Shown one piece after another: positions 1 through 64,000 of a stretch of 64,000 nucleotides of DNA. Made by a program: the position numbers and the translations under genes. The stretch's first letter is position 1, and each line of letters begins with the position of its first letter. The notes under the pieces were generated by a model. The model was not told the DNA's origin, searched no databases, and was given only the letters and a program-made list of their open reading frames with translations. Origin of the DNA: Candidatus Bathyarchaeota archaeon (lineage in GTDB: Archaea > Thermoproteota > Bathyarchaeia > TCS64). Location: positions 361,052 to 425,051 of the forward strand of contig CAVYLP010000004.1 of assembly GCA_963769425.1 (NCBI GenBank). Reading direction: 5' to 3'.

Positions 1-8
1 AAAGTTCT

Positions 9-296
9 TTATCCTGAGTAGTGATCAAAGCGTTTACGGATCAATATCTGCTTCCAGCCCAAAATCTTGCCACTTGCATTGAAGTTAACCTGGTAACGAC
101 TGAGAAGATCTTGAGAGTCGGGCATACCCTTTCTTTCGAGAGCCTCAACGATTACGTACCAGCCATCCTTGGACTCCTCGATACTTACAACCGTCTCAGC
201 TTTACGTAGAATCGTATTTTTCACTATATCCATTGCTGACATCACAAAAAATTCGATTGGGGGAGTATTCTGCATCATAGCTTCGTTACTTGACAA
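9..296 (-). CDS. gvpO: Gas vesicle protein GvpO
   Basis: GWYVIVEALERKGMPDSQDLLSRYQV...G motif typical of GvpO; directly downstream of gvpN. Confidence 0.85.
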   Translation of the reverse strand: MSSNEAMMQNTPPIEFFVMSAMDIVKNTILRKAETVVSIEESKDGWYVIVEALERKGMPDSQDLLSRYQVNFNASGKILGWKQILIRKRFDHYSG

Positions 297-298
297 GT

Positions 299-1312
299 TT
301 ATTGATCCTTCCTGTAGACATCCCTCAATACATCGTCAACTAAGGTGATGTACTTCGAATCCGATTCGGGACCTGAGATCTTTGAGGAAAGTACATCGAG
401 GTATATCTGCTGAATGTCCTCGAACTCTCGACTCATCATTACTCTTAGCCCCCTTCCAACCATTATAGCCGCTCGGGTTCCCGGCTTCGACTCAAGGGGC
501 ATTTTATCCCTAATATGCCTCATCGAAGTAACTACTTTTCCCGCGTCTTCGTCATTAAGCCCAGTGTGCTTCATCACAATATCGAGCTCTGTGGGGAAAT
601 CGTAATAGTCCATGTAAATGTGAATCATGCGATCCAGAAGGGCATCTTGTGGCCTGTGAACACCAGCATACTCGATGGAGTTGCTTGTGAATATTACACT
701 GAAGTTAGGATGCACCTTCACGTAGCGTTGTGCACCAAACATCATTGGAAGCTCGAGAATGCCCTCTTCGAGGACTGAAAGTAGCACGTTGTTGGCCATC
801 GGCTTTGCTCGAGAAAACTCGTTATAGATTAGAGTGTAGCCATACTTACATGCGATCGTAAGTGGGTTATCCACCCACATGTATTTACTCTTGTCCTTCG
901 CGACGACGACGTTGTGTACGTACCTATCCCTAATTATGGATGTCTCCATCTCGGAGTACCCTCCGATCAGGTCTCCAGTTGTCATTTGATCGTCTCCGTT
1001 TACCCATAGAATGGGTTGGCCCATTTTCCTGGCTACGGCTAGCGCTAGCGTCGTCTTCCCACACCCGGTTGGACCTATTAGATGTGGAGAATACCCAACA
1101 TCGGTCCACTTCACTACTCGCTCAATTATCTTGCTGACTTGTTCTGTCTCCACGAAATTCTCATTGGCTGGAACCAGAAACTCGAAATCTACTTTATCAA
1201 TTTTTATAGGTTCTTCGTTTTTCACTCTTTTCTTCTTATCTGAGTGCTCCTTCATCGTGTCATGTATTTTTGACCCAATCACTCGTCGAGGATGCGCTTC
1301 CTTGTAATACAT
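299..1312 (-). CDS. gvpN: Gas vesicle AAA+ ATPase GvpN
   Basis: Walker A GPTGCGKT, DLIGGY, WVDNPLTIAC, YNEFSRA, FTSNSIEYAGVH, QDALLDR motifs. Confidence 0.93.
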   Translation of the reverse strand: MYYKEAHPRRVIGSKIHDTMKEHSDKKKRVKNEEPIKIDKVDFEFLVPANENFVETEQVSKIIERVVKWTDVGYSPHLIGPTGCGKTTLALAVARKMGQPILWVNGDDQMTTGDLIGGYSEMETSIIRDRYVHNVVVAKDKSKYMWVDNPLTIACKYGYTLIYNEFSRAKPMANNVLLSVLEEGILELPMMFGAQRYVKVHPNFSVIFTSNSIEYAGVHRPQDALLDRMIHIYMDYYDFPTELDIVMKHTGLNDEDAGKVVTSMRHIRDKMPLESKPGTRAAIMVGRGLRVMMSREFEDIQQIYLDVLSSKISGPESDSKYITLVDDVLRDVYRKDQ

Positions 1313-1809
1313 TCCTTTCTTATCACCTGAGAATGAGGGCTCCTTAGCCTTTTTAACTAATATTTAGAAAATAGTTATGAGTATTGAGTCGAGTTTGGAA
1401 ACATTAACAATAAACGAATAAGTGAAAAAACTAAGAAATAGGTTATGTCGCCTTTTGCTTATTTTCCATATTACTCTTCAGCCATATGGTCCTTACACAC
1501 TGTGGGCGAGGAACAACTGACATATGTTGAGTCATTTCTCTGAATTTCTTTGACCAGAGTAACTGTTTTATCCTTTTTGGATTCTTACTTGCTATAGACA
1601 TATTTCTTAACCTTCTACACTGAGCTAAAACGATTCTCTGAAAGTATATAACAAATATTCAAGGAGATGAAACGTAAATTGTTTCGAATCCGGATGTTCC
1701 TTTTGATTAATGATAATGAAGTTTGTTTAAAAGAGTTTTTTTGATAAATCTATTGATAAATATAATATGAGTGACAAAGAGCGAGTAAATAGTTTATTTT
1801 TTGATATTT

Positions 1810-2523
1810 TTAGATTGTCTTTAACTTTTTTAAAGTTATTTCTAAAATACCATTTTCGTATTTCTTTTTAACATCAGTTTTATCGGCTTTTTCAGGGAGG
1901 TTTATTTCGATGAGGTTATTGTCATTTAGACCAGTATTTATTTTTAGCTTATCCCGATCGACTTCGACTGTTATTTTCTTTTCGTCCAAGTTTGGTAGCT
2001 CAGCTATTATGGTGATGTAGTCGACATTTTCCGTTATTTCGATTAAGGGTTCGTTATTATCTAGGGATTTGGGTAAATCTCCGAGTTTTAAGTTGAGGGA
2101 TGGCTCTTTTCCAGGACGTTTACTGTTAAGACTGCTGTGGCCAACGATATGACCTTTCAGAGGTCTGGCGTTTATTTTATATTCGAAGACACCTTTTTTT
2201 CCTGCTACCTCAAATTCCTTTTTAACATATTCCGTTTTTTCTGATAGTTCAGATAATCTGTTAATAATATCTATAAATCCGCCGTTTTTATTATTATCAC
2301 TCGCCTTTCCAGAAATTCCCATAGTGTTAAAAGTTAAATTGAATAGATCTGATACCTCATTCACCATTTTCTTTAAATCACTATTTTCATCTACTTGTTT
2401 ATTTTTTTGCATCTTTTCATTTAATTCTTGTAAGCTTTTTTCAATTTTCTCGATTTCATTTTTCCTTTGTTTTACTTCTTCCGATAAGTCCTCTATTTTT
2501 TTTCTGATGTCATCATTTGACAA
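1810..2523 (-). CDS. Hsp20/alpha-crystallin domain protein, GvpH-like, with N-terminal coiled coil
   Basis: C-terminal EPLIEI..IIAELP..I.V..L.I..YENGILEITL Hsp20 pattern; gvp context. Confidence 0.7.
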   Translation of the reverse strand: MSNDDIRKKIEDLSEEVKQRKNEIEKIEKSLQELNEKMQKNKQVDENSDLKKMVNEVSDLFNLTFNTMGISGKASDNNKNGGFIDIINRLSELSEKTEYVKKEFEVAGKKGVFEYKINARPLKGHIVGHSSLNSKRPGKEPSLNLKLGDLPKSLDNNEPLIEITENVDYITIIAELPNLDEKKITVEVDRDKLKINTGLNDNNLIEINLPEKADKTDVKKKYENGILEITLKKLKTI

Positions 2524-2538
2524 TTCATTAACACACTC

Positions 2539-2907
2539 TTAGACATTATTCGCGTTCAAATTTTTTAATAAATGTATATTTACAAAACTGAATATTCTTT
2601 CACTATGTTTTTGATACGAATCATTAATTATATGTACCCTTATTTGACCTTTCTCAGTGAGAGAATATAATTTTCTTCTATCCATGGAGTTAACTTCTAT
2701 AAATCCCTCCTTCTCAAGATGATATAGAAGAGGGTACAGAGTCCCTGGGCTAAGTAAAACGCCGAACGACTTGTGTAATTCTCCGATTAATTTGTATCCG
2801 TATATGGGTTCGCCATTCAGCATAGCAAGTACTATTACGTCTAAAAATGTCTTGATCATGCTGTCGTTTAGTTTTTCCGAAGTATATTCTGGATACATCG
2901 TGGTCAT
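2539..2907 (-). CDS. PadR-family regulator, GvpE-like
   Basis: YGYKLI..FGVLLSPGTLYPLLYHLEKEGFI..RRKLYSLTEKG winged helix; divergent from gvpA. Confidence 0.85.
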   Translation of the reverse strand: MTTMYPEYTSEKLNDSMIKTFLDVIVLAMLNGEPIYGYKLIGELHKSFGVLLSPGTLYPLLYHLEKEGFIEVNSMDRRKLYSLTEKGQIRVHIINDSYQKHSERIFSFVNIHLLKNLNANNV

Positions 2908-3094
2908 GGTAGGTACAACAGTTAGTTTGTTATTAAACAGTTATGAATGCCATATTTATGTAAAATATACATCCAGATGAATTATCAATCTATACAAGAA
3001 AATCATGTAAATTAAACATCTATAATAAGGATATTATGTTTAATGATTTATAGTATATTTTCTGATTTGATATAAGAAACGGATATCTAAATAT

Positions 3095-3172
3095 TGCTTA
3101 TATAAAGAAAGGGAATGTTCTGTGTTTAGGCGAGTCGAGAACGAAGAGTCGCCGACAAAACAAAAAAAGGAG
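3095..3172 (+). promoter_or_regulatory. Putative gvpA TATA box and RBS
   Basis: CTTATATAAAG at ~3098-3108; AGGAG at 3168-3172 upstream of the start. Confidence 0.5.
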
Positions 3173-3178
3173 TAATGA

Positions 3179-3409
3179 ATGAAAATGGTAAGTCAAACCC
3201 CAGATGCAAGCAGTCTCGCAGAAGTTATCGACAGGATACTGGACAAAGGTCTAGTCGTGGACGTATGGGCCAGGGCTTCACTGGTTGGGATAGAGATCCT
3301 GACCATCGAGGCTCGCGTGGTCGCAGCCAGCGTTGACACGTTCCTCCACTACGCTGAGGAGATGACAAAGGTCGAGCAAGCGGCCATTGCCGTTGCCCCA
3401 GCTGCGTAG
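3179..3409 (+). CDS. gvpA: Major gas vesicle structural protein GvpA
   Basis: [51 protein letters not shown]; the start may be ATG 3185. Confidence 0.97.
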
Positions 3410-3448
3410 AGGATACCTACCACCTACTGACCTCTTCTGTTGAGGTGT

Positions 3449-3964
3449 ATGACCACGGCCGAATACAATGAAGCCAAAGAAACGTATATCAAGGAGCTAG
3501 CAAGCAACAACTCAAGGAAAAAGTTGGATGAGATAGCATCGGCTTTGGACCTTGACCCCAAGAAGTACGCGAGCAAGAGGGAGATTGCATTAGCAATCAT
3601 GCTGGCTGGCAGTCAAGCTCTGTTGTATAGGTCTAACGTCGACACCGCCGATACAGAAGAGGAAAAAAAGGAGATGAGTAAACAAATGAGTTCCGTGAAA
3701 AGCATCAGAAAAGCCATCAACGACGAAGCAGAGAGTTTCATGACATTCTATAAGGGCGAGTTTATGACCAACATAGCAGCGTTCCATGATGCCACTCAGA
3801 TGTTCAGAGAGGACATCAAAAAGCAGGTGAAGGAGAACAACGACTTTGATCATGAATTTGGTCAGAGTGTCAAGAAATATCAGGACAGCATAGAAATCTT
3901 CAGACGCAGCATACTAGAACAGTCAAAAGAGAACCAAAAATACATCAGACAGTTCTACGGCTAA
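3449..3964 (+). CDS. GvpC-like helical repeat protein
   Basis: Immediately after gvpA; GAGGTG RBS before ATG 3449; two 32-aa helical repeats at the C-terminus. Confidence 0.55.
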   Translation: MTTAEYNEAKETYIKELASNNSRKKLDEIASALDLDPKKYASKREIALAIMLAGSQALLYRSNVDTADTEEEKKEMSKQMSSVKSIRKAINDEAESFMTFYKGEFMTNIAAFHDATQMFREDIKKQVKENNDFDHEFGQSVKKYQDSIEIFRRSILEQSKENQKYIRQFYG

Positions 3965-3969
3965 TAGTC

Positions 3970-3980
3970 TCCCTTTTTTC
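3970..3980 (+). terminator. Oligo-T archaeal terminator
   Basis: CCCTTTTTTC right after the stop of the gvpA-gvpC-like unit. Confidence 0.4.
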
Positions 3981-4016
3981 ACTTAATATTTTTCTTTGAG
4001 TAAATTTAACCAGGTA

Positions 4017-4359
4017 ACTAATTCGTATTTTTTTTAATAGTTTAGGAAGGGGATCAATAATTTATATAATTTAATGTGATTCTTAATAATATCTTTTAAT
4101 AAGTAAATTTGTTGAATAGTATTGGAAATAATTTCCTTATTGATATTTATTTCTTACTATCTTTTCTTATAACCTTAACGATGATTACTACTAATTCGTA
4201 TTTTTTTTAATAGTTTAGGAAAGGGATCAATAATTTATATAATTTAATGTGATTCTTATAATATCTTTTAATAAGTAAATTTGTTGAATGGTATTGGAAA
4301 TAATTTCTTTATTAATATTTATTTATTACTATCTTTTCTTATAACCTTAACGATGATTA
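4017..4359. repeat. Tandem duplication, period 173 bp, AT-rich, non-coding
   Basis: 4017-4187 nearly identical to 4190-4359 (ACTAATTCGTATTTTTTTAATAGTTTAGGAA...CCTTAACGATGATTA). Confidence 0.95.
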
Positions 4360-4729
4360 TCTCACCTAATTTTAAATTGAGTTCTCTAACGATATTTACA
4401 GGTATTGTAATTATTGAGCTAGCACATTGATATCTAACTTTACCTTCGAACTTCTTTGAGAATTCATTGATTTCGTTCTCTGTTTATAAGAACTGATGTG
4501 TGAACCTTAATTTAATATTCTTCGTGGTTTAATAACTCACAATAATTGTAAAGGCTTTAAATTTACCTCATTTCCACTCTCCCAGTTAATTCTTAGAGCA
4601 GGATCGATTGAAACACCATTTAATCTCTTTAACCTCATACATCCGACAAAACCATGGGAAAGTCTCGCGAGCGAGTTATCAACAGGGAACGGGCACTACT
4701 AAATAATTCTCATTGCGCGAAATATTTAA

Positions 4730-5010
4730 TCAACCATTAGCCCAGGTGTTATTTTTGGCTTTAGCCGCTTTCGCAGGAGCAAAAATCTCACTCTCTATAC
4801 CAACTAAATGTTTAGCCTCTTGGAAGGAAATCAAGAAATCCTTTCCCTTCTCAGTGATCATGTAATGCTTCCTCTTCCCTATGCCTTCCTCAGCAGGGGT
4901 ACGGTACTTCAAAAGTCCCTGATCTAGGGAGTCGTATAAGTGAGAACCTACTTGTTTCCAGTTGCAGCTCGCCATGTACATGATCGATTTTTAGTGAAAT
5001 CGATTAAAAC
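4730..5010 (-). pseudogene. Archaeal winged-helix regulator, frameshifted or 5'-truncated
   Basis: (TKNR)I-MYMASCNW...YMITEKGKDFL; the upstream TKNR codons are out of frame by one base. Confidence 0.55.
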
Positions 5011-5355
5011 TGAACCTATTTGTTTCATATCCGAAATAATAATTGCCTCTCATTATTTATAAAAATATTTAATAAAATCGATATTAACCCGTATCGTTTT
5101 TCGATACAATTATCGATAATAATTTAGAAAATTCGAGATTATAACATATTTGAGCAGTCTCTCAACTTCTAACGAGCGCTCTCACTAACTCCAGTTTCTG
5201 CTTCCATTCACTTCTTTTCCACGATGGAGATTATCCGATTCTTTAAAACCAATTGGTTTATAGGGTCGGTTCTCTTTCTAGTGAAAGTACTCTTCATATT
5301 ATTAACTGGATAATAGTGGAGAAGTATTGATATCTTGACAAAAGCGAAGATCAAA

Positions 5356-5628
5356 TTAATTGGTTTTTTTGAATCCAATAACTGGATAGAGGTTTTTCAA
5401 CTCTTTTTCTCTCTCATCTAATTGTTTTTCAATCAGTTCTAATAGTTGTTCAGGTGAAAATGGTTTTACAATGTACTCGTGTACCCCATAGCGGATAGCC
5501 TCCTGAGCGGTCTCAATGGAAGGATAGCCTGTAATGATTAATTTCCGGATTACTGGCTTAGTGTCCTCAATAAAACCTATTAATTTTACTCCATCCATAT
5601 CAGAGAGTTTAACGTCAACAATAATCAA
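5356..5628 (-). pseudogene. Response regulator receiver domain, N-terminally truncated
   Basis: IIVDVKLSDMDG, ITGYPS, YIVKPF present; the N-terminal acidic pocket strand is missing. Confidence 0.65.
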
Positions 5629-5919
5629 TGAATAAAATTTATGAGATGTTTAATATAATGTTTAAGAAGATCTTCAGTCTTTTCTTTTCCATATGGTGTG
5701 AGTTTATATGATATTTTTATTGCTTTCCGTCACTACTATTTTTCGTTTAAATCGGGTTTCCGTCAACTCTACTATTAATCGAATTAAATTGTCTTTTTCC
5801 ATTCTGTAAAGAAGTGGATACATGGTACCCGGACTCAGTAGGACGCCAAATTGTTTGTGCCTGCTATTATCTTTTTCCCAAATTATGTTTATGTAGAGAG
5901 AAAAAAAATAGCGTCCCAG

Positions 5920-6068
5920 TAGGGTTCGCGGGTAAAGTTCGATATCAGTGTGCTAGTTCTATAATTACTATACCTGTAAGTATTGTCCGAGGTCTTAACC
6001 TGAAATTAGGTGATACTGTTATGTGAGTGTCAAAAGATGATAGTAAGGATAATTTGCAGACTAAGTAA
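5920..6068 (+). pseudogene. AbrB/MazE/SpoVT-like remnant
   Basis: GKVRYQCASSIITIPVSIVRGLNLKLGDTVM followed by a stop. Confidence 0.45.
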
Positions 6069-6570
6069 ACTAGTTAGATATTTTAACCGAGATAATATGT
6101 AATAGATATCCAATAGATCACACGCCTTATCTTTCACAGTGTCATCAATCTAACCATTTAAAAAAATCATTTGATTTCAATCTAAAAAATAGTCTTAACT
6201 TCAATACTATACGATATGATACATCGATATACTTTTAAAAAACTACATATTCAGATCTGAACGACATTACAGAACGTTAAAAATTCAAAAGTAAAAATTA
6301 ATCCTCTATCCAACATTTTATTGATAGCTTCTGTCATACTGAATGCCTCTACGGCGACTTACCGTTTTTTTCATATATATATATTTATTTTTTTCTACGA
6401 GCCTTTTTTTGACTCGCTTAAACAAATTATATTATATTTGTTTATGCACATCTGCTATTATCTTGTAACCATATGCAGGTTCGTTTTTTAATATGATGAG
6501 AATTATAATATCTAAAAGGGATTTTATAAGTTGGTCGTCGAGGTTTACTTCGATTCGATTTTGTGGATAT

Positions 6571-6736
6571 AACATTAAAGTAATACACCTTCATTGGAGG
6601 CAATGTTAAACTTTAGACACGATCTCCAAGTTAAGAAGCCTCATCCCAAAAAAAAAAAACATTAACGTAATACACCTTCGTTGTAGGCTATGGTAAACTT
6701 TAGCACGCTCTCCACGTTAAGAAACCTGATCCCAAA
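6571..6736. repeat. Diverged ~80-bp tandem duplication (period 87 bp) joined by an A run
   Basis: AACATTAAAGTAATACACCTTC...ATCCCAAA at 6571 and AACATTAACGTAATACACCTTC...ATCCCAAA at 6658. Confidence 0.9.
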
Positions 6737-7426
6737 CATATTTACACAGTCATCTTTGATGCAACTTGGTTCTTCGACCCGAGTTAATTCGGCTCGTAAT
6801 GAGTTTTCACTTATTTCCTTACCGAGTAACTCAAAACTAGGTTAATATAATTTTAACTGTTATTCATCAAGAATCTATAAATATTCACATTCTCGTTAAA
6901 TAAATATTTTCTGTTAATCGATTCGAAATCGTATCGAAATCCGATAATTCAATTATATATTTATTATATATGGAGAAAAATACAACATAATATTAATGAA
7001 AAATATACTTAACGGGTTAATAATCGCCTTAGACTGAAATTTTTATACTCTCGAAGTTTTAAAGGTCTCTGCGTTGCATTGGTGACCTTGAAAGCTTTAA
7101 AGTTTAATTTAGTTTGATTTGTATAGCACCTTTGGTCGAGTTTTGATCTTGATCGTGAAATAAGTTGCGCGCGCGAATGATAGTATCGTATGAAAGTTTC
7201 AATTCCATAATCTTTAGAATAGTGATATGATTGTTGCCCGTATGGAGATAAATAGAATCATTGTTGCGTTTACCCTTTTCAGACGGAACGAGACTTACTG
7301 GGATATTTTAGAAAGGTGAAGAGCACTAATGCGATTACATTTAGGATATGAAATTAGATAGCTATCATTTGGATAATTTCAGATTTTCTTCTAAATCGAT
7401 AAATTTATACATTCACAATTCACTTT

Positions 7427-7666
7427 TTGTTTATGATTTCCGTGGTAACCTGGAGATACACCATATCCATTGTGGGACTTAACTTACTCTTTGTACATCT
7501 CCTTGAGATAAACCTACATGAATTTCAGAGTACAGTACACATCATCTTGGTTTATTCCACAGGTGCAATTGGGTCAATTCTCGTCCTAGTTGGATCGTAC
7601 TACGTGATCAAATTTTGGCTACTGCACCGCAAGTTCATGCGGGAGTTGGATAAGTTTTTTTCCTGA
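7427..7666 (+). CDS. Small membrane hypothetical protein or fragment
   Basis: Two hydrophobic segments; start uncertain. Confidence 0.35.
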   Translation: MFMISVVTWRYTISIVGLNLLFVHLLEINLHEFQSTVHIILVYSTGAIGSILVLVGSYYVIKFWLLHRKFMRELDKFFS

Positions 7667-7838
7667 TATTCGTGATGGCTAGGTGTGTACACTTTATTCG
7701 ACCAATAATCGATACCCCCAGAGATCCAGTCATCACGCGCTGAGTTTGTTTAGAAATTAATATTTACAAACACTCTCCTTAAAAAAGATGGTAATATGAA
7801 TCGGGTATGAGGCTAGGTTTAGACATTGGCTTTTACGT

Positions 7839-8225
7839 CTAAACTCTGCGTTTAATCAGACTTCTGATCTCCTCGGCGACAGTGTCGCGGATACGTAAGC
7901 TCTTTAAAATGAATCTATTTGCACCCGCGGATAGCGCGGCCTCCGCGACCTTATCATCGTCCACCATGCTGTAGACTATTATCGGAACATTCGAGGTACG
8001 GCGGATACTTCTCACCAACTCGATTCCATTCATTTCCTTCATCAAACAGTCGGTCACAACGCAGTCGAACTCGTTGCGGTGGATCTCATCTACTGTCTCG
8101 TTGGGTGAGGAGCAAAATCTAACGAGCATATCGTCTTCTGGCTCGAAGAATAGCTTCATTGCTTCTAACTGATAAGCGTCGTCGTCGACGCAGAGAACTC
8201 TTATTTTTTCCTTACGTTTGGACAT
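7839..8225 (-). CDS. Stand-alone response regulator receiver
   Basis: RVLCVDDD, DCVVTDCLMKEMNG, PIIVYS, GANRFILK. Confidence 0.9.
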   Translation of the reverse strand: MSKRKEKIRVLCVDDDAYQLEAMKLFFEPEDDMLVRFCSSPNETVDEIHRNEFDCVVTDCLMKEMNGIELVRSIRRTSNVPIIVYSMVDDDKVAEAALSAGANRFILKSLRIRDTVAEEIRSLIKRRV

Positions 8226-8400
8226 TGGATTTCTATGTTTATTATTTTTATCATTATATGTTAAAAGCTTTAGCCTGTGAGGATTCGATAGGGATGATTT
8301 ATGCGCTTACCTATTTCGAAGCATTCAACATGATGACCTTTTCTAAACAAAGCTAGCACACTACTCTGGGTAACGGAGTCAATTTTAACCCTGCTTTTTC

Positions 8401-8745
8401 CTAACCAATTATCGCCTGGATTTGTTCCTGCAACCTCGTAACGTTTGCCATAAGTTGCTGCAACATGGTCCCCTGAGTTTCGATGAGTATGCTCTGGGCC
8501 TGAAGTTGTGCGGCTTGAGCTTGAATCTGTACATCTTGGGCCTGAATCTGTGCATCTTTGGCCAGAAGTTGAGCGTCCTTTGCTTGAAGCAGTGCATCTT
8601 TCGCGGTTATCTCCGCGTCTTGGCTCTGAAGTCTGGCTTGAGAGGCGACGTTTTGATTTTGGATAGATGTTGAGGCAATGATGTATCCTCCAACCAGGCC
8701 CCCAGTCAAACAGATTATCGCTAGGATATAGAGTTTCGAATCCAT
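8401..8745 (-). CDS. Membrane-anchored coiled-coil protein with heptad repeats
   Basis: N-terminal TM helix, then AKDALLQ/AKDAQLL/AKDAQIQ/AQDVQIQ/AQAAQLQ repeats. Confidence 0.75.
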   Translation of the reverse strand: MDSKLYILAIICLTGGLVGGYIIASTSIQNQNVASQARLQSQDAEITAKDALLQAKDAQLLAKDAQIQAQDVQIQAQAAQLQAQSILIETQGTMLQQLMANVTRLQEQIQAIIG

Positions 8746-8856
8746 GGAACTAGGTTGTGGAAGAGAAGTTAAGTTTTATGACGATTAATCTTATCAATGT
8801 TAAATCAACCGTGAACTGATCACTTTTAAAAGCTCTTGCGCCGTGTGTGCCCGTCA

Positions 8857-9228
8857 TTACAATATCTTTGAGATAGCTTTCCTCGTCTCAGCGGGGAAGT
8901 TCTCCAATAAGCAAGTCAACATTGTTTCAACTATGTATTTTCTAAATCCTTCTTCATCCAATGGAGGGTGATAGACGTAGTGATGACCACCTTTACCGGT
9001 CGCGTCATCCCCTCGTATTACCAACATTTCACGCATTGCTTCAAGGAAATTGATGATGCTCGCTTTACTGATAGGTTCATTATTGAGGGCCTTGACCACG
9101 GAGTTCCAGACAGTACTGCTGGATACTCCCTCGGGATGACTCCAAACCACCTTTATCGTCTCAAGTTGCCAGTCCTTGATGACCGCAAGGAAGCCGATCC
9201 GAGACGTATCGAATTCGATTTCGTTCAT
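8857..9228 (-). CDS. Winged-helix protein (BlaI/MecI-like)
   Basis: SSSTVW..V...ISKASIINFLEAM..V.....TGKGGHHYVY pattern. Confidence 0.65.
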   Translation of the reverse strand: MNEIEFDTSRIGFLAVIKDWQLETIKVVWSHPEGVSSSTVWNSVVKALNNEPISKASIINFLEAMREMLVIRGDDATGKGGHHYVYHPPLDEEGFRKYIVETMLTCLLENFPAETRKAISKIL

Positions 9229-9507
9229 CCTAATTAATTAAACATCTAGGTTAGTTTTAAATATTTATCAAAATTAAATTAAGATTGCTATTTGCTTAAT
9301 CGCGCATATAAAACCTGGAGGAGAACTCCTACGATTTCTTGCCAATCTATTTGGAAGTACTACGTCTGACGGGGAAAATGGGAGCCGCTAATTAATTCTG
9401 CAAAGGATCCTCTTTAACGCCACATCCAGAAAAGATTTCCTCGTAGAAAAAATCGATATATTTATTTAAAAAATATTTGACGCCCGTGCTGTCTGTTTCC
9501 TATACAA

Positions 9508-9918
9508 TCATTTATAGTCCTTCATATGGGGCAGAGGTAGTGGATGTATCTCATATTTTGGTTCGTTTTCTTCTGCTGTTGGTTCGCTGCTCTGCTGATT
9601 GATGTCTAATTCATCTAGCTTAGCCTGGCGTTCCTTAATGCATCTCGGGCAATGGAGTATCATGTAGTGCCCACTTGGGGTTGTGATCTGGAAACCATGA
9701 TCTTCGCACTCTATGAGATAACAGGGTATCTCCGACTTCCATCCACTCATGCGAATGTAGCCAACCTCAACGTTGCCTTGGAGTCTTAGGGTGAGTCTCT
9801 GAACGACGCTCAGCTTTTCGACTACTCTTTCAATTACAAAGGGATCGAAGTTGCCGAGTTTAGCCACACCGCTGAAATCGATGCCCGAGGAGCCCCTAGC
9901 CATTCCAATCAGTATCAC
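9508..9918 (-). CDS. Hypothetical protein with Zn-ribbon (CxxH...CxxC)
   Basis: ECEDHG...LHCPRC. Confidence 0.6.
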   Translation of the reverse strand: MILIGMARGSSGIDFSGVAKLGNFDPFVIERVVEKLSVVQRLTLRLQGNVEVGYIRMSGWKSEIPCYLIECEDHGFQITTPSGHYMILHCPRCIKERQAKLDELDINQQSSEPTAEENEPKYEIHPLPLPHMKDYK

Positions 9919-10053
9919 ATTTTAGTGTACAAGTAAACCAATTGCGGATCGTGACTCCATATCAATAATATGTACTAATTTGTGCTTCGTGGATTAATAT
10001 AGAAGCCCAATTCATACGACCCCATCAACCCAGTTCCAAATATTAACCATGGA

Positions 10054-11205
10054 TTAGCGAAGATAGTTGTCATTGACCTTTTTTACGCCGTCTATGATGG
10101 ATTCGAGTTCGCTGTAGGATAGATATGGGTGCATAGGTAGGCTTAGTATCATCTTAGACAGGTCCTCCGAGATGGGGCAACTCACGGGCTTCAGTAGTTC
10201 CTCGATTATGGGCTGCTTGTTGAGGGGCGTCGGGTAATGGACTCCGCAGTCGATGTTCTCAGCTTGGAGTGCCTTCATGAATTCGTCTCGGGTACATTTG
10301 AGGTGGTCCAGATCCAGCCTGATGCTGAAGTAGCTGTAGCTGGGGTTTGTGGATGGTGTAATCTTCTGTGGATGGACTGCCTCAGAGTTGCTGAGACCTT
10401 TGATGAGGGTCTTCGCGTTAGCTCTTCGCTTAGCTAGGAATTCGTTTAGCTGGGCCAGCTGGTTTAGGCCGATCACCGACATTATGTCGGTGATCCTGTA
10501 GTTCAACCCCAGAATAACATGGTGGTACCTGCCGTCATCGCCGTGGCTGCGTATAAGCGAGCCCAGTCGATGTAGCTCGTCGTCGTTTGTTGTGACAATG
10601 CCTCCCTCTCCGGTGGTCAGTGTCTTCGTGGGGTAGAAGCTGTAGCAGCTTATGTCTGGCCATGAGCCAAGGTCTTTGCTCATGTATTCGGTGCCGTGGG
10701 CCTGTGCGCAGTCGTTGATTATTCTGAGGTTGTGATCCTTAGCGATCTCCGCTAGTGCCTTCATGTCGCAGCTGTTACCGAAGAGGTGAACTGGGGCTAT
10801 TGCCTTCGTCTTGTTACTGATCTTTTCTTTAACTTTCTCCGGGTCGAGGAGGAAGGTTTCGGGGTCGACGTCGGCTAGGATGGGCTTAGCGTTGCTGTAG
10901 ATTATGGTGCTGATGGTGGCGATGAATGTGAAGGCGGGGGCGATGACCTCATCTCCGGGTTTTAGGGTGGATAGGTATGCGCAGTGGAGAGCCGCTGTGC
11001 CGTTGGAGACGGCGTAGGCGTGCTTCGCACCTACCCTCTCTGCGAATGTGTCTTCGAATTGTTTCGTGTATGGTCCTTGGCGGACATAGCCCGATTTCAG
11101 GACCTTTGCGATGTCGTCCGCGTCCTTCTGGCTGAAGAGGGGTTTGGCGAGGGGGATCTTGTGATCGGAGGCGGGTCTCCCGCCGTCGATGGCTAGTTTA
11201 TCCAT
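10054..11205 (-). CDS. DegT/DnrJ/EryC1/StrS PLP-dependent aminotransferase
   Basis: SNGTAALH, TFIAT, PVHLFG, DCAQAHG, SFYPTKTLTTGEGG. Confidence 0.95.
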   Translation of the reverse strand: MDKLAIDGGRPASDHKIPLAKPLFSQKDADDIAKVLKSGYVRQGPYTKQFEDTFAERVGAKHAYAVSNGTAALHCAYLSTLKPGDEVIAPAFTFIATISTIIYSNAKPILADVDPETFLLDPEKVKEKISNKTKAIAPVHLFGNSCDMKALAEIAKDHNLRIINDCAQAHGTEYMSKDLGSWPDISCYSFYPTKTLTTGEGGIVTTNDDELHRLGSLIRSHGDDGRYHHVILGLNYRITDIMSVIGLNQLAQLNEFLAKRRANAKTLIKGLSNSEAVHPQKITPSTNPSYSYFSIRLDLDHLKCTRDEFMKALQAENIDCGVHYPTPLNKQPIIEELLKPVSCPISEDLSKMILSLPMHPYLSYSELESIIDGVKKVNDNYLR

Positions 11206-11756
11206 GTTAACTTCTTGATCATCGGATGATTTAATAGATGTAGTCTTACCAAACCATTTCTTCAGACTTCGGGATTGTTGGAGAGGACCAGTGTGCTGGC
11301 GAGTGTTAATCTAATCATGTTTGACTTGGAGCACATGAGTTACAGAAAATCACTCAAACTTAATTAGCTCAATTCTCTTGATATCTTTGTATTAGTACAC
11401 TGGAGGCAAAAAAGATTCTGAAAATCACTCCAGAGCAAGAAGAGGAGCTCGGCATCGTAACGGATAGGAATATCTTCGAGTTTTGGAAGGAGGAGGTTTT
11501 AAGACTCTACCAGAAGGGGTGAAAGGAACCCCATGCCGGAAATCTCAAGCGGGCACTCCAAAGAAGCACGTAGATTGATGGTGGGAAGAATCAATATACT
11601 TGGAGTGAGAGGGGATTGGCGCTCATCGAGGCAGAGTTGAGGAGTAAGGATATTGTTGTCGAGCGCACAGGTCATTCCGCTGGAGATAGATATTGCACAC
11701 TTACAAATTTCTACGTGCAGGGCCTGTGATTTTAATTACGGGTAGTTCACCTACCC

Positions 11757-12986
11757 TCAGATTAGAATCATCGAGGCTCCAGCTGCCAATGGGATGAGCA
11801 GGTTATCATCGATTGGTAGGGGGATTGTCTCGATCAGGAGACCAGATGCTGCGCCCATTATGGCGGTAACCGGATCCACGAATAACAGCGCGCCCAAGAG
11901 TGCGAAGACGAAGCCGAATATTGAGCCTTCGACACTCTTTCCCCGATTGAAGGGGATCTTCGTTTTCCCAAATCTCTTGCCGAGTATTGAGGCTGAGCTG
12001 TCGCCGAGCGTTAGCACGGCTATCGCGGCGTATCCTATCCTCGCCGGAAATATTAGTAGGGCTAGAGCTATACCCATTGCATGGAATATTGGTGCGGTGT
12101 TGAACTCCTGAAGCTCTGATCTGTCAGCGGCCCAAAGGGTGATCCTTGAGATTAAGGGTACATTGGTTCCATGGATTCTAAGCAGCTCGGAGGCGGAGTA
12201 GATTAGCGCCGCTACGATTAGTAGCGCCGCTACTGTCTGGTTGTTGAGCAGATAGATGCAGAGGAATGGGATTAACAGTCCGCTGGTGTGGATCGCCTCT
12301 CGAATCACGTTGCCTGTGGTTATTTGGGTGTCATGCATAGCCTCTCCTGTTAGTATTCGCGGGATCTCTGAGAGGTCCTCCTTCACAACGTAATCTGCCC
12401 CTCTACCAATCACATAGTCTGGGTTGAAGCCGATGCTGAGCCCGCAGATCCTCAGCAGTTGCATGTTGTTTAGGTCGTCTACGACGATTGCGCAGTTCTC
12501 TGAGGAGAGACCCTCACTAGCAATTATCTCCTCGAGGGCAGCAACCTTGCCTTTCTCCTTGATCACATTCCCTGATATTTCGCCTGTGAGTACGCCGTCT
12601 CGAGTCTCTACACGTATCCCGGTAGAGTAGTCCGCTCCGAGATGCCTCGCTAAGTCAGCTACCATCTCATCGGGGAGACCCGAGCTTATTAACGCGGTTT
12701 TAAACCCCAGGCTCTTTAAATCGGTAAAGAGCTTCTCGGACCCCGGCATGAGTGGGATGTCTTCGAAGGCCGTTGATAGTTCTCCAATCTGTGTTCCCTT
12801 GAGTGATCTGAAGACGGATCTTAGAGAACGCTCCAGCGAGAGGAGCCCCATCGAGTAGAGAGCCCCGATTGTTGCGAACTTAATGAAGGATGTAATTGCG
12901 TGACCTCTTCGTGCCCCGAATAGTAGGAAGCGTCTCTTTGGTATGAGCACTCCCTCTACGTCGAATACTACTAGTTTGATGGGCAA
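11757..12986 (-). CDS. HAD-IB phosphatase fused to a SEC59/DGK1/VTE5-type CTP-dependent kinase
   Basis: N-terminal VVFDVEGVL, ISSG, K, VDDLNN; C-terminal REAIH, LGDSSASILGKRFG, KSVEGS, DDNLLIP. Confidence 0.85.
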   Translation of the reverse strand: MPIKLVVFDVEGVLIPKRRFLLFGARRGHAITSFIKFATIGALYSMGLLSLERSLRSVFRSLKGTQIGELSTAFEDIPLMPGSEKLFTDLKSLGFKTALISSGLPDEMVADLARHLGADYSTGIRVETRDGVLTGEISGNVIKEKGKVAALEEIIASEGLSSENCAIVVDDLNNMQLLRICGLSIGFNPDYVIGRGADYVVKEDLSEIPRILTGEAMHDTQITTGNVIREAIHTSGLLIPFLCIYLLNNQTVAALLIVAALIYSASELLRIHGTNVPLISRITLWAADRSELQEFNTAPIFHAMGIALALLIFPARIGYAAIAVLTLGDSSASILGKRFGKTKIPFNRGKSVEGSIFGFVFALLGALLFVDPVTAIMGAASGLLIETIPLPIDDNLLIPLAAGASMILI

Positions 12987-13700
12987 TTCGCTCTTCTCTA
13001 GTCTGGTCGCGTAGTATCTTTTAAAACGTACAGTGCTCTATATCCACTTCTCTAGGACCGTTGGGTAAGATTTCAATTTGTAATAATCTGAGTTCGGAAA
13101 TTATTGATGGGAAATGTGCAGTAGTTATTTCAAAGATTTTGTCTTCTTAAGGCTGCTTAAGATTAATACACGTGAATTGTATGATTCTAATTAGGATGCT
13201 GTTATTGAGTCGACTAAGTTGGCGCGAATTTTAATAGCACCACTCATTAATCTATGAATTAGCTGGGGATATTAATTGCACTACTAAAGCACGGATTCCA
13301 GAGATAAGGTTAAGATTATGTGGATTTGCATCGTATTAAGTATTTAACGTCTCAAACTAGTAGCGTCGTCTTCGCAGTCGATTTCCTACATCTGGGAGTT
13401 GTAGCGGTTTTCTTGATTATTACTTTGTTTTTAGCTGTTCTCCTTCGTAGGAGAGGCGGAAACAGGGAGACCTCTTCAGAGAAGAAGTAGGAGCAGACGT
13501 TACCTCAACCTTAAACCCTCCAAATGGACTGTTCCACAATCTACTCCAGAATCTTCAGAAAGAAGGAGTGGATAGTCTTCTGCGCCAACGTGGCGATTGA
13601 GGTTTACGAAGTGGATGATCGTGATTAGGATCGCGCATGTGGTCAGGTAGGTGCCGCCCAACTAGGAATTGGATCAATGCGGCATTAATCACAAGTTGTT

Positions 13701-13958
13701 TTAAAGATTAGTTTTTCTTCCCCAGTAACTGCACCAGTTTTTTTGTCGCATCTCTCCATATTGATCTTTATTTATACATGAAATCTCAAAGTAATCTTTG
13801 GTTAGCTTTTCTCCGTTATTAAACCTGCATCTCAAGCAAATCAAAATTGTTGTATCCCAATCTGGATCGTGGTAACCAACCCGTACAAACATAGATTTGC
13901 TATTCGGGGCCTCATGGAAGCGTTCTAATGGTATGTATGCCCCCGAACCAGACTCCAT
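13701..13958 (-). CDS. Hypothetical protein
   Basis: ATG ORF, Cys-containing; no family recognised. Confidence 0.35.
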   Translation of the reverse strand: MESGSGAYIPLERFHEAPNSKSMFVRVGYHDPDWDTTILICLRCRFNNGEKLTKDYFEISCINKDQYGEMRQKNWCSYWGRKTNL

Positions 13959-14069
13959 AGAAAAAATAAATTAACCTATTTTTATAAACACGACTCTTTG
14001 AATCCTTAATTTATTTGACTAAAGACTAATTTTTTAAACTGATGTTTCTGTGTCGATTTCAAGCGCCAA

Positions 14070-14264
14070 TTAAGGTCGAGGGAAAATCGTTTTGCATTTA
14101 ATACACTTTAAAATCTGTTTTCTCTTGTTGTCGACATCGACACTTGCAAAGATTGATTTCTTGGCTCCGCATATCGGACAATCACCGCCCCATTCGACTT
14201 TCTTATCACTATGAGAATTGGACAATTCGAAAACCACCCGGATGAGGTGTACGATACTTTTCAC
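14070..14264 (-). CDS. Small Zn-ribbon protein or fragment
   Basis: CPICG...CIKC. Confidence 0.4.
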   Translation of the reverse strand: MKSIVHLIRVVFELSNSHSDKKVEWGGDCPICGAKKSIFASVDVDNKRKQILKCIKCKTIFPRP

Positions 14265-14576
14265 CGGAGTTTATATTAGTTTAGCTAAGTAAGCACGGGC
14301 AAGTGCTAGATGCGATTACAACGTCCCGTTAAGCATTCTTCACTAAGGAACGGATATCGTGCATTGTAGGTCTCATCGGATATCGTCAATGTTCTATGAC
14401 CCTGTGTATGCACATACGTGGCGCTCGCTGTATACAAAATTCCGTATCATATTTTGAAATAATTACAATATATTGGATTATACGGATATATTTTTTGTAA
14501 TTATTGTGAGTTTTTTCATAATAAATTTATTAACCTCAACTACGTACGCTGTGGAAGAACAAGTATCTTAGCGGAC

Positions 14577-15584
14577 TTGAACACGAGGAAGCATCCATTG
14601 AAAACGGAACTAACCACAGGCGGAAGCCAAGTCGCGTCAGACATCCCGAGGCCTCTTGATCAGCTCTCTGAAGTGGAGCTTGAGAGAAAGTCCTGCATCG
14701 GCAGGGTAATGACATACACATTGAGTAATCTCACCAATTACTTCACAGTGAACGGATTCCAGTGGCTACTTCCCGTCGCCCTCTCCAGATCGACGGACCC
14801 GCTTTGGCCCGACCCAGGGGCATCGATCGATAAGCGGATCGAGGTGGACATCTATGGTGAGACGGTCCGGACAACTTCGAGCATGATCGTTCACAAGTTA
14901 ATTGCCGCCTCCCTCGCTTATCCTAAACTATTCATCCTGTCCCCAAACATCAGGATCGAGAAGGCTGAGCGTGCGAAGACGGGGAAGCACGTCTACGAGT
15001 TCACTCAATTGGACTTCGAAGCCAGAGACGCCACGTCCGCGGATGTCATGAGGCTCGTGGAGGGCGCTGTCTGTGGGCTGGTTGAAAATCTGAGGAGATA
15101 TGAGGCGGAGGACCTAAGACGCCTTGAGAGATTCGACGAGCTGAGTGTTCCCAAGAAGCCGTTCACCGTTTACGACGCTGCTCAGTTGGAGGCTGAGTTC
15201 GGTGCTGGATGGGAGACGAAGCTGGTCGGTGAGATCAAGGCGCCTGTGTGGTTAACTAACATCCCCCGTGAGTTCTACGACTTTGAGGACTTCGAGTCGG
15301 GGAGGTGGGATAATTACGATCTTCTGATGCCGGGTTACGGTGAGGTTCTCTCGGGCGCCAAGAGGGAGTGGGAGTACCAGAAGATGCTGAGGAAGATGGA
15401 GAGGGACGGCGTCAGGAAGGAAAACTTTGCATTGATACTGAGGCTGGCGAAGGAGGGAAGGATCAAGCCTACCGCGGGCGCCGGCATCGGGGTTGAGAGA
15501 ATCGTAGGCTGGATAACGGGGGCTAAACACATCGGGGAGACCCAGCCATTCCCGAAGGTCCCTGGCACGGTTTATGAACTATAA
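14577..15584 (+). CDS. asnA: Archaeal asparagine synthetase A (AsnRS paralog lacking the anticodon domain)
   Basis: TDPLWPDP, SMIVHK, SPNIRIE, HVYEFTQLDFE, IPREFYD, GEVLSG, AGAGIGVER. Confidence 0.9.
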   Translation: MNTRKHPLKTELTTGGSQVASDIPRPLDQLSEVELERKSCIGRVMTYTLSNLTNYFTVNGFQWLLPVALSRSTDPLWPDPGASIDKRIEVDIYGETVRTTSSMIVHKLIAASLAYPKLFILSPNIRIEKAERAKTGKHVYEFTQLDFEARDATSADVMRLVEGAVCGLVENLRRYEAEDLRRLERFDELSVPKKPFTVYDAAQLEAEFGAGWETKLVGEIKAPVWLTNIPREFYDFEDFESGRWDNYDLLMPGYGEVLSGAKREWEYQKMLRKMERDGVRKENFALILRLAKEGRIKPTAGAGIGVERIVGWITGAKHIGETQPFPKVPGTVYEL

Positions 15585-15730
15585 TCTCCGAGTTTTTTTG
15601 TGTGGGTGGAAGTCTAGGTAGTTTTACCCTTACTCGTGCGTGCTGAGATTAGATGATTACTAGCAGGAAATACTTGTTAAGCAGATTAGGTGTATAAAAC
15701 GAGGATTTCCATCCCACAAACGGGATCGTT

Positions 15731-16041
15731 ATGTTATACTAGTAAGAGCAGAGTTCATCGAGTAGACCCTGGCTGGTAGGCCAATGAAGGAGTCCATGAG
15801 CTGGATAGAGGAGGTAATCCACCCGAGCATTGGAATGCTCGAGAAGGCGTCTATGGACAAGAAGCTGCTAAGAGGCACGCTCGCAGGTGGACGAGAAGGT
15901 GTTTTCGTATTGGAGGCTTCCTCAAATGAGGAAGTCGGAAAATTCCTTCGAAATTTGCCCTTTTGGTTTGCCATGAAGTGGTCGATTATTCCTCTCCAGT
16001 CCTTCAGGAGCACCGAGACTATTGTTCGGATTTTTCATTGA
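15731..16041 (+). pseudogene. DUF3303/muconolactone-isomerase-like ferredoxin-fold protein, disrupted 5' end
   Basis: MLY-LVRAEFIE*TLAGRP upstream of the called ORF (one frameshift plus TAG at 15763); GGREGVFVLEASSNEE..LPFW..W.IIPL. Confidence 0.5.
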
Positions 16042-16092
16042 ACTGTTAACATCCGCATAAAATTAAAGTTATTAACACGACCGGCGCGCGCC

Positions 16093-16706
16093 GCCTTGTC
16101 CCTTTATTGGATAATACCGGTTTTAAACGGTCATACCCCCCATCACCGGCTGAGAGGATCAACTGAATCCCTTCCCCGAGTTATCCCCCCGCCAACCCAC
16201 CCGCCACGACGTTTCCCTGTAAGTGGTAACCACTAATAAGGTGTTTCCACGGGACACCCTTCACACCGATGAATGAACACATCCAAACCGGGTTACGCCT
16301 ACGATTGAATAGCGTCCACCCACCCCGCCTCTATTCACATCGTTCAATGAAGCGCGATCCACGCCCTTCAATGGATTGTTGAAGGCACACGGAATGCAAC
16401 GGTTTTCAATCGATATTCAACGGTTTTTAACACGTTTCAGGTGGTTCCGGCGACGCGTCCCCGATGACGTCGCTATATATAGCTGAGTCTGTGGAGGAGA
16501 ATGCAACGGGATTTTTTTGAGAAGCCTATGTGATTGCGGGTGAGGGGAAAGGAAGCCGTTGAATTAGTTTTAAGGTACCTCGCTAATTTTGTCGTTTCTT
16601 TGGTGGTTCAGGATCTCGGTGTCAGAAGGGTCTATTTGGTGCCTTATTTGGCGTGATGGTGTTTAGGACCGTTTTAAACCGTCTGTTATCAATTTAGGGA
16701 CAAGGC
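16093..16706. mobile_element. Non-coding element with ~55-bp imperfect terminal inverted repeats (MITE-like)
   Basis: Left GCCTTGTCCCTTTATTGGATAATACCGGTTTTAAACGGTC; reverse complement of right end GCCTTGTCCCTAAATTGATAACAGACGGTTTAAAACGGTC; no ORF; no clear target-site duplication. Confidence 0.6.
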
Positions 16707-16948
16707 AGAGTGGGGGTTCGGCCCAATCGGTAGGCTCGTTCAATGTTTAGGTGATTCGGGCATGGATTATGCCTTCATTTGGGCGTTGGCTATGAGCCTA
16801 GAACCACTCGTGGTGTTGACGTGATTATCACCATAAGCGACAATGACCTTAGGATGGTCATTGATTTTTTCCACTGCGTGTCCCTCGATATAGGTGAGCG
16901 AATGATGAATGAAGTAACCTTATCGGGCTAAAACATCGCCACATTGGT

Positions 16949-18568
16949 TTAGAAATTAGTGAGTAGGTTTTCGACGCCTCTTCTGCAGAAGACGTAGGAT
17001 AGGACGAGGATAACGCAACCAACTATCAATGAGATGATGAATAATGTTATGGTCGAGAAACCCAGTGTCGAGGTACCGATTAAGAATCCCAGTACCACAG
17101 GTGTAAACACGAGGAGGGATGTCAACCCGGCTAATAGGAAGCCGATGAGGAAACCCTTCAAGGAAACGTATCTGCTCCTCGCCCCAACGTTATAATCCGG
17201 CCACCTCGAACCCACTCCGAGACCTATGAAGCTGTTGATCACTATGACAAGAATCGCCGTCACCAAGATCTCCGAGGCATCGATTAAGCTGATAGGTGTG
17301 ATGAACTCTAGGCCAAGCATCACGCCGATGGTGGCTACACCTGATATCAGCCATGCGGGGGCCAGCTTTCCCTTAATCAACTCCGTCGGCTTGATGGGTA
17401 GTGTGAGTAGGTTCATCACCGATTTACCTTCTTGGCCTATCACAATTGTTGAAAACATCAGAGGCGTTATGTAGGGTATCATCAAAGTGATAATGAACAC
17501 CGGCTCCCCTAGGTCCCCCCCACCCGGAGTGAGGAGTATCGGGAGGATTGAGGAGATGATGATGACGATCGGTATCGCGATGAATCTTGCCATATCCTTT
17601 CTACGCAGCAGGGCCCTGAACTCCTTCAAGGCGAGAGCGGCCTCAAGGGGGTTGTATCCGAGCCTAAGCTTACTCGAGGAGTGGGGTATGTACTTCGTGG
17701 AGGAGTCGAAGGAGATTGAAATTGGGATGGGGGACCAGTAGATTCGCCTCAGTTGAGAGGCGGCTTCGTAGACTAGGAGGGTGAACCCCACCGATAACCC
17801 GGAGAAGAGTGCTGCTCTTAGGAGGTCTCTACCCGTGAAGCTGATCAAAGCTATGGCTGGCCAGACGATTGGTAAAACCCATATCGTTTCGACTCCGGCG
17901 GTTAACTGTCCCAGAACGTAGTATAGTAAGTAGGGTTGAAAGGCGATCTGAATAACTACGAATAGTAGGATCAGGGCCACTAGCCTCGAAATCATTCCTA
18001 GTCGGCTACTCTTCCTGTAGACGGTCGATGAAACCCTGTTCATCACCGATCTGAGTATCTCGATGATGAGCGCCCCGAGTATTAGGGAGAGCAGGGATAG
18101 CATCATAGCCGGTGACCAGAGGTCAAACAACCCAGTTCGCAGGGCCAGGGGGAGTGTGAGCCCAGCCGTGATCGCCAGAATCTCGGAGTAGACGAAGGAG
18201 GTCGATAACGCTGAGGCGACGACGTATTCGCCGGGGGTGAGGGGAAGCCAGTTCACCGCCTCGCTGGAAGATATGGCCGACCCTTGACTGAGTTCAAACA
18301 TGAGGCCGGCGACGATCACAGCGGAGGTCATCAGGACTGGTATGCCGATCATTGCTTGGGTGAGGAGCCCCGCTAACACCGTAGTCATTGATTCCGGTAT
18401 CATTCCCACAATATACCACATGAATGCCAGTGGAGCCGCAAATAACGCTGCATCGACCAGGAGCATAACCCTCGGCTTAGAAAAGAATGTTATCCTACCG
18501 CCCCGACTTGATCGAAGATAGGACTTGAAGAGAGCTGAGGACAGGGCAGCAACTAGGCTGAGCCTCAC
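16949..18568 (-). CDS. ABC exporter permease
   Basis: Many TM helices; LPLTP..YV and GQEGKS..L.TLPI....I.GK motifs; overlaps the ATPase stop. Confidence 0.85.
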   Translation of the reverse strand: MRLSLVAALSSALFKSYLRSSRGGRITFFSKPRVMLLVDAALFAAPLAFMWYIVGMIPESMTTVLAGLLTQAMIGIPVLMTSAVIVAGLMFELSQGSAISSSEAVNWLPLTPGEYVVASALSTSFVYSEILAITAGLTLPLALRTGLFDLWSPAMMLSLLSLILGALIIEILRSVMNRVSSTVYRKSSRLGMISRLVALILLFVVIQIAFQPYLLYYVLGQLTAGVETIWVLPIVWPAIALISFTGRDLLRAALFSGLSVGFTLLVYEAASQLRRIYWSPIPISISFDSSTKYIPHSSSKLRLGYNPLEAALALKEFRALLRRKDMARFIAIPIVIIISSILPILLTPGGGDLGEPVFIITLMIPYITPLMFSTIVIGQEGKSVMNLLTLPIKPTELIKGKLAPAWLISGVATIGVMLGLEFITPISLIDASEILVTAILVIVINSFIGLGVGSRWPDYNVGARSRYVSLKGFLIGFLLAGLTSLLVFTPVVLGFLIGTSTLGFSTITLFIISLIVGCVILVLSYVFCRRGVENLLTNF

Positions 18569-19329
18569 AGCCTAAGGGCCTCCACAAGCTTCGCCGTGTC
18601 CTCTCCACCGGTTAGCTTCAGGAAGACGTCCTCGAGGCTCGAACCCTTTAGGCCAGCCATATCCTTGATCTCCTGAGGGGTTCCTTTGGCTACGACTGAA
18701 CCGTCGCCAATTATGGTAATCGCGTTGCAGATCGCGTCCGCAATCTCCAGCACGTGTGTGCTGAAGAGGACTGAGACCCCCTCTGTGGCTAACCGGTGCA
18801 GGATCTCCTTTACTATTCTCGCTGATCTGGGGTCGAGTCCATTCAGGGGCTCGTCCAGTATCAGGACCTTAGGTCGGTGCATGAGCGCTGAGATCAATGC
18901 AACTTTCTGTCTCATGCCCTGCGAGTAGCCACTCATCACCTCGTTGACGTGCTTGTCCATCTGGAGGACTTGGAGGAGCTCACCCACTCTATCCTTCCGC
19001 TCCTCCGAGGATAGCCCATACGCTATACCAACGAGGTCAAGGTACTCGGCCGCGGAGAGGTACTCGTAGAGAAATGGGGTCTCAGGGACATAGCCTATCT
19101 GTTTTCTCGCCTCGACCGGATGAGCTCCGACGTCCACCCCACACACGGTGACGCTGCCCGAGTCGGGTTTGATTACTCCCATTATAATCTTCATAGTTGT
19201 GCTCTTGCCTGAGCCGTTTGGGCCAAGTAGCCCCATGATCTCGCCGGGCTCGACGCTGAGGCTGAAGTTGTTGACTGCCTTTAACTCTCCAAAGGACTTT
19301 GACACATCCACGACCGAGATATTTACCAA
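18565..19329 (-). CDS. ABC transporter ATP-binding protein
   Basis: GPNGSGKST, YSQGMRQK, LILDEP, H-loop STH. Confidence 0.97.
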   Translation of the reverse strand: MVNISVVDVSKSFGELKAVNNFSLSVEPGEIMGLLGPNGSGKSTTMKIIMGVIKPDSGSVTVCGVDVGAHPVEARKQIGYVPETPFLYEYLSAAEYLDLVGIAYGLSSEERKDRVGELLQVLQMDKHVNEVMSGYSQGMRQKVALISALMHRPKVLILDEPLNGLDPRSARIVKEILHRLATEGVSVLFSTHVLEIADAICNAITIIGDGSVVAKGTPQEIKDMAGLKGSSLEDVFLKLTGGEDTAKLVEALRL

Positions 19330-19504
19330 GATTTACCCCTGCGATGCTCGCTGATTCAGGGTTGCATTTATTAACCTTTGTCATAACCCACCTCTGACAC
19401 ATGTTTATTTTAAAAATAAGTTCAAGAGGCCACGTCGAGCGCCATCCCGAGAGACGCAACTAGTACATCATATAAATGTACACACCAAACTTTAATCGAA
19501 TATA

Positions 19505-20479
19505 ATGTACAAGCCAACCCTCAAAGACGTATTAGATGCCAGGAAACGAATACAACTCTACCTGGCGAAGACCCCTCTACGCGATTATGGTGCACTCTCC
19601 GAGGCAGTAGGCTGTGAGATGTATGTTAAACATGAAAACTACCAGCCCACGTGTGCATTCAAGATCAGAGGCGGGATCAACCTAGTCAGCCAACTGAGCC
19701 CCGAGGAGAAGCGCCTCGGAGTAGTAACCGCTTCCACCGGTAATCACGGTCAATCGATAGCTTTAGCGTCGAAGATGTTCGGCGTGAAGGCGATCATATG
19801 CGTGCCAAGGAACCCTAACCCCGATAAGGTCCGTGCTATCAAGGGCTACGGGGCTGAGATCGTCGAGGAGGGGGCGGATTTTGAGGAGGCTAAGAATAAC
19901 GCTGAGAGGCTCGCTCATGAACATGGCTACAGGTACATACACAGCGGAAATGAGCCTCACCTCATCGCGGGTGTCGGGACGATCGGCCTCGAGATGATTG
20001 AGGATCAGCCGGCACTCGACGCTGTTATTGTTCCGGTGGGGGGAGGCTCTGGCGCCTCAGGGGTCTCAACCGTCTATAAGACGATGTCTCCTGAGACGAG
20101 AATTATCGGTGTTCAGGCCGAGGAGGCGCAGAGCGTCTTCCTGAGCTGGAGGAGCGGCAGGATGGAGAGCACGGGGAAGTCGAGGACCTTCGCCGATGGG
20201 TTAGCGACGAGGAGTGCCTTCGAGCTCCCGCTGGAGATTATGAGGGAGAATCTAGACGACTTCGTGCTGGTCTCTGAGGATGAGATGAAGGCGGCCATCA
20301 GGCTCTACGTTGAGAAGGCTCATACGATAGCCGAGGGGGCTGGGGCCGCCTCTCTCGCGGCGGCTATTAAGATGCGTGATATGCTGAGGGGTAAAAAAGT
20401 GGGTGTTGTTCTCAGTGGTGGAAATCTCACCGCGGATATGCTCCGAGACATATTGAATGGTTCGAACCCGACTCCATGA
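19505..20479 (+). CDS. Threonine/serine dehydratase (PLP, fold type II)
   Basis: KHENYQPTCAFKIRG, ASTGNHG, PVGGGSG, ADGL, EGAGA, LSGGN. Confidence 0.93.
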   Translation: MYKPTLKDVLDARKRIQLYLAKTPLRDYGALSEAVGCEMYVKHENYQPTCAFKIRGGINLVSQLSPEEKRLGVVTASTGNHGQSIALASKMFGVKAIICVPRNPNPDKVRAIKGYGAEIVEEGADFEEAKNNAERLAHEHGYRYIHSGNEPHLIAGVGTIGLEMIEDQPALDAVIVPVGGGSGASGVSTVYKTMSPETRIIGVQAEEAQSVFLSWRSGRMESTGKSRTFADGLATRSAFELPLEIMRENLDDFVLVSEDEMKAAIRLYVEKAHTIAEGAGAASLAAAIKMRDMLRGKKVGVVLSGGNLTADMLRDILNGSNPTP

Positions 20480-20729
20480 AAATTTCGATCCAATGAATAT
20501 GGAAACCATATTCCTTTTATTCAATTCTTAGTTTAAAAGTAAACTGTAAAATTCATCACAGGGGTAGAATGAGAGATTAAGCGTGACTTAGTAAAAAGGG
20601 GATTTGATATTCACCACATAGACGGTAAAAGCCCGAGGGAGATCCTCAGAATTTGAATGACCCTGAAATATGTAGACATGTTCATGAAGCGCATCAGAAG
20701 AATAGAAGCACTTCGAAGCGTCGCCGTCT

Positions 20730-21845
20730 GTGGGGTTAAAAAGAAATCATTTGATTCTAGTTGTGGTAGTTCTAATTGCCGCTTTCAGTGTCGCCATCTT
20801 TCTGAAGATGCCACTCTTACATGAGCAGTTTACCCAGAGCACAGCCGATGCGTTGAATGAACAGATAATTAATACCCCGCCGGGGAGTAGCTCGGAGAGC
20901 CGCAGAGACCTGCTTCTGAGCTTTGACGACTTCATCTCGAAGAATTTTCCAGTCACACTCACTCAGGGCGCGGTGGCGAATCTACTCGAACTCAGAACAA
21001 AGCGAGCCATTGAGGAGATCCGCTCCACCAGTGTCCAGGAGGGGAGCATGAGGGTCTGGTACATATACAACATGGGGGTTGTCATCAAGACGGCGAACGC
21101 CACTATAGGCATAGACGTAGCAGGCACGTATGTGGCCCCCTCCATCGCCGACGTCGGAGGGCTCCTCGACGTGCTCATCGTGACCCACCCCCACGGAGAC
21201 CATCTCGACGCGAAGGTCGCAGCCGCCGCGGCGAAGGCCGGGGCTAAGATTGTCGTAGCTGACGAGAGGGTAAGGGTCGACTACCTGAATCAGAATAACC
21301 TAGTGAGGGACCCTAATGGGGAGAGTATGGTCAAGGTCCTCACCGGGTCAGCCTTGGCAGCTCAGGCATTGGTCGGTTTGGAGCCGGGGGGGACAATTGA
21401 CGTGAAGGGTGTCAGGATCACGGCGTACCCCGCGGAGCACAGTACTCCGAATGACACTGAGGACGCCTTCTCGGCGACGCCTACGGATTGGTTCTACGTC
21501 GAGGTCTCGGGTTTCTGCATCCTTCATACCGGGGACGGCTTCTTCAATGGCTTAAAGCCTGATTTCTCGGGTAAACGTGTGGACCTCTACATTATTCACT
21601 ACGTTGACGGGATGATCACAGAGGACTACTATAAGCTGGTTCCGCAGAGCCGCGTCATGTTCCCGCTTCATCTCCATGAGCTCGGCCACGGTAGGGGGAT
21701 ACTTGACTATGCGATGTTCAGTAACGCCCTCGGGCAGGAGAGGAATGGTGATCTCTGGCTCAGCCATACAGTGCCTCAGGATACGGGGATGCGCTACGTC
21801 CCTCTCGTCTGGGGTGAGAGCTTGGAAATGAGTGTCGGCAAATGA
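20730..21845 (+). CDS. Exported MBL-fold metallohydrolase
   Basis: N-terminal TM; THPHGDH, HTGD, PLH motifs. Confidence 0.85.
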   Translation: MGLKRNHLILVVVVLIAAFSVAIFLKMPLLHEQFTQSTADALNEQIINTPPGSSSESRRDLLLSFDDFISKNFPVTLTQGAVANLLELRTKRAIEEIRSTSVQEGSMRVWYIYNMGVVIKTANATIGIDVAGTYVAPSIADVGGLLDVLIVTHPHGDHLDAKVAAAAAKAGAKIVVADERVRVDYLNQNNLVRDPNGESMVKVLTGSALAAQALVGLEPGGTIDVKGVRITAYPAEHSTPNDTEDAFSATPTDWFYVEVSGFCILHTGDGFFNGLKPDFSGKRVDLYIIHYVDGMITEDYYKLVPQSRVMFPLHLHELGHGRGILDYAMFSNALGQERNGDLWLSHTVPQDTGMRYVPLVWGESLEMSVGK

Positions 21846-21937
21846 GAGAACGTGTTTTCTAACTACGCACTTATACTTCTCCACTTCTCCTGCATATTAT
21901 CAGCAGTTTCAAAACCTTTCACAGGAAAAATTCTACG

Positions 21938-22456
21938 TTACTTTAACTCGGGTTTAATTGCCTTGTTTCGACCGTCGCCGTGGACTCTGTCCCCAAGAGC
22001 TGCCTTTAGGACTCTCATGTCCTGCGGGTCTGCGTCAAAGACATACTTGTATTCACCCTGATTGGATACCAGGGTTAACAAGTACCTGTCCACTTGGATG
22101 TGGGAGTCCTCATCTTTTCCCTCATTCTCGTAGTCTACGTAGGCTCTTGTTACCTCTGGTAGATCTAAGGCAATGTTTCCTGGTGTTTCAGCTAAGATTT
22201 GTTCGGGGCTCATCTTAAGATATTTGCGTGAATACTCCACTATGTCCTGGGGAAGCAGAACCTTACCGGCTAATAGTTTACCCATGAACCCTTTCGCACG
22301 GACTTTAGACATTGCTAAAGCCTCCTGCATCTGTGGGCCGCCGAACTGAGTAAGTAGAATCCTATGCTCCGTGGTGACCAACATCCAGCCTTTTGTGGTG
22401 GGTTTTCCGGTTGCCTGTATGAGATGTTGGATGACACCTACTACTTGTTCGACCAT
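21938..22456 (-). CDS. Hypothetical protein (possible PH-like fold)
   Basis: MLVTTEHRILL; SPEQILAE..NIAL. Confidence 0.6.
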   Translation of the reverse strand: MVEQVVGVIQHLIQATGKPTTKGWMLVTTEHRILLTQFGGPQMQEALAMSKVRAKGFMGKLLAGKVLLPQDIVEYSRKYLKMSPEQILAETPGNIALDLPEVTRAYVDYENEGKDEDSHIQVDRYLLTLVSNQGEYKYVFDADPQDMRVLKAALGDRVHGDGRNKAIKPELK

Positions 22457-22515
22457 GGTTATAGTTACATCCAGATATAAAAAAAATTTCTTAGAAAAAG
22501 CAATAATTTTCGCTA

Positions 22516-23076
22516 TTATCGTCTCTGCCGGAGGTATAGACCGAATATGATTCCTATGACCAGACCTCCTAGGTGAGCGCCATGTGCGATGGTGTCAGGG
22601 GTGAATAATCCCAGCAGGTCGAGTAATGCGTAGGCTGGAACGATTACGATTATTGGCAGGGGGAGGATGAAGCCGAGGTACACGACCTGTAGGGGGTCGA
22701 GGACGGCGAGGGCTCCCATTATGCCGTAGATTGACCCGGAGGCCCCGAGACCCGGTATATATGGGCTGAATGATGTGATCTGGTACCCGATGTTTCCGAT
22801 TATTCCGGCGAGTATGAAGATTATTAGGAAAAGTTTCGGTCCTAGGATCCGCTCAAGGTAGGTCCCGAAGATTAGAAGCACGACCATGTTTACGATTAAG
22901 TGTTCGAGGCTCGCGTGCAGGAAGATTGAGGTGATATAAACCCAGGGGTATTGTGAGGCGTATGCGGGTATGAAGGTGAAGTAGATCCATCTCGTCGTGA
23001 GGTTCTGCAGGATGAAGATGACGACCATTAATGCGATTAGAATATAGGTCCATCGCACTGGATGCGCTTCGGCCAT
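22516..23076 (-). CDS. Rhomboid intramembrane serine protease
   Basis: SIFLHA..HL..NM, GASGSIYG, AHGAHLGG. Confidence 0.95.
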   Translation of the reverse strand: MAEAHPVRWTYILIALMVVIFILQNLTTRWIYFTFIPAYASQYPWVYITSIFLHASLEHLIVNMVVLLIFGTYLERILGPKLFLIIFILAGIIGNIGYQITSFSPYIPGLGASGSIYGIMGALAVLDPLQVVYLGFILPLPIIVIVPAYALLDLLGLFTPDTIAHGAHLGGLVIGIIFGLYLRQRR

Positions 23077-23393
23077 TGTGAGTCGATTTCTCTTTCTTTA
23101 CGTATTTTAACCATCGCTTACAGGAGGGAAAATCCGGCGACTCGACCTTTATGACCTCTGCCACTACATCAGCTAACGGTATCATGCAGAATGGCCCAGT
23201 TGGATATTGTCAGTGGTCGATTATCCTAGAGTTGGGAAGTGTCTTCGCCGGATAATTCACCTAAAAAGGCTAATTTATGTTATTAAAAGACACTGGTCCT
23301 AAGCAACCTCGGTTATCAATGTAGACCAGAGATGAATACCTCGGGTGAGAAACCCGTTTTAAATAGATTGCCGATTCAAGATCCGGTGAAAAG

Positions 23394-23579
23394 ATGGATA
23401 CAAAGACGAAAGCTCTGGGACTTCTACTAATCGCACTTGTGGCCGGCGGGGCATTTGTAATCGTTCATGCTCAGGCTGAAGACGCAGCCGTACCACAGCA
23501 GGCCAAGAATCTGTATAAACAAGTTGTTGCGGGTAGATGGTGGCTGGTCAGGGCTCTGATTCGCCATAATGCATTATGA
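23394..23579 (+). CDS. Short exported protein or truncated remnant
   Basis: Signal-peptide-like N-terminus; GGTGA RBS. Confidence 0.4.
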   Translation: MDTKTKALGLLLIALVAGGAFVIVHAQAEDAAVPQQAKNLYKQVVAGRWWLVRALIRHNAL

Positions 23580-23632
23580 TATCGTGCTCGCCTTAGATTT
23601 TTCAAGTTAAAATTGAGAATTCTTACCCGATT

Positions 23633-23782
23633 TCATGCCCTTATTTTCTTAGTTGCCTTTCTCATTGCCTCTACATTTGGGTACTTTGCACATTCGTCGC
23701 AAAGCTCGTTATCCGGGTTAGTGGTGTTTAGGGTCTTGTTGCACAACTTGCAGTGGCCCAGTTTTGGCGTCTTCGTGCTCAT
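23633..23782 (-). CDS. Small Zn-finger protein (49 aa)
   Basis: MSTKTPKLGHCKLC...CDEC, from ATG 23782. Confidence 0.5.
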   Translation of the reverse strand: MSTKTPKLGHCKLCNKTLNTTNPDNELCDECAKYPNVEAMRKATKKIRA

Positions 23783-23918
23783 GTTTGGTTCAAATAGCAA
23801 TTTGAAATTGTGATTAATATAGTTCCCCCTTAGAGAGTATATGCGCTTCTCTGTTTTACCGCGGTCGATGTTGAGGTTTTTATTCAAGTAATTTATTTCA
23901 GAGGATGTGTGAAAGACT

Positions 23919-24332
23919 TTGAGCGAGGAGATGAGGCCGCCCCTAGAGTTTGATGTCAAGGACCTGAGGACGGGTAAGCCTATTCACTTCAAGATAAATC
24001 TGGGAAAGGTTACCCTTCCTCATCACATTGATCTCGTAATTCCTCCGTTCAAGTACAGCGTCGACTTCGCCGAGAGCGCCATCGATGGGGATAAGTCATA
24101 TGGTGGTTTGAATTATTACGCGGCCAAGGAGCTAAAAATGGCTTTCAAGTACCCACCCGATGTCGTGATTGTGGCTAAGCAGACTACGGGGGATCCCTCG
24201 AATCGTGAGAACAAGCTCGAGAGCACAATTGCTCACGAGATCATTGAGGCGGAGCTTATGAAGACTGGGTTACCGTACCATATCGCTCACATGTACGCAA
24301 TGGAGTACGAGAAGGGCGTCTACACGGAGTAA
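23919..24332 (+). CDS. Hypothetical protein with HExxE...H motif
   Basis: IAHEIIEAELMKTGLPYHIAHMYAMEYE. Confidence 0.6.
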   Translation: MSEEMRPPLEFDVKDLRTGKPIHFKINLGKVTLPHHIDLVIPPFKYSVDFAESAIDGDKSYGGLNYYAAKELKMAFKYPPDVVIVAKQTTGDPSNRENKLESTIAHEIIEAELMKTGLPYHIAHMYAMEYEKGVYTE

Positions 24333-24737
24333 CGTCGCAACTCTTTTTAAAGGCAAATTTAGCTTAGGGGAAGTGCAAATTTTCAAGCGCTCTGTTCCCC
24401 GTCAGCACCTTATCAAACGCGATTAATACGTTTTTACTTGAAGGTTTTTCTTTTTGTTTTTCTTTTTATTGTACAATAAGTTCTGATCGAAGACTTGCAT
24501 TTATTACAATTTTTTACCGTACTTACTCTTAAAATACACAAAAACTTCCCTTCCTATCTATAGGGTGCTAAGTCGCTTAAGAAGGATGGCTTTCGTCGGC
24601 TTTAATAAGCAAAGAAAATCGTTTATTCGAACTTATTTGATGCTGCTCAATAACCAGTATATTACCCAAATATGAGTGCAATACCCCAATATATGCGTGC
24701 ACTATTTGGATTAGGATTTGTGATTGTGTTATAATGG

Positions 24738-24992
24738 CTATTTTTCTACTTCTATCAAGATGATTTTAAATCCATTTATCTCCCCTGCTGATACCTGTGA
24801 TTCAAGTTTCGTTGTCATTATCTCCTCCGCCTCTTCTTTCGAATAGGCGTGCACCTTCTGTTTCTTGGATCTGGATCCCTCCACTTCATAAGTTACAATG
24901 AAATCGATTCTCTTACTATTTGCCGTCTTATCCAGTGTATCTTTCGCCTTGTTGCGTACCTTCTTTGACCCTTGTTGCTCTTCTTTCATCAT
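24738..24992 (-). CDS. Hypothetical protein
   Basis: ATG ORF; VHAYSKEEAEEI. Confidence 0.5.
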   Translation of the reverse strand: MMKEEQQGSKKVRNKAKDTLDKTANSKRIDFIVTYEVEGSRSKKQKVHAYSKEEAEEIMTTKLESQVSAGEINGFKIILIEVEK

Positions 24993-25348
24993 GACCGAAT
25001 TAGATTTACGGGCTATGTGGTTTAAATTTATGGTGGCGTGTACCCATTTTTTTAGGCTTGTGTTATTATATTATGCGAATAGCTTTTTAGAATTGTTACT
25101 TCCGGTAAAAATTGCCCTTTTTGGGTTATGGGGTTGTTTTTATCGGTATTCACGTTTTCGTGGTCGGAGCGAACCGGCGCAAATTACACCATTTTGCTCA
25201 CTTATCGGATTACGAGAATGATTTCGCGCAAACTCAGTTATAGGTCGCTCTGAGAGCTAAGCGATTGCTCCTAGACATCTCACGTGCAACTCTGTGCGCG
25301 TGATTAGGGGAGGTAGAATCGTGGTGGAAGTTTCAGTTTTATACGACT

Positions 25349-28300
25349 TTACTTTTTAAGGTGTAGGGTTTTTCCTTCTAGATTTATTCTATTTCCCACT
25401 AGCATTTTCTCCAGCTCCGTTTCGAGTATTTTGTTGGTTTTAGGTGTCTGTCTGGCCCTGAAGGCGTTCGCGGTTTCCTGTATGAGGGATTCGCGGCTTA
25501 GACCTAAGGAGTGGCTTAGGACGTGCAGCATCATCGTCTCTATCTCCTCTGAGGGTATGTATTCGATTGGCCTGACCTCGGCTTCGGGCCCGTTTAGGGG
25601 CACCCTCATCTTGACCGTTATGACCCCCATGGGCCATAGGTAGTCTCCGCGTTTTTCGAGTTTGCCTTTTTTTGTCATTTCCTCGACGGTTGCCCAGTAC
25701 GCTTTGTGGAAGGAGGGTGGTGCTGGCTTCAGGTTCATGGCTTTGTTTAGGCGTTTGAATGCGTACTCAAGGTGTATGGGGCCCTCTACGCGGACAAGTT
25801 TGGGTAGAAGGTTTCGGATTTCGAGGAGGTAGAGGTCAAGGTAGAGTTCCCTCTGGCTAGGGGGGATCGAGTTGAAGGTCTGGCTTGATTCAAGGGATGC
25901 CCTCCGGTAGGGTTCCGACCCGGGGAGTTCATCGCTTCTTCTCTCGGTTACCTTTTCGTATTCGATGCCTTTTTTCGGAGTGGTTCCTTTGATTTGGATT
26001 TTCTCGTGGCCTTTTTCGTGTGTTTCAGCCTGCTTTAGTGCTTGTGCGAGGCGCTCCACTTCGGTGGCTCGTCTGTAGACCCACTCTGGGGACCAGATTC
26101 TGTGTAAATCCCAGCCCATTCCCTCAAGTACCTGGGCTCTGAGTCTATCCCTATCCCTCGTGGTGGCTGTTGACCAGTAGCTCTCTCCATCGAGTATGAC
26201 GCCTAGAATGAATCTGTGGAGGTTCTCCGGGGTCTTTACGCCGATGTCTACTCTCAGCGAGCTTTCCCCTATTTGTGGGATCGCTACATACCCGAGTTTC
26301 CGGATCTCTTCTGCGACATCTTTCTGTATTTCCGGTAGGTTTGTCGACTCCTCATTTGGCAACTCCGGTGTTTTGGATGCCTGCTCTACATAGGTCATGT
26401 AGTCGTGCAGACACTTCACGCCGACGGATTTGGTCGTGGATAGGTCTATTTCGCTTGACTTGAAGGAGCTGACGAGTATTACTTTCTCGCGTGCCCTTGT
26501 CACGGCGACGTTTAGCCGGCGCTCCCCTCCATCCATGTTCAGCGGGCCAAAGTTCATGGTCATGACTCCTCCTTTGTCGTAGCCGTACCCGACGCTGATG
26601 ACTATGACGTCTCTCTCATCGCCCTGAATATTTTCAAGGTTCTTGACGAAGAAGCCTCTGAGGCGATCCTCGTGGAGTAGATTCTTGTATTCAGGGTTCT
26701 GGGCTAGGCGGGCCTCGATTTCATCTTTGACGGTGTTCATCTGGCTTATGCTGAAGGTCATGACGCCGAGGGATTTCTCAGGGTGCTCTGTGAGATGTTT
26801 GAATACGATATCCGCTACTACCACAGCTTCCTTCGGGTTGTTACGTGCGCCTCCTCGGTCGTAGACTCCATCCGGCACGTAGGTGAACTCTAACCCGAGC
26901 TCGCCTCCTTTATTGGCAGCGGGTGGGAAGGTGATGAGTTTGTTATCGTAGAACTCCTTGTTTGAGAAAGCTATGAGTGAGTCGTGCTTGCTCCTATAGT
27001 GCCAGCGTAGCATGCTGACGGGTAGTCCCATACCCATGCACTCGTCTAGTACGCTGTCGTATACCCCCACTTCTTGGGTTGCTTCTTCCCACTCAGTGTC
27101 GTTTTCGGCGATGTACTGGAAGAATGGAGTTGGAGGTAGTTGCTTGTTGTCGCCTGCCACTATCAGGGTGTCACCCCTGTATATGGATCCAACCGCGTCC
27201 TCGGTGAAGATCTGGGAGGCCTCGTCGAAGACGACGAGGTCGAAGTGTAGTCGTTCGGGAAGTATGAACTGGCTCACTGATATTGGGCTCATCAGGAGGC
27301 AGGGCTTTAGTCTCCTGATGAGGTTGGGTACTCTGTTGAACAGTTGGCGGAGTGGCATCTGTCTTCGCTTCTTGGCCGCTTCCTTGAGGAGAATGTTGAT
27401 CTCCGAATCTGGGGCGTCGACGAAGACTCCTTGAGGTTTTTTTGCGTTTGCTGCTTCGATGACCTTTTTAGGTGACCTCTCTATCAAAGCGGAGTCGAGG
27501 GATCTGAAGTCATCGACGACTTGGTCCTGGTCTTTGGCCCTGAAGGAGCCTAGGGTCGCGTCCTCTTCCGCGAAGTAGTTTATGAGGCCGCTGTAAATTG
27601 ATTTCTTGTAGACATCGATTAGAATCTCTCTGCGGTATCTCTTCTCGACGAGTTGTTCGACTAGGTTCCTGAGTCCCCCTTCGATGAGTCTAGAGGATGA
27701 ATTATTGAAGTCTATCCACGCTTGTAGGTCATCTATTCTTTGGGCGAGTTTCTCCGAGACGAGTAGAACCTCGTCGACGGTGAGGCTCTGGGCTCGTTCT
27801 CCCCAAAGGGGGTTGCTGAACCTTGAGTTCAACTCGTTGATCAGGCTATGTATCTCTCGGAGGTGTTTCTGGGAGTCAAACTTCGGGGGCTCAAGGGTTG
27901 GATCTGTGGCGAAGCCGATGACTTCTGCTGTGGGCTTCGTCGGTAGGGCCTTGAGGAGGGCGCGTGTCCATTCTATTGCAGCTATCACCTTCAGCCAGTT
28001 GGTGGAGGTTCCTTGGTAGAGTCCCCCATACGTCTCTCTTAGCTGGTAGGCTTGTTCGGTCTCCTCTTCCTCGAAGCTTTGTAGTCTTTCAGTCTTCCTG
28101 ATGTCTAAAAGGAGTGTAAGGAGGGTCTTAGGGTGATCTGAGGTCAATGTGATGAGGGCGGGCTGAAGGACTTCGTGGAGAGTTTCTAGTCTCTTTTTGA
28201 GCTCGGTGGCCCAATCCTTCAGCTCTCTCAGGGGGAGGTTCACAAACCTAGTTTTACCGTTTTGGTTCCTCTCTGGAAGGATCACGCGTAACGGTTTCTG

Positions 28301-30886
28301 CGCTGCTCTCCAGCTTTGCAGCGAAGCGCCTAGGCTTCGGGATAGGGTGAGGAGTTCATCACTTGGCTTTGTGGCTATGCAGAGGTTGTCCCTTGTCAGC
28401 TTCGGGGCTCTGGAGGAGTGTATTAGGTGCAGTATCTCTTTGGCGTTGTTGATTGCTTCTCCAGCGGCCTCTAGGTCGGGGTTTCCGTCCCGATAGTAGG
28501 CTCCAAGTCTGCTCTTAGCCTCCTCCTGCTCGGAGGCTACTGTCTTCTGCAGCTCCTTTAGCTCTAAACCCAATTTGAGATCTTGGAGAACAGTTATTGG
28601 GATTTCTCCGGTAATTGTCGCCCTTGATATTTCGTCCCTGATATTGTAGTAACTTGGCCTCAGGTATCTGAGGGGGGATGACCAGGTACCCTCAAGGTAG
28701 GTTATTATGGTTGGAAGATCAAGGGACGTAACCTCGTCCCTGTAAGCAGTGAGTTTTGACTTGAGTTCGTCTCTTTTTAGTCGCTGTGCCTTGGCCTTTT
28801 CGAGGTATTTCTCCGTCTGCTCAAGGTCAGCTTTATTGAGCCAGTTTCTATCAGGTTTGTTGGTACTTTCGCAGAGTTTTGTGATGCGGTGGATTCGTCT
28901 TGCCGTAGTGATTGTCAGTGTATCGGTGGGGAGACCCAGGATCGTCGAGATCTTTTCTGTTAACTCTCCCCATTTATCTGCGTCTCTTATGGTATGATCT
29001 AGGAATTTTATTAGGTCATCGAGGTGTTTTAGGATGTCCTGGTCGCCCTTGAGATTGGGTTGGAGGAGTTCGGAGGTTTTCTTCCAGGTTTCCTCGACTC
29101 TTTCAGCTGTGCCTCTTGGGAGACTCCTGAACCTGCTATCGTACCTACTTTCAAGGTCGGCTCTAATCGCCCAGTATTCGCCCCACTTCAGGTTATTTGC
29201 TTCAGCTACCTGTTGAACCTTGGTTAGGTCAACGTCTTGGAGCCAACGCTGTGGTGGGTGGGGGGTGGCTTCTATGATGTTCGCTAGTCTCTGGAGTGTG
29301 TCATAGCTTTCGAGGCTCTTCGGTGTATCGAGCCTGAGTTTTTCACAGTAGTCGTTTGCGTTTGAGTGTAGCTGTTTGGTTGCGTCTATTAGTGAGGTGA
29401 GTAAGTTGGTCCACTCATTGCGTACGTCTAATGTGTATGTTGTTGCTTTGCAGCCATTCCAGGGAAATTCTGCACCTTCTTCTACGACGACCCAGGAGTT
29501 TTGGAGGTAGTTGATCTGCTCTTCGAGGCTGAAGATTGTCTTCTGGTCGAGGGTGCTGAAGCTCGTGTACCCTGATGGGATTAGTGGAAGGGATCCGAGT
29601 TTTGCGACCTCGTTTAGGATCTTGTAGGCACTTGTGTTGGAGGGTTGTCTAGTCTTGTGGAGGGATTCAACGTATGTGTTTAGCTGGTTTCTCCGATGCT
29701 TGAGTCGTTCTATTTCCTCCTCGCTCATTCCTTTGCCTGGTTTCAGGTGCTCTGTTAGGGATCTGCTTAGCTCGTTGATGACCTCTCGCTTGTTTGCTTT
29801 GTAGCTGTGTAATTCGAGGCAGTACTCGTCGAGGTTCTTCTCCTTAAGGCGGTTGTATACTACCTCGAGTGCAGCCATCTTCTCGCTCACGAAGAGGACG
29901 CTTCTACCGGCGGCGATGTATTCGGATATTATGTTGGAAATTGTCTGGCTCTTTCCGGTTCCGGGTGGACCATGCATTACATAGGATTGTCCTCGGAGCG
30001 CGTATTGGATGCAGAGTTGCTGGCTGCTGTCGGCGTCCAAGATCTGGTACGTTTTGCCTGGGTCCACGATGGCGTCAAGGTCCTCGACCTTGGGTAGGTT
30101 TCGTTGGATGAGTCCAATGTTGGAGACTCCTGCTAGGGCCTTCAGGGTTGGGTGTTCGGTGATGCGTCTTAGGTTGTCCGTCATGTCCTGGTAAATCGCG
30201 AGTTTGGCGAAGCTGAATAGGCCAAGGTATACGGTGGGCTCGACGGTCCACCCCAGCTCTTTTACGACTGCTTTTATGGTCGCCAGGTAGCTTGACGGGG
30301 TCTGTTCCTCTTGCTCCTGGAGGTAGGAGAGGTCCAAGTCGTGCTCGTATTTCAGTTTGAGTATGAGGGCTGGGTTGACGAGCAGGTCTTCCTCTACTGG
30401 AGGTACCCTTATCTGGTATGGTTCACGCGTCGAGTCTCTTGTGAGCTCGACGGGGGTTAGGAGCAGGGGTGAGATGATCTCCTGGCTGCTATTCTTCTCG
30501 GTCCACCTCAGTTGGCCGAATGTTACGTAGAGGATCCGTATTCCACGTTCAGTGTACTCGGTTTGGGAGCGTCGGCTTAGGTTTCGGAGGGTTCTGTCGA
30601 GTTGGTTTGGGTCCGACGACTCTAAGGTGATCTCGTTGCTCTTGGGTGCCCTCTTTTTTGGTGTTGGCTCACCCGGCATCGTCGTTGGGGGTTGTTGGAT
30701 CTCCCAGCTTCTCCCCCTTGTGACGAGTCGGCTGTAAACGGCCTCCATGTCGGGGGAGGTGAGGGTGAGGAGTGAGGTTTTAGTTGGTTGGAGATAGATG
30801 GCTTTGTTTCTTTTAGTGAGGTCGATTAGGCGAAGCTTCCAGTCATCTACGCGTCTGGCTACCCTCTGGGATTCGGGAGATTCCAA
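25349..30886 (-). CDS. DUF4011-SF1 helicase-Vsr/MTES nuclease-DUF3320 protein (Hhe-type defence)
   Basis: WKLRLIDLTKRN (DUF4011); DADSSQ, HGPPGTGKSQTI, SEKMAAL, DEASQ, GDNKQLPP, HYRS, IQGDERD, RRLNVAVTRA; RDRDRLR..L..MGW..RIWS; C-terminal VEGPIH. Confidence 0.92.
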   Translation of the reverse strand: MESPESQRVARRVDDWKLRLIDLTKRNKAIYLQPTKTSLLTLTSPDMEAVYSRLVTRGRSWEIQQPPTTMPGEPTPKKRAPKSNEITLESSDPNQLDRTLRNLSRRSQTEYTERGIRILYVTFGQLRWTEKNSSQEIISPLLLTPVELTRDSTREPYQIRVPPVEEDLLVNPALILKLKYEHDLDLSYLQEQEEQTPSSYLATIKAVVKELGWTVEPTVYLGLFSFAKLAIYQDMTDNLRRITEHPTLKALAGVSNIGLIQRNLPKVEDLDAIVDPGKTYQILDADSSQQLCIQYALRGQSYVMHGPPGTGKSQTISNIISEYIAAGRSVLFVSEKMAALEVVYNRLKEKNLDEYCLELHSYKANKREVINELSRSLTEHLKPGKGMSEEEIERLKHRRNQLNTYVESLHKTRQPSNTSAYKILNEVAKLGSLPLIPSGYTSFSTLDQKTIFSLEEQINYLQNSWVVVEEGAEFPWNGCKATTYTLDVRNEWTNLLTSLIDATKQLHSNANDYCEKLRLDTPKSLESYDTLQRLANIIEATPHPPQRWLQDVDLTKVQQVAEANNLKWGEYWAIRADLESRYDSRFRSLPRGTAERVEETWKKTSELLQPNLKGDQDILKHLDDLIKFLDHTIRDADKWGELTEKISTILGLPTDTLTITTARRIHRITKLCESTNKPDRNWLNKADLEQTEKYLEKAKAQRLKRDELKSKLTAYRDEVTSLDLPTIITYLEGTWSSPLRYLRPSYYNIRDEISRATITGEIPITVLQDLKLGLELKELQKTVASEQEEAKSRLGAYYRDGNPDLEAAGEAINNAKEILHLIHSSRAPKLTRDNLCIATKPSDELLTLSRSLGASLQSWRAAQKPLRVILPERNQNGKTRFVNLPLRELKDWATELKKRLETLHEVLQPALITLTSDHPKTLLTLLLDIRKTERLQSFEEEETEQAYQLRETYGGLYQGTSTNWLKVIAAIEWTRALLKALPTKPTAEVIGFATDPTLEPPKFDSQKHLREIHSLINELNSRFSNPLWGERAQSLTVDEVLLVSEKLAQRIDDLQAWIDFNNSSSRLIEGGLRNLVEQLVEKRYRREILIDVYKKSIYSGLINYFAEEDATLGSFRAKDQDQVVDDFRSLDSALIERSPKKVIEAANAKKPQGVFVDAPDSEINILLKEAAKKRRQMPLRQLFNRVPNLIRRLKPCLLMSPISVSQFILPERLHFDLVVFDEASQIFTEDAVGSIYRGDTLIVAGDNKQLPPTPFFQYIAENDTEWEEATQEVGVYDSVLDECMGMGLPVSMLRWHYRSKHDSLIAFSNKEFYDNKLITFPPAANKGGELGLEFTYVPDGVYDRGGARNNPKEAVVVADIVFKHLTEHPEKSLGVMTFSISQMNTVKDEIEARLAQNPEYKNLLHEDRLRGFFVKNLENIQGDERDVIVISVGYGYDKGGVMTMNFGPLNMDGGERRLNVAVTRAREKVILVSSFKSSEIDLSTTKSVGVKCLHDYMTYVEQASKTPELPNEESTNLPEIQKDVAEEIRKLGYVAIPQIGESSLRVDIGVKTPENLHRFILGVILDGESYWSTATTRDRDRLRAQVLEGMGWDLHRIWSPEWVYRRATEVERLAQALKQAETHEKGHEKIQIKGTTPKKGIEYEKVTERRSDELPGSEPYRRASLESSQTFNSIPPSQRELYLDLYLLEIRNLLPKLVRVEGPIHLEYAFKRLNKAMNLKPAPPSFHKAYWATVEEMTKKGKLEKRGDYLWPMGVITVKMRVPLNGPEAEVRPIEYIPSEEIETMMLHVLSHSLGLSRESLIQETANAFRARQTPKTNKILETELEKMLVGNRINLEGKTLHLKK

Positions 30887-31236
30887 AACGACGGACCTTC
30901 TTTAAACAAAATAGTTTTCTCACAGGTTAAGAGTTTACACAGTATCAAAACTATGTTTACCGCTAAAATGGTCGAAGCCGTGTCCCTAGGAGAAGGTGGC
31001 AACTGAATTGGAGGTATGAAGGCGTACGAGTCTACATTATATTTAATTTAATGGGTAATTTTGCTTCATCACCGGGGCTAAAAAATGGATAGACATGACA
31101 TTTGTGCATGCTACAACTGCTCAGTACAGATGCGCGTGTTTAATGTATACTGGTGAATCACGAATAGGCTGGGTTGAGATGTGAGCGCATTTAATGAGGA
31201 GATTGTGGAAGTTGAAAGCGTGAGCTATGTCTTGAG

Positions 31237-31803
31237 TTATTCTCCCAAGAAAAGCAGATCATAATCAGTGAGGGTGGCTCTGATCTTCTCCACGGCCTCA
31301 TAGACCTGCTCTTCCCTCTTGGCGCCGGTTATCACGAGCTTCCCCGAGGCGAATACCAGCAGAACTACCTTAGGCTCCGTCATCCTGTAGATGGCGCCGG
31401 GGAACTGCTCAGGCTCATACATAACATTGTCCAAGACATCGGCCATCGTCTCCAGGTCGATCTTGCCGTAGAGGTTCGCTGAGGCGACCATGTTCTGGAT
31501 TACTATCTTCGGTTTCCCCAGGATGATGATCCCGTTCGTCTTCAGCTCTCTGACCACCTTCATCACCGCGCTCCTCGCCTGCTTCTCCGACTTCGCCCCC
31601 GTGCAGACCATCTTACCGCTGCCGAATACGAGGGTAGCCGTCTTCGGTCGCTTTAGCCTGAAGACTAGTCCGGGGAATTGCTTCGGCCGGTACTCCACGT
31701 TCTTAAAGACCTTCATGATGTCGAGGAGGTTTATCTTTTGGTCGAGGGTCACCGAGGCGACGACGTTCTGTATCTTCGTTTCGTATGGGCTTGGTTTGCT
31801 TAT
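31237..31803 (-). CDS. tbp: TATA-box-binding protein
   Basis: Two TBP repeats (IQNVVAS...YRPKQFPGLVFR...FGSGKMVCTGAK; IQNMVAS...YEPEQFPGAIYR...FASGKLVITGAK); the frame extends to ATA 31803 behind GGAGG. Confidence 0.95.
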   Translation of the reverse strand: MSKPSPYETKIQNVVASVTLDQKINLLDIMKVFKNVEYRPKQFPGLVFRLKRPKTATLVFGSGKMVCTGAKSEKQARSAVMKVVRELKTNGIIILGKPKIVIQNMVASANLYGKIDLETMADVLDNVMYEPEQFPGAIYRMTEPKVVLLVFASGKLVITGAKREEQVYEAVEKIRATLTDYDLLFLGE

Positions 31804-32603
31804 TTTTCAGCCCTCCTACTAAGCTCCCCTGAGACACTCTGCGTACTCGCCTCTGCCCGCCGTAAAAGCAGACATAGGACCCCATGAGGTAACGGAGTCA
31901 CGTTGTGAACCAAGACTCTCGGACTCAACCTTATTCAACCCGCCTTGTAACTATGCTGGTGTTGATCTCATCTAAACGTTCCATCAGTTTAACTCTCCGG
32001 CTTTGGGTTGTGTGCAAACCTCCTGCGAGGAGATAAAGAAAGTGCAAACAGGACCCTTTTACACGCTTTTCGTTATTGTTTGATGCTAAGGGCGCCAGTT
32101 TTTTTCAGGGTTTTGGCTGCGGAAACCCTTGCTGCTACAATCGCGTCAACCCTTGTCTTGCTATGCTTCTTTTTCCGGATTTTCTGTTTGAACATTTTTC
32201 TCATTTTCTTATCAAGCTCCTTTTCTTCATTCTGTCTCTTGTACCTTTTTAGATGAAAGCTTAGAATGGCACTTATTGTTATGCCGCCTGTGGTATAAAC
32301 CCGCTTATGATTCGTACGGCGACCAAGTTGACTGAAGGTACGCGATTACATCCAGCTTACACGGTTTGGGATCCGTTATAATCGCTTGTTGGTTGGTCTG
32401 CGACCACGGTTCTGAGGAGGCTCTTCGGTACCATAACTTTAATGTTCACTGACAAATAACTAAATATTGCTTAATGTAATGAGCAATAAATTTGGATATT
32501 GCTCAATAGAATGATCTTTAACTAATCAGGATTCTTAGTTGACCGCTAAATTATGATACTGCAAGGCTGCAATGTTATCTAGAGTAAATCGCACGCGCGC
32601 GGA

Positions 32604-32972
32604 TCACTGTGATGGGTAATGCTTCTTCGTCCCGCGAACGGTTTTCAATGCATCTTGTAGTTTTTCGTCCCGCTTCTCGGATTCTGTCAGTAGTCTGTAA
32701 CCTTTCTTCTCCTCTTTTATTTTCAATGGTTCGTCAGCTCCATTAGATCTACTTGAGGGTGGCTTAAGAACCTCTACATTCGAACTGATCTTGTTAAAAC
32801 AAACGTGTATATGATTATTGTACGTTGATAAGGAGAAGAAGAATAAGGGATACTGTCGCCTCACTATAGAAGCGAAAATGTTATGGTGGTCTTTGTACTG
32901 TTTACTAGCCCCCGTGGATTCACTCACGAGGATTCTCAGGCTCTGTGAATAAATCCGCGAACTCACCTCCAA
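32604..32972 (-). CDS. Basic hypothetical protein (probably only the 3' part is coding)
   Basis: Charged C-terminal half; start uncertain. Confidence 0.3.
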   Translation of the reverse strand: MEVSSRIYSQSLRILVSESTGASKQYKDHHNIFASIVRRQYPLFFFSLSTYNNHIHVCFNKISSNVEVLKPPSSRSNGADEPLKIKEEKKGYRLLTESEKRDEKLQDALKTVRGTKKHYPSQ

Positions 32973-33258
32973 TCAGCTCGGAAACAAAATTGCCCAAGTC
33001 TCATCAAAGCGAGACTTTCGCTACTAATTTTCTTCTATCGATTGGGGAAGAGGCTCCGACCTGCCACCTTTGAAGGTCACCGCGGACACACCGTAGTATT
33101 CAATAGATGGGATAAAACAAAATCATCTCATCTCAGCATCCGTGAATATGTATTTTTCCGCGTTCTTTGAAAATGTTCGGTTTTTATGGTTCTCTTAGGG
33201 AAGAGAGCGTCAGTTTTTTATTCGGTTCCATGAGACCCAGGCATAGACCTGATGTGGG

Positions 33259-33735
33259 TCAGAGCTCTAGACTACGCGAGGACTCCACGTTTACGGCGTT
33301 CAATCCCTCAGATGAAGCCGCATCTATCAACCGGTTGTCGGCCCCTAAAAATAGGTTGCATCCGACCCTTTTCCCCGCGGAGATCTGGAGTGCGTCAGCC
33401 TCGTAGATGTGATACTTGACAACATACGTCCATGATTGAGCGAGCTCCTCGGAAGATACGGGGAGCACCTCGAGGTAGCCCAATCTGCTGAGCTTCAACG
33501 TCTCGGAAACCAGGTCCGATCGGGCGTTCGCGAACTCCTTCTCGGAGATTAGCTTTCTTGTGAGGTATCTGTCGAATGCTCCGATCACTTCGCCTATGTT
33601 CCAGAGTGAGAATGCTAAGTGTATCTCTCCAGCCTCGGACTTGCTGTAAGCACTGTCTACGTAGTCTGAGCCCCTCTCCTCCAGGTACCTCTTCACGATG
33701 CAGCTACTGTCTAGGTACACTAGCTGCTCTTTCAT
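33259..33735 (-). CDS. vapC: VapC PIN toxin
   Basis: VYLDSSCIVKRY.EE.GS, WNIGE, ADALQI, ADNRL. Confidence 0.9.
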   Translation of the reverse strand: MKEQLVYLDSSCIVKRYLEERGSDYVDSAYSKSEAGEIHLAFSLWNIGEVIGAFDRYLTRKLISEKEFANARSDLVSETLKLSRLGYLEVLPVSSEELAQSWTYVVKYHIYEADALQISAGKRVGCNLFLGADNRLIDAASSEGLNAVNVESSRSLEL

Positions 33736-34000
33736 CTCTCATCGCCCTCACTTCCTTTCCGGCGGACCAGTCTACGGATGGTCTTCTATCCATTATCTCC
33801 GTAGACGATGGAATGACGTTGATTGGGATGCTCTCGCTTTTAGCATAGCTTGTGAGTATGGCTGTCGTGTTGTAGTTCCTCATTGCTTCGTTTATTGCTT
33901 GGCTAAGCTTCCTCGAGTCGCCGTACCGGGATGAGGCGGTCTTTTTGAACTCGCGGAGGGTCTCCTCATCTATGTTTACCGTTGTTTTCATAGAACGCAT
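33704..34000 (-). CDS. RHH antitoxin (VapB-like)
   Basis: MKTTVNIDEETLREFK...LSQAINEAM; overlaps vapC. Confidence 0.8.
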   Translation of the reverse strand: MRSMKTTVNIDEETLREFKKTASSRYGDSRKLSQAINEAMRNYNTTAILTSYAKSESIPINVIPSSTEIMDRRPSVDWSAGKEVRAMRDERAASVPRQ

Positions 34001-34236
34001 GTATGGCTCACCATATATATGGTGTGGTGCTCGTCTTTATGTGGATTCCGATGGTATACAATTTAATTCATACTTCCTTTAAAGCTTCGTTCCTCCAATC
34101 GTAAAAATTCAAGGAGGCGTTTTGTCTTATGTTTTTAAGCGTGTCGTGTTCGACCTCTGTTGGCCTCGACACAATGGGGTAGGAGAAGCTGAACGGGCAG
34201 CGTTTGTTCTGGCGTTTTTCCTCACTCAAATACGGT

Positions 34237-34612
34237 TCAGATAAATCCTAGCCTGCCGAGATGTTTCTCATCATTCGAATAGATTTTTGTAATTCCTAGG
34301 CGCTCCATTATCGCAAGGTTTACGGCGTCAAATCCACTCGCTGGGCCGCCATGAAGTTTGAGTCCATGATGAGGTCGTCTGAGTCGAAGCTGGTTACCGA
34401 AGATTGATGGATAGGATAGTATCTTCTCCAGCGTCTCTTTGATGTCCCCCTGCCTACCCATAGCCTCCAAGACCCACGCAACCTCACAGAGAACGAGTGT
34501 CGAGGTCGCAGCCTCCTTCCCCGACTCGATCTCTCGAGGATGGTGGTCGATGTTTATTTCGAATCGGGGGTGTGGCCACGTAGATGAAGATGTTTGTGTC
34601 TATGAAAAGCAT
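34237..34612 (-). pseudogene. VapC PIN toxin, frameshifted
   Basis: MLFIDTNIFIY / STLVLCEVAW / DAVNLAIM..ITKIYSND across frames. Confidence 0.75.
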
Positions 34613-34870
34613 CCGTTAGTCCCTTCCAGCGCTTTTCTGGCAGCGTGTATTCGAGCAAGTGCTTTGAGGTTGCCTACGGGCTCTGTGACTCTCACGCTGC
34701 CGAGTAGGGACTCGGTCGGTTTAGTGTATCTCTTGATGGGTATGAGTATTATTTATCCTCCTCTTTCCCTAACTCTGATTCGAGTCTTTTCCTCGATCTC
34801 CTTTTTTTCCCTTATTTCCTTGGGGAGTAAGATTCGACCCTCTTTTCCCATTTCGACATACGTTTGAATT
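34600..34870 (-). pseudogene. AbrB-type antitoxin with internal stop
   Basis: VEMGKEGRILLPKEIRE...RERGG*IILIP. Confidence 0.7.
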
Positions 34871-34965
34871 TATTTAGAAAACGATGATATTTACCATTAA
34901 TAAATTTATTCGACATTTATTCCTCCGAAGTAGAGAATATCTAATTATAGATACAATCCCGCGCG

Positions 34966-35628
34966 GATACCTGCCACTAGGAACCGGATTCCTACTAGGA
35001 TGGTATCTCGCGCACCTGTGGGTAGGAATCCCATTCCTAGTAGGGTGGAACCGCGGAGTGCTCACCACGACCCCTCCATACCTGCCACTAGGAATCTGAT
35101 TCCTAGTAGGGTGGTATCCCGGAAATTCGTCACTTTTTGCACCTGCCACTAGGAATCATCATCTTTGTACAAGTTGATCCGATAGCGGGATCAAATGATC
35201 CTGCCACTGGATCAGTTGATCCCACTAGGGGGGTATACGCTGATCCAAGTAGCTGTATCATATGATCCAGTAGGGGGGTACAGGTGTACACGATCTCCTG
35301 TCCATCTGATCCCAGTAGGTGGGGATCCAATTCCCAGTAGGTGGGATCGGTGTACCCAGTAGGGGGGTATAACGTTTTTTAAGCGTGTTTGATCCAAGTA
35401 GGATGGATCAGTGGTACCTAGTAGTAGGGTGCTTGGTACCAAGTAGGAGGGTACCGTCGGTACCCAGTAGCATGGTACCGGTGCTCGGATTTCGTGCATC
35501 TTGGTACCGTGTAGCTGGGAACTCGGTACCATGTGGCGTGGATTATGGTACCCTGTAGGGTGGTTCGGGGTACCCATGTAGGGTGGTATAAGGTTTTTTC
35601 ATCGCGTCGGTACCATGTAGCAGGTACA
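34966..35628. repeat. Array of ~24 gapped palindromes, WWCC-N7-10-GGWW, many with a GTAG core
   Basis: Examples: GATACCTGCCACTAGGAACC, GATTCCTAGTAGGGTGGTATC, TGATCCAAGTAGGATGGATCA, GGTACCAAGTAGGAGGGTACC. Confidence 0.9.
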
Positions 35629-35812
35629 ACGTCTTCGATACATCTTTTTACTCTTCCCAATGGAAATAGGTCTTTGATTGGCGAGAACTGCTAGGGTTTC
35701 AAAGCTATATGCGAGTAGGTCGGGTTCCTGCCTGTTTAGCTAGGAAGCTATCTCCAGGAGCCGTATATAGGTCCTGTAGGGGCTCCCTATATACTGCGGA
35801 TACTGAGAAAGG

Positions 35813-36283
35813 TTACGCCTTGAGGTAATGGATCATCAGCTGATTGTATTTGCTGGTTAACCGGAACATATCTAATCTTTCAGCGAGATTACGCCTTGAG
35901 ACAAGGTCCCTAACCCTCGCGGCTAATACGTTGAAGGAAGAGAGGTTCTGCGACTTCACGCAGCACTCGTCGGCGCCGACCTTGAGCGCCCTCTCCGCGA
36001 TCATGTCGTCGTCGTGGCAGGTGAATAATACGAAGGGCGCCTTGTATCCATCGCTCCTCAGCTTCTTACAGAGCTCCACACCGTTCATCTGGGGCATCTG
36101 GTAGTCGCTTACGACGCAGTCGAATTGTCTGTCTCTGAGGAGTTCAAGTGCCTTATCCGCGGAGTTGGCATTCTCGAAGCTGAAGTTCTCGTCCTCTCGG
36201 CTTAAGGATAGGTTGATTAGTTCTAGCTGTCCAGGGTCGTCGTCGACTAGTAGGACTCGTATAGCCTTGTTTGTCTGGCTCAT
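35813..36283 (-). CDS. Stand-alone response regulator receiver
   Basis: MSQTNKAIRVLLVDDD, DCVVSDYQMPQMNG, FVLFT, GADECCVK. Confidence 0.88.
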   Translation of the reverse strand: MSQTNKAIRVLLVDDDPGQLELINLSLSREDENFSFENANSADKALELLRDRQFDCVVSDYQMPQMNGVELCKKLRSDGYKAPFVLFTCHDDDMIAERALKVGADECCVKSQNLSSFNVLAARVRDLVSRRNLAERLDMFRLTSKYNQLMIHYLKA

Positions 36284-36503
36284 CCCCCCAAGATTGGGAA
36301 TCGCGGAATATAATACACTAAGCATTTTTCGCTGGTGCATTCAAAATTAGTGATTCTCATTCCTCTGTGCTCATGGGCGATAATTGAAAGCGGAGCGTTG
36401 AGGGTACAGGAGGGCAAAGATGATGAGGCTGCGCGCATGCTGTCGTATAGCCACTTGGCTTAAGCATTCAAGCAGAGGATACGACATAAATCAATCGATG
36501 GGT

Positions 36504-36899
36504 TCACCATGAGTCAACACGGAGCCCTTCGACCCTTTCAAAGTGCTTCCGGTTAGATGTGACGATTCCCTCGCCGTGGGTTAAGGCAAGGCTTGCGATC
36601 ATGGCGTCGAGGTCCCCGATTGGGGCTCCTCGTAGTCCCTCGCTCGCCATCAGTCTACCGTAGCGTTCGGAGGCTTCGACCGTGAAGCTTAACATCTCGA
36701 GGAAGCTTAGGGTCGTCTTCACCTTGTGAAGCTCCTTCTCCCTCTTTGTTGACCTGTAGGCTCCTTTGAACAATTCGCATGCAGTGATGGGGGTCGTAGT
36801 CAGCCTCGTCTCTGAGGCGGTGTATTCCTCGAGCTTGGCGAGCGCTCTCTCATCTCGCCTTATCAAGGCGATGATGAAGCTCGTGTCCAGACACACCAT
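36504..36899 (-). CDS. vapC: VapC PIN toxin
   Basis: CLDTSFII, TACEL, DLDAMIA, TSNRKHF. Confidence 0.93.
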   Translation of the reverse strand: MVCLDTSFIIALIRRDERALAKLEEYTASETRLTTTPITACELFKGAYRSTKREKELHKVKTTLSFLEMLSFTVEASERYGRLMASEGLRGAPIGDLDAMIASLALTHGEGIVTSNRKHFERVEGLRVDSW

Positions 36900-36908
36900 A
36901 AGCAGCGC

Positions 36909-37139
36909 CTAGTCTTCGAGAGGCCTCGATGATATGTTGCTGCGATCCTTGAGCACTGTCTCTAGGGTCGCTGTGAACTCCTCGTCTGGTTCCAGAGTTT
37001 TTATGTAGTCCAGCAGGGTTCCTTTTTCGGTTCGCTTGGTTAGCCTGAGTATGGTCTCTGTGAATGACTCGCGTTCCTTCTTCATCTTGGATAGTGCGTT
37101 ATAGGCCTCATCGGATACGGTGAGTGTTCTATGACCCAT
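36909..37139 (-). CDS. vapB: Archaeal VapB antitoxin
   Basis: MGHRTLTVSDEAYNALSKMKKERESFTETILRL. Confidence 0.88.
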   Translation of the reverse strand: MGHRTLTVSDEAYNALSKMKKERESFTETILRLTKRTEKGTLLDYIKTLEPDEEFTATLETVLKDRSNISSRPLED

Positions 37140-37199
37140 ATTTGAGAATACACATACGTGTGTTATTAATATTTTGCCAGCTCCACGATCCAATCAGAC

Positions 37200-37728
37200 G
37201 AGGGGGTTTAACTGAGTTATATCGTAATCTTAGAGAGTATCCTAGACTACAAGCCGAATGCGAGGCACTCAACATCCTTGAGGTGAATGAGTTATGTGGG
37301 GAGTCAATCTCAAGGATCCTAGTCAACAATCTATCAAAAATCCCCATGAAGAGGGCGCGAATAGAGACATCAGTATAGAAGATATGTACGAGCAACAAGC
37401 TGTCATGATCAACCCTACTGCAATAGACACGGAACGGGCAACGCTCTATGAGAAAGCCGCCTCCATCAAGCCGAAGAGGCTGTTTGAGGGTCCCTTAAAC
37501 TCCGATTACGACAGACAACGATACGTCTGGGACGAAATAGGGGAGAGACTCGGGGCTGACAGGGCCGATTGGTATGATAAAAATGAGGGCCTCTCAGAGG
37601 AGAGCAAAGAGTCGAAGGTGTTCGAGATCTGTAATCTCATGAATGGTGAGAGAACCTTGCTGGATATCAGAAACATTGTGTCACTTGAGTATGATGAGAC
37701 TGACATCGACTTCGTGCTATCTAGTTGA
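37200..37728 (+). pseudogene. C-terminal remnant of a DUF4910/M28-like peptidase (winged-helix tail)
   Basis: FEICNLMNGERTLLDIRNIVSLEY; frameshifted upstream; no catalytic domain. Confidence 0.45.
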
Positions 37729-37870
37729 GGACCTCTTCGACATCGGGTTAGTCTCCAAAAATAGATTGAAACTTCACTACTTAAGATCTCTTCACAGAAT
37801 TTTTACGGATTAATGTGGGATGTATGGAAACCTATGTATAATAGTTTTTATCTTCACAAATATGATAAAG

Positions 37871-39115
37871 ATGGTTTCAAAATTGATTTTTATCAAGAGT
37901 AAAGTGATAGTCGACTCAAATGGAGTCAGGGAAGGGCAAAATGTTTTGATCGATGGGGACACCATCAAGGAGGTCGGCGAGGGGTTGACTCCACCGAGTG
38001 GAGCACAGGTCATCGACGCCTCTGCCCAGATTCTGATGCCGGGTATGATCGATTGTCATGTCCACTTCAGCGGATCAGTCACTGGAGGCATACAGAAGTT
38101 CACCGAGAGTTTTGAGGTTCGACTCATCAGGTCGGCTACCTTGGAGGCACGAGCCTTGTTGATGGCCGGCTTCACATCAGTGATGGACGCAGGCGGCTTG
38201 GTTGGATTCCATGTGAGAAACGCAATCGAGGAGGGTGTTGTCCCTGGTCCGAGGGTGATGGCCGCCGGTAGATACATAGGGATAACAGGCGGTCACGGTG
38301 ATACCCACTATCTTCCCCTTGAGTGGGTTAAGGAGGGTAGGCCATTCGGCTGGGGGATGGATGGAAGGATCGCGGACGGAGTCGATGAATGTGTTCGAGC
38401 GGTTAGGGAGCAGCTCAGGGAGGGGGTTGACTTCATAAAGATACTGACAAGCGGCGGAGGGGGGAGCCTTCGTGACCCACCTTGGGTGCCCGAGTATAGC
38501 TATGAGGAGATCAAGGCGATGGTTGACGAGGCCCACAGTTGGGGGCGGCGGGTGATGGCCCATTGCTATAACCCAGAGGCGATTAAGCGTTCAGTTGAGG
38601 GTGGGGTGGACATCATCGCGCATGGAAACATGGCTAACGAGGATTCGATTAGATTAATGAGGGGTAGGAATGTGACGGTTGTCCCCACGATGTCGATCTA
38701 CCAGGCCATTGCTGACAGGATCTCCTTGGGTGGCAGTCATCCGGGGGGTAATGTGACTGGTGGCTTATACTCCACGTTGTATGAGGATGTGAAGCGGTTA
38801 TACGATGGGGGTTTGAACTTGGCTCTGGGGACTGACACTATGGGTGATCCGCTTCCATTCGGTAAGGATGCGAGGGAGCTTCAGCTCTACGTTGAGAAGG
38901 TTGGCCTCTCACCGCTCTCGGCGATTAAAATCGGTACCTTGAATGGGGCAAAGGTGATGGGTAGAGGCGACTTGGGTTTGATTGAGGCGGGGATGAAGGC
39001 GGACATAATCGCGCTTGAAAGAAACCCTATTGAAGATATCCGCTGCCTACAGGACGAGGATAATGTTAAACTCGTGATTAAGGGTGGGATCGTCTATAAG
39101 AATGGTCTTCTTTGA
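37871..39115 (+). CDS. Amidohydrolase (prolidase/Xaa-Pro dipeptidase-like)
   Basis: MPGMIDCHVH, AGFTSV.DAG, TGGHGD, DFIK, MAH, IAHG, LGTD, G.I..G..ADII. Confidence 0.93.
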   Translation: MVSKLIFIKSKVIVDSNGVREGQNVLIDGDTIKEVGEGLTPPSGAQVIDASAQILMPGMIDCHVHFSGSVTGGIQKFTESFEVRLIRSATLEARALLMAGFTSVMDAGGLVGFHVRNAIEEGVVPGPRVMAAGRYIGITGGHGDTHYLPLEWVKEGRPFGWGMDGRIADGVDECVRAVREQLREGVDFIKILTSGGGGSLRDPPWVPEYSYEEIKAMVDEAHSWGRRVMAHCYNPEAIKRSVEGGVDIIAHGNMANEDSIRLMRGRNVTVVPTMSIYQAIADRISLGGSHPGGNVTGGLYSTLYEDVKRLYDGGLNLALGTDTMGDPLPFGKDARELQLYVEKVGLSPLSAIKIGTLNGAKVMGRGDLGLIEAGMKADIIALERNPIEDIRCLQDEDNVKLVIKGGIVYKNGLL

Positions 39116-39165
39116 GTTGACCGGTTCTAAGTAGCATCGTCGTCAAGCTAAGATTAGGGCTCAAG

Positions 39166-39462
39166 TTAAGGAAATCCAAAGATAATTATGACTACTCCAA
39201 GAATTATTACAAGCATTATTAAAAGTAGAAGAGTCGTTCGAAAAACTCCCATCGGTTTTTTTTCGGTATTCCCCTCAGATTCAAAGTCCCTGGGATGATT
39301 TCCTGCTAATCCCGCTCCTATCCCCTCTGGAGCTGGCATCCACTCTGTACCGCAATCTGAACACTTCAGCACTGGCACTAGTATGGTAAGATCAATTATC
39401 TTTGTGTTCTTTGAGCCACACTTCGGACACGTGAGAGAACTCTTCTCTCCAGTTGAATCCAT
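39166..39462 (-). CDS. Zn-ribbon membrane protein
   Basis: CPKCGS...CSDCG plus C-terminal TM; likely start MDSTGEK. Confidence 0.6.
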   Translation of the reverse strand: MDSTGEKSSLTCPKCGSKNTKIIDLTILVPVLKCSDCGTEWMPAPEGIGAGLAGNHPRDFESEGNTEKKPMGVFRTTLLLLIMLVIILGVVIIIFGFP

Positions 39463-39690
39463 TTCAGACAAACGGACTACTGTATCCTTAAGGGTGATTG
39501 AGATAAAAAAAGTGTGTGTCTTTATTGTATACGACCCTTTGAGGCCTTTCAAAATTCATATTATTCGCGAGAAGGCATTGAATATTCGCCCGTTAAGGGC
39601 GTCCGATTAAGTCGCGACAAGTTATCAGAACCCATTTACCCTACATTTATTATCTACAAACAATAAAATCAGATCTGGGTGAGTTGACTG

Positions 39691-40053
39691 TTGAGGACCT
39701 ATGTGAAGATTCAAGCGAGCGTGGAAGAGGTTAAGGAAGCTATCAAGAAGCTTGAGAGAATAGCTGTTGAGACACCGAGGATTTGTGTAATGGATACGAT
39801 CATTGACCAGGAAATGCCGCCTATTACGAGCACGGATGTGAATGAGCAGTGGACGCGATCATACTTCAATCTCGAGGCCGCAGATGTAGAACGGTGTTCC
39901 ACAATTGTTGCTAAGACCGATAAAGATCTGGGTGGATCAGACCTCTACTTCGAGTGGCTTTCGACTCCCGACTCTCGTGAGATCGAGGAACTGAGAAAGA
40001 AGATATCATCCGCCCTGAGGCCATTAAAATTCACGATAACAAATAAAAAATGA
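39691..40053 (+). CDS. Hypothetical protein
   Basis: GGGTGAG RBS; 120-aa ORF. Confidence 0.6.
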   Translation: MRTYVKIQASVEEVKEAIKKLERIAVETPRICVMDTIIDQEMPPITSTDVNEQWTRSYFNLEAADVERCSTIVAKTDKDLGGSDLYFEWLSTPDSREIEELRKKISSALRPLKFTITNKK

Positions 40054-40062
40054 CCCTTTGTT

Positions 40063-40350
40063 TTGGGCGGTAAAAGGTTATATCAGCCCTTAAGTAGCCT
40101 AATTTGGGCGGATATTTTGGTTACGAGGACGGAGGCATTCCTATTCCTGAGTAATGTCGCTGTGTTTATTCTCGTGCCAATCGACATCGCCTTTTTAGCA
40201 GGATTTTTCAAATTACCCGGCGATTACCTGTTCCTAGCTAACCTGTTTGGAGTAGCCCTAACCCTCGTTGCCTTTAGGATAAAGAGGAGGATCAGGATGG
40301 AGAATGAGGCTAGGGCGGAGAGACCTGTGGTGAAGGCTGAGTCTTCTTAG
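40063..40350 (+). CDS. Small membrane protein
   Basis: Two TM helices and a basic tail. Confidence 0.5.
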   Translation: MGGKRLYQPLSSLIWADILVTRTEAFLFLSNVAVFILVPIDIAFLAGFFKLPGDYLFLANLFGVALTLVAFRIKRRIRMENEARAERPVVKAESS

Positions 40351-40639
40351 TTTTCTTCTCGTTCTCCGCTTTGTCGAGTCGAGAGATGAGTCCCTCGACG
40401 TTTCTCTTCTTCCTGAGTAGGGCCATGTACCTGTCGATGCCGATGAAGTCAAAGTATGGACCATACAGTCCCATCCATAGCTCCGCGAATAGGTTTGTTA
40501 ACGGACCACCGCTTTCGAGAAGCATGAGTGCGAGTGTTCCAAGCCTGCGTTTGACGAGTCTCTTAACGATCTCGTCTATTAGCCGCTCCTCCTCCTCTGG
40601 GGGAAGGTCCTCCCACTGTTTCCACTCGCTGTCACTCAT
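40310..40639 (-). CDS. Hypothetical protein, last gene of the DUF6754 operon
   Basis: EEERLIDEIVKRLVKRRL...LLES..PL; GAGG RBS. Confidence 0.7.
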   Translation of the reverse strand: MSDSEWKQWEDLPPEEEERLIDEIVKRLVKRRLGTLALMLLESGGPLTNLFAELWMGLYGPYFDFIGIDRYMALLRKKRNVEGLISRLDKAENEKKTKKTQPSPQVSPP

Positions 40640-40686
40640 TCAGCCTCATCCTCATAATAAAGAAGATAAAATATAAAAAAAGGGAG

Positions 40687-41397
40687 TCACTCTTCAGGCG
40701 TCAATCTTTCCAGTAGCTTCATCCTATCTAGCAGCATCACTGCGCCGAATACGATGATCAGGCTACCTAGTAAGTAGGGTATCTTCCAAGGCGGAACCAT
40801 GTAGTTCTGCATGAAGCCGACGAAGAGGCTTAGTCTGCCCATGAAGGTCTGTGCGAAGATGGCTCCAAATGCCGCGTACATCAGGTACTCCCCTATCTTG
40901 GAACTCACGCCGAGTGCACCCTTCATCTCCGTTGAGTAGAAGAAGAAGGTGAGCATGAGGATCGTCGACAGGGCGATTGTCCAGTTGTATAGTAGTCCTT
41001 GGGCTGAACCCGTGAGTAGGGGAAGGATTGTCCCCCTGATTTGGTCTAGGAAGCCTGTGAAGATCGTTGTACGCAGGGCTAACCCGAGCTGGGCCCCTAT
41101 CGTGATGGCTATGGGTATCCTAGCTATGTAGTTGTACTTTGGGTGTAATCTGGTGAGTGTTACTAGTCCGAGTATGATGCCGAATACTAGAATCGTGTCA
41201 CCTGCTTGTACGCCGAGTATTCCGGTGTTGTAGATGAAGAGGAGGTTCACTACTACTGTGAGCCCCGTCGCGAAGCCTATGTATGACTCCTCTGCTAAGG
41301 CGTAGAGTGGGTTGCTCTTGCCGTACAGGGTGGTAAACATGCAGATTGCTATGAAGGCGCCTACTGCGACTGTCGAAATCTCAAATATGTCTGTCAT
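40687..41397 (-). CDS. Polytopic membrane protein
   Basis: LYGKSNPLYALAEESYIG, YLMYAAFGAIFAQTFMGRLSL; ~7 TMs. Confidence 0.8.
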   Translation of the reverse strand: MTDIFEISTVAVGAFIAICMFTTLYGKSNPLYALAEESYIGFATGLTVVVNLLFIYNTGILGVQAGDTILVFGIILGLVTLTRLHPKYNYIARIPIAITIGAQLGLALRTTIFTGFLDQIRGTILPLLTGSAQGLLYNWTIALSTILMLTFFFYSTEMKGALGVSSKIGEYLMYAAFGAIFAQTFMGRLSLFVGFMQNYMVPPWKIPYLLGSLIIVFGAVMLLDRMKLLERLTPEE

Positions 41398-42260
41398 TTT
41401 TGTCCCTCCTTCTTCTTCATCTCGCTCCTGTATCCGAAGTAGCCGATGTTTCCGAGGAGTATCGCTATCATCAGCATGTAGTGACCTAAGGTAAACGAGT
41501 TCATGGCTGTGAGGCCTGGCCCAGGTGCCGATATTAGGTACTCGAGCTCAGCTCCGCCTCTCATGCTCTGAAGCACTGCTTTGTATAATCCGGCTTGTAG
41601 GTAGGGTAACGAACTTGATATCATGACACCAATTACGTTCACGATGATTGGCGTTCCGCTCTGGCCGAAGTGCCTGACTATGGCCTCCGACTGTACTCCG
41701 GTTGTGTACTCTGATATGAGTGTCCAATCTTGCCATGTGTTAACATTGTCTAAAAATGTGCCCTGTATAGAGTTGCCGTTTCTGTCCTGCCGTATCATGT
41801 TATGGAAGTTCTGAGACATTGATGCCACGGCCGCTTCGTTGGGGAAGACGTAGCCAAGATCGATGTAGTTTACACCGTAGACGTAGTTGTTCTCGGTCAT
41901 TACACTGCTAAGCTGGTCGTAGAGGAGCTGCGGTATCCCTGTGGCTTCTGGGTGTGATTCTATGATGCATAGATTCACATGTTTTGATAGCATCACCCTC
42001 ATGGACGCGATTATTCCGGACTGTAACTCCATGTAGCCGCTGAACTCGGTGTCGAGGAGGAGCATGACTGTGTCACCGCTCTTGAGATTGTTGAGCTGGT
42101 CATCGTATAATTTGGTGTCTGCACTTACCTCAATTGGTAGTATGAAGGGCTGCAATAGGGGTGCTAGGACCAGTATGAAGATTAGTAGGTATATTATTCG
42201 TCTGTCGTATTCAACTAGGAATCTGTACATGCTTCTGTTCCCCTCCTTTTGCTGGGTCAT
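41394..42260 (-). CDS. Membrane protein with a large soluble alpha/beta domain
   Basis: DRRIIYLLI, YGVNYIDLGY, PYLQAG....L..MRGGAELEYL; translationally coupled. Confidence 0.8.
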   Translation of the reverse strand: MTQQKEGNRSMYRFLVEYDRRIIYLLIFILVLAPLLQPFILPIEVSADTKLYDDQLNNLKSGDTVMLLLDTEFSGYMELQSGIIASMRVMLSKHVNLCIIESHPEATGIPQLLYDQLSSVMTENNYVYGVNYIDLGYVFPNEAAVASMSQNFHNMIRQDRNGNSIQGTFLDNVNTWQDWTLISEYTTGVQSEAIVRHFGQSGTPIIVNVIGVMISSSLPYLQAGLYKAVLQSMRGGAELEYLISAPGPGLTAMNSFTLGHYMLMIAILLGNIGYFGYRSEMKKKEGQK

Positions 42261-42261
42261 T

Positions 42262-42909
42262 TTAGCTGGATTCCTCCTTTTGTATGCCGATAACGTTCGG
42301 CTCCTTACCCATTAGGACCCTCATGCCGAAGACGATTGCACCAACGGTTACGCTGATTAGGAACATTGTCCCTGCCGCTGTGACTATCGTTGTCCTGAGG
42401 TAATCTGCCGTTGGGGTGAGCTGGGGGAAGAATGCCCCGGTTAGGGGGGCCTGATAGAATAGCACGATGAAGCCGGTTATGAGGAGAAGCAGTGCCCTAA
42501 GATTCCTTGCTCTGAAAGCCCTTGCCCCAGTCGATGCCATGTAGAAGACCAGTATACTGTAGTTTACCGAGCTGAGTGGGGTGATTATTGAGTACATTAC
42601 CCATGCATAGGGTCCTGTGTTCTCACCCCATAATGCGTAGAAGATGAGCATCAGGACCAGTGTGACGAGCATATAGGCTTTGAATATCCAGCCTCGACTT
42701 CTCCGGTTGATGAACGAGAAACCGCGTCTGAACTGCGAATACACGGCGAGCGCTATGGTGAAGGCGCTTACGACGGCGGTTATTGTGATTAACTCGTTTG
42801 AGAACCAGTCAAGTGAGGGTATTGGGATGAAGTAGGGGATGAAAACGACGAGGAAGGCAAGGATCAGTAATGCGAGCTGAAGTTCTCTACTTTTTAGGAA
42901 TGCTGACAT
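42262..42909 (-). CDS. Polytopic membrane protein
   Basis: SILVFYMASTGARAFRARN; GMRVLMGKE. Confidence 0.8.
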   Translation of the reverse strand: MSAFLKSRELQLALLILAFLVVFIPYFIPIPSLDWFSNELITITAVVSAFTIALAVYSQFRRGFSFINRRSRGWIFKAYMLVTLVLMLIFYALWGENTGPYAWVMYSIITPLSSVNYSILVFYMASTGARAFRARNLRALLLLITGFIVLFYQAPLTGAFFPQLTPTADYLRTTIVTAAGTMFLISVTVGAIVFGMRVLMGKEPNVIGIQKEESS

Positions 42910-42921
42910 TCATTTTACCTC

Positions 42922-43722
42922 CTAGGTGAGCAGGAGGCGAACAATGAAGTCGCTTCCTGCCGCGAAAAGTATCAAGCCCACGATCATCAAACCTAGGGCC
43001 AAGGCCTTGTAGATGTCTTGGACTCGAATGCTTCCCCTCTGAGCTGGGTCCTTGGAGAGGTATGCACCCGCTGCGGGTGATTCCTCGCCGATTAGGATAT
43101 AGTCCGAGGCGCATGCTAGCGCTGCCGTGTTCGAGATGTATGCCCCTGACGAGATTGTGATTGCCCCGATTGCGTTTGAGGTCTCGGCGATGTTCATGGC
43201 GTCCGACGCGTGGTAGCCAGCCATGATCACGGCCGCGGGTCTTGCCCTTTGGAGTATGCCCACGTATCCTCCTACGTAGGCGTACTGTTGCCCACTTAGG
43301 AATGGGACATCATCCGGGTTGAACTCCTCGGGTTTACCCTGTACGACGTAGGCAGTCTTCACGATCTCCTCGGCTACGGGTCTGACGATTAGTGAGGCAT
43401 CTGATCCTCCGGTTGGCACTATTATCCTCACGCCGGTTTTAACACACGTCTCCGCGACGTGTGAGAGGATAGCCAACCCTGCCAGCGTCCAGTAGTCGAA
43501 GCCTGACCCCGCGATTCCGAAGGATGTTACTACGGGTTTACCCATCTCGGCTGCCCTGCCGACGGCCTCCTCGATCGCGTCGAGGCCGGCCACCCTTCGG
43601 ATGTGTATTGGCGTCTTTGACCTCATGTAATAGATAACTAATAGTAAAAGCGCTATGTTTAGAATTAGACCAAGTACTCTTCCTGAACTAACGCCTGGAA
43701 CCTCGAAAAGTGCTGTTGCCAT
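42922..43722 (-). CDS. DUF6754-family membrane protein
   Basis: IRRVAGLDAIEEAVGRAAEMGKPV, DYILIGEE..AAGAYLS, QD..K. Confidence 0.8.
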   Translation of the reverse strand: MATALFEVPGVSSGRVLGLILNIALLLLVIYYMRSKTPIHIRRVAGLDAIEEAVGRAAEMGKPVVTSFGIAGSGFDYWTLAGLAILSHVAETCVKTGVRIIVPTGGSDASLIVRPVAEEIVKTAYVVQGKPEEFNPDDVPFLSGQQYAYVGGYVGILQRARPAAVIMAGYHASDAMNIAETSNAIGAITISSGAYISNTAALACASDYILIGEESPAAGAYLSKDPAQRGSIRVQDIYKALALGLMIVGLILFAAGSDFIVRLLLT

Positions 43723-43916
43723 TTTCTTAGTCCGAATTAACTGTTAGTCTTCATAATCTATATTAAACTTTAGACCATAATAAATGAAAAAATGGTTATT
43801 TAATTGTTTTTTTAAGGAAAAATAGTTAATAAAAACTTAATTTATTTTAACGCCACAGGTCGCATTTCCGATCACTTATTTATTCTTCCAGATAACTGTC
43901 TTATGGGTGTGTAGTA

Positions 43917-44666
43917 GTGGAGAACTTTTTGTATAAGCTGACTCGACCCGAGATCGAGGAGTACCTCAAGAAAAGTGATGTTGTGCTCTTTCCAGCTGGC
44001 TCGACGGAGCAGCATGGAAAACACATCGCGATCGATAATGACGCGTTTACGGCCCTGGAGATATCTAGGAGGGTTGCAGAGAAGACTGGTGTCTTGGTTG
44101 CGCCTGTGATGCCTTTTGGTTACTCGATCCACCACATGAATTTCCCCGGTTCAATCACGTTAAAGTTTGACACCTTGGTCGCCGTGTACAAGGAGGTCTG
44201 CGAGAGCCTGATTCACCACGGCTTCAAGAAGATAGTCATCATGAATGGACATGGCGGAAACATCAGTGCGGTTAACCAGGCTCTTCGAGAAGTCAGAACT
44301 GAGGATAGGATCATCGTCTACAACGTTATGGTTTTCCCGATGGAGAAGGGATTCGGATCAGATTCTTTAACTGTGTGCAAGCAGGAGTCCGGCGGGCACG
44401 CTTGCGAGATGGAGACGAGTATCGGTATGGCACTTGGTCAGAGGATCCTCATCGGGCAAGCTGAGAAGTGGAAGCCCCCGGCGGGGATGACTGAGTTCGA
44501 TAAGAAATATGGCCACAAGGTCTCTACGGCGAGGGACTTCGATGAGATCACTGAGATTGGCTCACTGGGTGACCCAACCATCGCCTCTAAGGAAAAGGGA
44601 GAGGCTATGGTGAACGCGGTTGTTAGGGACATCTCGGAGTTCGTCGAGGATCTGAAGAAGCTCTAA
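43917..44666 (+). CDS. Creatininase-family amidohydrolase
   Basis: PAGSTEQHGKH...D, GYSIHHMNFPGSI, NGHGGN, GHACEMETS. Confidence 0.93.
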   Translation: MENFLYKLTRPEIEEYLKKSDVVLFPAGSTEQHGKHIAIDNDAFTALEISRRVAEKTGVLVAPVMPFGYSIHHMNFPGSITLKFDTLVAVYKEVCESLIHHGFKKIVIMNGHGGNISAVNQALREVRTEDRIIVYNVMVFPMEKGFGSDSLTVCKQESGGHACEMETSIGMALGQRILIGQAEKWKPPAGMTEFDKKYGHKVSTARDFDEITEIGSLGDPTIASKEKGEAMVNAVVRDISEFVEDLKKL

Positions 44667-44813
44667 ATACTTTGGCTTTTTCTTTCTAGTTAATAAGCGA
44701 TATTTATAGGCGTTTTTCCTCACTCAATTTCCGGAATATAAGATATGCTGACAGTTTTACGGTAATTACGGACCTTATAAATACTTTATTCTGAGCGGTC
44801 TCCCTCATGAACT

Positions 44814-45085
44814 TGTCCAACTAGGGATGCTTTGACTGGAGCGGGGCATCATTTATGTCGTTCAATTGGGGTGCGAAGTCGTATCTCTCCCGATCCTCCC
44901 TTCTCCCTTTCTTTGTGTCGCGGAAGTTGTTGGTATCGGTGTCTCGCCGAGAATAGGTGTACTCGTCCTTTCAGCAACTTTCGTTGTGAGAATAGTGTAG
45001 TTCATTCTGATATTCGGGATGGAGACGAGTACTCCAAGGAGTAATACTAGGAAATATTCAACTGACATTAAACTAGTTGCGTACC
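44814..45085 (-). repeat. Diverged copy of the 3' end of the gene at 58557-59180
   Basis: Matches 58536-58813 (YATSL.SVEY.LVLLLGVLVSIPNIRMNYTILT.KVA.RTSTPILG). Confidence 0.92.
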
Positions 45086-45099
45086 CATTAATTCCGAAT

Positions 45100-45397
45100 G
45101 ATATGAAATCCGCTTTTGGGTGTTTGTGACTTCGTCGATTAGGAGGTAGCCTTCTCCGAACCATCTGAGGGCTTCGTCGAGTATGTCCGGGGTGTTCCTG
45201 AGGCGTGTGTCTTCGGCGTTGACGTATACGGCTTTCTGGTTTTTCTCGTTCAGTCTTTGTAGTAGGAGCATGAGGATGCTGGATTTTCCGGAGCGTCTTA
45301 TTCCCGTAAGGGCGACGATCTTATGTTCTGCGTCTTTTATAATGGAGTCGAGGTCGATGTCCCTATTCTTTAGTCTGATTCTCTGGGCATATGTCAT
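45100..45397 (-). pseudogene. AAA_14 ATPase 5' fragment
   Basis: TGIRRSGKS, YVNAED.RL, LIDEV, then truncated. Confidence 0.75.
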
Positions 45398-45595
45398 TCA
45401 TCGAAGACATTAGGGGCAGCCATGAATCGTTCTCTAAGAAGACGATTGTTAAAGATTATCGTTCCCTCTGAGAACGATTAATCGCGTGTTTCGCCCCGGG
45501 ACCGCCTCAACGGCATGCTTTGAGAGCTTAGCGTCGTTCAATAAAGCCATCTCACTTGAGATGAAGCTTTGACCCGGTTTCGCTTGCCGAGTTAT

Positions 45596-46321
45596 TTAGT
45601 CTGATCCGTGACTGTGGGCGAGGGCGGGTACGAGGAAGTCCAAGACGTCGGGGAAAGCCTTCACGAAGATGGTGAAGTGGTCTGCCTCGGGATAGACGCG
45701 CCGTCGTATCCTGAGACCTTTATGACCTCTGGATTCCATGGTCTCGGTGAGTTCTCGCGCCGCCTCGGATTCGTCGGGGGTGGACCCATCCGATGCTATG
45801 AAGAGTGAGCCACGAGTTTGAAGACTCATCCTACTAGCGAGGAGCTTCATGTATGCTACGTAGGGGGTGAGGGTCGGACTCATCGCGACCCACGCATCGA
45901 AGAGGGAGCCGCCTCTTAGCATGGAGGTCAGAGCGTAGAGGCCTCCTAGAGAGTGCCCAATTAGGGTCTTGTGATGAATGGGTGTTCCCAATCCCTCGAC
46001 TCTCGGGAGAATCTCCTCTCTCAGGCACCTTGTGAAGGATGGTTCGGCCCCATCAGCGGTGGGTGTGAAAATCCTCTTCCGGTCCTCGAACTCTACGCCT
46101 ACTATGAGGAGGGGTGGAGCCTTCAGCGACTTTATGTAATAGTCTACGGTCGCCGACGTGTAGGCGAAGAAGGCGTCGCCGTCGAGGATGATGAATGCGT
46201 CACGGGTTTCGTTGGTATCGTCTGCGTTTGGGGTGTAGAGGCTTAGATGGATGTCATCTCCGAGGATGGTGGAGTGGAGAGTCGTCCTCTCGATTGTGTA
46301 GTCGAGGTCGCAGTTCCTCAC
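45596..46321 (-). CDS. Alpha/beta hydrolase (IroE/esterase-like)
   Basis: ILDGD, IGHSLGG, SPTL, YPEADH. Confidence 0.88.
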   Translation of the reverse strand: MRNCDLDYTIERTTLHSTILGDDIHLSLYTPNADDTNETRDAFIILDGDAFFAYTSATVDYYIKSLKAPPLLIVGVEFEDRKRIFTPTADGAEPSFTRCLREEILPRVEGLGTPIHHKTLIGHSLGGLYALTSMLRGGSLFDAWVAMSPTLTPYVAYMKLLASRMSLQTRGSLFIASDGSTPDESEAARELTETMESRGHKGLRIRRRVYPEADHFTIFVKAFPDVLDFLVPALAHSHGSD

Positions 46322-46883
46322 ATCGGCTTCGCTCCTCTCCGTGTGTTCTAGTTATTCGCGCCTTTGCTTATATCTTGGGGAAAAAATGTGGCATTCTATC
46401 GAAGTTGCTTATAGAGATGTGCGATGGTTTGTCAATAATTGGTCGGGGTCTTGTTTCCCCACTGATGGATCGGAGTAGCGGAGAAATGTGTTTGTTCCTC
46501 ATTTTCTTATAAAACCGTGTCAGAGAGAATGTTACACCATAATGTCATAATTTCACTTTTTTTCAGGCGAAAAAAAAATTCGTTTTTAGGGGGATTGGGC
46601 CTTGGAATTACGTTTTGTTTTAGTGCCTCTTTTTGGTTAAGGTGTTATTTTATCAGTCCTCTATTTCTTAGGGTTGAGGTTACCCGCTCATAACTGTTCA
46701 ATTTTGTTCAATTTTTATTTATTTTTTATTATCTGTTAAGAAATTTTCGTATAATCATTCATTTTACTTTTCTTTTACCCACTCTAAATATCAATTAGTC
46801 TAATGGAGCGGTTTCGGTGGCGCGCGCGGTCGCTTCCATCTCCCCCCGTCCTTTAATATAGGTTGAGAGTCACTCTTCTGAGC

Positions 46884-47855
46884 ATGGGGGAAGTCTCCGA
46901 TCTTGACAGGATCCTCTTCTGGTCCTCGTACCTTACAGCCGAGGAGAAGATGCACTTCGATGTTATGAACGTCGATTTCATGAGTGATTATTTCTGGGCC
47001 CCCGAGTTCAGGGACTTCGTGGAGAGGTTGACTGTGGACGCTCCGAGTCTCATCTTCCTCGTTGGGCTCCAGGGATCAGGTAAAACGAGCGCCCTTAGGG
47101 CGATTGAGGATTACCTCTCCGGGAAAGCAGAGGCTTATTACTGGAGATGGCACCGTGAGCTACCGCAGCCCTGGGAGGAGATCAAACACCGTCGGTTCTT
47201 CCTTGTGGACCTCCCCGATTACAGGACGGGATCCAGCAGCAGGATGGCCAGGGACCTGGACGGGATCGATAAACTCTGGTACGATATGCGGTACGGTGAG
47301 GATTATGGTAAGAAGCACCTCATCGTGGCGGTTCAGAAGGAGATGTTCAGGGGCCACTATCTGTTTGGTAAGGGACAGGTATTCTGGTTGAGGCCGCTTA
47401 GATCGGATGAGCTCTTGACTTTCTACTGGAGGAGGTTTGGCTCGGGTTATCCGTTTAGCAGGGATTCTCTGACTTTGGTTGCGGTGCTGAGTCGCGGGGT
47501 CTTCAGGCGATTCATACGTTACATTCGCCTCTGCTTGCAGGATATGAAGGGCAGTGGAGTTGAGTCGGTGAACGTGGATGATGTGAGGAGGGTGATCAGC
47601 CTCGACGTCGTCGCGGGGGACATGGACCTGGAGCTGTCGGGTCTGCTGCGGGGAGCGGAGAAGGGGTACGCCGTTGCGGTGATCTCGGCGCTGATGAGGG
47701 TGGGGGAGATGAATCAGAAGGACCTCTCGCTTCGCCTCGGCGTGTCGGAGACGATTATGAGTCGGCTCTTGGGTAAGCTGGAGGGTCTAGGATACGTTAA
47801 GAGGGTGCATGGGGATAGGAAGGAGCTCAGGGTCTCGCTTAGTAACGTCACATAG
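46884..47855 (+). CDS. AAA+-type ATPase with C-terminal winged helix
   Basis: GLQGSGKT, FLVDLPD, SRGVFRRF lid, MNQKDLS.RLGVSETIMSRLLGKLE.LGYVKR; TATA-like CTTTAATATA at 46851. Confidence 0.8.
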   Translation: MGEVSDLDRILFWSSYLTAEEKMHFDVMNVDFMSDYFWAPEFRDFVERLTVDAPSLIFLVGLQGSGKTSALRAIEDYLSGKAEAYYWRWHRELPQPWEEIKHRRFFLVDLPDYRTGSSSRMARDLDGIDKLWYDMRYGEDYGKKHLIVAVQKEMFRGHYLFGKGQVFWLRPLRSDELLTFYWRRFGSGYPFSRDSLTLVAVLSRGVFRRFIRYIRLCLQDMKGSGVESVNVDDVRRVISLDVVAGDMDLELSGLLRGAEKGYAVAVISALMRVGEMNQKDLSLRLGVSETIMSRLLGKLEGLGYVKRVHGDRKELRVSLSNVT

Positions 47856-48090
47856 AGCCTATTATTGAAAAATGTGTGTTTAATCGGGTTTATAACATCT
47901 TGTTATGAATTATCTTTTGAGTTCGCGTGCGCGACATCGATTGCTTCGGTGAAGTCGTTTAGCATTGCTGTTCTTTTCTTCCATTTGGGGCTTATGGTTT
48001 AATTATCAATGACTTTTAGTCGTTGGTGGCTTAAGCGAGTTCATTCAATGTCTTTTCGGGGGCTCATCTTGAGTCTTCCTGGTTCGGAGG

Positions 48091-48437
48091 TTAATCAATT
48101 AGGGTGCGGGGTTCTACCCTCTTGAGTCCGGGTATCCTGTCGAAGACGTGATCCGTGGATATGATGGTGTGGTCCTCCACTTGGTTGAGTGTAGTTGCGG
48201 CGTGGAAGGCGTCGAATATGGAGCTTAAGCCATTCTGTCTCATCAGGGTCAGTGCTAGGAGGTCGGTCTCTGAGGTCGTCGGGAGGAACTTCAGGTTGGC
48301 TATGGATGTTAGTGCCGCGGCTCGTGCTATGTACTCGTCTAGTGTGACCCCCTCCTTCATAGGACATAGTAGAGTTCGTGGAGGACTTCGCGCGACGCCG
48401 CGACTTCTTCCAGCTCGCCCTCCTTGATCCTCCAGAT
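48091..48437 (-). pseudogene. VapC PIN toxin, 5' end replaced by the repeat array, frameshifted
   Basis: IWRIKEGELEEVAASREVLHELYYV / IFDAFHAAT..IISTDHVFDRIPGL. Confidence 0.75.
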
Positions 48438-48684
48438 GGGTTCCTAGTAGGATAGGATAACAATTTTCCACGCACCTGTGCCCGTTGGGATGGTGGAGCA
48501 TTCACCTTGCCATGGACCGATTCCTAGTAGAGTGGAATCACAAGGCGATCTGCAATAACCCTGATACCTGCCACTTGGAATCAGATTCCTACTAGTGTGG
48601 TATAGCACACTAGCTGGCTGGGCGTATGTGCCTCGCTAGTAGGGATAAGGAAAAACACCACTTTTTGCACCTGCCACTAGGTAT
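48438..48684. repeat. Second, shorter gapped-palindrome array
   Basis: GATACCTGCCACTTGGAATCAGATTCCTACTAGTGTGGTAT; exact 23-mer CACTTTTTGCACCTGCCACTAGG shared with 35131-35153. Confidence 0.88.
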
Positions 48685-48894
48685 AGTTGTTTCGGAGGAG
48701 GCTCTAAGGTGAAGGTCTACCAGATCCCCGAGGCATCATCCGGGCGGGTTGCTTTGACTGTTGAGTTGTAGAGAAGGCTCAAGAATTCGAAGTATAGGCA
48801 GGTTATTCGTACTAAGATGCTATTAATTCAAGTAAATCGAATCCACCTTGATCACTATGAGTTACCATTCAACGAGTTGGTGGTAGTTTATTCG

Positions 48895-49434
48895 TTAACG
48901 CCTCCTGATCTCCACCAACAGAGGATACACGCCGTATCTTTTTGCCCTCAACTCGAGGTAATCTTGGTCAAGCTTCGAAGCCATTCTGACCAGAACACTC
49001 TTAACATCCAGTTCGTCCTGCTCCATCCTATCTGGCCGAGTGAGTTTGGAGACTATGAAGTCCTCCGGAGATATAACCCAAAAAGCATTGTCACCGACAG
49101 TAAAACGCCTTCGTCTACGAAGCGTCTCCCCGTCCCAAACCACACCGTCGGGGCGGATCCAGAGCTCAACCTCTAACTCCGTTTTTTCATCCACGAAGAC
49201 GCAGACGGGATTCACATATTTGCAGAGAGTTGGACGAAACCCGAACACCCTTGAGGAAGTTAGTAGTTGATCGAACGCCTCCTCAGATGGAACGTTGACG
49301 GCGACATCGACGTCGAGGGTGGACCTGATCCTGCCATAGAACGGGAGGGCAAAGCCGCCGAGTACCATATAGTCTAGGCCCTCTCCATCTAGAAATGCGA
49401 CGAGGTTACTCAGTGCCTCGAGCAGCACGGACAT
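48895..49434 (-). CDS. Nucleotidyltransferase-fold protein (DUF6036/AbiEii-like)
   Basis: YMVLGGFA..YG..RSTLDVDV; SPEDFIVSKL..R..D..DV. Confidence 0.8.
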   Translation of the reverse strand: MSVLLEALSNLVAFLDGEGLDYMVLGGFALPFYGRIRSTLDVDVAVNVPSEEAFDQLLTSSRVFGFRPTLCKYVNPVCVFVDEKTELEVELWIRPDGVVWDGETLRRRRRFTVGDNAFWVISPEDFIVSKLTRPDRMEQDELDVKSVLVRMASKLDQDYLELRAKRYGVYPLLVEIRRR

Positions 49435-49795
49435 AATCGTTCAACTCCAAGAAGAGGAGAAAAGGATCACGCCCATTCTCCACTAACCTGAGGACGTACT
49501 CAGCTTCAAATGATGCATGGTTGAAGCCCGTACCCTTCACCCTTAGTGGTAACACGTCTAGGCGAGATACGATTCGAAGGTACTCTCTCCCTAACTCAGT
49601 GGCGGAGATAACTGATCTGGGCCTGCCCTTTGAAACACTCTTCTCTATTTTTCGCTCCAGGAGGCCGCTTTCCTCCATGTCGACGATCGATTCCAAGATG
49701 ACCTTACTCCGCTTCCTCACTGTGGCCACGATCTCGGATACCGTCTTCGGAGTCTCTACGGCTTGAAGTATGTCCCTCGAAATATCGACATACAT
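49406..49795 (-). CDS. Winged-helix protein, probable partner of the nucleotidyltransferase
   Basis: KTVSEI...MEESGLLER...KGRPRSV...TELG; overlaps the downstream gene. Confidence 0.75.
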   Translation of the reverse strand: MYVDISRDILQAVETPKTVSEIVATVRKRSKVILESIVDMEESGLLERKIEKSVSKGRPRSVISATELGREYLRIVSRLDVLPLRVKGTGFNHASFEAEYVLRLVENGRDPFLLFLELNDYVRAARGTE

Positions 49796-49839
49796 TATAT
49801 TTCCCTAGGGAAATATAATGTTAAGTAGTTTTTAAGCCT

Positions 49840-50088
49840 TCCCAAGTCATCATATGGAAACACTTCGTACCAGGCATCTACCAGGGGTGCATGAACATGA
49901 CATACTTCTCATTCACACCAAATATACTGCAGGCCAGGAAGTTGAAGGACGTGATAGTATTCATCTATGACACTTTCAGGTTCGAAATCTGGCTGGCGGG
50001 GCACAATAGCGTCGAAGACAAGTACTGGGCGCTGTTCAGGGAAAGCGGCTGGGATAAGTACTGGGTCGTACAATTTCCATCTCTTTAA
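49840..50088 (+). pseudogene. DUF7000-like internal fragment
   Basis: YQGCMNMTYFSFTP...FRFEIWLAG.N....YWALF..SGW. Confidence 0.5.
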
Positions 50089-50097
50089 TCCAATATT

Positions 50098-50177
50098 ATT
50101 GATCTCCTCTTGATAGCGGTCAGGGGTTTCCCACTCTAGGCCTTCTCTCTCGATGTAGAGAAGAGCCTTGGCCGATG
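50098..50177 (-). repeat. Copy of 51988-52067 (YIEREGLEWETPDRYQEEI)
   Basis: Near-identical DNA; similarity ends at GCGCGCGC 50177-50184. Confidence 0.9.
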
Positions 50178-50440
50178 CGCGCGCAGTAGTTTGCAGGTTG
50201 CGAGTGGTTGGGGGTAGGTGAATGTGCCCCGTATATTGTATGCATAAATATGCGGTGCGCGTGTCCCCATGTGCAGGGTATAGCCTTATGCTCACTTCCA
50301 CCTGATACTAATCCATACTTTTATAATTGAGTTTTCTGTGCAACTCAGCGATAGAAAGATGCATGTGTGCATGGTTTATTAGCCATAAAATTTGCGCATT
50401 ACTTGCTTTGCAGGTAATCTACTCCTAAGGAGTAGGAAGG

Positions 50441-50515
50441 TGGAGCCGGGCGAAGGATTTGAACCTCCGTGCACTGCTTTGCAGGCAGTTGCCTAATCCA
50501 CTCAGCCAACCCGGC
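50441..50515 (-). tRNA. tRNA-Cys (GCA), intron-less, CCA encoded
   Basis: GCCGGGT/GCCCGGC acceptor stem, ACTGC-CTGCAAA-GCAGT anticodon arm, GGAGG-TTCAAAT-CCTTC T arm, U73, CCA. Confidence 0.95.
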
Positions 50516-50579
50516 GCAGATGTGGGATACTTCTCTCGATTATATCTTATTTAGGAACTTTAGATCAGAACAAAAAGTC

Positions 50580-51239
50580 TTAATCGAACTTATGCACTCG
50601 CATGCGCCCAATTAATGCTTTGCCGAGGGAGTACGCGAACAGCAGCACAAGCACCGTGTGCCCAACCGTGATCACCACGAGGGGTAAGGCATTCGAGCCA
50701 AGCGAGATATTCGATAAACCCCTACGAAGCACAAACATCCTTGAAGCCGCTATCAACAAAGAGCCGGTCAGGAACACAAGCGGAGCAACCATCCCGATGT
50801 TCTCGCTGCTACCCCCGACGAGTCTCCTCAAGTCACCGCTTCTCCACATCAAAACAACCATAAGAACCAGAAGACCCGCCTCTAATACCGCATCCACGCC
50901 CGAACTCATCCCGAAGCGCAGACCGTAGGTGACCTTACTTAGAGGGAAAAAGATTGACTCACCCTCAATCATCATATCCGCCGCAACATGTGAAAGCAGA
51001 GCAACCACGTAGGGGAAAGCCTGCCTTCTCCAATACACCAGGATAACCGCTATCGGGACGAGGAAGATAAGAGAGTGGGTGTATGTGCCGTGAGCGATGC
51101 CTGCTCTGGCGAAGAACTCGTCGAAATCAGGTATGACTGAGACTAGGAACACGGCCCATAACACAAGGCTCTGCCTTCTACGCCCCGCCGACAATCTGGC
51201 TAGAGAATAGCCGATCGCCATGTGTCCCAGCAGATACAC
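50580..51239 (-). CDS. Membrane metal-dependent hydrolase (YdjM-like)
   Basis: GHMAIG, IPDFD, HGTYTHSL, SHVAAD. Confidence 0.85.
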   Translation of the reverse strand: MYLLGHMAIGYSLARLSAGRRRQSLVLWAVFLVSVIPDFDEFFARAGIAHGTYTHSLIFLVPIAVILVYWRRQAFPYVVALLSHVAADMMIEGESIFFPLSKVTYGLRFGMSSGVDAVLEAGLLVLMVVLMWRSGDLRRLVGGSSENIGMVAPLVFLTGSLLIAASRMFVLRRGLSNISLGSNALPLVVITVGHTVLVLLFAYSLGKALIGRMRVHKFD

Positions 51240-51295
51240 GGTGGACCTAAAACATGAACCCTGATAAGAAGTGTCCGTATCAAGCGCTCACACGT

Positions 51296-51564
51296 GGAGG
51301 GTGATCAGCCTCGACGTCATCATGGTGGACATGGATCTTGAGCTGTCGGGTTTCCTGAGGGGATCGGAGAAGGGTTATGCTGTCGCCGTGATCTCGGCGC
51401 TGATGGGGTAGGGTGAGATGAATCAGAAGGACCTCGCGAATCGCCTCGGCGTCTCTGAGACTATTATGAGTCGACTGATGGGTAAGATGGAGGGAATAGG
51501 CTATGTCAGGAGGGTGCGCGGGGACCGGAAGGAATTACGGGTCTCGCTGGTTAATGATACCTAG
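51296..51564 (+). pseudogene. Second copy of the AAA+-wHTH gene 3' end
   Basis: Colinear with 47587-47855; internal TAG at ~51409. Confidence 0.9.
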
Positions 51565-51887
51565 GCGCGCGCGACCCGTTGGAGAGCCGATGACTATCAG
51601 AACGAAGGGGATTAGTAGGAAAGCGTTGTGTAGCATCGCCCGGTTTAATGTATAGAACACCTCGAGGTGGTCGACAGTTTGCACCTGCGTCAGCGGTGTC
51701 AGGGTGTGATGATCCAGTTGATGTATTTTCGGTTGTAGAACGCGAGGAGCGCGATCCCGGGTACGATCAGGTGCAGCAGGAGGTCAGCTAAGGTTTTTCA
51801 CCGAAGGTAGCCGGTGAGGAATTCTAGAATGTTAAGTTAAAGGAATTAGGGTAATCTGTTATGATCTAAATTAGGATTAATCTTATT

Positions 51888-52640
51888 TTATTTAATCACT
51901 TCGATGAAGTCGTTTAACATTGTTGTCCTTCTCTTCCATTCATTAATTGTTTGAAATTCTTGCCTCCAATTCTCTAGTCCTTGCTGCTTGATTTCCTCTT
52001 GATAGCGGTCAGGTGTTTCCCACTCTAGGCCTTCTCTCTCGATATAGTGGGGAGTCTTAGCCGATGACCAGAGTTTCATTGGCCACTGTGTGTAGAAGCC
52101 GAACTCGTTAACATGTTTCTGTTTTAGGATCATTGTCGCCAGTTGTGGTGTCATTATCCACGTTATTCCGAGGACGTCGAGGGTGTTTTTGAAGCCGAGG
52201 GCCTTCGATGAGACTAAGTTTCCTATTCCCTCAGTTAGCCTCTGTGTCTCAGGGTGCGTGTCGAAGGCTCGCTTCGTCCTCCCGATGAGTGTGAAGTCGT
52301 TTTCATGAGGCGTTTCGGTTATCTGCTTGAGTTCATCCGGGTAGCTCCTCATCCAATGGAGGGCTCGGTCTAGGTCGCAGTAGAATAATGTTTCTAAATC
52401 AGGAACTAGGGCCCTCTTCAAGGCTGTTTGATAGGTGTTGATTACTGTGTTCCCTGCTTTGGAGACCTTGTATCCTTTCTTTACGAGGAGTCTGATGGTG
52501 TCGGGATTGGTCCTCGTGGTATAGGCTATGTCGCCGATTCAAACAGATCTCTTATTGGGTCACCGACTTCCTCGATTAGGTATCCTAGTCGGTTCTCTGG
52601 GTCGTGGATGGTCGAGGTGAAGGCTAGAATAAGCGTCACT
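51888..52640 (-). pseudogene. Conserved hypothetical protein (possibly glycosyltransferase-like), frameshift near 52530
   Basis: LAFTSTIHDPENRL...(shift)...YCDLDRALHW, IGRTKRAFDTHPETQRLTE, EGLEWETPD. Confidence 0.65.
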
Positions 52641-52762
52641 TCCTTAGAGTTACCTTGAATGAGTCTCCCATTGTTACTATGGCTTTTCGGATGTGAAGTT
52701 ATTGTCGAACAGCATTACGGATCGTGTAATTTGTCTTGAGGAATTATTACGTTTAATAGAGT

Positions 52763-53146
52763 TCATTTCGTCTCTATTCGTAGGTCTGGGCCCTCTATCT
52801 CTAAAAGTGTATTACCTTGAATACCAGCTTCTCTGAGGGAATGCGCCTTCTCGATGCCCCTCAGGTATCTGACGGTGAGGCTCTCCCTGTTTATCCTGTA
52901 CAACTTGGCTCTCCCGATTTTACGGGACACGACTACTATGCCCTCTTCCTCGAGCTTGGGTAGAACCCTGTAGAGGGTCCTCTTGTTCATCCCCAGATCT
53001 TCGATGATCTCTCTTTTCGTGAAGTCGAACAGAGGGTTGTCCATGAAGAAGTCGATCAGCCTGATCTCGGGGGTCTCCCCGAAGAGCTCTAATAGTATTG
53101 ATTTACCTTCTGTCGTCATCTCGCTCTTGGCTTGTATTCGACTCAC
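52763..53146 (-). CDS. Winged-helix regulator
   Basis: LFGETPEIRLIDFF...DFTKREI..LGMNKRTLY..L..EGIV..SRKIGRAKLYRIN. Confidence 0.85.
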   Translation of the reverse strand: MSRIQAKSEMTTEGKSILLELFGETPEIRLIDFFMDNPLFDFTKREIIEDLGMNKRTLYRVLPKLEEEGIVVVSRKIGRAKLYRINRESLTVRYLRGIEKAHSLREAGIQGNTLLEIEGPDLRIETK

Positions 53147-53211
53147 CTAATCCCTGTGTTTCCGTAAAAGGATATAAAGGTGTCCCATTCAATGGTGTAT
53201 CAGGTGCCCCT

Positions 53212-53490
53212 ATGCCCGTTCACGAGGTGACCGATGATGAGATTAAGGCGGATATCCTCAACAGGTTGGCGAGGCGGAGATGTTGGGGTTAGAGATACGC
53301 TCAGACCCAGAAGATCACGGGCTCCCTAGGGAAGCGGATTAAAAGAGACGGCGTAAGGGTAACTAAAATCGTTGGAGAACTCGTTGACGCTGGTTTTACT
53401 CTCATCCATAAGAGAGGTAGAACCATTTCACTTAACCCACATAGATCACGGGAGATAAGTGAGTTCATCGAGAGGCATCTCGGGTTTTAA
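53212..53490 (+). pseudogene. Small archaeal winged-helix-like protein with in-frame TAG
   Basis: ILNRLARRRCWG*RY...LVDAGF....RTISLNPHRSREI continues in frame. Confidence 0.6.
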
Positions 53491-53504
53491 GCGTCAACAG
53501 ACCT

Positions 53505-53570
53505 ACCCTTCGATTGGGTATCCGAGTCTGTTCTCTGGGTCATGGATGGTCGAGGTGAAGTCTAGGATCT
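53505..53570 (-). repeat. Copy of the 5' end of the 51888-52640 gene
   Basis: FTSTIHDPENRLGY; matches 52570-52630. Confidence 0.85.
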
Positions 53571-53732
53571 TGATCGCCTCGGTTCCGAACTATAGTGTCA
53601 CTCTCGAAGCATCTCCGAGGATGAGCTTGTGGTCCTTCGGAACTGTGAGGCTGGAGTCGGTTATCTCCACGTTCACACCTACTTGATAGACGTGTTACGC
53701 TCAAATAAGGGCGAAAGGCTGTTACACAAGCT

Positions 53733-53995
53733 TCACTTATAGGCCGATGATCTCGTCGGAACCACCAGGATATTGATCTCCTCGCCCTGAAGGTTTCTAA
53801 ATCCTATATTACTCTGAGGTCGCCTATTCTCACCCTGTATGAGGAGTCCTTCTCCTCCATCTTTATGATGTCATATGTAGAGGGAATTGGATCCGATTGA
53901 AAGGTGACGAAGAGCTATTTTATCCGCTTGATGTACTGCGGGTCTATGCTTCTCAGCTGTTTCCTGGCCCTCACCGAGACGTAGACTCGGAACAT
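53733..53995 (-). pseudogene. RelE/ParE toxin with two TAG stops and a frameshift
   Basis: MFRVYVSVRARKQL...DIIKM....YRVRIGDLRVI. Confidence 0.75.
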
Positions 53996-54000
53996 TCTCC

Positions 54001-54170
54001 TCAACCCACCTCTATCAAGATTTCATCGAGGGGGATTCTTCGGCCCTCTGATATCTCTGCCCTAGCTTTCTCTACCTCAGCTTCCTCCTCCGGAGTCGGC
54101 TTTTCCTCGGGCAAAAGCATCACCCTGATGCGGATGAGCTCCCTCTCTATCTCATCCAGCTTCTAACCTT
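54001..54170 (-). pseudogene. Antitoxin 3' fragment upstream of relE
   Basis: LLPEEKPTPEE...ARAEISEGRRIPLDEI. Confidence 0.6.
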
Positions 54171-54212
54171 CACGAGAGGCGGCGGGAGCTCCTTCAGCTT
54201 CGGAGCTACGGC

Positions 54213-54536
54213 GTGCACCTGAGCGTAGCCGTGAAGCAGTTGGCTGAGGAGCACGGCGTCTCGCCGAGTGCCGTCTACGAGGACTGGTCGTGGAGGGGTG
54301 AGTGGGCCGGGGCCTTTGTCGACCTGAGGGGCTCCGGGACGATGCTCATCGACCTCGTCACGCGGCACGAGGAGCTGTACAGCCGAGCCTTCAACGCCTA
54401 CGCTCGGGCGGATAACAGCAGCGCGAGGGTGGGGGCGCTTCGGCTTCTCCGCGAGCTGATCCATCACCGGGGCCAAAGGCGGCTTGAAGTGAGCTATTAT
54501 CTAGGAGGTCGCGAGTCTCAGCGATTTCTCGAGTAA
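54213..54536 (+). pseudogene. HTH protein fragment, possibly terminase-small-subunit-like
   Basis: VKQLAEEHGVSPSAVYEDW..R..W; DNSSARVGALRLL. Confidence 0.4.
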
Positions 54537-54585
54537 CGAGTTTAACCCATCGCGATACTTGAATGTGTCGGGTTGAGGACCTGAG

Positions 54586-54985
54586 TTAGTGTGTCTCGGT
54601 TTTTAAGTCGTCTATCCTCTCGAAGTGTGAGATGTTTCTCGTTATCAGAGAATCGGCGCCGTTGACCAACGCTATGGCTGCGATGAGTGAGTCAAATGGA
54701 TCGAATCCCTATTCCCCTTCTCTCGAGTTCCCCTGATATCCTGGCGGCTCTCAGCGTCGCCCTGTAGTCTAGGTTGAAGATGTCGAGGCTTTGGAGGACT
54801 CGCTCGAGCTCGAGAAGTCTCCTCGGGGGGTCCGATGTGCTTCTGTAGACGCCGTAGGCCGTCTCATAGACGTTTATGACGGTTGTTGCTGCTCCGCCTT
54901 CGGAGTTTAGTTGTTCGGCTTTCTCCATGGTGGGTTTGTCGCCGCGGAGGAGGGAGATGATGAAGGTTGTGTCAACGAACTTCAA
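54586..54985 (-). pseudogene. VapC PIN toxin, frameshift near 54703
   Basis: FVDTTFII...RGIG / PFDSLIAAIAL..ITRNISHFERI. Confidence 0.8.
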
Positions 54986-55214
54986 GGTATTTTTCCCTCA
55001 GGGATTGAGTGATCTTTTCTCTGAGTTCGTGGAGTTCGCTGTTGAATGCCTGGATCTCGTTCCCCGTCATGTCTTCCCAGGCTCCTGCGAATTCGTTGAG
55101 GTCGCGTCGTTTGGCTAGGCGTCTTATTGTGTCGGAGAAGCTCTCGTTCTTTAGCTTCATCTTGGAGAGGAGTTCATAGACGTCGTCGGTTACGGAGATG
55201 TTCTTGGACGTCAT
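54972..55214 (-). CDS. vapB: Archaeal VapB antitoxin
   Basis: KNISVTDDVYELLSKMK..NESFSDTIRRL...FAGAW. Confidence 0.88.
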   Translation of the reverse strand: MTSKNISVTDDVYELLSKMKLKNESFSDTIRRLAKRRDLNEFAGAWEDMTGNEIQAFNSELHELREKITQSLREKYLEVR

Positions 55215-55288
55215 GTGTATACATATGTATATGTGGAATATATACGTTGGCTGCCACGGGAGCGTGTAGATTCGCGGAGCGCGCGCAC

Positions 55289-55531
55289 TTACCTTTTACG
55301 CCTACTCTTCCTGCTGGGCTCCGGTTCCTCCTCTATGAGGAGTTCACTCGCCCCCATAGTGAAGAGATTCGTGACGAAGGGAACTATCATCAGGAAAACC
55401 TTATGCCGTTCCTCAGGTGAAAGCTCAGAGAATTGATCCTCCACCTCATCGCGGACTGTCCTGAAGATGCTTACTGTCTGCCTGGCAACGAACCTCAAGT
55501 CATCGAATACCTCACTATCTGTCATTCCCAA
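55289..55531 (-). CDS. Hypothetical protein
   Basis: GAGGTG RBS; 80-aa ORF. Confidence 0.5.
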   Translation of the reverse strand: MGMTDSEVFDDLRFVARQTVSIFRTVRDEVEDQFSELSPEERHKVFLMIVPFVTNLFTMGASELLIEEEPEPSRKSRRKR

Positions 55532-55628
55532 GACATCACCTCTAAAGCACGCATCTAAATCGCCTTAGTGGAAGAAATCGTTTGTGTCATCTACCCGCGC
55601 GCACGCGTCGGCTGTGTATCCCACAGTT

Positions 55629-56861
55629 TTAAAAATCGGCTTGTCGCGCGCGTGTTGATATTTGCCAGGCGGGGATGATTTTTATCGTTTTTCCTGATTT
55701 TTTAAGCTCATCTGTTTGGTCGAATGTGATTATGATTCCCTCGGATAGATCAAATGCTTCCATCGCCTCCAGTAGACCATCGATTTCCCTCTGCATGTTA
55801 TCCGCGTTTAGCTCGTAGCATACCTGAATCGCCTTTGTGATCACATTTTTTTCTCTAGTTAAGAAATCGCACTCGTTTTTCCCCTTGAAATAGAATACGT
55901 CCCTCCCCGTTCGTCTGAGCCCCATGAATACGCAGTTTTCAAGCATCCTCCCCCTATTGGAGGAAAACGAAACAGAATTCACGTTAGCCAATCCATTGTC
56001 AACTATGTACGCCTTCTTCGGGTTCACAGCCTGCTTCTTCAGGGAATAATCGAATCTGGGGACCGTGAATAAGAGGTAACTGTCCTCCAAATAAGACACG
56101 AAAGCTGTCGCGGTGTTTGTTGAGCCTAGACCGAACGTCTTCGCCAGGTTGTTGAATGAAAACTCTACTCCGGCGTTCGAAATTAAGTAGAGCGCCATCT
56201 CAATAATCGCTTTCGGGCTCCTGAGCTTGTACCTCACCACGATGTCCCGCATGATTATATCATTGAGTAACTCATGGAGGATCTCGCTCCGCCCAAACTT
56301 GAGGTACTCCGGAAAACCGCCTTTCCGCATGTATTCGCCGAATGACTCACTGCCGGCTTGCAGAGAAGTGAAGACTAAAAATTCCTTATATGAAAACGGG
56401 AAAAGCTCATGTCTCAGATGTCTCCCGGTGAGCCTTGTGCCGAGTTCCACGCTTAGAAGGGATGCGTTCGACCCCGTAATCATGAAGTGCCTTCCCTTAT
56501 CTAACATGGTCCTGACGAATAGCTCCCATCTATCGACGTTCTGGATCTCATCGAAGAAGTATAGGTCGCTTCTGCCATACTCCTCGTGAAGGACCTCGTC
56601 CAGCTTCTGAAAGTCCTCGGCTTCAAACCCGGTTGTCCTCGGGTCCTCGAAGTTGAAGTAGTACGAGTTCCCCGACTTGTCCATTATCTGCCTAAGCAGG
56701 GTGCTTTTTCCACATCGACGTATTCCAGATAATATTATCGCATAGGGTAAATCCAAGTCTAGGTCTGTAGAGATGGTCCTGCCTATACCCAACTCCAATG
56801 AATCAAGGTCCAATCGTTGTTCCTTAGCGATGACTCTTAGCGTGTCTTTGAGTATCAACAT
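55629..56861 (-). CDS. AAA_14/DUF4143 ATPase
   Basis: GIRRCGKS, FFDEIQ, TGSNASLL, LTGRH, PFSYKEF, GGFPE, KAYIVDNG, ECDF. Confidence 0.92.
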   Translation of the reverse strand: MLILKDTLRVIAKEQRLDLDSLELGIGRTISTDLDLDLPYAIILSGIRRCGKSTLLRQIMDKSGNSYYFNFEDPRTTGFEAEDFQKLDEVLHEEYGRSDLYFFDEIQNVDRWELFVRTMLDKGRHFMITGSNASLLSVELGTRLTGRHLRHELFPFSYKEFLVFTSLQAGSESFGEYMRKGGFPEYLKFGRSEILHELLNDIIMRDIVVRYKLRSPKAIIEMALYLISNAGVEFSFNNLAKTFGLGSTNTATAFVSYLEDSYLLFTVPRFDYSLKKQAVNPKKAYIVDNGLANVNSVSFSSNRGRMLENCVFMGLRRTGRDVFYFKGKNECDFLTREKNVITKAIQVCYELNADNMQREIDGLLEAMEAFDLSEGIIITFDQTDELKKSGKTIKIIPAWQISTRARQADF

Positions 56862-56866
56862 CTTAA

Positions 56867-56912
56867 ACTGTGCATTAGTAAAATATAAGATTGTGCATTA
56901 GTAATGCATAGT
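56867..56912. promoter_or_regulatory. Operator-like repeats upstream of the ATPase
   Basis: TGTGCATTAGTAA twice; the second lies in the palindrome TGCATTAGTAATGCA. Confidence 0.5.
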
Positions 56913-56935
56913 TTTAGGGATGTCAAGGCGCGCGC

Positions 56936-57040
56936 GGGATCGGAGAAGGGGTATGCGGTAGCGGCGGTCTCGGCGCTGATGGAGGGCGGGGTGATGAATC
57001 AGAAGGACCTGGCGATTCGCCTCGGGGTGGGGGAGACTGT
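56936..57040 (+). pseudogene. Third partial copy of the wHTH-coding segment
   Basis: GSEKGYAVAAVSALMEGGVMNQKDLAIRLGVGET; begins right after GCGCGCGCG. Confidence 0.88.
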
Positions 57041-57120
57041 GCTAGCGAACAAATGCATACGAGTACATCTTCAAATAATGTTATATTGTACAGCTTCCTA
57101 GAATTACCTGAGGTAATGTA

Positions 57121-57345
57121 ATGGATACTGTTACGATAAAGGTTGAGGAGGAGCTAAAGAGAAGAATGGAGGGCGTCAAGGAGAACTGGTCCGCATACCT
57201 CAGAGAATCGATCAGGAAGCGGGTCGAGCAGGAGGAGCGCAGGCAGGCCGCCGAGAAAATGCTCGAGGGGCTCAAGGGGGACGCGCTGAAGGTCCCCGAG
57301 GGCTTCATAGACTCCGTCATAAGAGAGACGAGGGAGACGAGTTGA
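57121..57345 (+). CDS. RHH antitoxin
   Basis: TVTIKVEEELKRRM....NWSAYLRESI...IRETRE. Confidence 0.85.
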   Translation: MDTVTIKVEEELKRRMEGVKENWSAYLRESIRKRVEQEERRQAAEKMLEGLKGDALKVPEGFIDSVIRETRETS

Positions 57346-57771
57346 GGACATACGTGGTTGACGCCTCGGTGGCGACCCGGTTCCTCCTCAAGGAGGACCT
57401 CGCGGAGCAGGCGGAGCGTGTCCTGAGAGGCTTCACTGAGGGTGAGATCGACCTTGCTTCACCTCAGCTCGTGATCTACGAAGTTGGCAACGCGTTAAGG
57501 ACCGCGGCCTCAAGGGGGTTCATCAAGTTAGGAGACGCTGAGGTCTCCTTCGAGGCCTTTCTCAGGCTGAAGCTCGGTAGAATAGCTATTTCCGAAAGGG
57601 GGTACTCTGAAGCCCTTGGGTGGTCGATAAGGAAAGGGGTCAGCTACTATTGACGGCGTATATGTGCAGGCGTGTAAAGCGTCTGGATACGCGCTTTTAA
57701 CGTCGGATAAGTGGCAGGTTGAGGCGGCGAAGGGTGAGGTTGAGGTCGTTCATCTCAAAGATTATTCTTAA
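57342..57771 (+). pseudogene. VapC PIN toxin, +1 frameshift at ~57651
   Basis: VVDASVA...YEVGNAL...SYY / DGVYVQAC..LLTSDK. Confidence 0.8.
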
Positions 57772-58144
57772 ATCGTCACGCGTACGCAAATTATTGAAAA
57801 GCCGGATTGTTCCGTAATTTAGCTGTGAAGAATCCTCAAATAAGCATTCTTTTAATATCATATTCTTTTATTCCCTGCTTGAGTACTCCTGAACCTCCCT
57901 GAATCGTAATTGTCCATTAAATATAAGGCAGGCACAGCTATTTATGTAATGGAGCTTTCTGAAAGAGCTGAGAGAAACGTTAGAAACTTGACATGACAGA
58001 TCTATAAGTTTTTAATAATACTTAGATTAAATATTGTTCTACTCAATAGCAGCACGCATATGCGCGCAATATTCAAATTAAGAATTAGAGTTCATATCAA
58101 AACTATTAAACTGACAAAACGCGAGGACGATCGGTCAGAATAAA

Positions 58145-58375
58145 TTGTCCATTTACCTTAAGAGCAACGAATCACATGAAAAAACAATGAAAAAAGCCCA
58201 GGCCAAGCATAGGGAGTCTGTGAGATGCTGTGTATGTAATGAGCCACTCACGGATTTCATGGCCTATATCCCGGAAAAGGGCGAGTCTTGCTTAAAATGC
58301 TTCGCTGAATACGCTCAAAAAGAAGATAATCAATTAGTGACAAGATCGGAGAAGAAAAATAAAACGATGGGTTGA
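58145..58375 (+). CDS. Small Zn-finger protein
   Basis: CCVCNEP...CLKCFAEY. Confidence 0.55.
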   Translation: MSIYLKSNESHEKTMKKAQAKHRESVRCCVCNEPLTDFMAYIPEKGESCLKCFAEYAQKEDNQLVTRSEKKNKTMG

Positions 58376-58556
58376 ACGCGCGCGCTATTACACGATCTTC
58401 AGCCCGGATATCAAGAGTGACCTTGTGGAGGGCTTATTCGCTTCAAGAGTTCAACTACAATACTATTGATCCGACTGCTAGAATTAGGAAGAGTGTATAT
58501 AGATAAGACAGATTTGAGGATCTCCAGTTAAAAAGTGTCCGACTAGAGTGCTTTAG

Positions 58557-59180
58557 CTATGGTGGGGGATCATATACGGGTCGATTCAACTGGGGTGCGA
58601 TGTTAATGTGTTCTTTTCCGATCGTCCACTCCCCATTTTTCTGTGTCGCGGAGGTTGCTAGTATCGGCGTATCGCCGAGAATAGGTGTACTCGTCCTATC
58701 TGCAACCTTCTTTGTGAGAATAGTGTAGTTCATTCTGATATTCGGGATGGAGACGAGTACTCCGAGGAGTAATACCAGGGAATACTCGACTGATGTCAGG
58801 CTTGTGGCGTACCATAGATTTCCGACCGGTATGAGGTTCGCGTGCAGGGTGAACACATTCCCCGACAGCGGCCAGAGGAGCCTAACGCCGTCGAGGTCGA
58901 GTAGGATGTGACTGGCCCAGTAGAAGGTGGATATGGTTCCGATTTGCGTTAGATTGTTGTTTCTGCTCTTGATGCCGTAGAGGGCTATTAGGACTAGGGG
59001 GATTAGGCAGAAGACGTTGTGCAGGAGCTCTCTTTCGAGTGTGTAGAGGGCGTTTATGTGATCGATGTCGGGTAGTATGGCGAAGGGTAGTAGTGTGATT
59101 AGCCATTTGATTTGGTGGCGGTCGTATAGTGCGAGGAGTGTTATCGCGGGGACGAGTAGGTGGAGTAGGGGGTCAGCCAA
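58557..59180 (-). CDS. Membrane metal-dependent hydrolase (YdjM-like)
   Basis: LHLL, LPDIDH, RELLHN, SHILLD, LLWPLS. Confidence 0.75.
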   Translation of the reverse strand: MADPLLHLLVPAITLLALYDRHQIKWLITLLPFAILPDIDHINALYTLERELLHNVFCLIPLVLIALYGIKSRNNNLTQIGTISTFYWASHILLDLDGVRLLWPLSGNVFTLHANLIPVGNLWYATSLTSVEYSLVLLLGVLVSIPNIRMNYTILTKKVADRTSTPILGDTPILATSATQKNGEWTIGKEHINIAPQLNRPVYDPPP

Positions 59181-59461
59181 TTTAATCTGAGGACCCCTTT
59201 GCAGTAAATTATGTAGTTTAAAGGGAATAGTATCACTCTTCGTTACCTTCGTCCACTGTTTATCTAGATTACCGATCTATATTAATAACACAGAATTAAC
59301 GTGTAGGATATTTGATTAGGATTAATAGTTAGTTTATTTACATCAGGTAACCTGCTCTTAAATATTAAACTATAATTATGAGAAGATGACACGCGCTCAA
59401 GGGCGTGACCTAGGTAACTAGCTTACTAACGAAGAGGAAAAAACAAAAAAACTTAAGGAAA

Positions 59462-61180
59462 TTATGGTCCTATAGGGGTGTAGCCGAGGACCGCTGGGTA
59501 GAAGACAGTTGTATGTGTATCCTGATCATACTGAGCCATAATCTTACTAACACAAGGAGTCCCATCGCCTGGGAAGAAGCCCCAGACATCATATGATGGC
59601 GCCCAACGATCACCGGCTGCGTCAAGCCTACACCAACCGACTGCGCCATAGGTGTCATAGCAGATTGGTTGAATCAGCGGGATAACGTCCGTACCCCTAG
59701 TGCTCTGGGCCTCGAGCACCGCCCTCGCCATCACAAACGCGATGTCGTACATATAACCGGTGTAGGAACTGAATTGCTGACCAGTCAGGGCCTCATAGCG
59801 GGCTGCTAAGTTAGTGTATTTGCTCGATATTTCCTCACGTGAGAGTAGGCTATAGAGGCCAACGTGTATAGCCTGGGTCGGAGCGTCATCCATTGCCCTC
59901 TGGCTCAAAGCGGTACCGTCACTACCCCACCAATGCACGTTGTAGATATTAGGATACGAGGAGGCTTGACTTAATATTACTCCAATCTCATTGAAGGAGA
60001 GCATTATTACACCGACCCTCTGGGTCTGACCACCGTAATTAGCTACAGCGGTTGCGACCTGCTGGTCCGCAACCGTAAGATAGTTTGAGAACTCAGTCGC
60101 CTCAGCAGCATACCTAATAGTATCACCCGCTAGAACACCCCCCTTTGCTGTCCAAAGCGGCTTGAAGAGGTTGACTATTCCGTCGCCCCAAGAGTCCCCA
60201 CGCTGGAAGATGACTACCGACTTGACACCAGCGGCCCACATGACATCCGCGAGAGCAGGCGCTAGGTGACTGTCTGCTGTGCACATGCGAAAGAAGTTGT
60301 CGTTTGCTATTGCAAGGGTGGGGGAGGTCGAAGAGGAACTGAACATCAGCATGCCATGGGTATTAACGTATGAGAGTGAACCCTGTGCCTGTGACGACCA
60401 ACCTCCGCCAATGAAGAGGTCCACTCCTGCCGCCTTCAACTCCTGAACCTTTTCTAAGTGAGTGGTATCCTGTCCATCTGCGTCCTTGTAGACGAAGTCA
60501 AAATTCACATTATAACCAAGCTTTGCCGCGTACGCGTTCAGGTCAGGTTTGACGATCTGCTCAAGGAAGGGCTGCCCAACCGAGTAAGAAGTTGAATCAG
60601 ATGCTATGTAGCCGATTTTAACTGTTGTCCCGTCAAGCGGAGCAGGAACGGTCGCCTGATTCTGGTTTAGTATTACATGAGGCGTATCAGGAGACGCACC
60701 ATTGGGCACCTGCCTCCAGTTACCCCATGTACCATCAATGTAGTATCGGTACCAGATGAGGTCACCAACGCTGCCCCGAACTGTGAGACATAGAGCGGTT
60801 CCGTTAGATGTCAGGCTAGGAGGCGACGGTGTTGTGCCGTCTAGCAGGTTCCAGCCGCTGAAGACGCCTACAGAGTCTATCCACCCGTGCCAGAGGCTCT
60901 GACCCGCGCCCTGGACCACAACATGTAGGTTATCGTTGAGGTACGCGGTGGCTGGCGCGAGGGCTGTTGAACCAGGTAGCTTCAGCCAGGAGCCGTAGAC
61001 TCCGTTTGCCTGGTTGTATCGGCAATACCATATGTCGTTGTTTGTGCCTCGGACGACTAGTTGTGTGTATGTACCACCGGTGCCTTGGGCATGTCCTTGG
61101 ATTACTGCTCCAACTACGGTTGTTGATAGCAGTAACATGACGATGACTGAGAATACTTTTAACGAAAACTTTCTCTCCAT
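59462..61180 (-). CDS. Branched-chain amino-acid-type ABC solute-binding protein with N-terminal lectin-like repeats
   Basis: Signal MERKFSLKV...; three VRG...IWY/W...W..L.G repeats; KIGYIAS, IGGGWSSQA, SSTSPTLA, RGDSWGDG, YMYD. Confidence 0.85.
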   Translation of the reverse strand: MERKFSLKVFSVIVMLLLSTTVVGAVIQGHAQGTGGTYTQLVVRGTNNDIWYCRYNQANGVYGSWLKLPGSTALAPATAYLNDNLHVVVQGAGQSLWHGWIDSVGVFSGWNLLDGTTPSPPSLTSNGTALCLTVRGSVGDLIWYRYYIDGTWGNWRQVPNGASPDTPHVILNQNQATVPAPLDGTTVKIGYIASDSTSYSVGQPFLEQIVKPDLNAYAAKLGYNVNFDFVYKDADGQDTTHLEKVQELKAAGVDLFIGGGWSSQAQGSLSYVNTHGMLMFSSSSTSPTLAIANDNFFRMCTADSHLAPALADVMWAAGVKSVVIFQRGDSWGDGIVNLFKPLWTAKGGVLAGDTIRYAAEATEFSNYLTVADQQVATAVANYGGQTQRVGVIMLSFNEIGVILSQASSYPNIYNVHWWGSDGTALSQRAMDDAPTQAIHVGLYSLLSREEISSKYTNLAARYEALTGQQFSSYTGYMYDIAFVMARAVLEAQSTRGTDVIPLIQPICYDTYGAVGWCRLDAAGDRWAPSYDVWGFFPGDGTPCVSKIMAQYDQDTHTTVFYPAVLGYTPIGP

Positions 61181-61661
61181 GAATAGACATTTTCCAGCGA
61201 CAATATAAAATTTGCTTACTTCGGAAAAAAAAGAGCCCAAATTGGGCAAGTTTAAAGAAGTAAGTTTTGTTTTTTGTGCGGGTTAAGAGTAAAAGATGAG
61301 ACATCGATATTGGCGATTTAAAAATCGAAACGAAAACGTGCTATTCCTAAATTGAAGCCATGTTGAGCTTAAGTGCGGGTTCCTACGACTTAGATCAGGT
61401 ACAGAAATTGGACAAAGCACTCTTCAGCGCTGGCGCCGCAGTAGATGATTGCCACCGGAGTCAATTTCCTAGAAAGGGTTGTTGAATGTGACGCCTATAT
61501 AAGTAAGTATTTTTGGATTGAAACAATGATCTGCGGTGGGGGACAACTTTTATGGCTGGTGCCAGCGGATCTTAGAGCGTGAGCCCTCAGAATTAAGGGG
61601 CTACGCAATCCAATTAACTTGTAATAATCTTAAATAGGCTGTTGATAATTGATGCTTCTAA

Positions 61662-62003
61662 ATGTTCAAGTCCTCTTACTTAGACGATATTAAGAGGAGG
61701 GCCATTAGAAGTAGAGTTTGGTTTAAAACCCTCGATGGTTTAGAAAGAGGGATCATTAACCTTTCAGTAAAAGTCCTCGATAGTACTGTTACACTGTCTC
61801 GTCTAGATAATGTTCTATCAATAATCATTGCCAAAATCGAGGATGCGTTGAAGGGTGAATTTGAGAAGCGACTTGAGAGTTACGGGCTGAATCGTGCAGG
61901 TGAGATTGTCGATATAGCCATTCGTTTAGGACATGTTAGCGCCTTGGGATGGCTTAACGATGGCAACTTCGCGAGGTATGTCACTTTCATGAGTCTCAAT
62001 TAG
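61662..62003 (+). CDS. Hypothetical protein
   Basis: KRRAIRSRVWFKTL..LERGII.L...A..W. Confidence 0.65.
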   Translation: MFKSSYLDDIKRRAIRSRVWFKTLDGLERGIINLSVKVLDSTVTLSRLDNVLSIIIAKIEDALKGEFEKRLESYGLNRAGEIVDIAIRLGHVSALGWLNDGNFARYVTFMSLN

Positions 62004-62071
62004 CATCCGTGAGTCCTAATAGTAAAACAAAAAAAGTGCACACGCGTATAATAGGGAGACTTTACTTTAAT

Positions 62072-63037
62072 ATGGAACAACCTAATACTACAAAATTTAC
62101 ATCCTTGGATAGCATCGATGCTCTTAGTGGCCTAAATCTCGCCATTGTGATTCCGGCCCTCGAAGAGGCAAAGAGCATTGCGGCTGTTCTCAATGATGTG
62201 GCGGCGACATTTGCATACCATGAAAAAGTTAGTATCATAGTTGTGGATGGGCATTCTAAAGATGGTACAGACGAGATTGCGAGGAAGAATGGAGCAATAG
62301 TCATCTATCAACACAACAAGGGATATGGGGATGCACTGAAGGCTGGCTTCAGATATGTAAAGAAGAATCTAGATGTGGAAGTCATAGTGATGATTGACGC
62401 TGACTCAACATACGATGCTAAAGATGTCCCCAACCTCATTGAACCAATTCTTCAGGAAGAATCCGATCTAGTGTTAGGCAATAGATTTGTTGGTATGCAA
62501 AGAGGATCCATGTCTGCAATCAATATATTGGGGAATAAGTTACTTTCTTGGTTCGCTCGGAGAACATTAAACATTGATGTTCATGACACACAGAGCGGAT
62601 TAAGGGCATTTAGATCCACGCTTCTTGATAACATAGAACTCAATTCTGAAGGAATGCCACTTGCAATTGAGATGCTAGTGGAGGCTAGGTTCGTTGGAGC
62701 AAAGATAAGCGAGGTGCCAGTCAAATATAGAAAACGAGTGGGAAATACAAAACTCAATTCGCTAAGGGACGGCTTCGGGATCTTTGTAACCATAATCAGG
62801 CTAATGCGGGATACGCAGCCGTTAGCATTCTTTGGAGCAATTAGCCTCATCTTAGGATTGAGTGGTTTAGCACTCGGTCTAGATTTAACCAGAGATTGGA
62901 TATTAACTGGTACTATTACTAGGATTCCGACTGTAGTACTCTCTGTTTTACTCTTAATTGGAGCTATGCAGTTTTTTTCACTTGGTCTTGTAGCCGACAT
63001 GATCAAAAACCTCAGAAAAAAATGGATCAACAATTAG
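62072..63037 (+). CDS. Glycosyltransferase family 2 (dolichol-phosphate sugar synthase-like)
   Basis: VIPALEE, VDGHSKDGT, GYGDA, IDADSTY, DTQSGLRAF, two C-terminal TMs. Confidence 0.93.
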   Translation: MEQPNTTKFTSLDSIDALSGLNLAIVIPALEEAKSIAAVLNDVAATFAYHEKVSIIVVDGHSKDGTDEIARKNGAIVIYQHNKGYGDALKAGFRYVKKNLDVEVIVMIDADSTYDAKDVPNLIEPILQEESDLVLGNRFVGMQRGSMSAINILGNKLLSWFARRTLNIDVHDTQSGLRAFRSTLLDNIELNSEGMPLAIEMLVEARFVGAKISEVPVKYRKRVGNTKLNSLRDGFGIFVTIIRLMRDTQPLAFFGAISLILGLSGLALGLDLTRDWILTGTITRIPTVVLSVLLLIGAMQFFSLGLVADMIKNLRKKWINN

Positions 63038-63082
63038 TCACGCGAGCTCCCACATGAAAAAGTAACAAACCTTGTGCGCTAA

Positions 63083-64000
63083 ATGAAAATTTTGTTGACT
63101 TCAGATTATTTTCCTCCTCATTTCGGGGGTGTTGAAAATGTTGTATTTGAATTATCAAAAAAAATGGTGTCAAAAGGACACGAGATCCATGTATTGACCA
63201 GTAAACCTGAAGGGACACTTTCGGAGGAAATATTGGAAGGGATTTTTGTTCACCGAGTCAACTTCATTGATGTCAGTAAAACTTTTGGGCTTCAAATTTC
63301 GATAAGTTTAACCTTCGAGAAAAGGCTGAAACAACTAGTAAAAACAATCACACCTGACATAATTAACGCGCAAAATATCTTCTTTTTTTCCTCATTTATC
63401 ACAGCTATGAATAAAGAAAAGATGCAATATCCTCTGGTGACTACTCTTCACATTGGAACCACCGAAAAACTCGGGGGTTTCTCAGGTTTTTTCGCTAAAA
63501 TATTTGAAAAAACAATGGGAAAATACATCATTAATAATAGTGATATGTTGATCGCAGTCAGTCAGGAAGTAAAAAAACACGCCCTGTCTCTAGGTGCTAA
63601 TTATCAAGCATTAGAGGTAGTCCCTAACGCGGTTGATGCTCTAAGATTTAAACCAAGAGAGAAAAAACTTCGAGACGGAGTCAATGTAGTTTTTGTGGGT
63701 CGCCTTATCTCAAACAAGGGACCAGATCAGTTCATTGAAGCTGCACGCAGGACAGCCACGGCGCTGCCCAACATTTCATACACTCTCATTGGAGATGGTC
63801 CTATGCGCAAAAGTCTCGAAAAAAGGGTTTCCCAGCTTGGATTAGATGATAGAATCCACTTTATTGGTAGGGTGGCAGATATGAGTGAGGTCCTGCCAGA
63901 TTATGACATATTGATCCGACCGTCAATTACCGAAGGGATGTCTTTAACACTCCTTGAAGGAATGGCCAGTGGTCTCGCAGTCATTTCTTATGATGTGCCC
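63083..64000 (+). CDS. Glycosyltransferase family 4, runs off the window end
   Basis: MKILLTSDYFPPHFGGVE, IAVS, VPNAVD, FVGRL..NKG, PSITEGMSLTLLEGMASG. Confidence 0.92.
   Translation, partial: MKILLTSDYFPPHFGGVENVVFELSKKMVSKGHEIHVLTSKPEGTLSEEILEGIFVHRVNFIDVSKTFGLQISISLTFEKRLKQLVKTITPDIINAQNIFFFSSFITAMNKEKMQYPLVTTLHIGTTEKLGGFSGFFAKIFEKTMGKYIINNSDMLIAVSQEVKKHALSLGANYQALEVVPNAVDALRFKPREKKLRDGVNVVFVGRLISNKGPDQFIEAARRTATALPNISYTLIGDGPMRKSLEKRVSQLGLDDRIHFIGRVADMSEVLPDYDILIRPSITEGMSLTLLEGMASGLAVISYDVP

Follow-up and report, generated by a model that had tools for sequence, protein, structure and literature searches.

Palindromic repeat arrays in a Bathyarchaeia genome as probable amplified relics of a terminase-cassette intergenic element

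The array of gapped palindromic units at positions 34966-35628 of the 64,000-nucleotide stretch of Candidatus Bathyarchaeota DNA analyzed here (the window) appears, from sequence comparison, to be three concatenated amplified copies of a virus-derived intergenic element. It is one of about 26 such arrays in the 2.55-Mb genome, and these are very probably amplified relics of the intergenic element of a terminase cassette, with an ancestral gene sense corresponding to the window's - strand. Dispersed palindromic repeat families have been well studied in bacteria, as in the case of REP/BIME elements with their RAYT transposases; to our knowledge such families have hardly been described from archaea, and where they come from is as a rule unclear. 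In the present genome the flanking sequences allow the origin to be traced: an element of one hairpin that is widespread in Bathyarchaeia seems to have grown in one lineage into arrays of up to about 20 units at about 26 sites, and the array core has been conserved while the surrounding genes decayed.

Results

Structure of the array in the window

Direct reading of the sequence gave about 25 units of the form [T/A][T/A]CC-N2-GT(A/G)G-N2-4-GG[T/A][T/A] between 34966 and 35628, mostly spaced at 22-24 bp, in agreement with the roughly 24 gapped palindromic units reported in an initial annotation of this DNA and far from what chance would produce. That annotation also described the arms as palindromic and as graded along the array. 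Strong arm complementarity is present at this locus, whose GATCC and GGTACC classes are the most palindromic in the family, but it is weak across the genome-wide family of 206 parsed units. Similarly, the succession from GATTCC/GGAATC through TGATCC/GGATCA to GGTACC is real, but it is not a gradient; rather, three modules with separate homologues have been concatenated. A search of 34900-35700 with the regex CCNNG[TC][AG]G recovered 16 units on the + strand and 7 on the - strand, the distances between consecutive + strand units so found in the right part of the array being 22, 22, 39, 23, 22, 24, 44, 22, 22, 23 and 39 bp, and TRF reported sub-arrays at 35311-35367 (period 22) and 35413-35480 (period 24).

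The strand given for each module is the inferred sense of the ancestral genes. The left part of the array (34966-35158) falls in module A (34943-35163, - strand) and has seven units set as head-to-head pairs, which make three long imperfect hairpins and one half-unit, bearing out the larger hairpins proposed earlier for the left-hand units; an A/T-rich stretch at about 35121-35145 precedes the last unit. Blast against the genome found homologues of module A, each 91% identical, at C6:437466-437681, C3:378746-378915 and C3:264103-264265, the second of which lies directly against the start codon of a small gene that has decayed. A further match, C4:409568-409735, corresponds to 48517-48684 of the window and lies in a second, smaller array (48437-48684, - strand) composed of an end unit with box, one unit, one long hairpin and a long variant of the module A tail.

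The right part of the array (35173-35628) consists of two modules with about 18 units, almost all of which carry GTAG on the + strand. Module B1 (35173-35406, - strand), with about 10 units and (T)GATCC / GGATC(A) arms, matched C2:37929-38162 at 87% over 237 bp and no other locus in the blast search of the genome. Its end box (35366-35380, - strand) reads GGTATAACG and then T6 on the + strand and is BRE/TATA-like when read on the - strand; one last unit, at 35388-35410, comes after it. Module B2 (35411-35628, - strand) has 8 units with GGTACC arms and a TRF period of 24, and it likewise closes with a BRE/TATA-like end box (35585-35599, - strand; GGTATAAGG then T6) and a last unit (35607-35628). 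Homologues of B2 were found at C4:178019-178231 (87%), C6:520450-520636 (78%) and C3:290525-290839 (77%, to window position 35724), and homology to sister loci extends until about 35724, beyond the last unit. Elsewhere in the genome the same modules and additional classes (TTCC arms, GTTCC...GGTGTC, GACTCC) follow one another in different orders, and some whole module classes in this genome have non-complementary arms.

A CRISPR was rejected, as it had been in the initial annotation, because units lie 0-4 nt apart, differ from one another and have no unique spacers between them. A coding reading as a repeat protein was also rejected: TTCC-class arrays have stops in all frames, unit spacing is no multiple of 3, and paralogous arrays, when compared, have no open frame that is consistent across them, marking the array as non-coding. 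In the B modules the C/A-rich - strand is open in several frames simultaneously. No Rfam family matched in the array region, the only gathering-score match in the window being a tRNA at 50444-50515, and there is no tRNA inside 34966-35628.

The phased direct repeats at 21-22 bp resemble iterons, and it had been suggested that the array might be a replication origin or a centromere-like site, that is, an iteron origin or partition centromere serving either the chromosome or an integrated replicon. This seems to us very improbable, given about 26 loci in 2.55 Mb and a single Orc1/Cdc6 gene (a Cdc6_C match at C1:24396-24674) on another contig. There is also no AT-rich unwinding region, GC being 0.48 in the 2-kb bin that contains the array. 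A Pfam scan of the 19 ORFs from 25349 to 44666 found a DUF4011/helicase/REase protein, TBP, two PIN proteins, VapB, a response regulator, an amidohydrolase, DUF6754 and creatininase, and no Rep, Orc, ParA or SegA family, so that the ParA/SegAB linkage expected for a partition site was absent from these neighbors.

A dispersed family of arrays

A unit regex combined with blast of the left module identified about 26 loci and 272 regex units in the genome. The regex alone gave 22 clusters (at least 4 matches within 80 bp), whereas a single shuffle of the whole genome in 500-bp blocks gave 0, and a three-unit pattern had 53 matches against 0 when read backwards. There are 5-22 units per locus, multiplied by tandem duplication, and all arrays are polar, with a run of units followed by a conserved box, about ten bases and one last unit. 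Among 226 spacings the peaks are at 21 bp (52), 22 bp (30), 23 bp (19) and 24 bp (11), with 82 spacings at 21-22 bp, or about two turns of the helix. Of the 206 parsed units, 83 have T/T as their innermost arm pair, and 92 have a Watson-Crick pair there, where base frequencies would predict 79. The array regions are intergenic by ORF maps, 10 of the 26 arrays being situated between convergent genes, and no flanking gene family of at least 60 aa recurs in more than 2 of 19 loci. The possibility that arrays serve as host-gene promoters was rejected, the neighbor on the small-gene side being co-oriented in only a minority of loci on a crude ORF map.

Substitutions were compared in 11 pairs of paralogous modules that were 84-96% identical. 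Differences were found at 13 of 629 core positions (CC, GTAG, GG; 2.1%), 42 of 623 arm positions (6.7%), 56 of 346 variable loop bases (16.2%) and 143 of 1257 spacer positions (11.4%). The rate of change at spacers is therefore about five times that at core bases when paralogous modules are compared, a difference that does not follow from position classes having been defined on one member per pair, as that bias inflates core conservation up to about two-fold. Gene conversion could be an alternative source of the apparent constraint.

This bears on whether the arrays could be selfish or neutral repeats, REP/BIME- or MITE-like, that spread, grew by slippage and recombination and are now functionless, with their conservation reflecting youth, gene conversion or the needs of their own spread. 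We consider this rather unlikely. It fits the scatter of about 26 intergenic loci beside unrelated genes, including those between convergent genes, as well as the shuffling of modules between loci, the lineage-specific expansion and the small-gene heads cut at varying codons that are described below. It does not fit the roughly five-fold better retention of cores relative to spacers. Moreover, no transposase candidate was found: a PF01797 search of the whole 2.55-Mb genome (91% complete) for Y1/HUH transposases had 0 matches, the control being found in 6 of 14 known genomes, and the HUH TnpA whose co-occurrence was to be checked according to the initial annotation was thus not found. A non-exhaustive search identified no terminal inverted repeats or target duplications.

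The REP/BIME elements of Proteobacteria, whose imperfect palindromes carry GTAG (or CGTC) at their 5' foot and which are associated with a RAYT transposase (Y1/HUH, IS200/IS605-like), resemble the present family in having short palindromic GTAG units in hundreds of copies and in intergenic clusters, often between convergent genes, and in modules that are combined differently from locus to locus. Here, however, GTAG stands at the unit center or loop in all classes rather than at the hairpin foot, units are mostly tandem and direct with a 21-24 bp period rather than alternating, and the origin of the arrays is traceable to a terminase-cassette intergenic region in an archaeal host. The initial comparison to REP/BIME is therefore apt insofar as this is a dispersed, clustered, intergenic repeat family, but membership is not indicated, with no Y1/HUH gene found, a central GTAG and mostly direct units.

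Cassette remnants and end boxes

Searching the 26 array regions with 500 bp on either side (hmmsearch) revealed the head of a small gene and/or the tail of an ATPase/GNAT gene in 7, with heads in 5 regions (E 5e-4 to 2e-26) and tails in 5 (E 9e-7 to 9e-22). The order was tail, array, head in 7 of 7, on the strand opposite GTAG. The fusion gene is reduced in this genome to its last 25-70 codons, adjoining arrays, and the small-gene heads are truncated at codons 8, 13, 14, 21 and 35. Several arrays adjoin the start codon of a small ORF directed away from them, and a further array, at C3:227224, has a terminase fragment on the expected side. Homologous arrays and a consistent gene linkage are thus both present, which speaks for a real element, the initial annotation having named the lack of both as grounds for refuting it. 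The array at 34966-35628 itself has no significant gene remnant within 500 bp on either side and no terminase nearby, and its link to the cassette comes from module homology to arrays that do have remnants. The sole full terminase gene of this genome (C2:93487-94815) is in the sole intact small-gene/terminase cassette (C2:93487-95193), which has no upstream array. Only 2 of the 26 arrays (C4:352 and C6:641) adjoin a small gene that is still open, so most could not regulate the small gene in cis.

The consensus of the array end box is GGTATAA[C/G]G, sometimes an A, then T4-8, and 16 of its 18 occurrences in the genome are at array ends. For comparison with promoters, a PWM was built from the regions upstream of the 42 tRNA genes of the genome, where a box with consensus AAAAGTTTTAAAT ends 18-27 nt ahead of the tRNA in 40 of 42 genes and the 42 promoters score a median of 11.9 and a minimum of 3.3. 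The B1 end box (35379, - strand) scored 8.3, in the top 0.09% of genome positions, and the B2 end box (35598, - strand) scored 9.8, in the top 0.036%, with 10.2 on the + strand at 35588. In gene sense 12 of the 16 in-array boxes score 8.3-9.8. The other strand scores similarly, so that the PWM leaves the direction of transcription unfixed; the gene arrangement in relatives favors gene sense. On that reading the TATA-like box and the start site would enclose the first unit, another unit would lie upstream and the others would be in the leader.

The ancestral cassette in relatives

In relatives a 480-aa ABC-ATPase/GNAT fusion gene is followed in order by the small gene, another small gene encoding a coiled coil and the gene for the terminase large subunit, which matches phrog_2 (E 3.6e-33) and Pfam Terminase_6N (35.8 bits, the cut-off being 22). 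The fusion product matches Pfam ABC_tran and Acetyltransf_1 as well as phrog_293 and phrog_11143, and has homologues in more than 2,600 clusters at E<=1e-10, under the JGI name 'ABC-type ATPase with predicted acetyltransferase domain'. Between the ABC-ATPase/GNAT gene and the small gene, related Bathyarchaeia have an intergenic element of one to five units, usually with an A/T-rich TATA-like box. Each unit there is an inverted repeat whose stem varies and whose center is conserved, GCTAC in gene sense, which is GTAGC on the + strand of the window. G002, a member of the same genus, keeps an ATPase/GNAT gene of almost full length, after which come one unit, an A/T box, two units and the small gene, and it also carries mini-arrays of 3-5 units each. 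G017 has three units and the same box.

Perfect stems of at least 6 bp within 80 nt upstream of the small gene were found in 10 of 29 relatives' loci (mean 1.95 and maximum 7 in 300 shuffles), and stems of at least 5 bp with a CTAC/GTAG/GTTAC-type loop in 8 of 29 (shuffle mean 0.35, maximum 3). The loop in those eight loci is (A/C)RGCTAC(C/T)A in gene sense, the reverse complement of the GTAG core of the window units, and stems differ entirely between loci, with at least 6 unrelated stem sequences among the hairpin-bearing loci. In at least 8 of the 29 loci the hairpin precedes the start codon by 12-40 nt and is immediately followed by a Shine-Dalgarno-like GGTGG/AGGAG.

The gene that precedes the ancestral hairpin thus belongs to a known terminase-adjacent ABC-ATPase/GNAT family, but what is known there is the protein, and the hairpin or array element and its amplification are a separate feature. 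No description of the array element or hairpin was found in the literature. In the part of a Bathyarchaeia virus preprint (10.1101/2023.08.24.554615) that was available, the fusion gene (as 'acetyltransferase', 'ABC' or 'GNAT'), 'cos' and such repeats are unmentioned, and its supplements might list such genes.

The small cassette protein

The small ORF begins M-R-K/S-Y-V/I-F-T-E-x-E-R-R-R-L and encodes an arginine-rich protein of about 80-95 aa. There are four full-length copies in this genome (79-130 aa; C2, two on C3, C4) and a 43-aa truncated copy (C6); C2:94957-95193 and C4:351953-352123 are two of the places where the protein is encoded. It is encoded in 40 of 71 genomes of the taxonomic family, and its profile collected 172 representative proteins at E<=1e-3 from a library of 1.84 billion. 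The protein is modeled as a two-helix hairpin and as a symmetric homodimer with a score of 0.79, against 0.00 for the best of 3 controls, with partner pLDDT of at least 88 and runs that agree in at least 100% of contacts; the mark used for dimers was reached by 20 of 30 proteins solved as same-chain pairs and by 1 of 23 solved as single chains. It matched no Pfam, PHROG, NCBIfam or PADLOC family and has no recognizable DNA-binding fold, and comparisons with the PDB gave nothing below E 0.15 by sequence and nothing below E 7 by Foldseek, with no usable match in the ESM Atlas.

Discussion

If the arrays are relics of the cassette element, what the element did in its original setting and what the arrays do now are separate questions. 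It is quite possible, if somewhat short of probable, that the units are DNA sites for the small dimeric cassette protein around a promoter, binding being predicted from the arrangement of units and the dimer model. The small protein would bind units on both sides of the TATA-like box, which would make the element in origin the operator and promoter of the small-gene/terminase operon. Copies of the protein that remain in the genome may still occupy the arrays, and such putative occupancy would account for the conserved core bases. The initial proposal of a phased binding array for a dimeric protein is to this extent plausible, the ancestral neighbor protein being modeled as a symmetric homodimer. 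The operator reading is opposed by several relatives' loci, such as L047 and L059, in which the hairpin is intercistronic and has no TATA-like box.

An alternative explanation is that the units act as leader or intercistronic RNA hairpins, transcribed on the - strand from the TATA-like box or within the operon of the relatives, the arrays being multiplied leaders. The loop, (A/C)RGCUAC(C/U)A, would be read by the small protein or by the ATPase/acetyltransferase, or would control the stability or translation of the message. A conserved loop with freely varying stems, placed just before a Shine-Dalgarno-like sequence in at least 8 of 29 relatives' loci, is what would be expected of a single-stranded hairpin of RNA or ssDNA, contrary to a classical operator, and in L047, L048, L059 and L061 there is no promoter-like box, which puts the hairpin inside the operon transcript. 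Both strands of the window array also fold better than shuffles (z -3.2 to -7.25; for module A, -3.66 on the - strand and -3.22 on the + strand). Nonetheless we regard RNA hairpins as an unlikely basis for the family. Modules B1 and B2 together fold better on the + strand, antisense to the genes, than on the - strand (z -7.25 vs -5.45), and no Rfam family matches. Duplex DNA is favored over RNA by the occurrence of both unit orientations relative to the gene (in the module A pairs and in L063 and L071) and by the many units that cannot pair, with the T/T clash directly beside the CC/GG pair in 83 of 206 and some module classes non-complementary throughout; a period near two helical turns and the modeled symmetric homodimer point in the same direction.

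Returning to predicted binding by the small protein, repeated operator or centromere arrays that flank a promoter and are bound by small dimeric proteins are known from ParR-parC of plasmid R1, omega of pSM19035 and the MetJ boxes. The cassette element is like these in having helical-turn-spaced repeats on both sides of a core promoter, upstream of a gene for a small dimeric basic protein. It differs in that no ribbon-helix-helix or HTH family could be detected for the small protein, there is no partition ATPase, the arrays are mostly orphaned from the gene, and the unit center is conserved while the arms vary.

The position of the ancestral element, immediately upstream of two small genes that precede the terminase large subunit, also brings to mind lambda cosB and the pac sites of P1 and SPP1, where clusters of short repeated sites lie beside or within the small terminase gene. 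The small proteins in the terminase position could assemble on the units and direct the terminase, as at cosB or pac, and the arrays would then be relics or mimics of a packaging recognition site. This appears improbable. In contrast to cos and pac, no cut site, virion ends or structural genes were seen beside the cassettes examined, and there are many copies on the host chromosome; cassettes on long contigs (G282:C58; G000 C2) have no recognizable portal or capsid genes after them. A viral contig collection had no close relative of the ATPase/GNAT gene, and its terminases were only 21-25% identical. Neither small cassette protein matches a small-terminase family, the best match, to Terminase_7 (E 0.043), being below its cut-off.

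It could also be that the orphan arrays are kept by the host because they act in trans, either as decoys that titrate the small DNA-binding or packaging protein of incoming elements, much as extra iterons exclude a plasmid by titration, or as entry sites for GTA-like packaging by the remaining terminase cassette. We consider this quite improbable. Were it so, an archaeon would have domesticated a viral cis-element in many copies on its chromosome, a kind of host use of such elements that would be new. Setting action in trans aside, the derivation of the arrays from the cassette provides a concrete pair for testing, namely a small dimeric protein of a family with no fewer than 172 representative clusters and the motif that it probably targets, and a way into the ATPase-acetyltransferase/terminase module of archaeal viruses, which is unstudied.

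Distribution of arrays

The three-unit pattern was sought in 400 other genomes of the class, in which it had at most 3 matches each, single matches being obtained there with the reversed control as well. Two of these other genomes have different repeats. In G021 a 20-bp tandem repeat in four copies shares the string CCTAGTAGG and lies upstream of a ParB-like gene that has no homologue in the window's genome; there is no terminase cassette nearby, and the repeat was provisionally treated as unrelated. G150 has an exact 27-bp tandem, as judged from matched strings alone. Three same-genus assemblies of 20-90 contigs had no arrays, and many other genomes are fragmented, with arrays possibly under-assembled. 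Seven DNA sequencing runs contained small shares, 0.05-0.16, of an 8-kb stretch of this DNA. True arrays accounted for 2 of 61 pattern matches in public metagenome contigs and for 0 of 26 in species-representative genomes, the others being single chance matches. This distribution suggests that the array expansion is specific to the present lineage. The wider archaeal scan proposed in the initial annotation did, within the class, locate related arrays, by inspection only in G002, the expansion otherwise looking confined to the lineage of the window.

Results and Discussion

The terminase cassette was found on its own at two loci, one in the window's own genome (L092, G000 C2:93487-95193) and one in another genome (L098, G282:C58), in each case comprising the small gene encoding the dimer-forming protein, the second small gene and the terminase large subunit, with the ABC-ATPase/GNAT fusion gene either present or absent. 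Portal and capsid matches were absent from the genes next after these two cassettes; of these genes, one matched cytochrome c assembly families and the rest had no family or lay on the opposite strand. Instead of belonging to a provirus, the terminase cassette may be an element complete in itself. Cassette genes, seen in many small-protein loci in relatives' genomes and among ABC-ATPase/GNAT homologues, were very commonly positioned on contigs of only 2-5 kb, and several shared one distance to the contig end, about 2707-2713. This pattern suggests that the element is present in multiple copies and disrupts short-read assembly in many Bathyarchaeia. In one relative (L087, G002:C47:55200-57900) the ABC-ATPase/GNAT gene ahead of a mini-array matched in two reading frames, reflecting a frameshift in this copy or else a mistake in the assembly.

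Exact tandem repeats occurred in two other genomes. In G021 a 20-bp repeat in four exact copies (L013 and L100, G021:C1:1008585-1008652) contained CCTAGTAGG, a 9-mer identical to that of many units in the window's genome. A ParB-like gene lay directly downstream, its protein having no homologue in the window's genome, and the terminase cassette was not found near these repeats. An exact 27-bp tandem repeat in at least five copies (L030, G150:C61:4765-4880) matched the three-unit pattern used for genome scans; judging from the matched strings alone, this is probably a chance match.

The surroundings of the main array (34966-35628) look like a region of defence and toxin-antitoxin genes, with a minus-strand ORF of 1845 aa (25349-30886) carrying DUF4011, helicase domains of the AAA_11/AAA_12 type and a restriction-endonuclease-like MTES_1575 domain, and two PIN/VapB-type pairs close by (33259-34000 and 36504-37193). 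On the minus strand at 33125-33165, a remnant of the head of the small gene, reading ..EKYIFTDAEMR*, stood alone with no array adjoining it. Another array of this family, smaller than the first, lies in the window at 48437-48684, about 1.8 kb away from a tRNA-Cys gene (50441-50515). It consists of an end unit with its conserved A/T box, a further unit, a single long hairpin and the long form of the module A tail.
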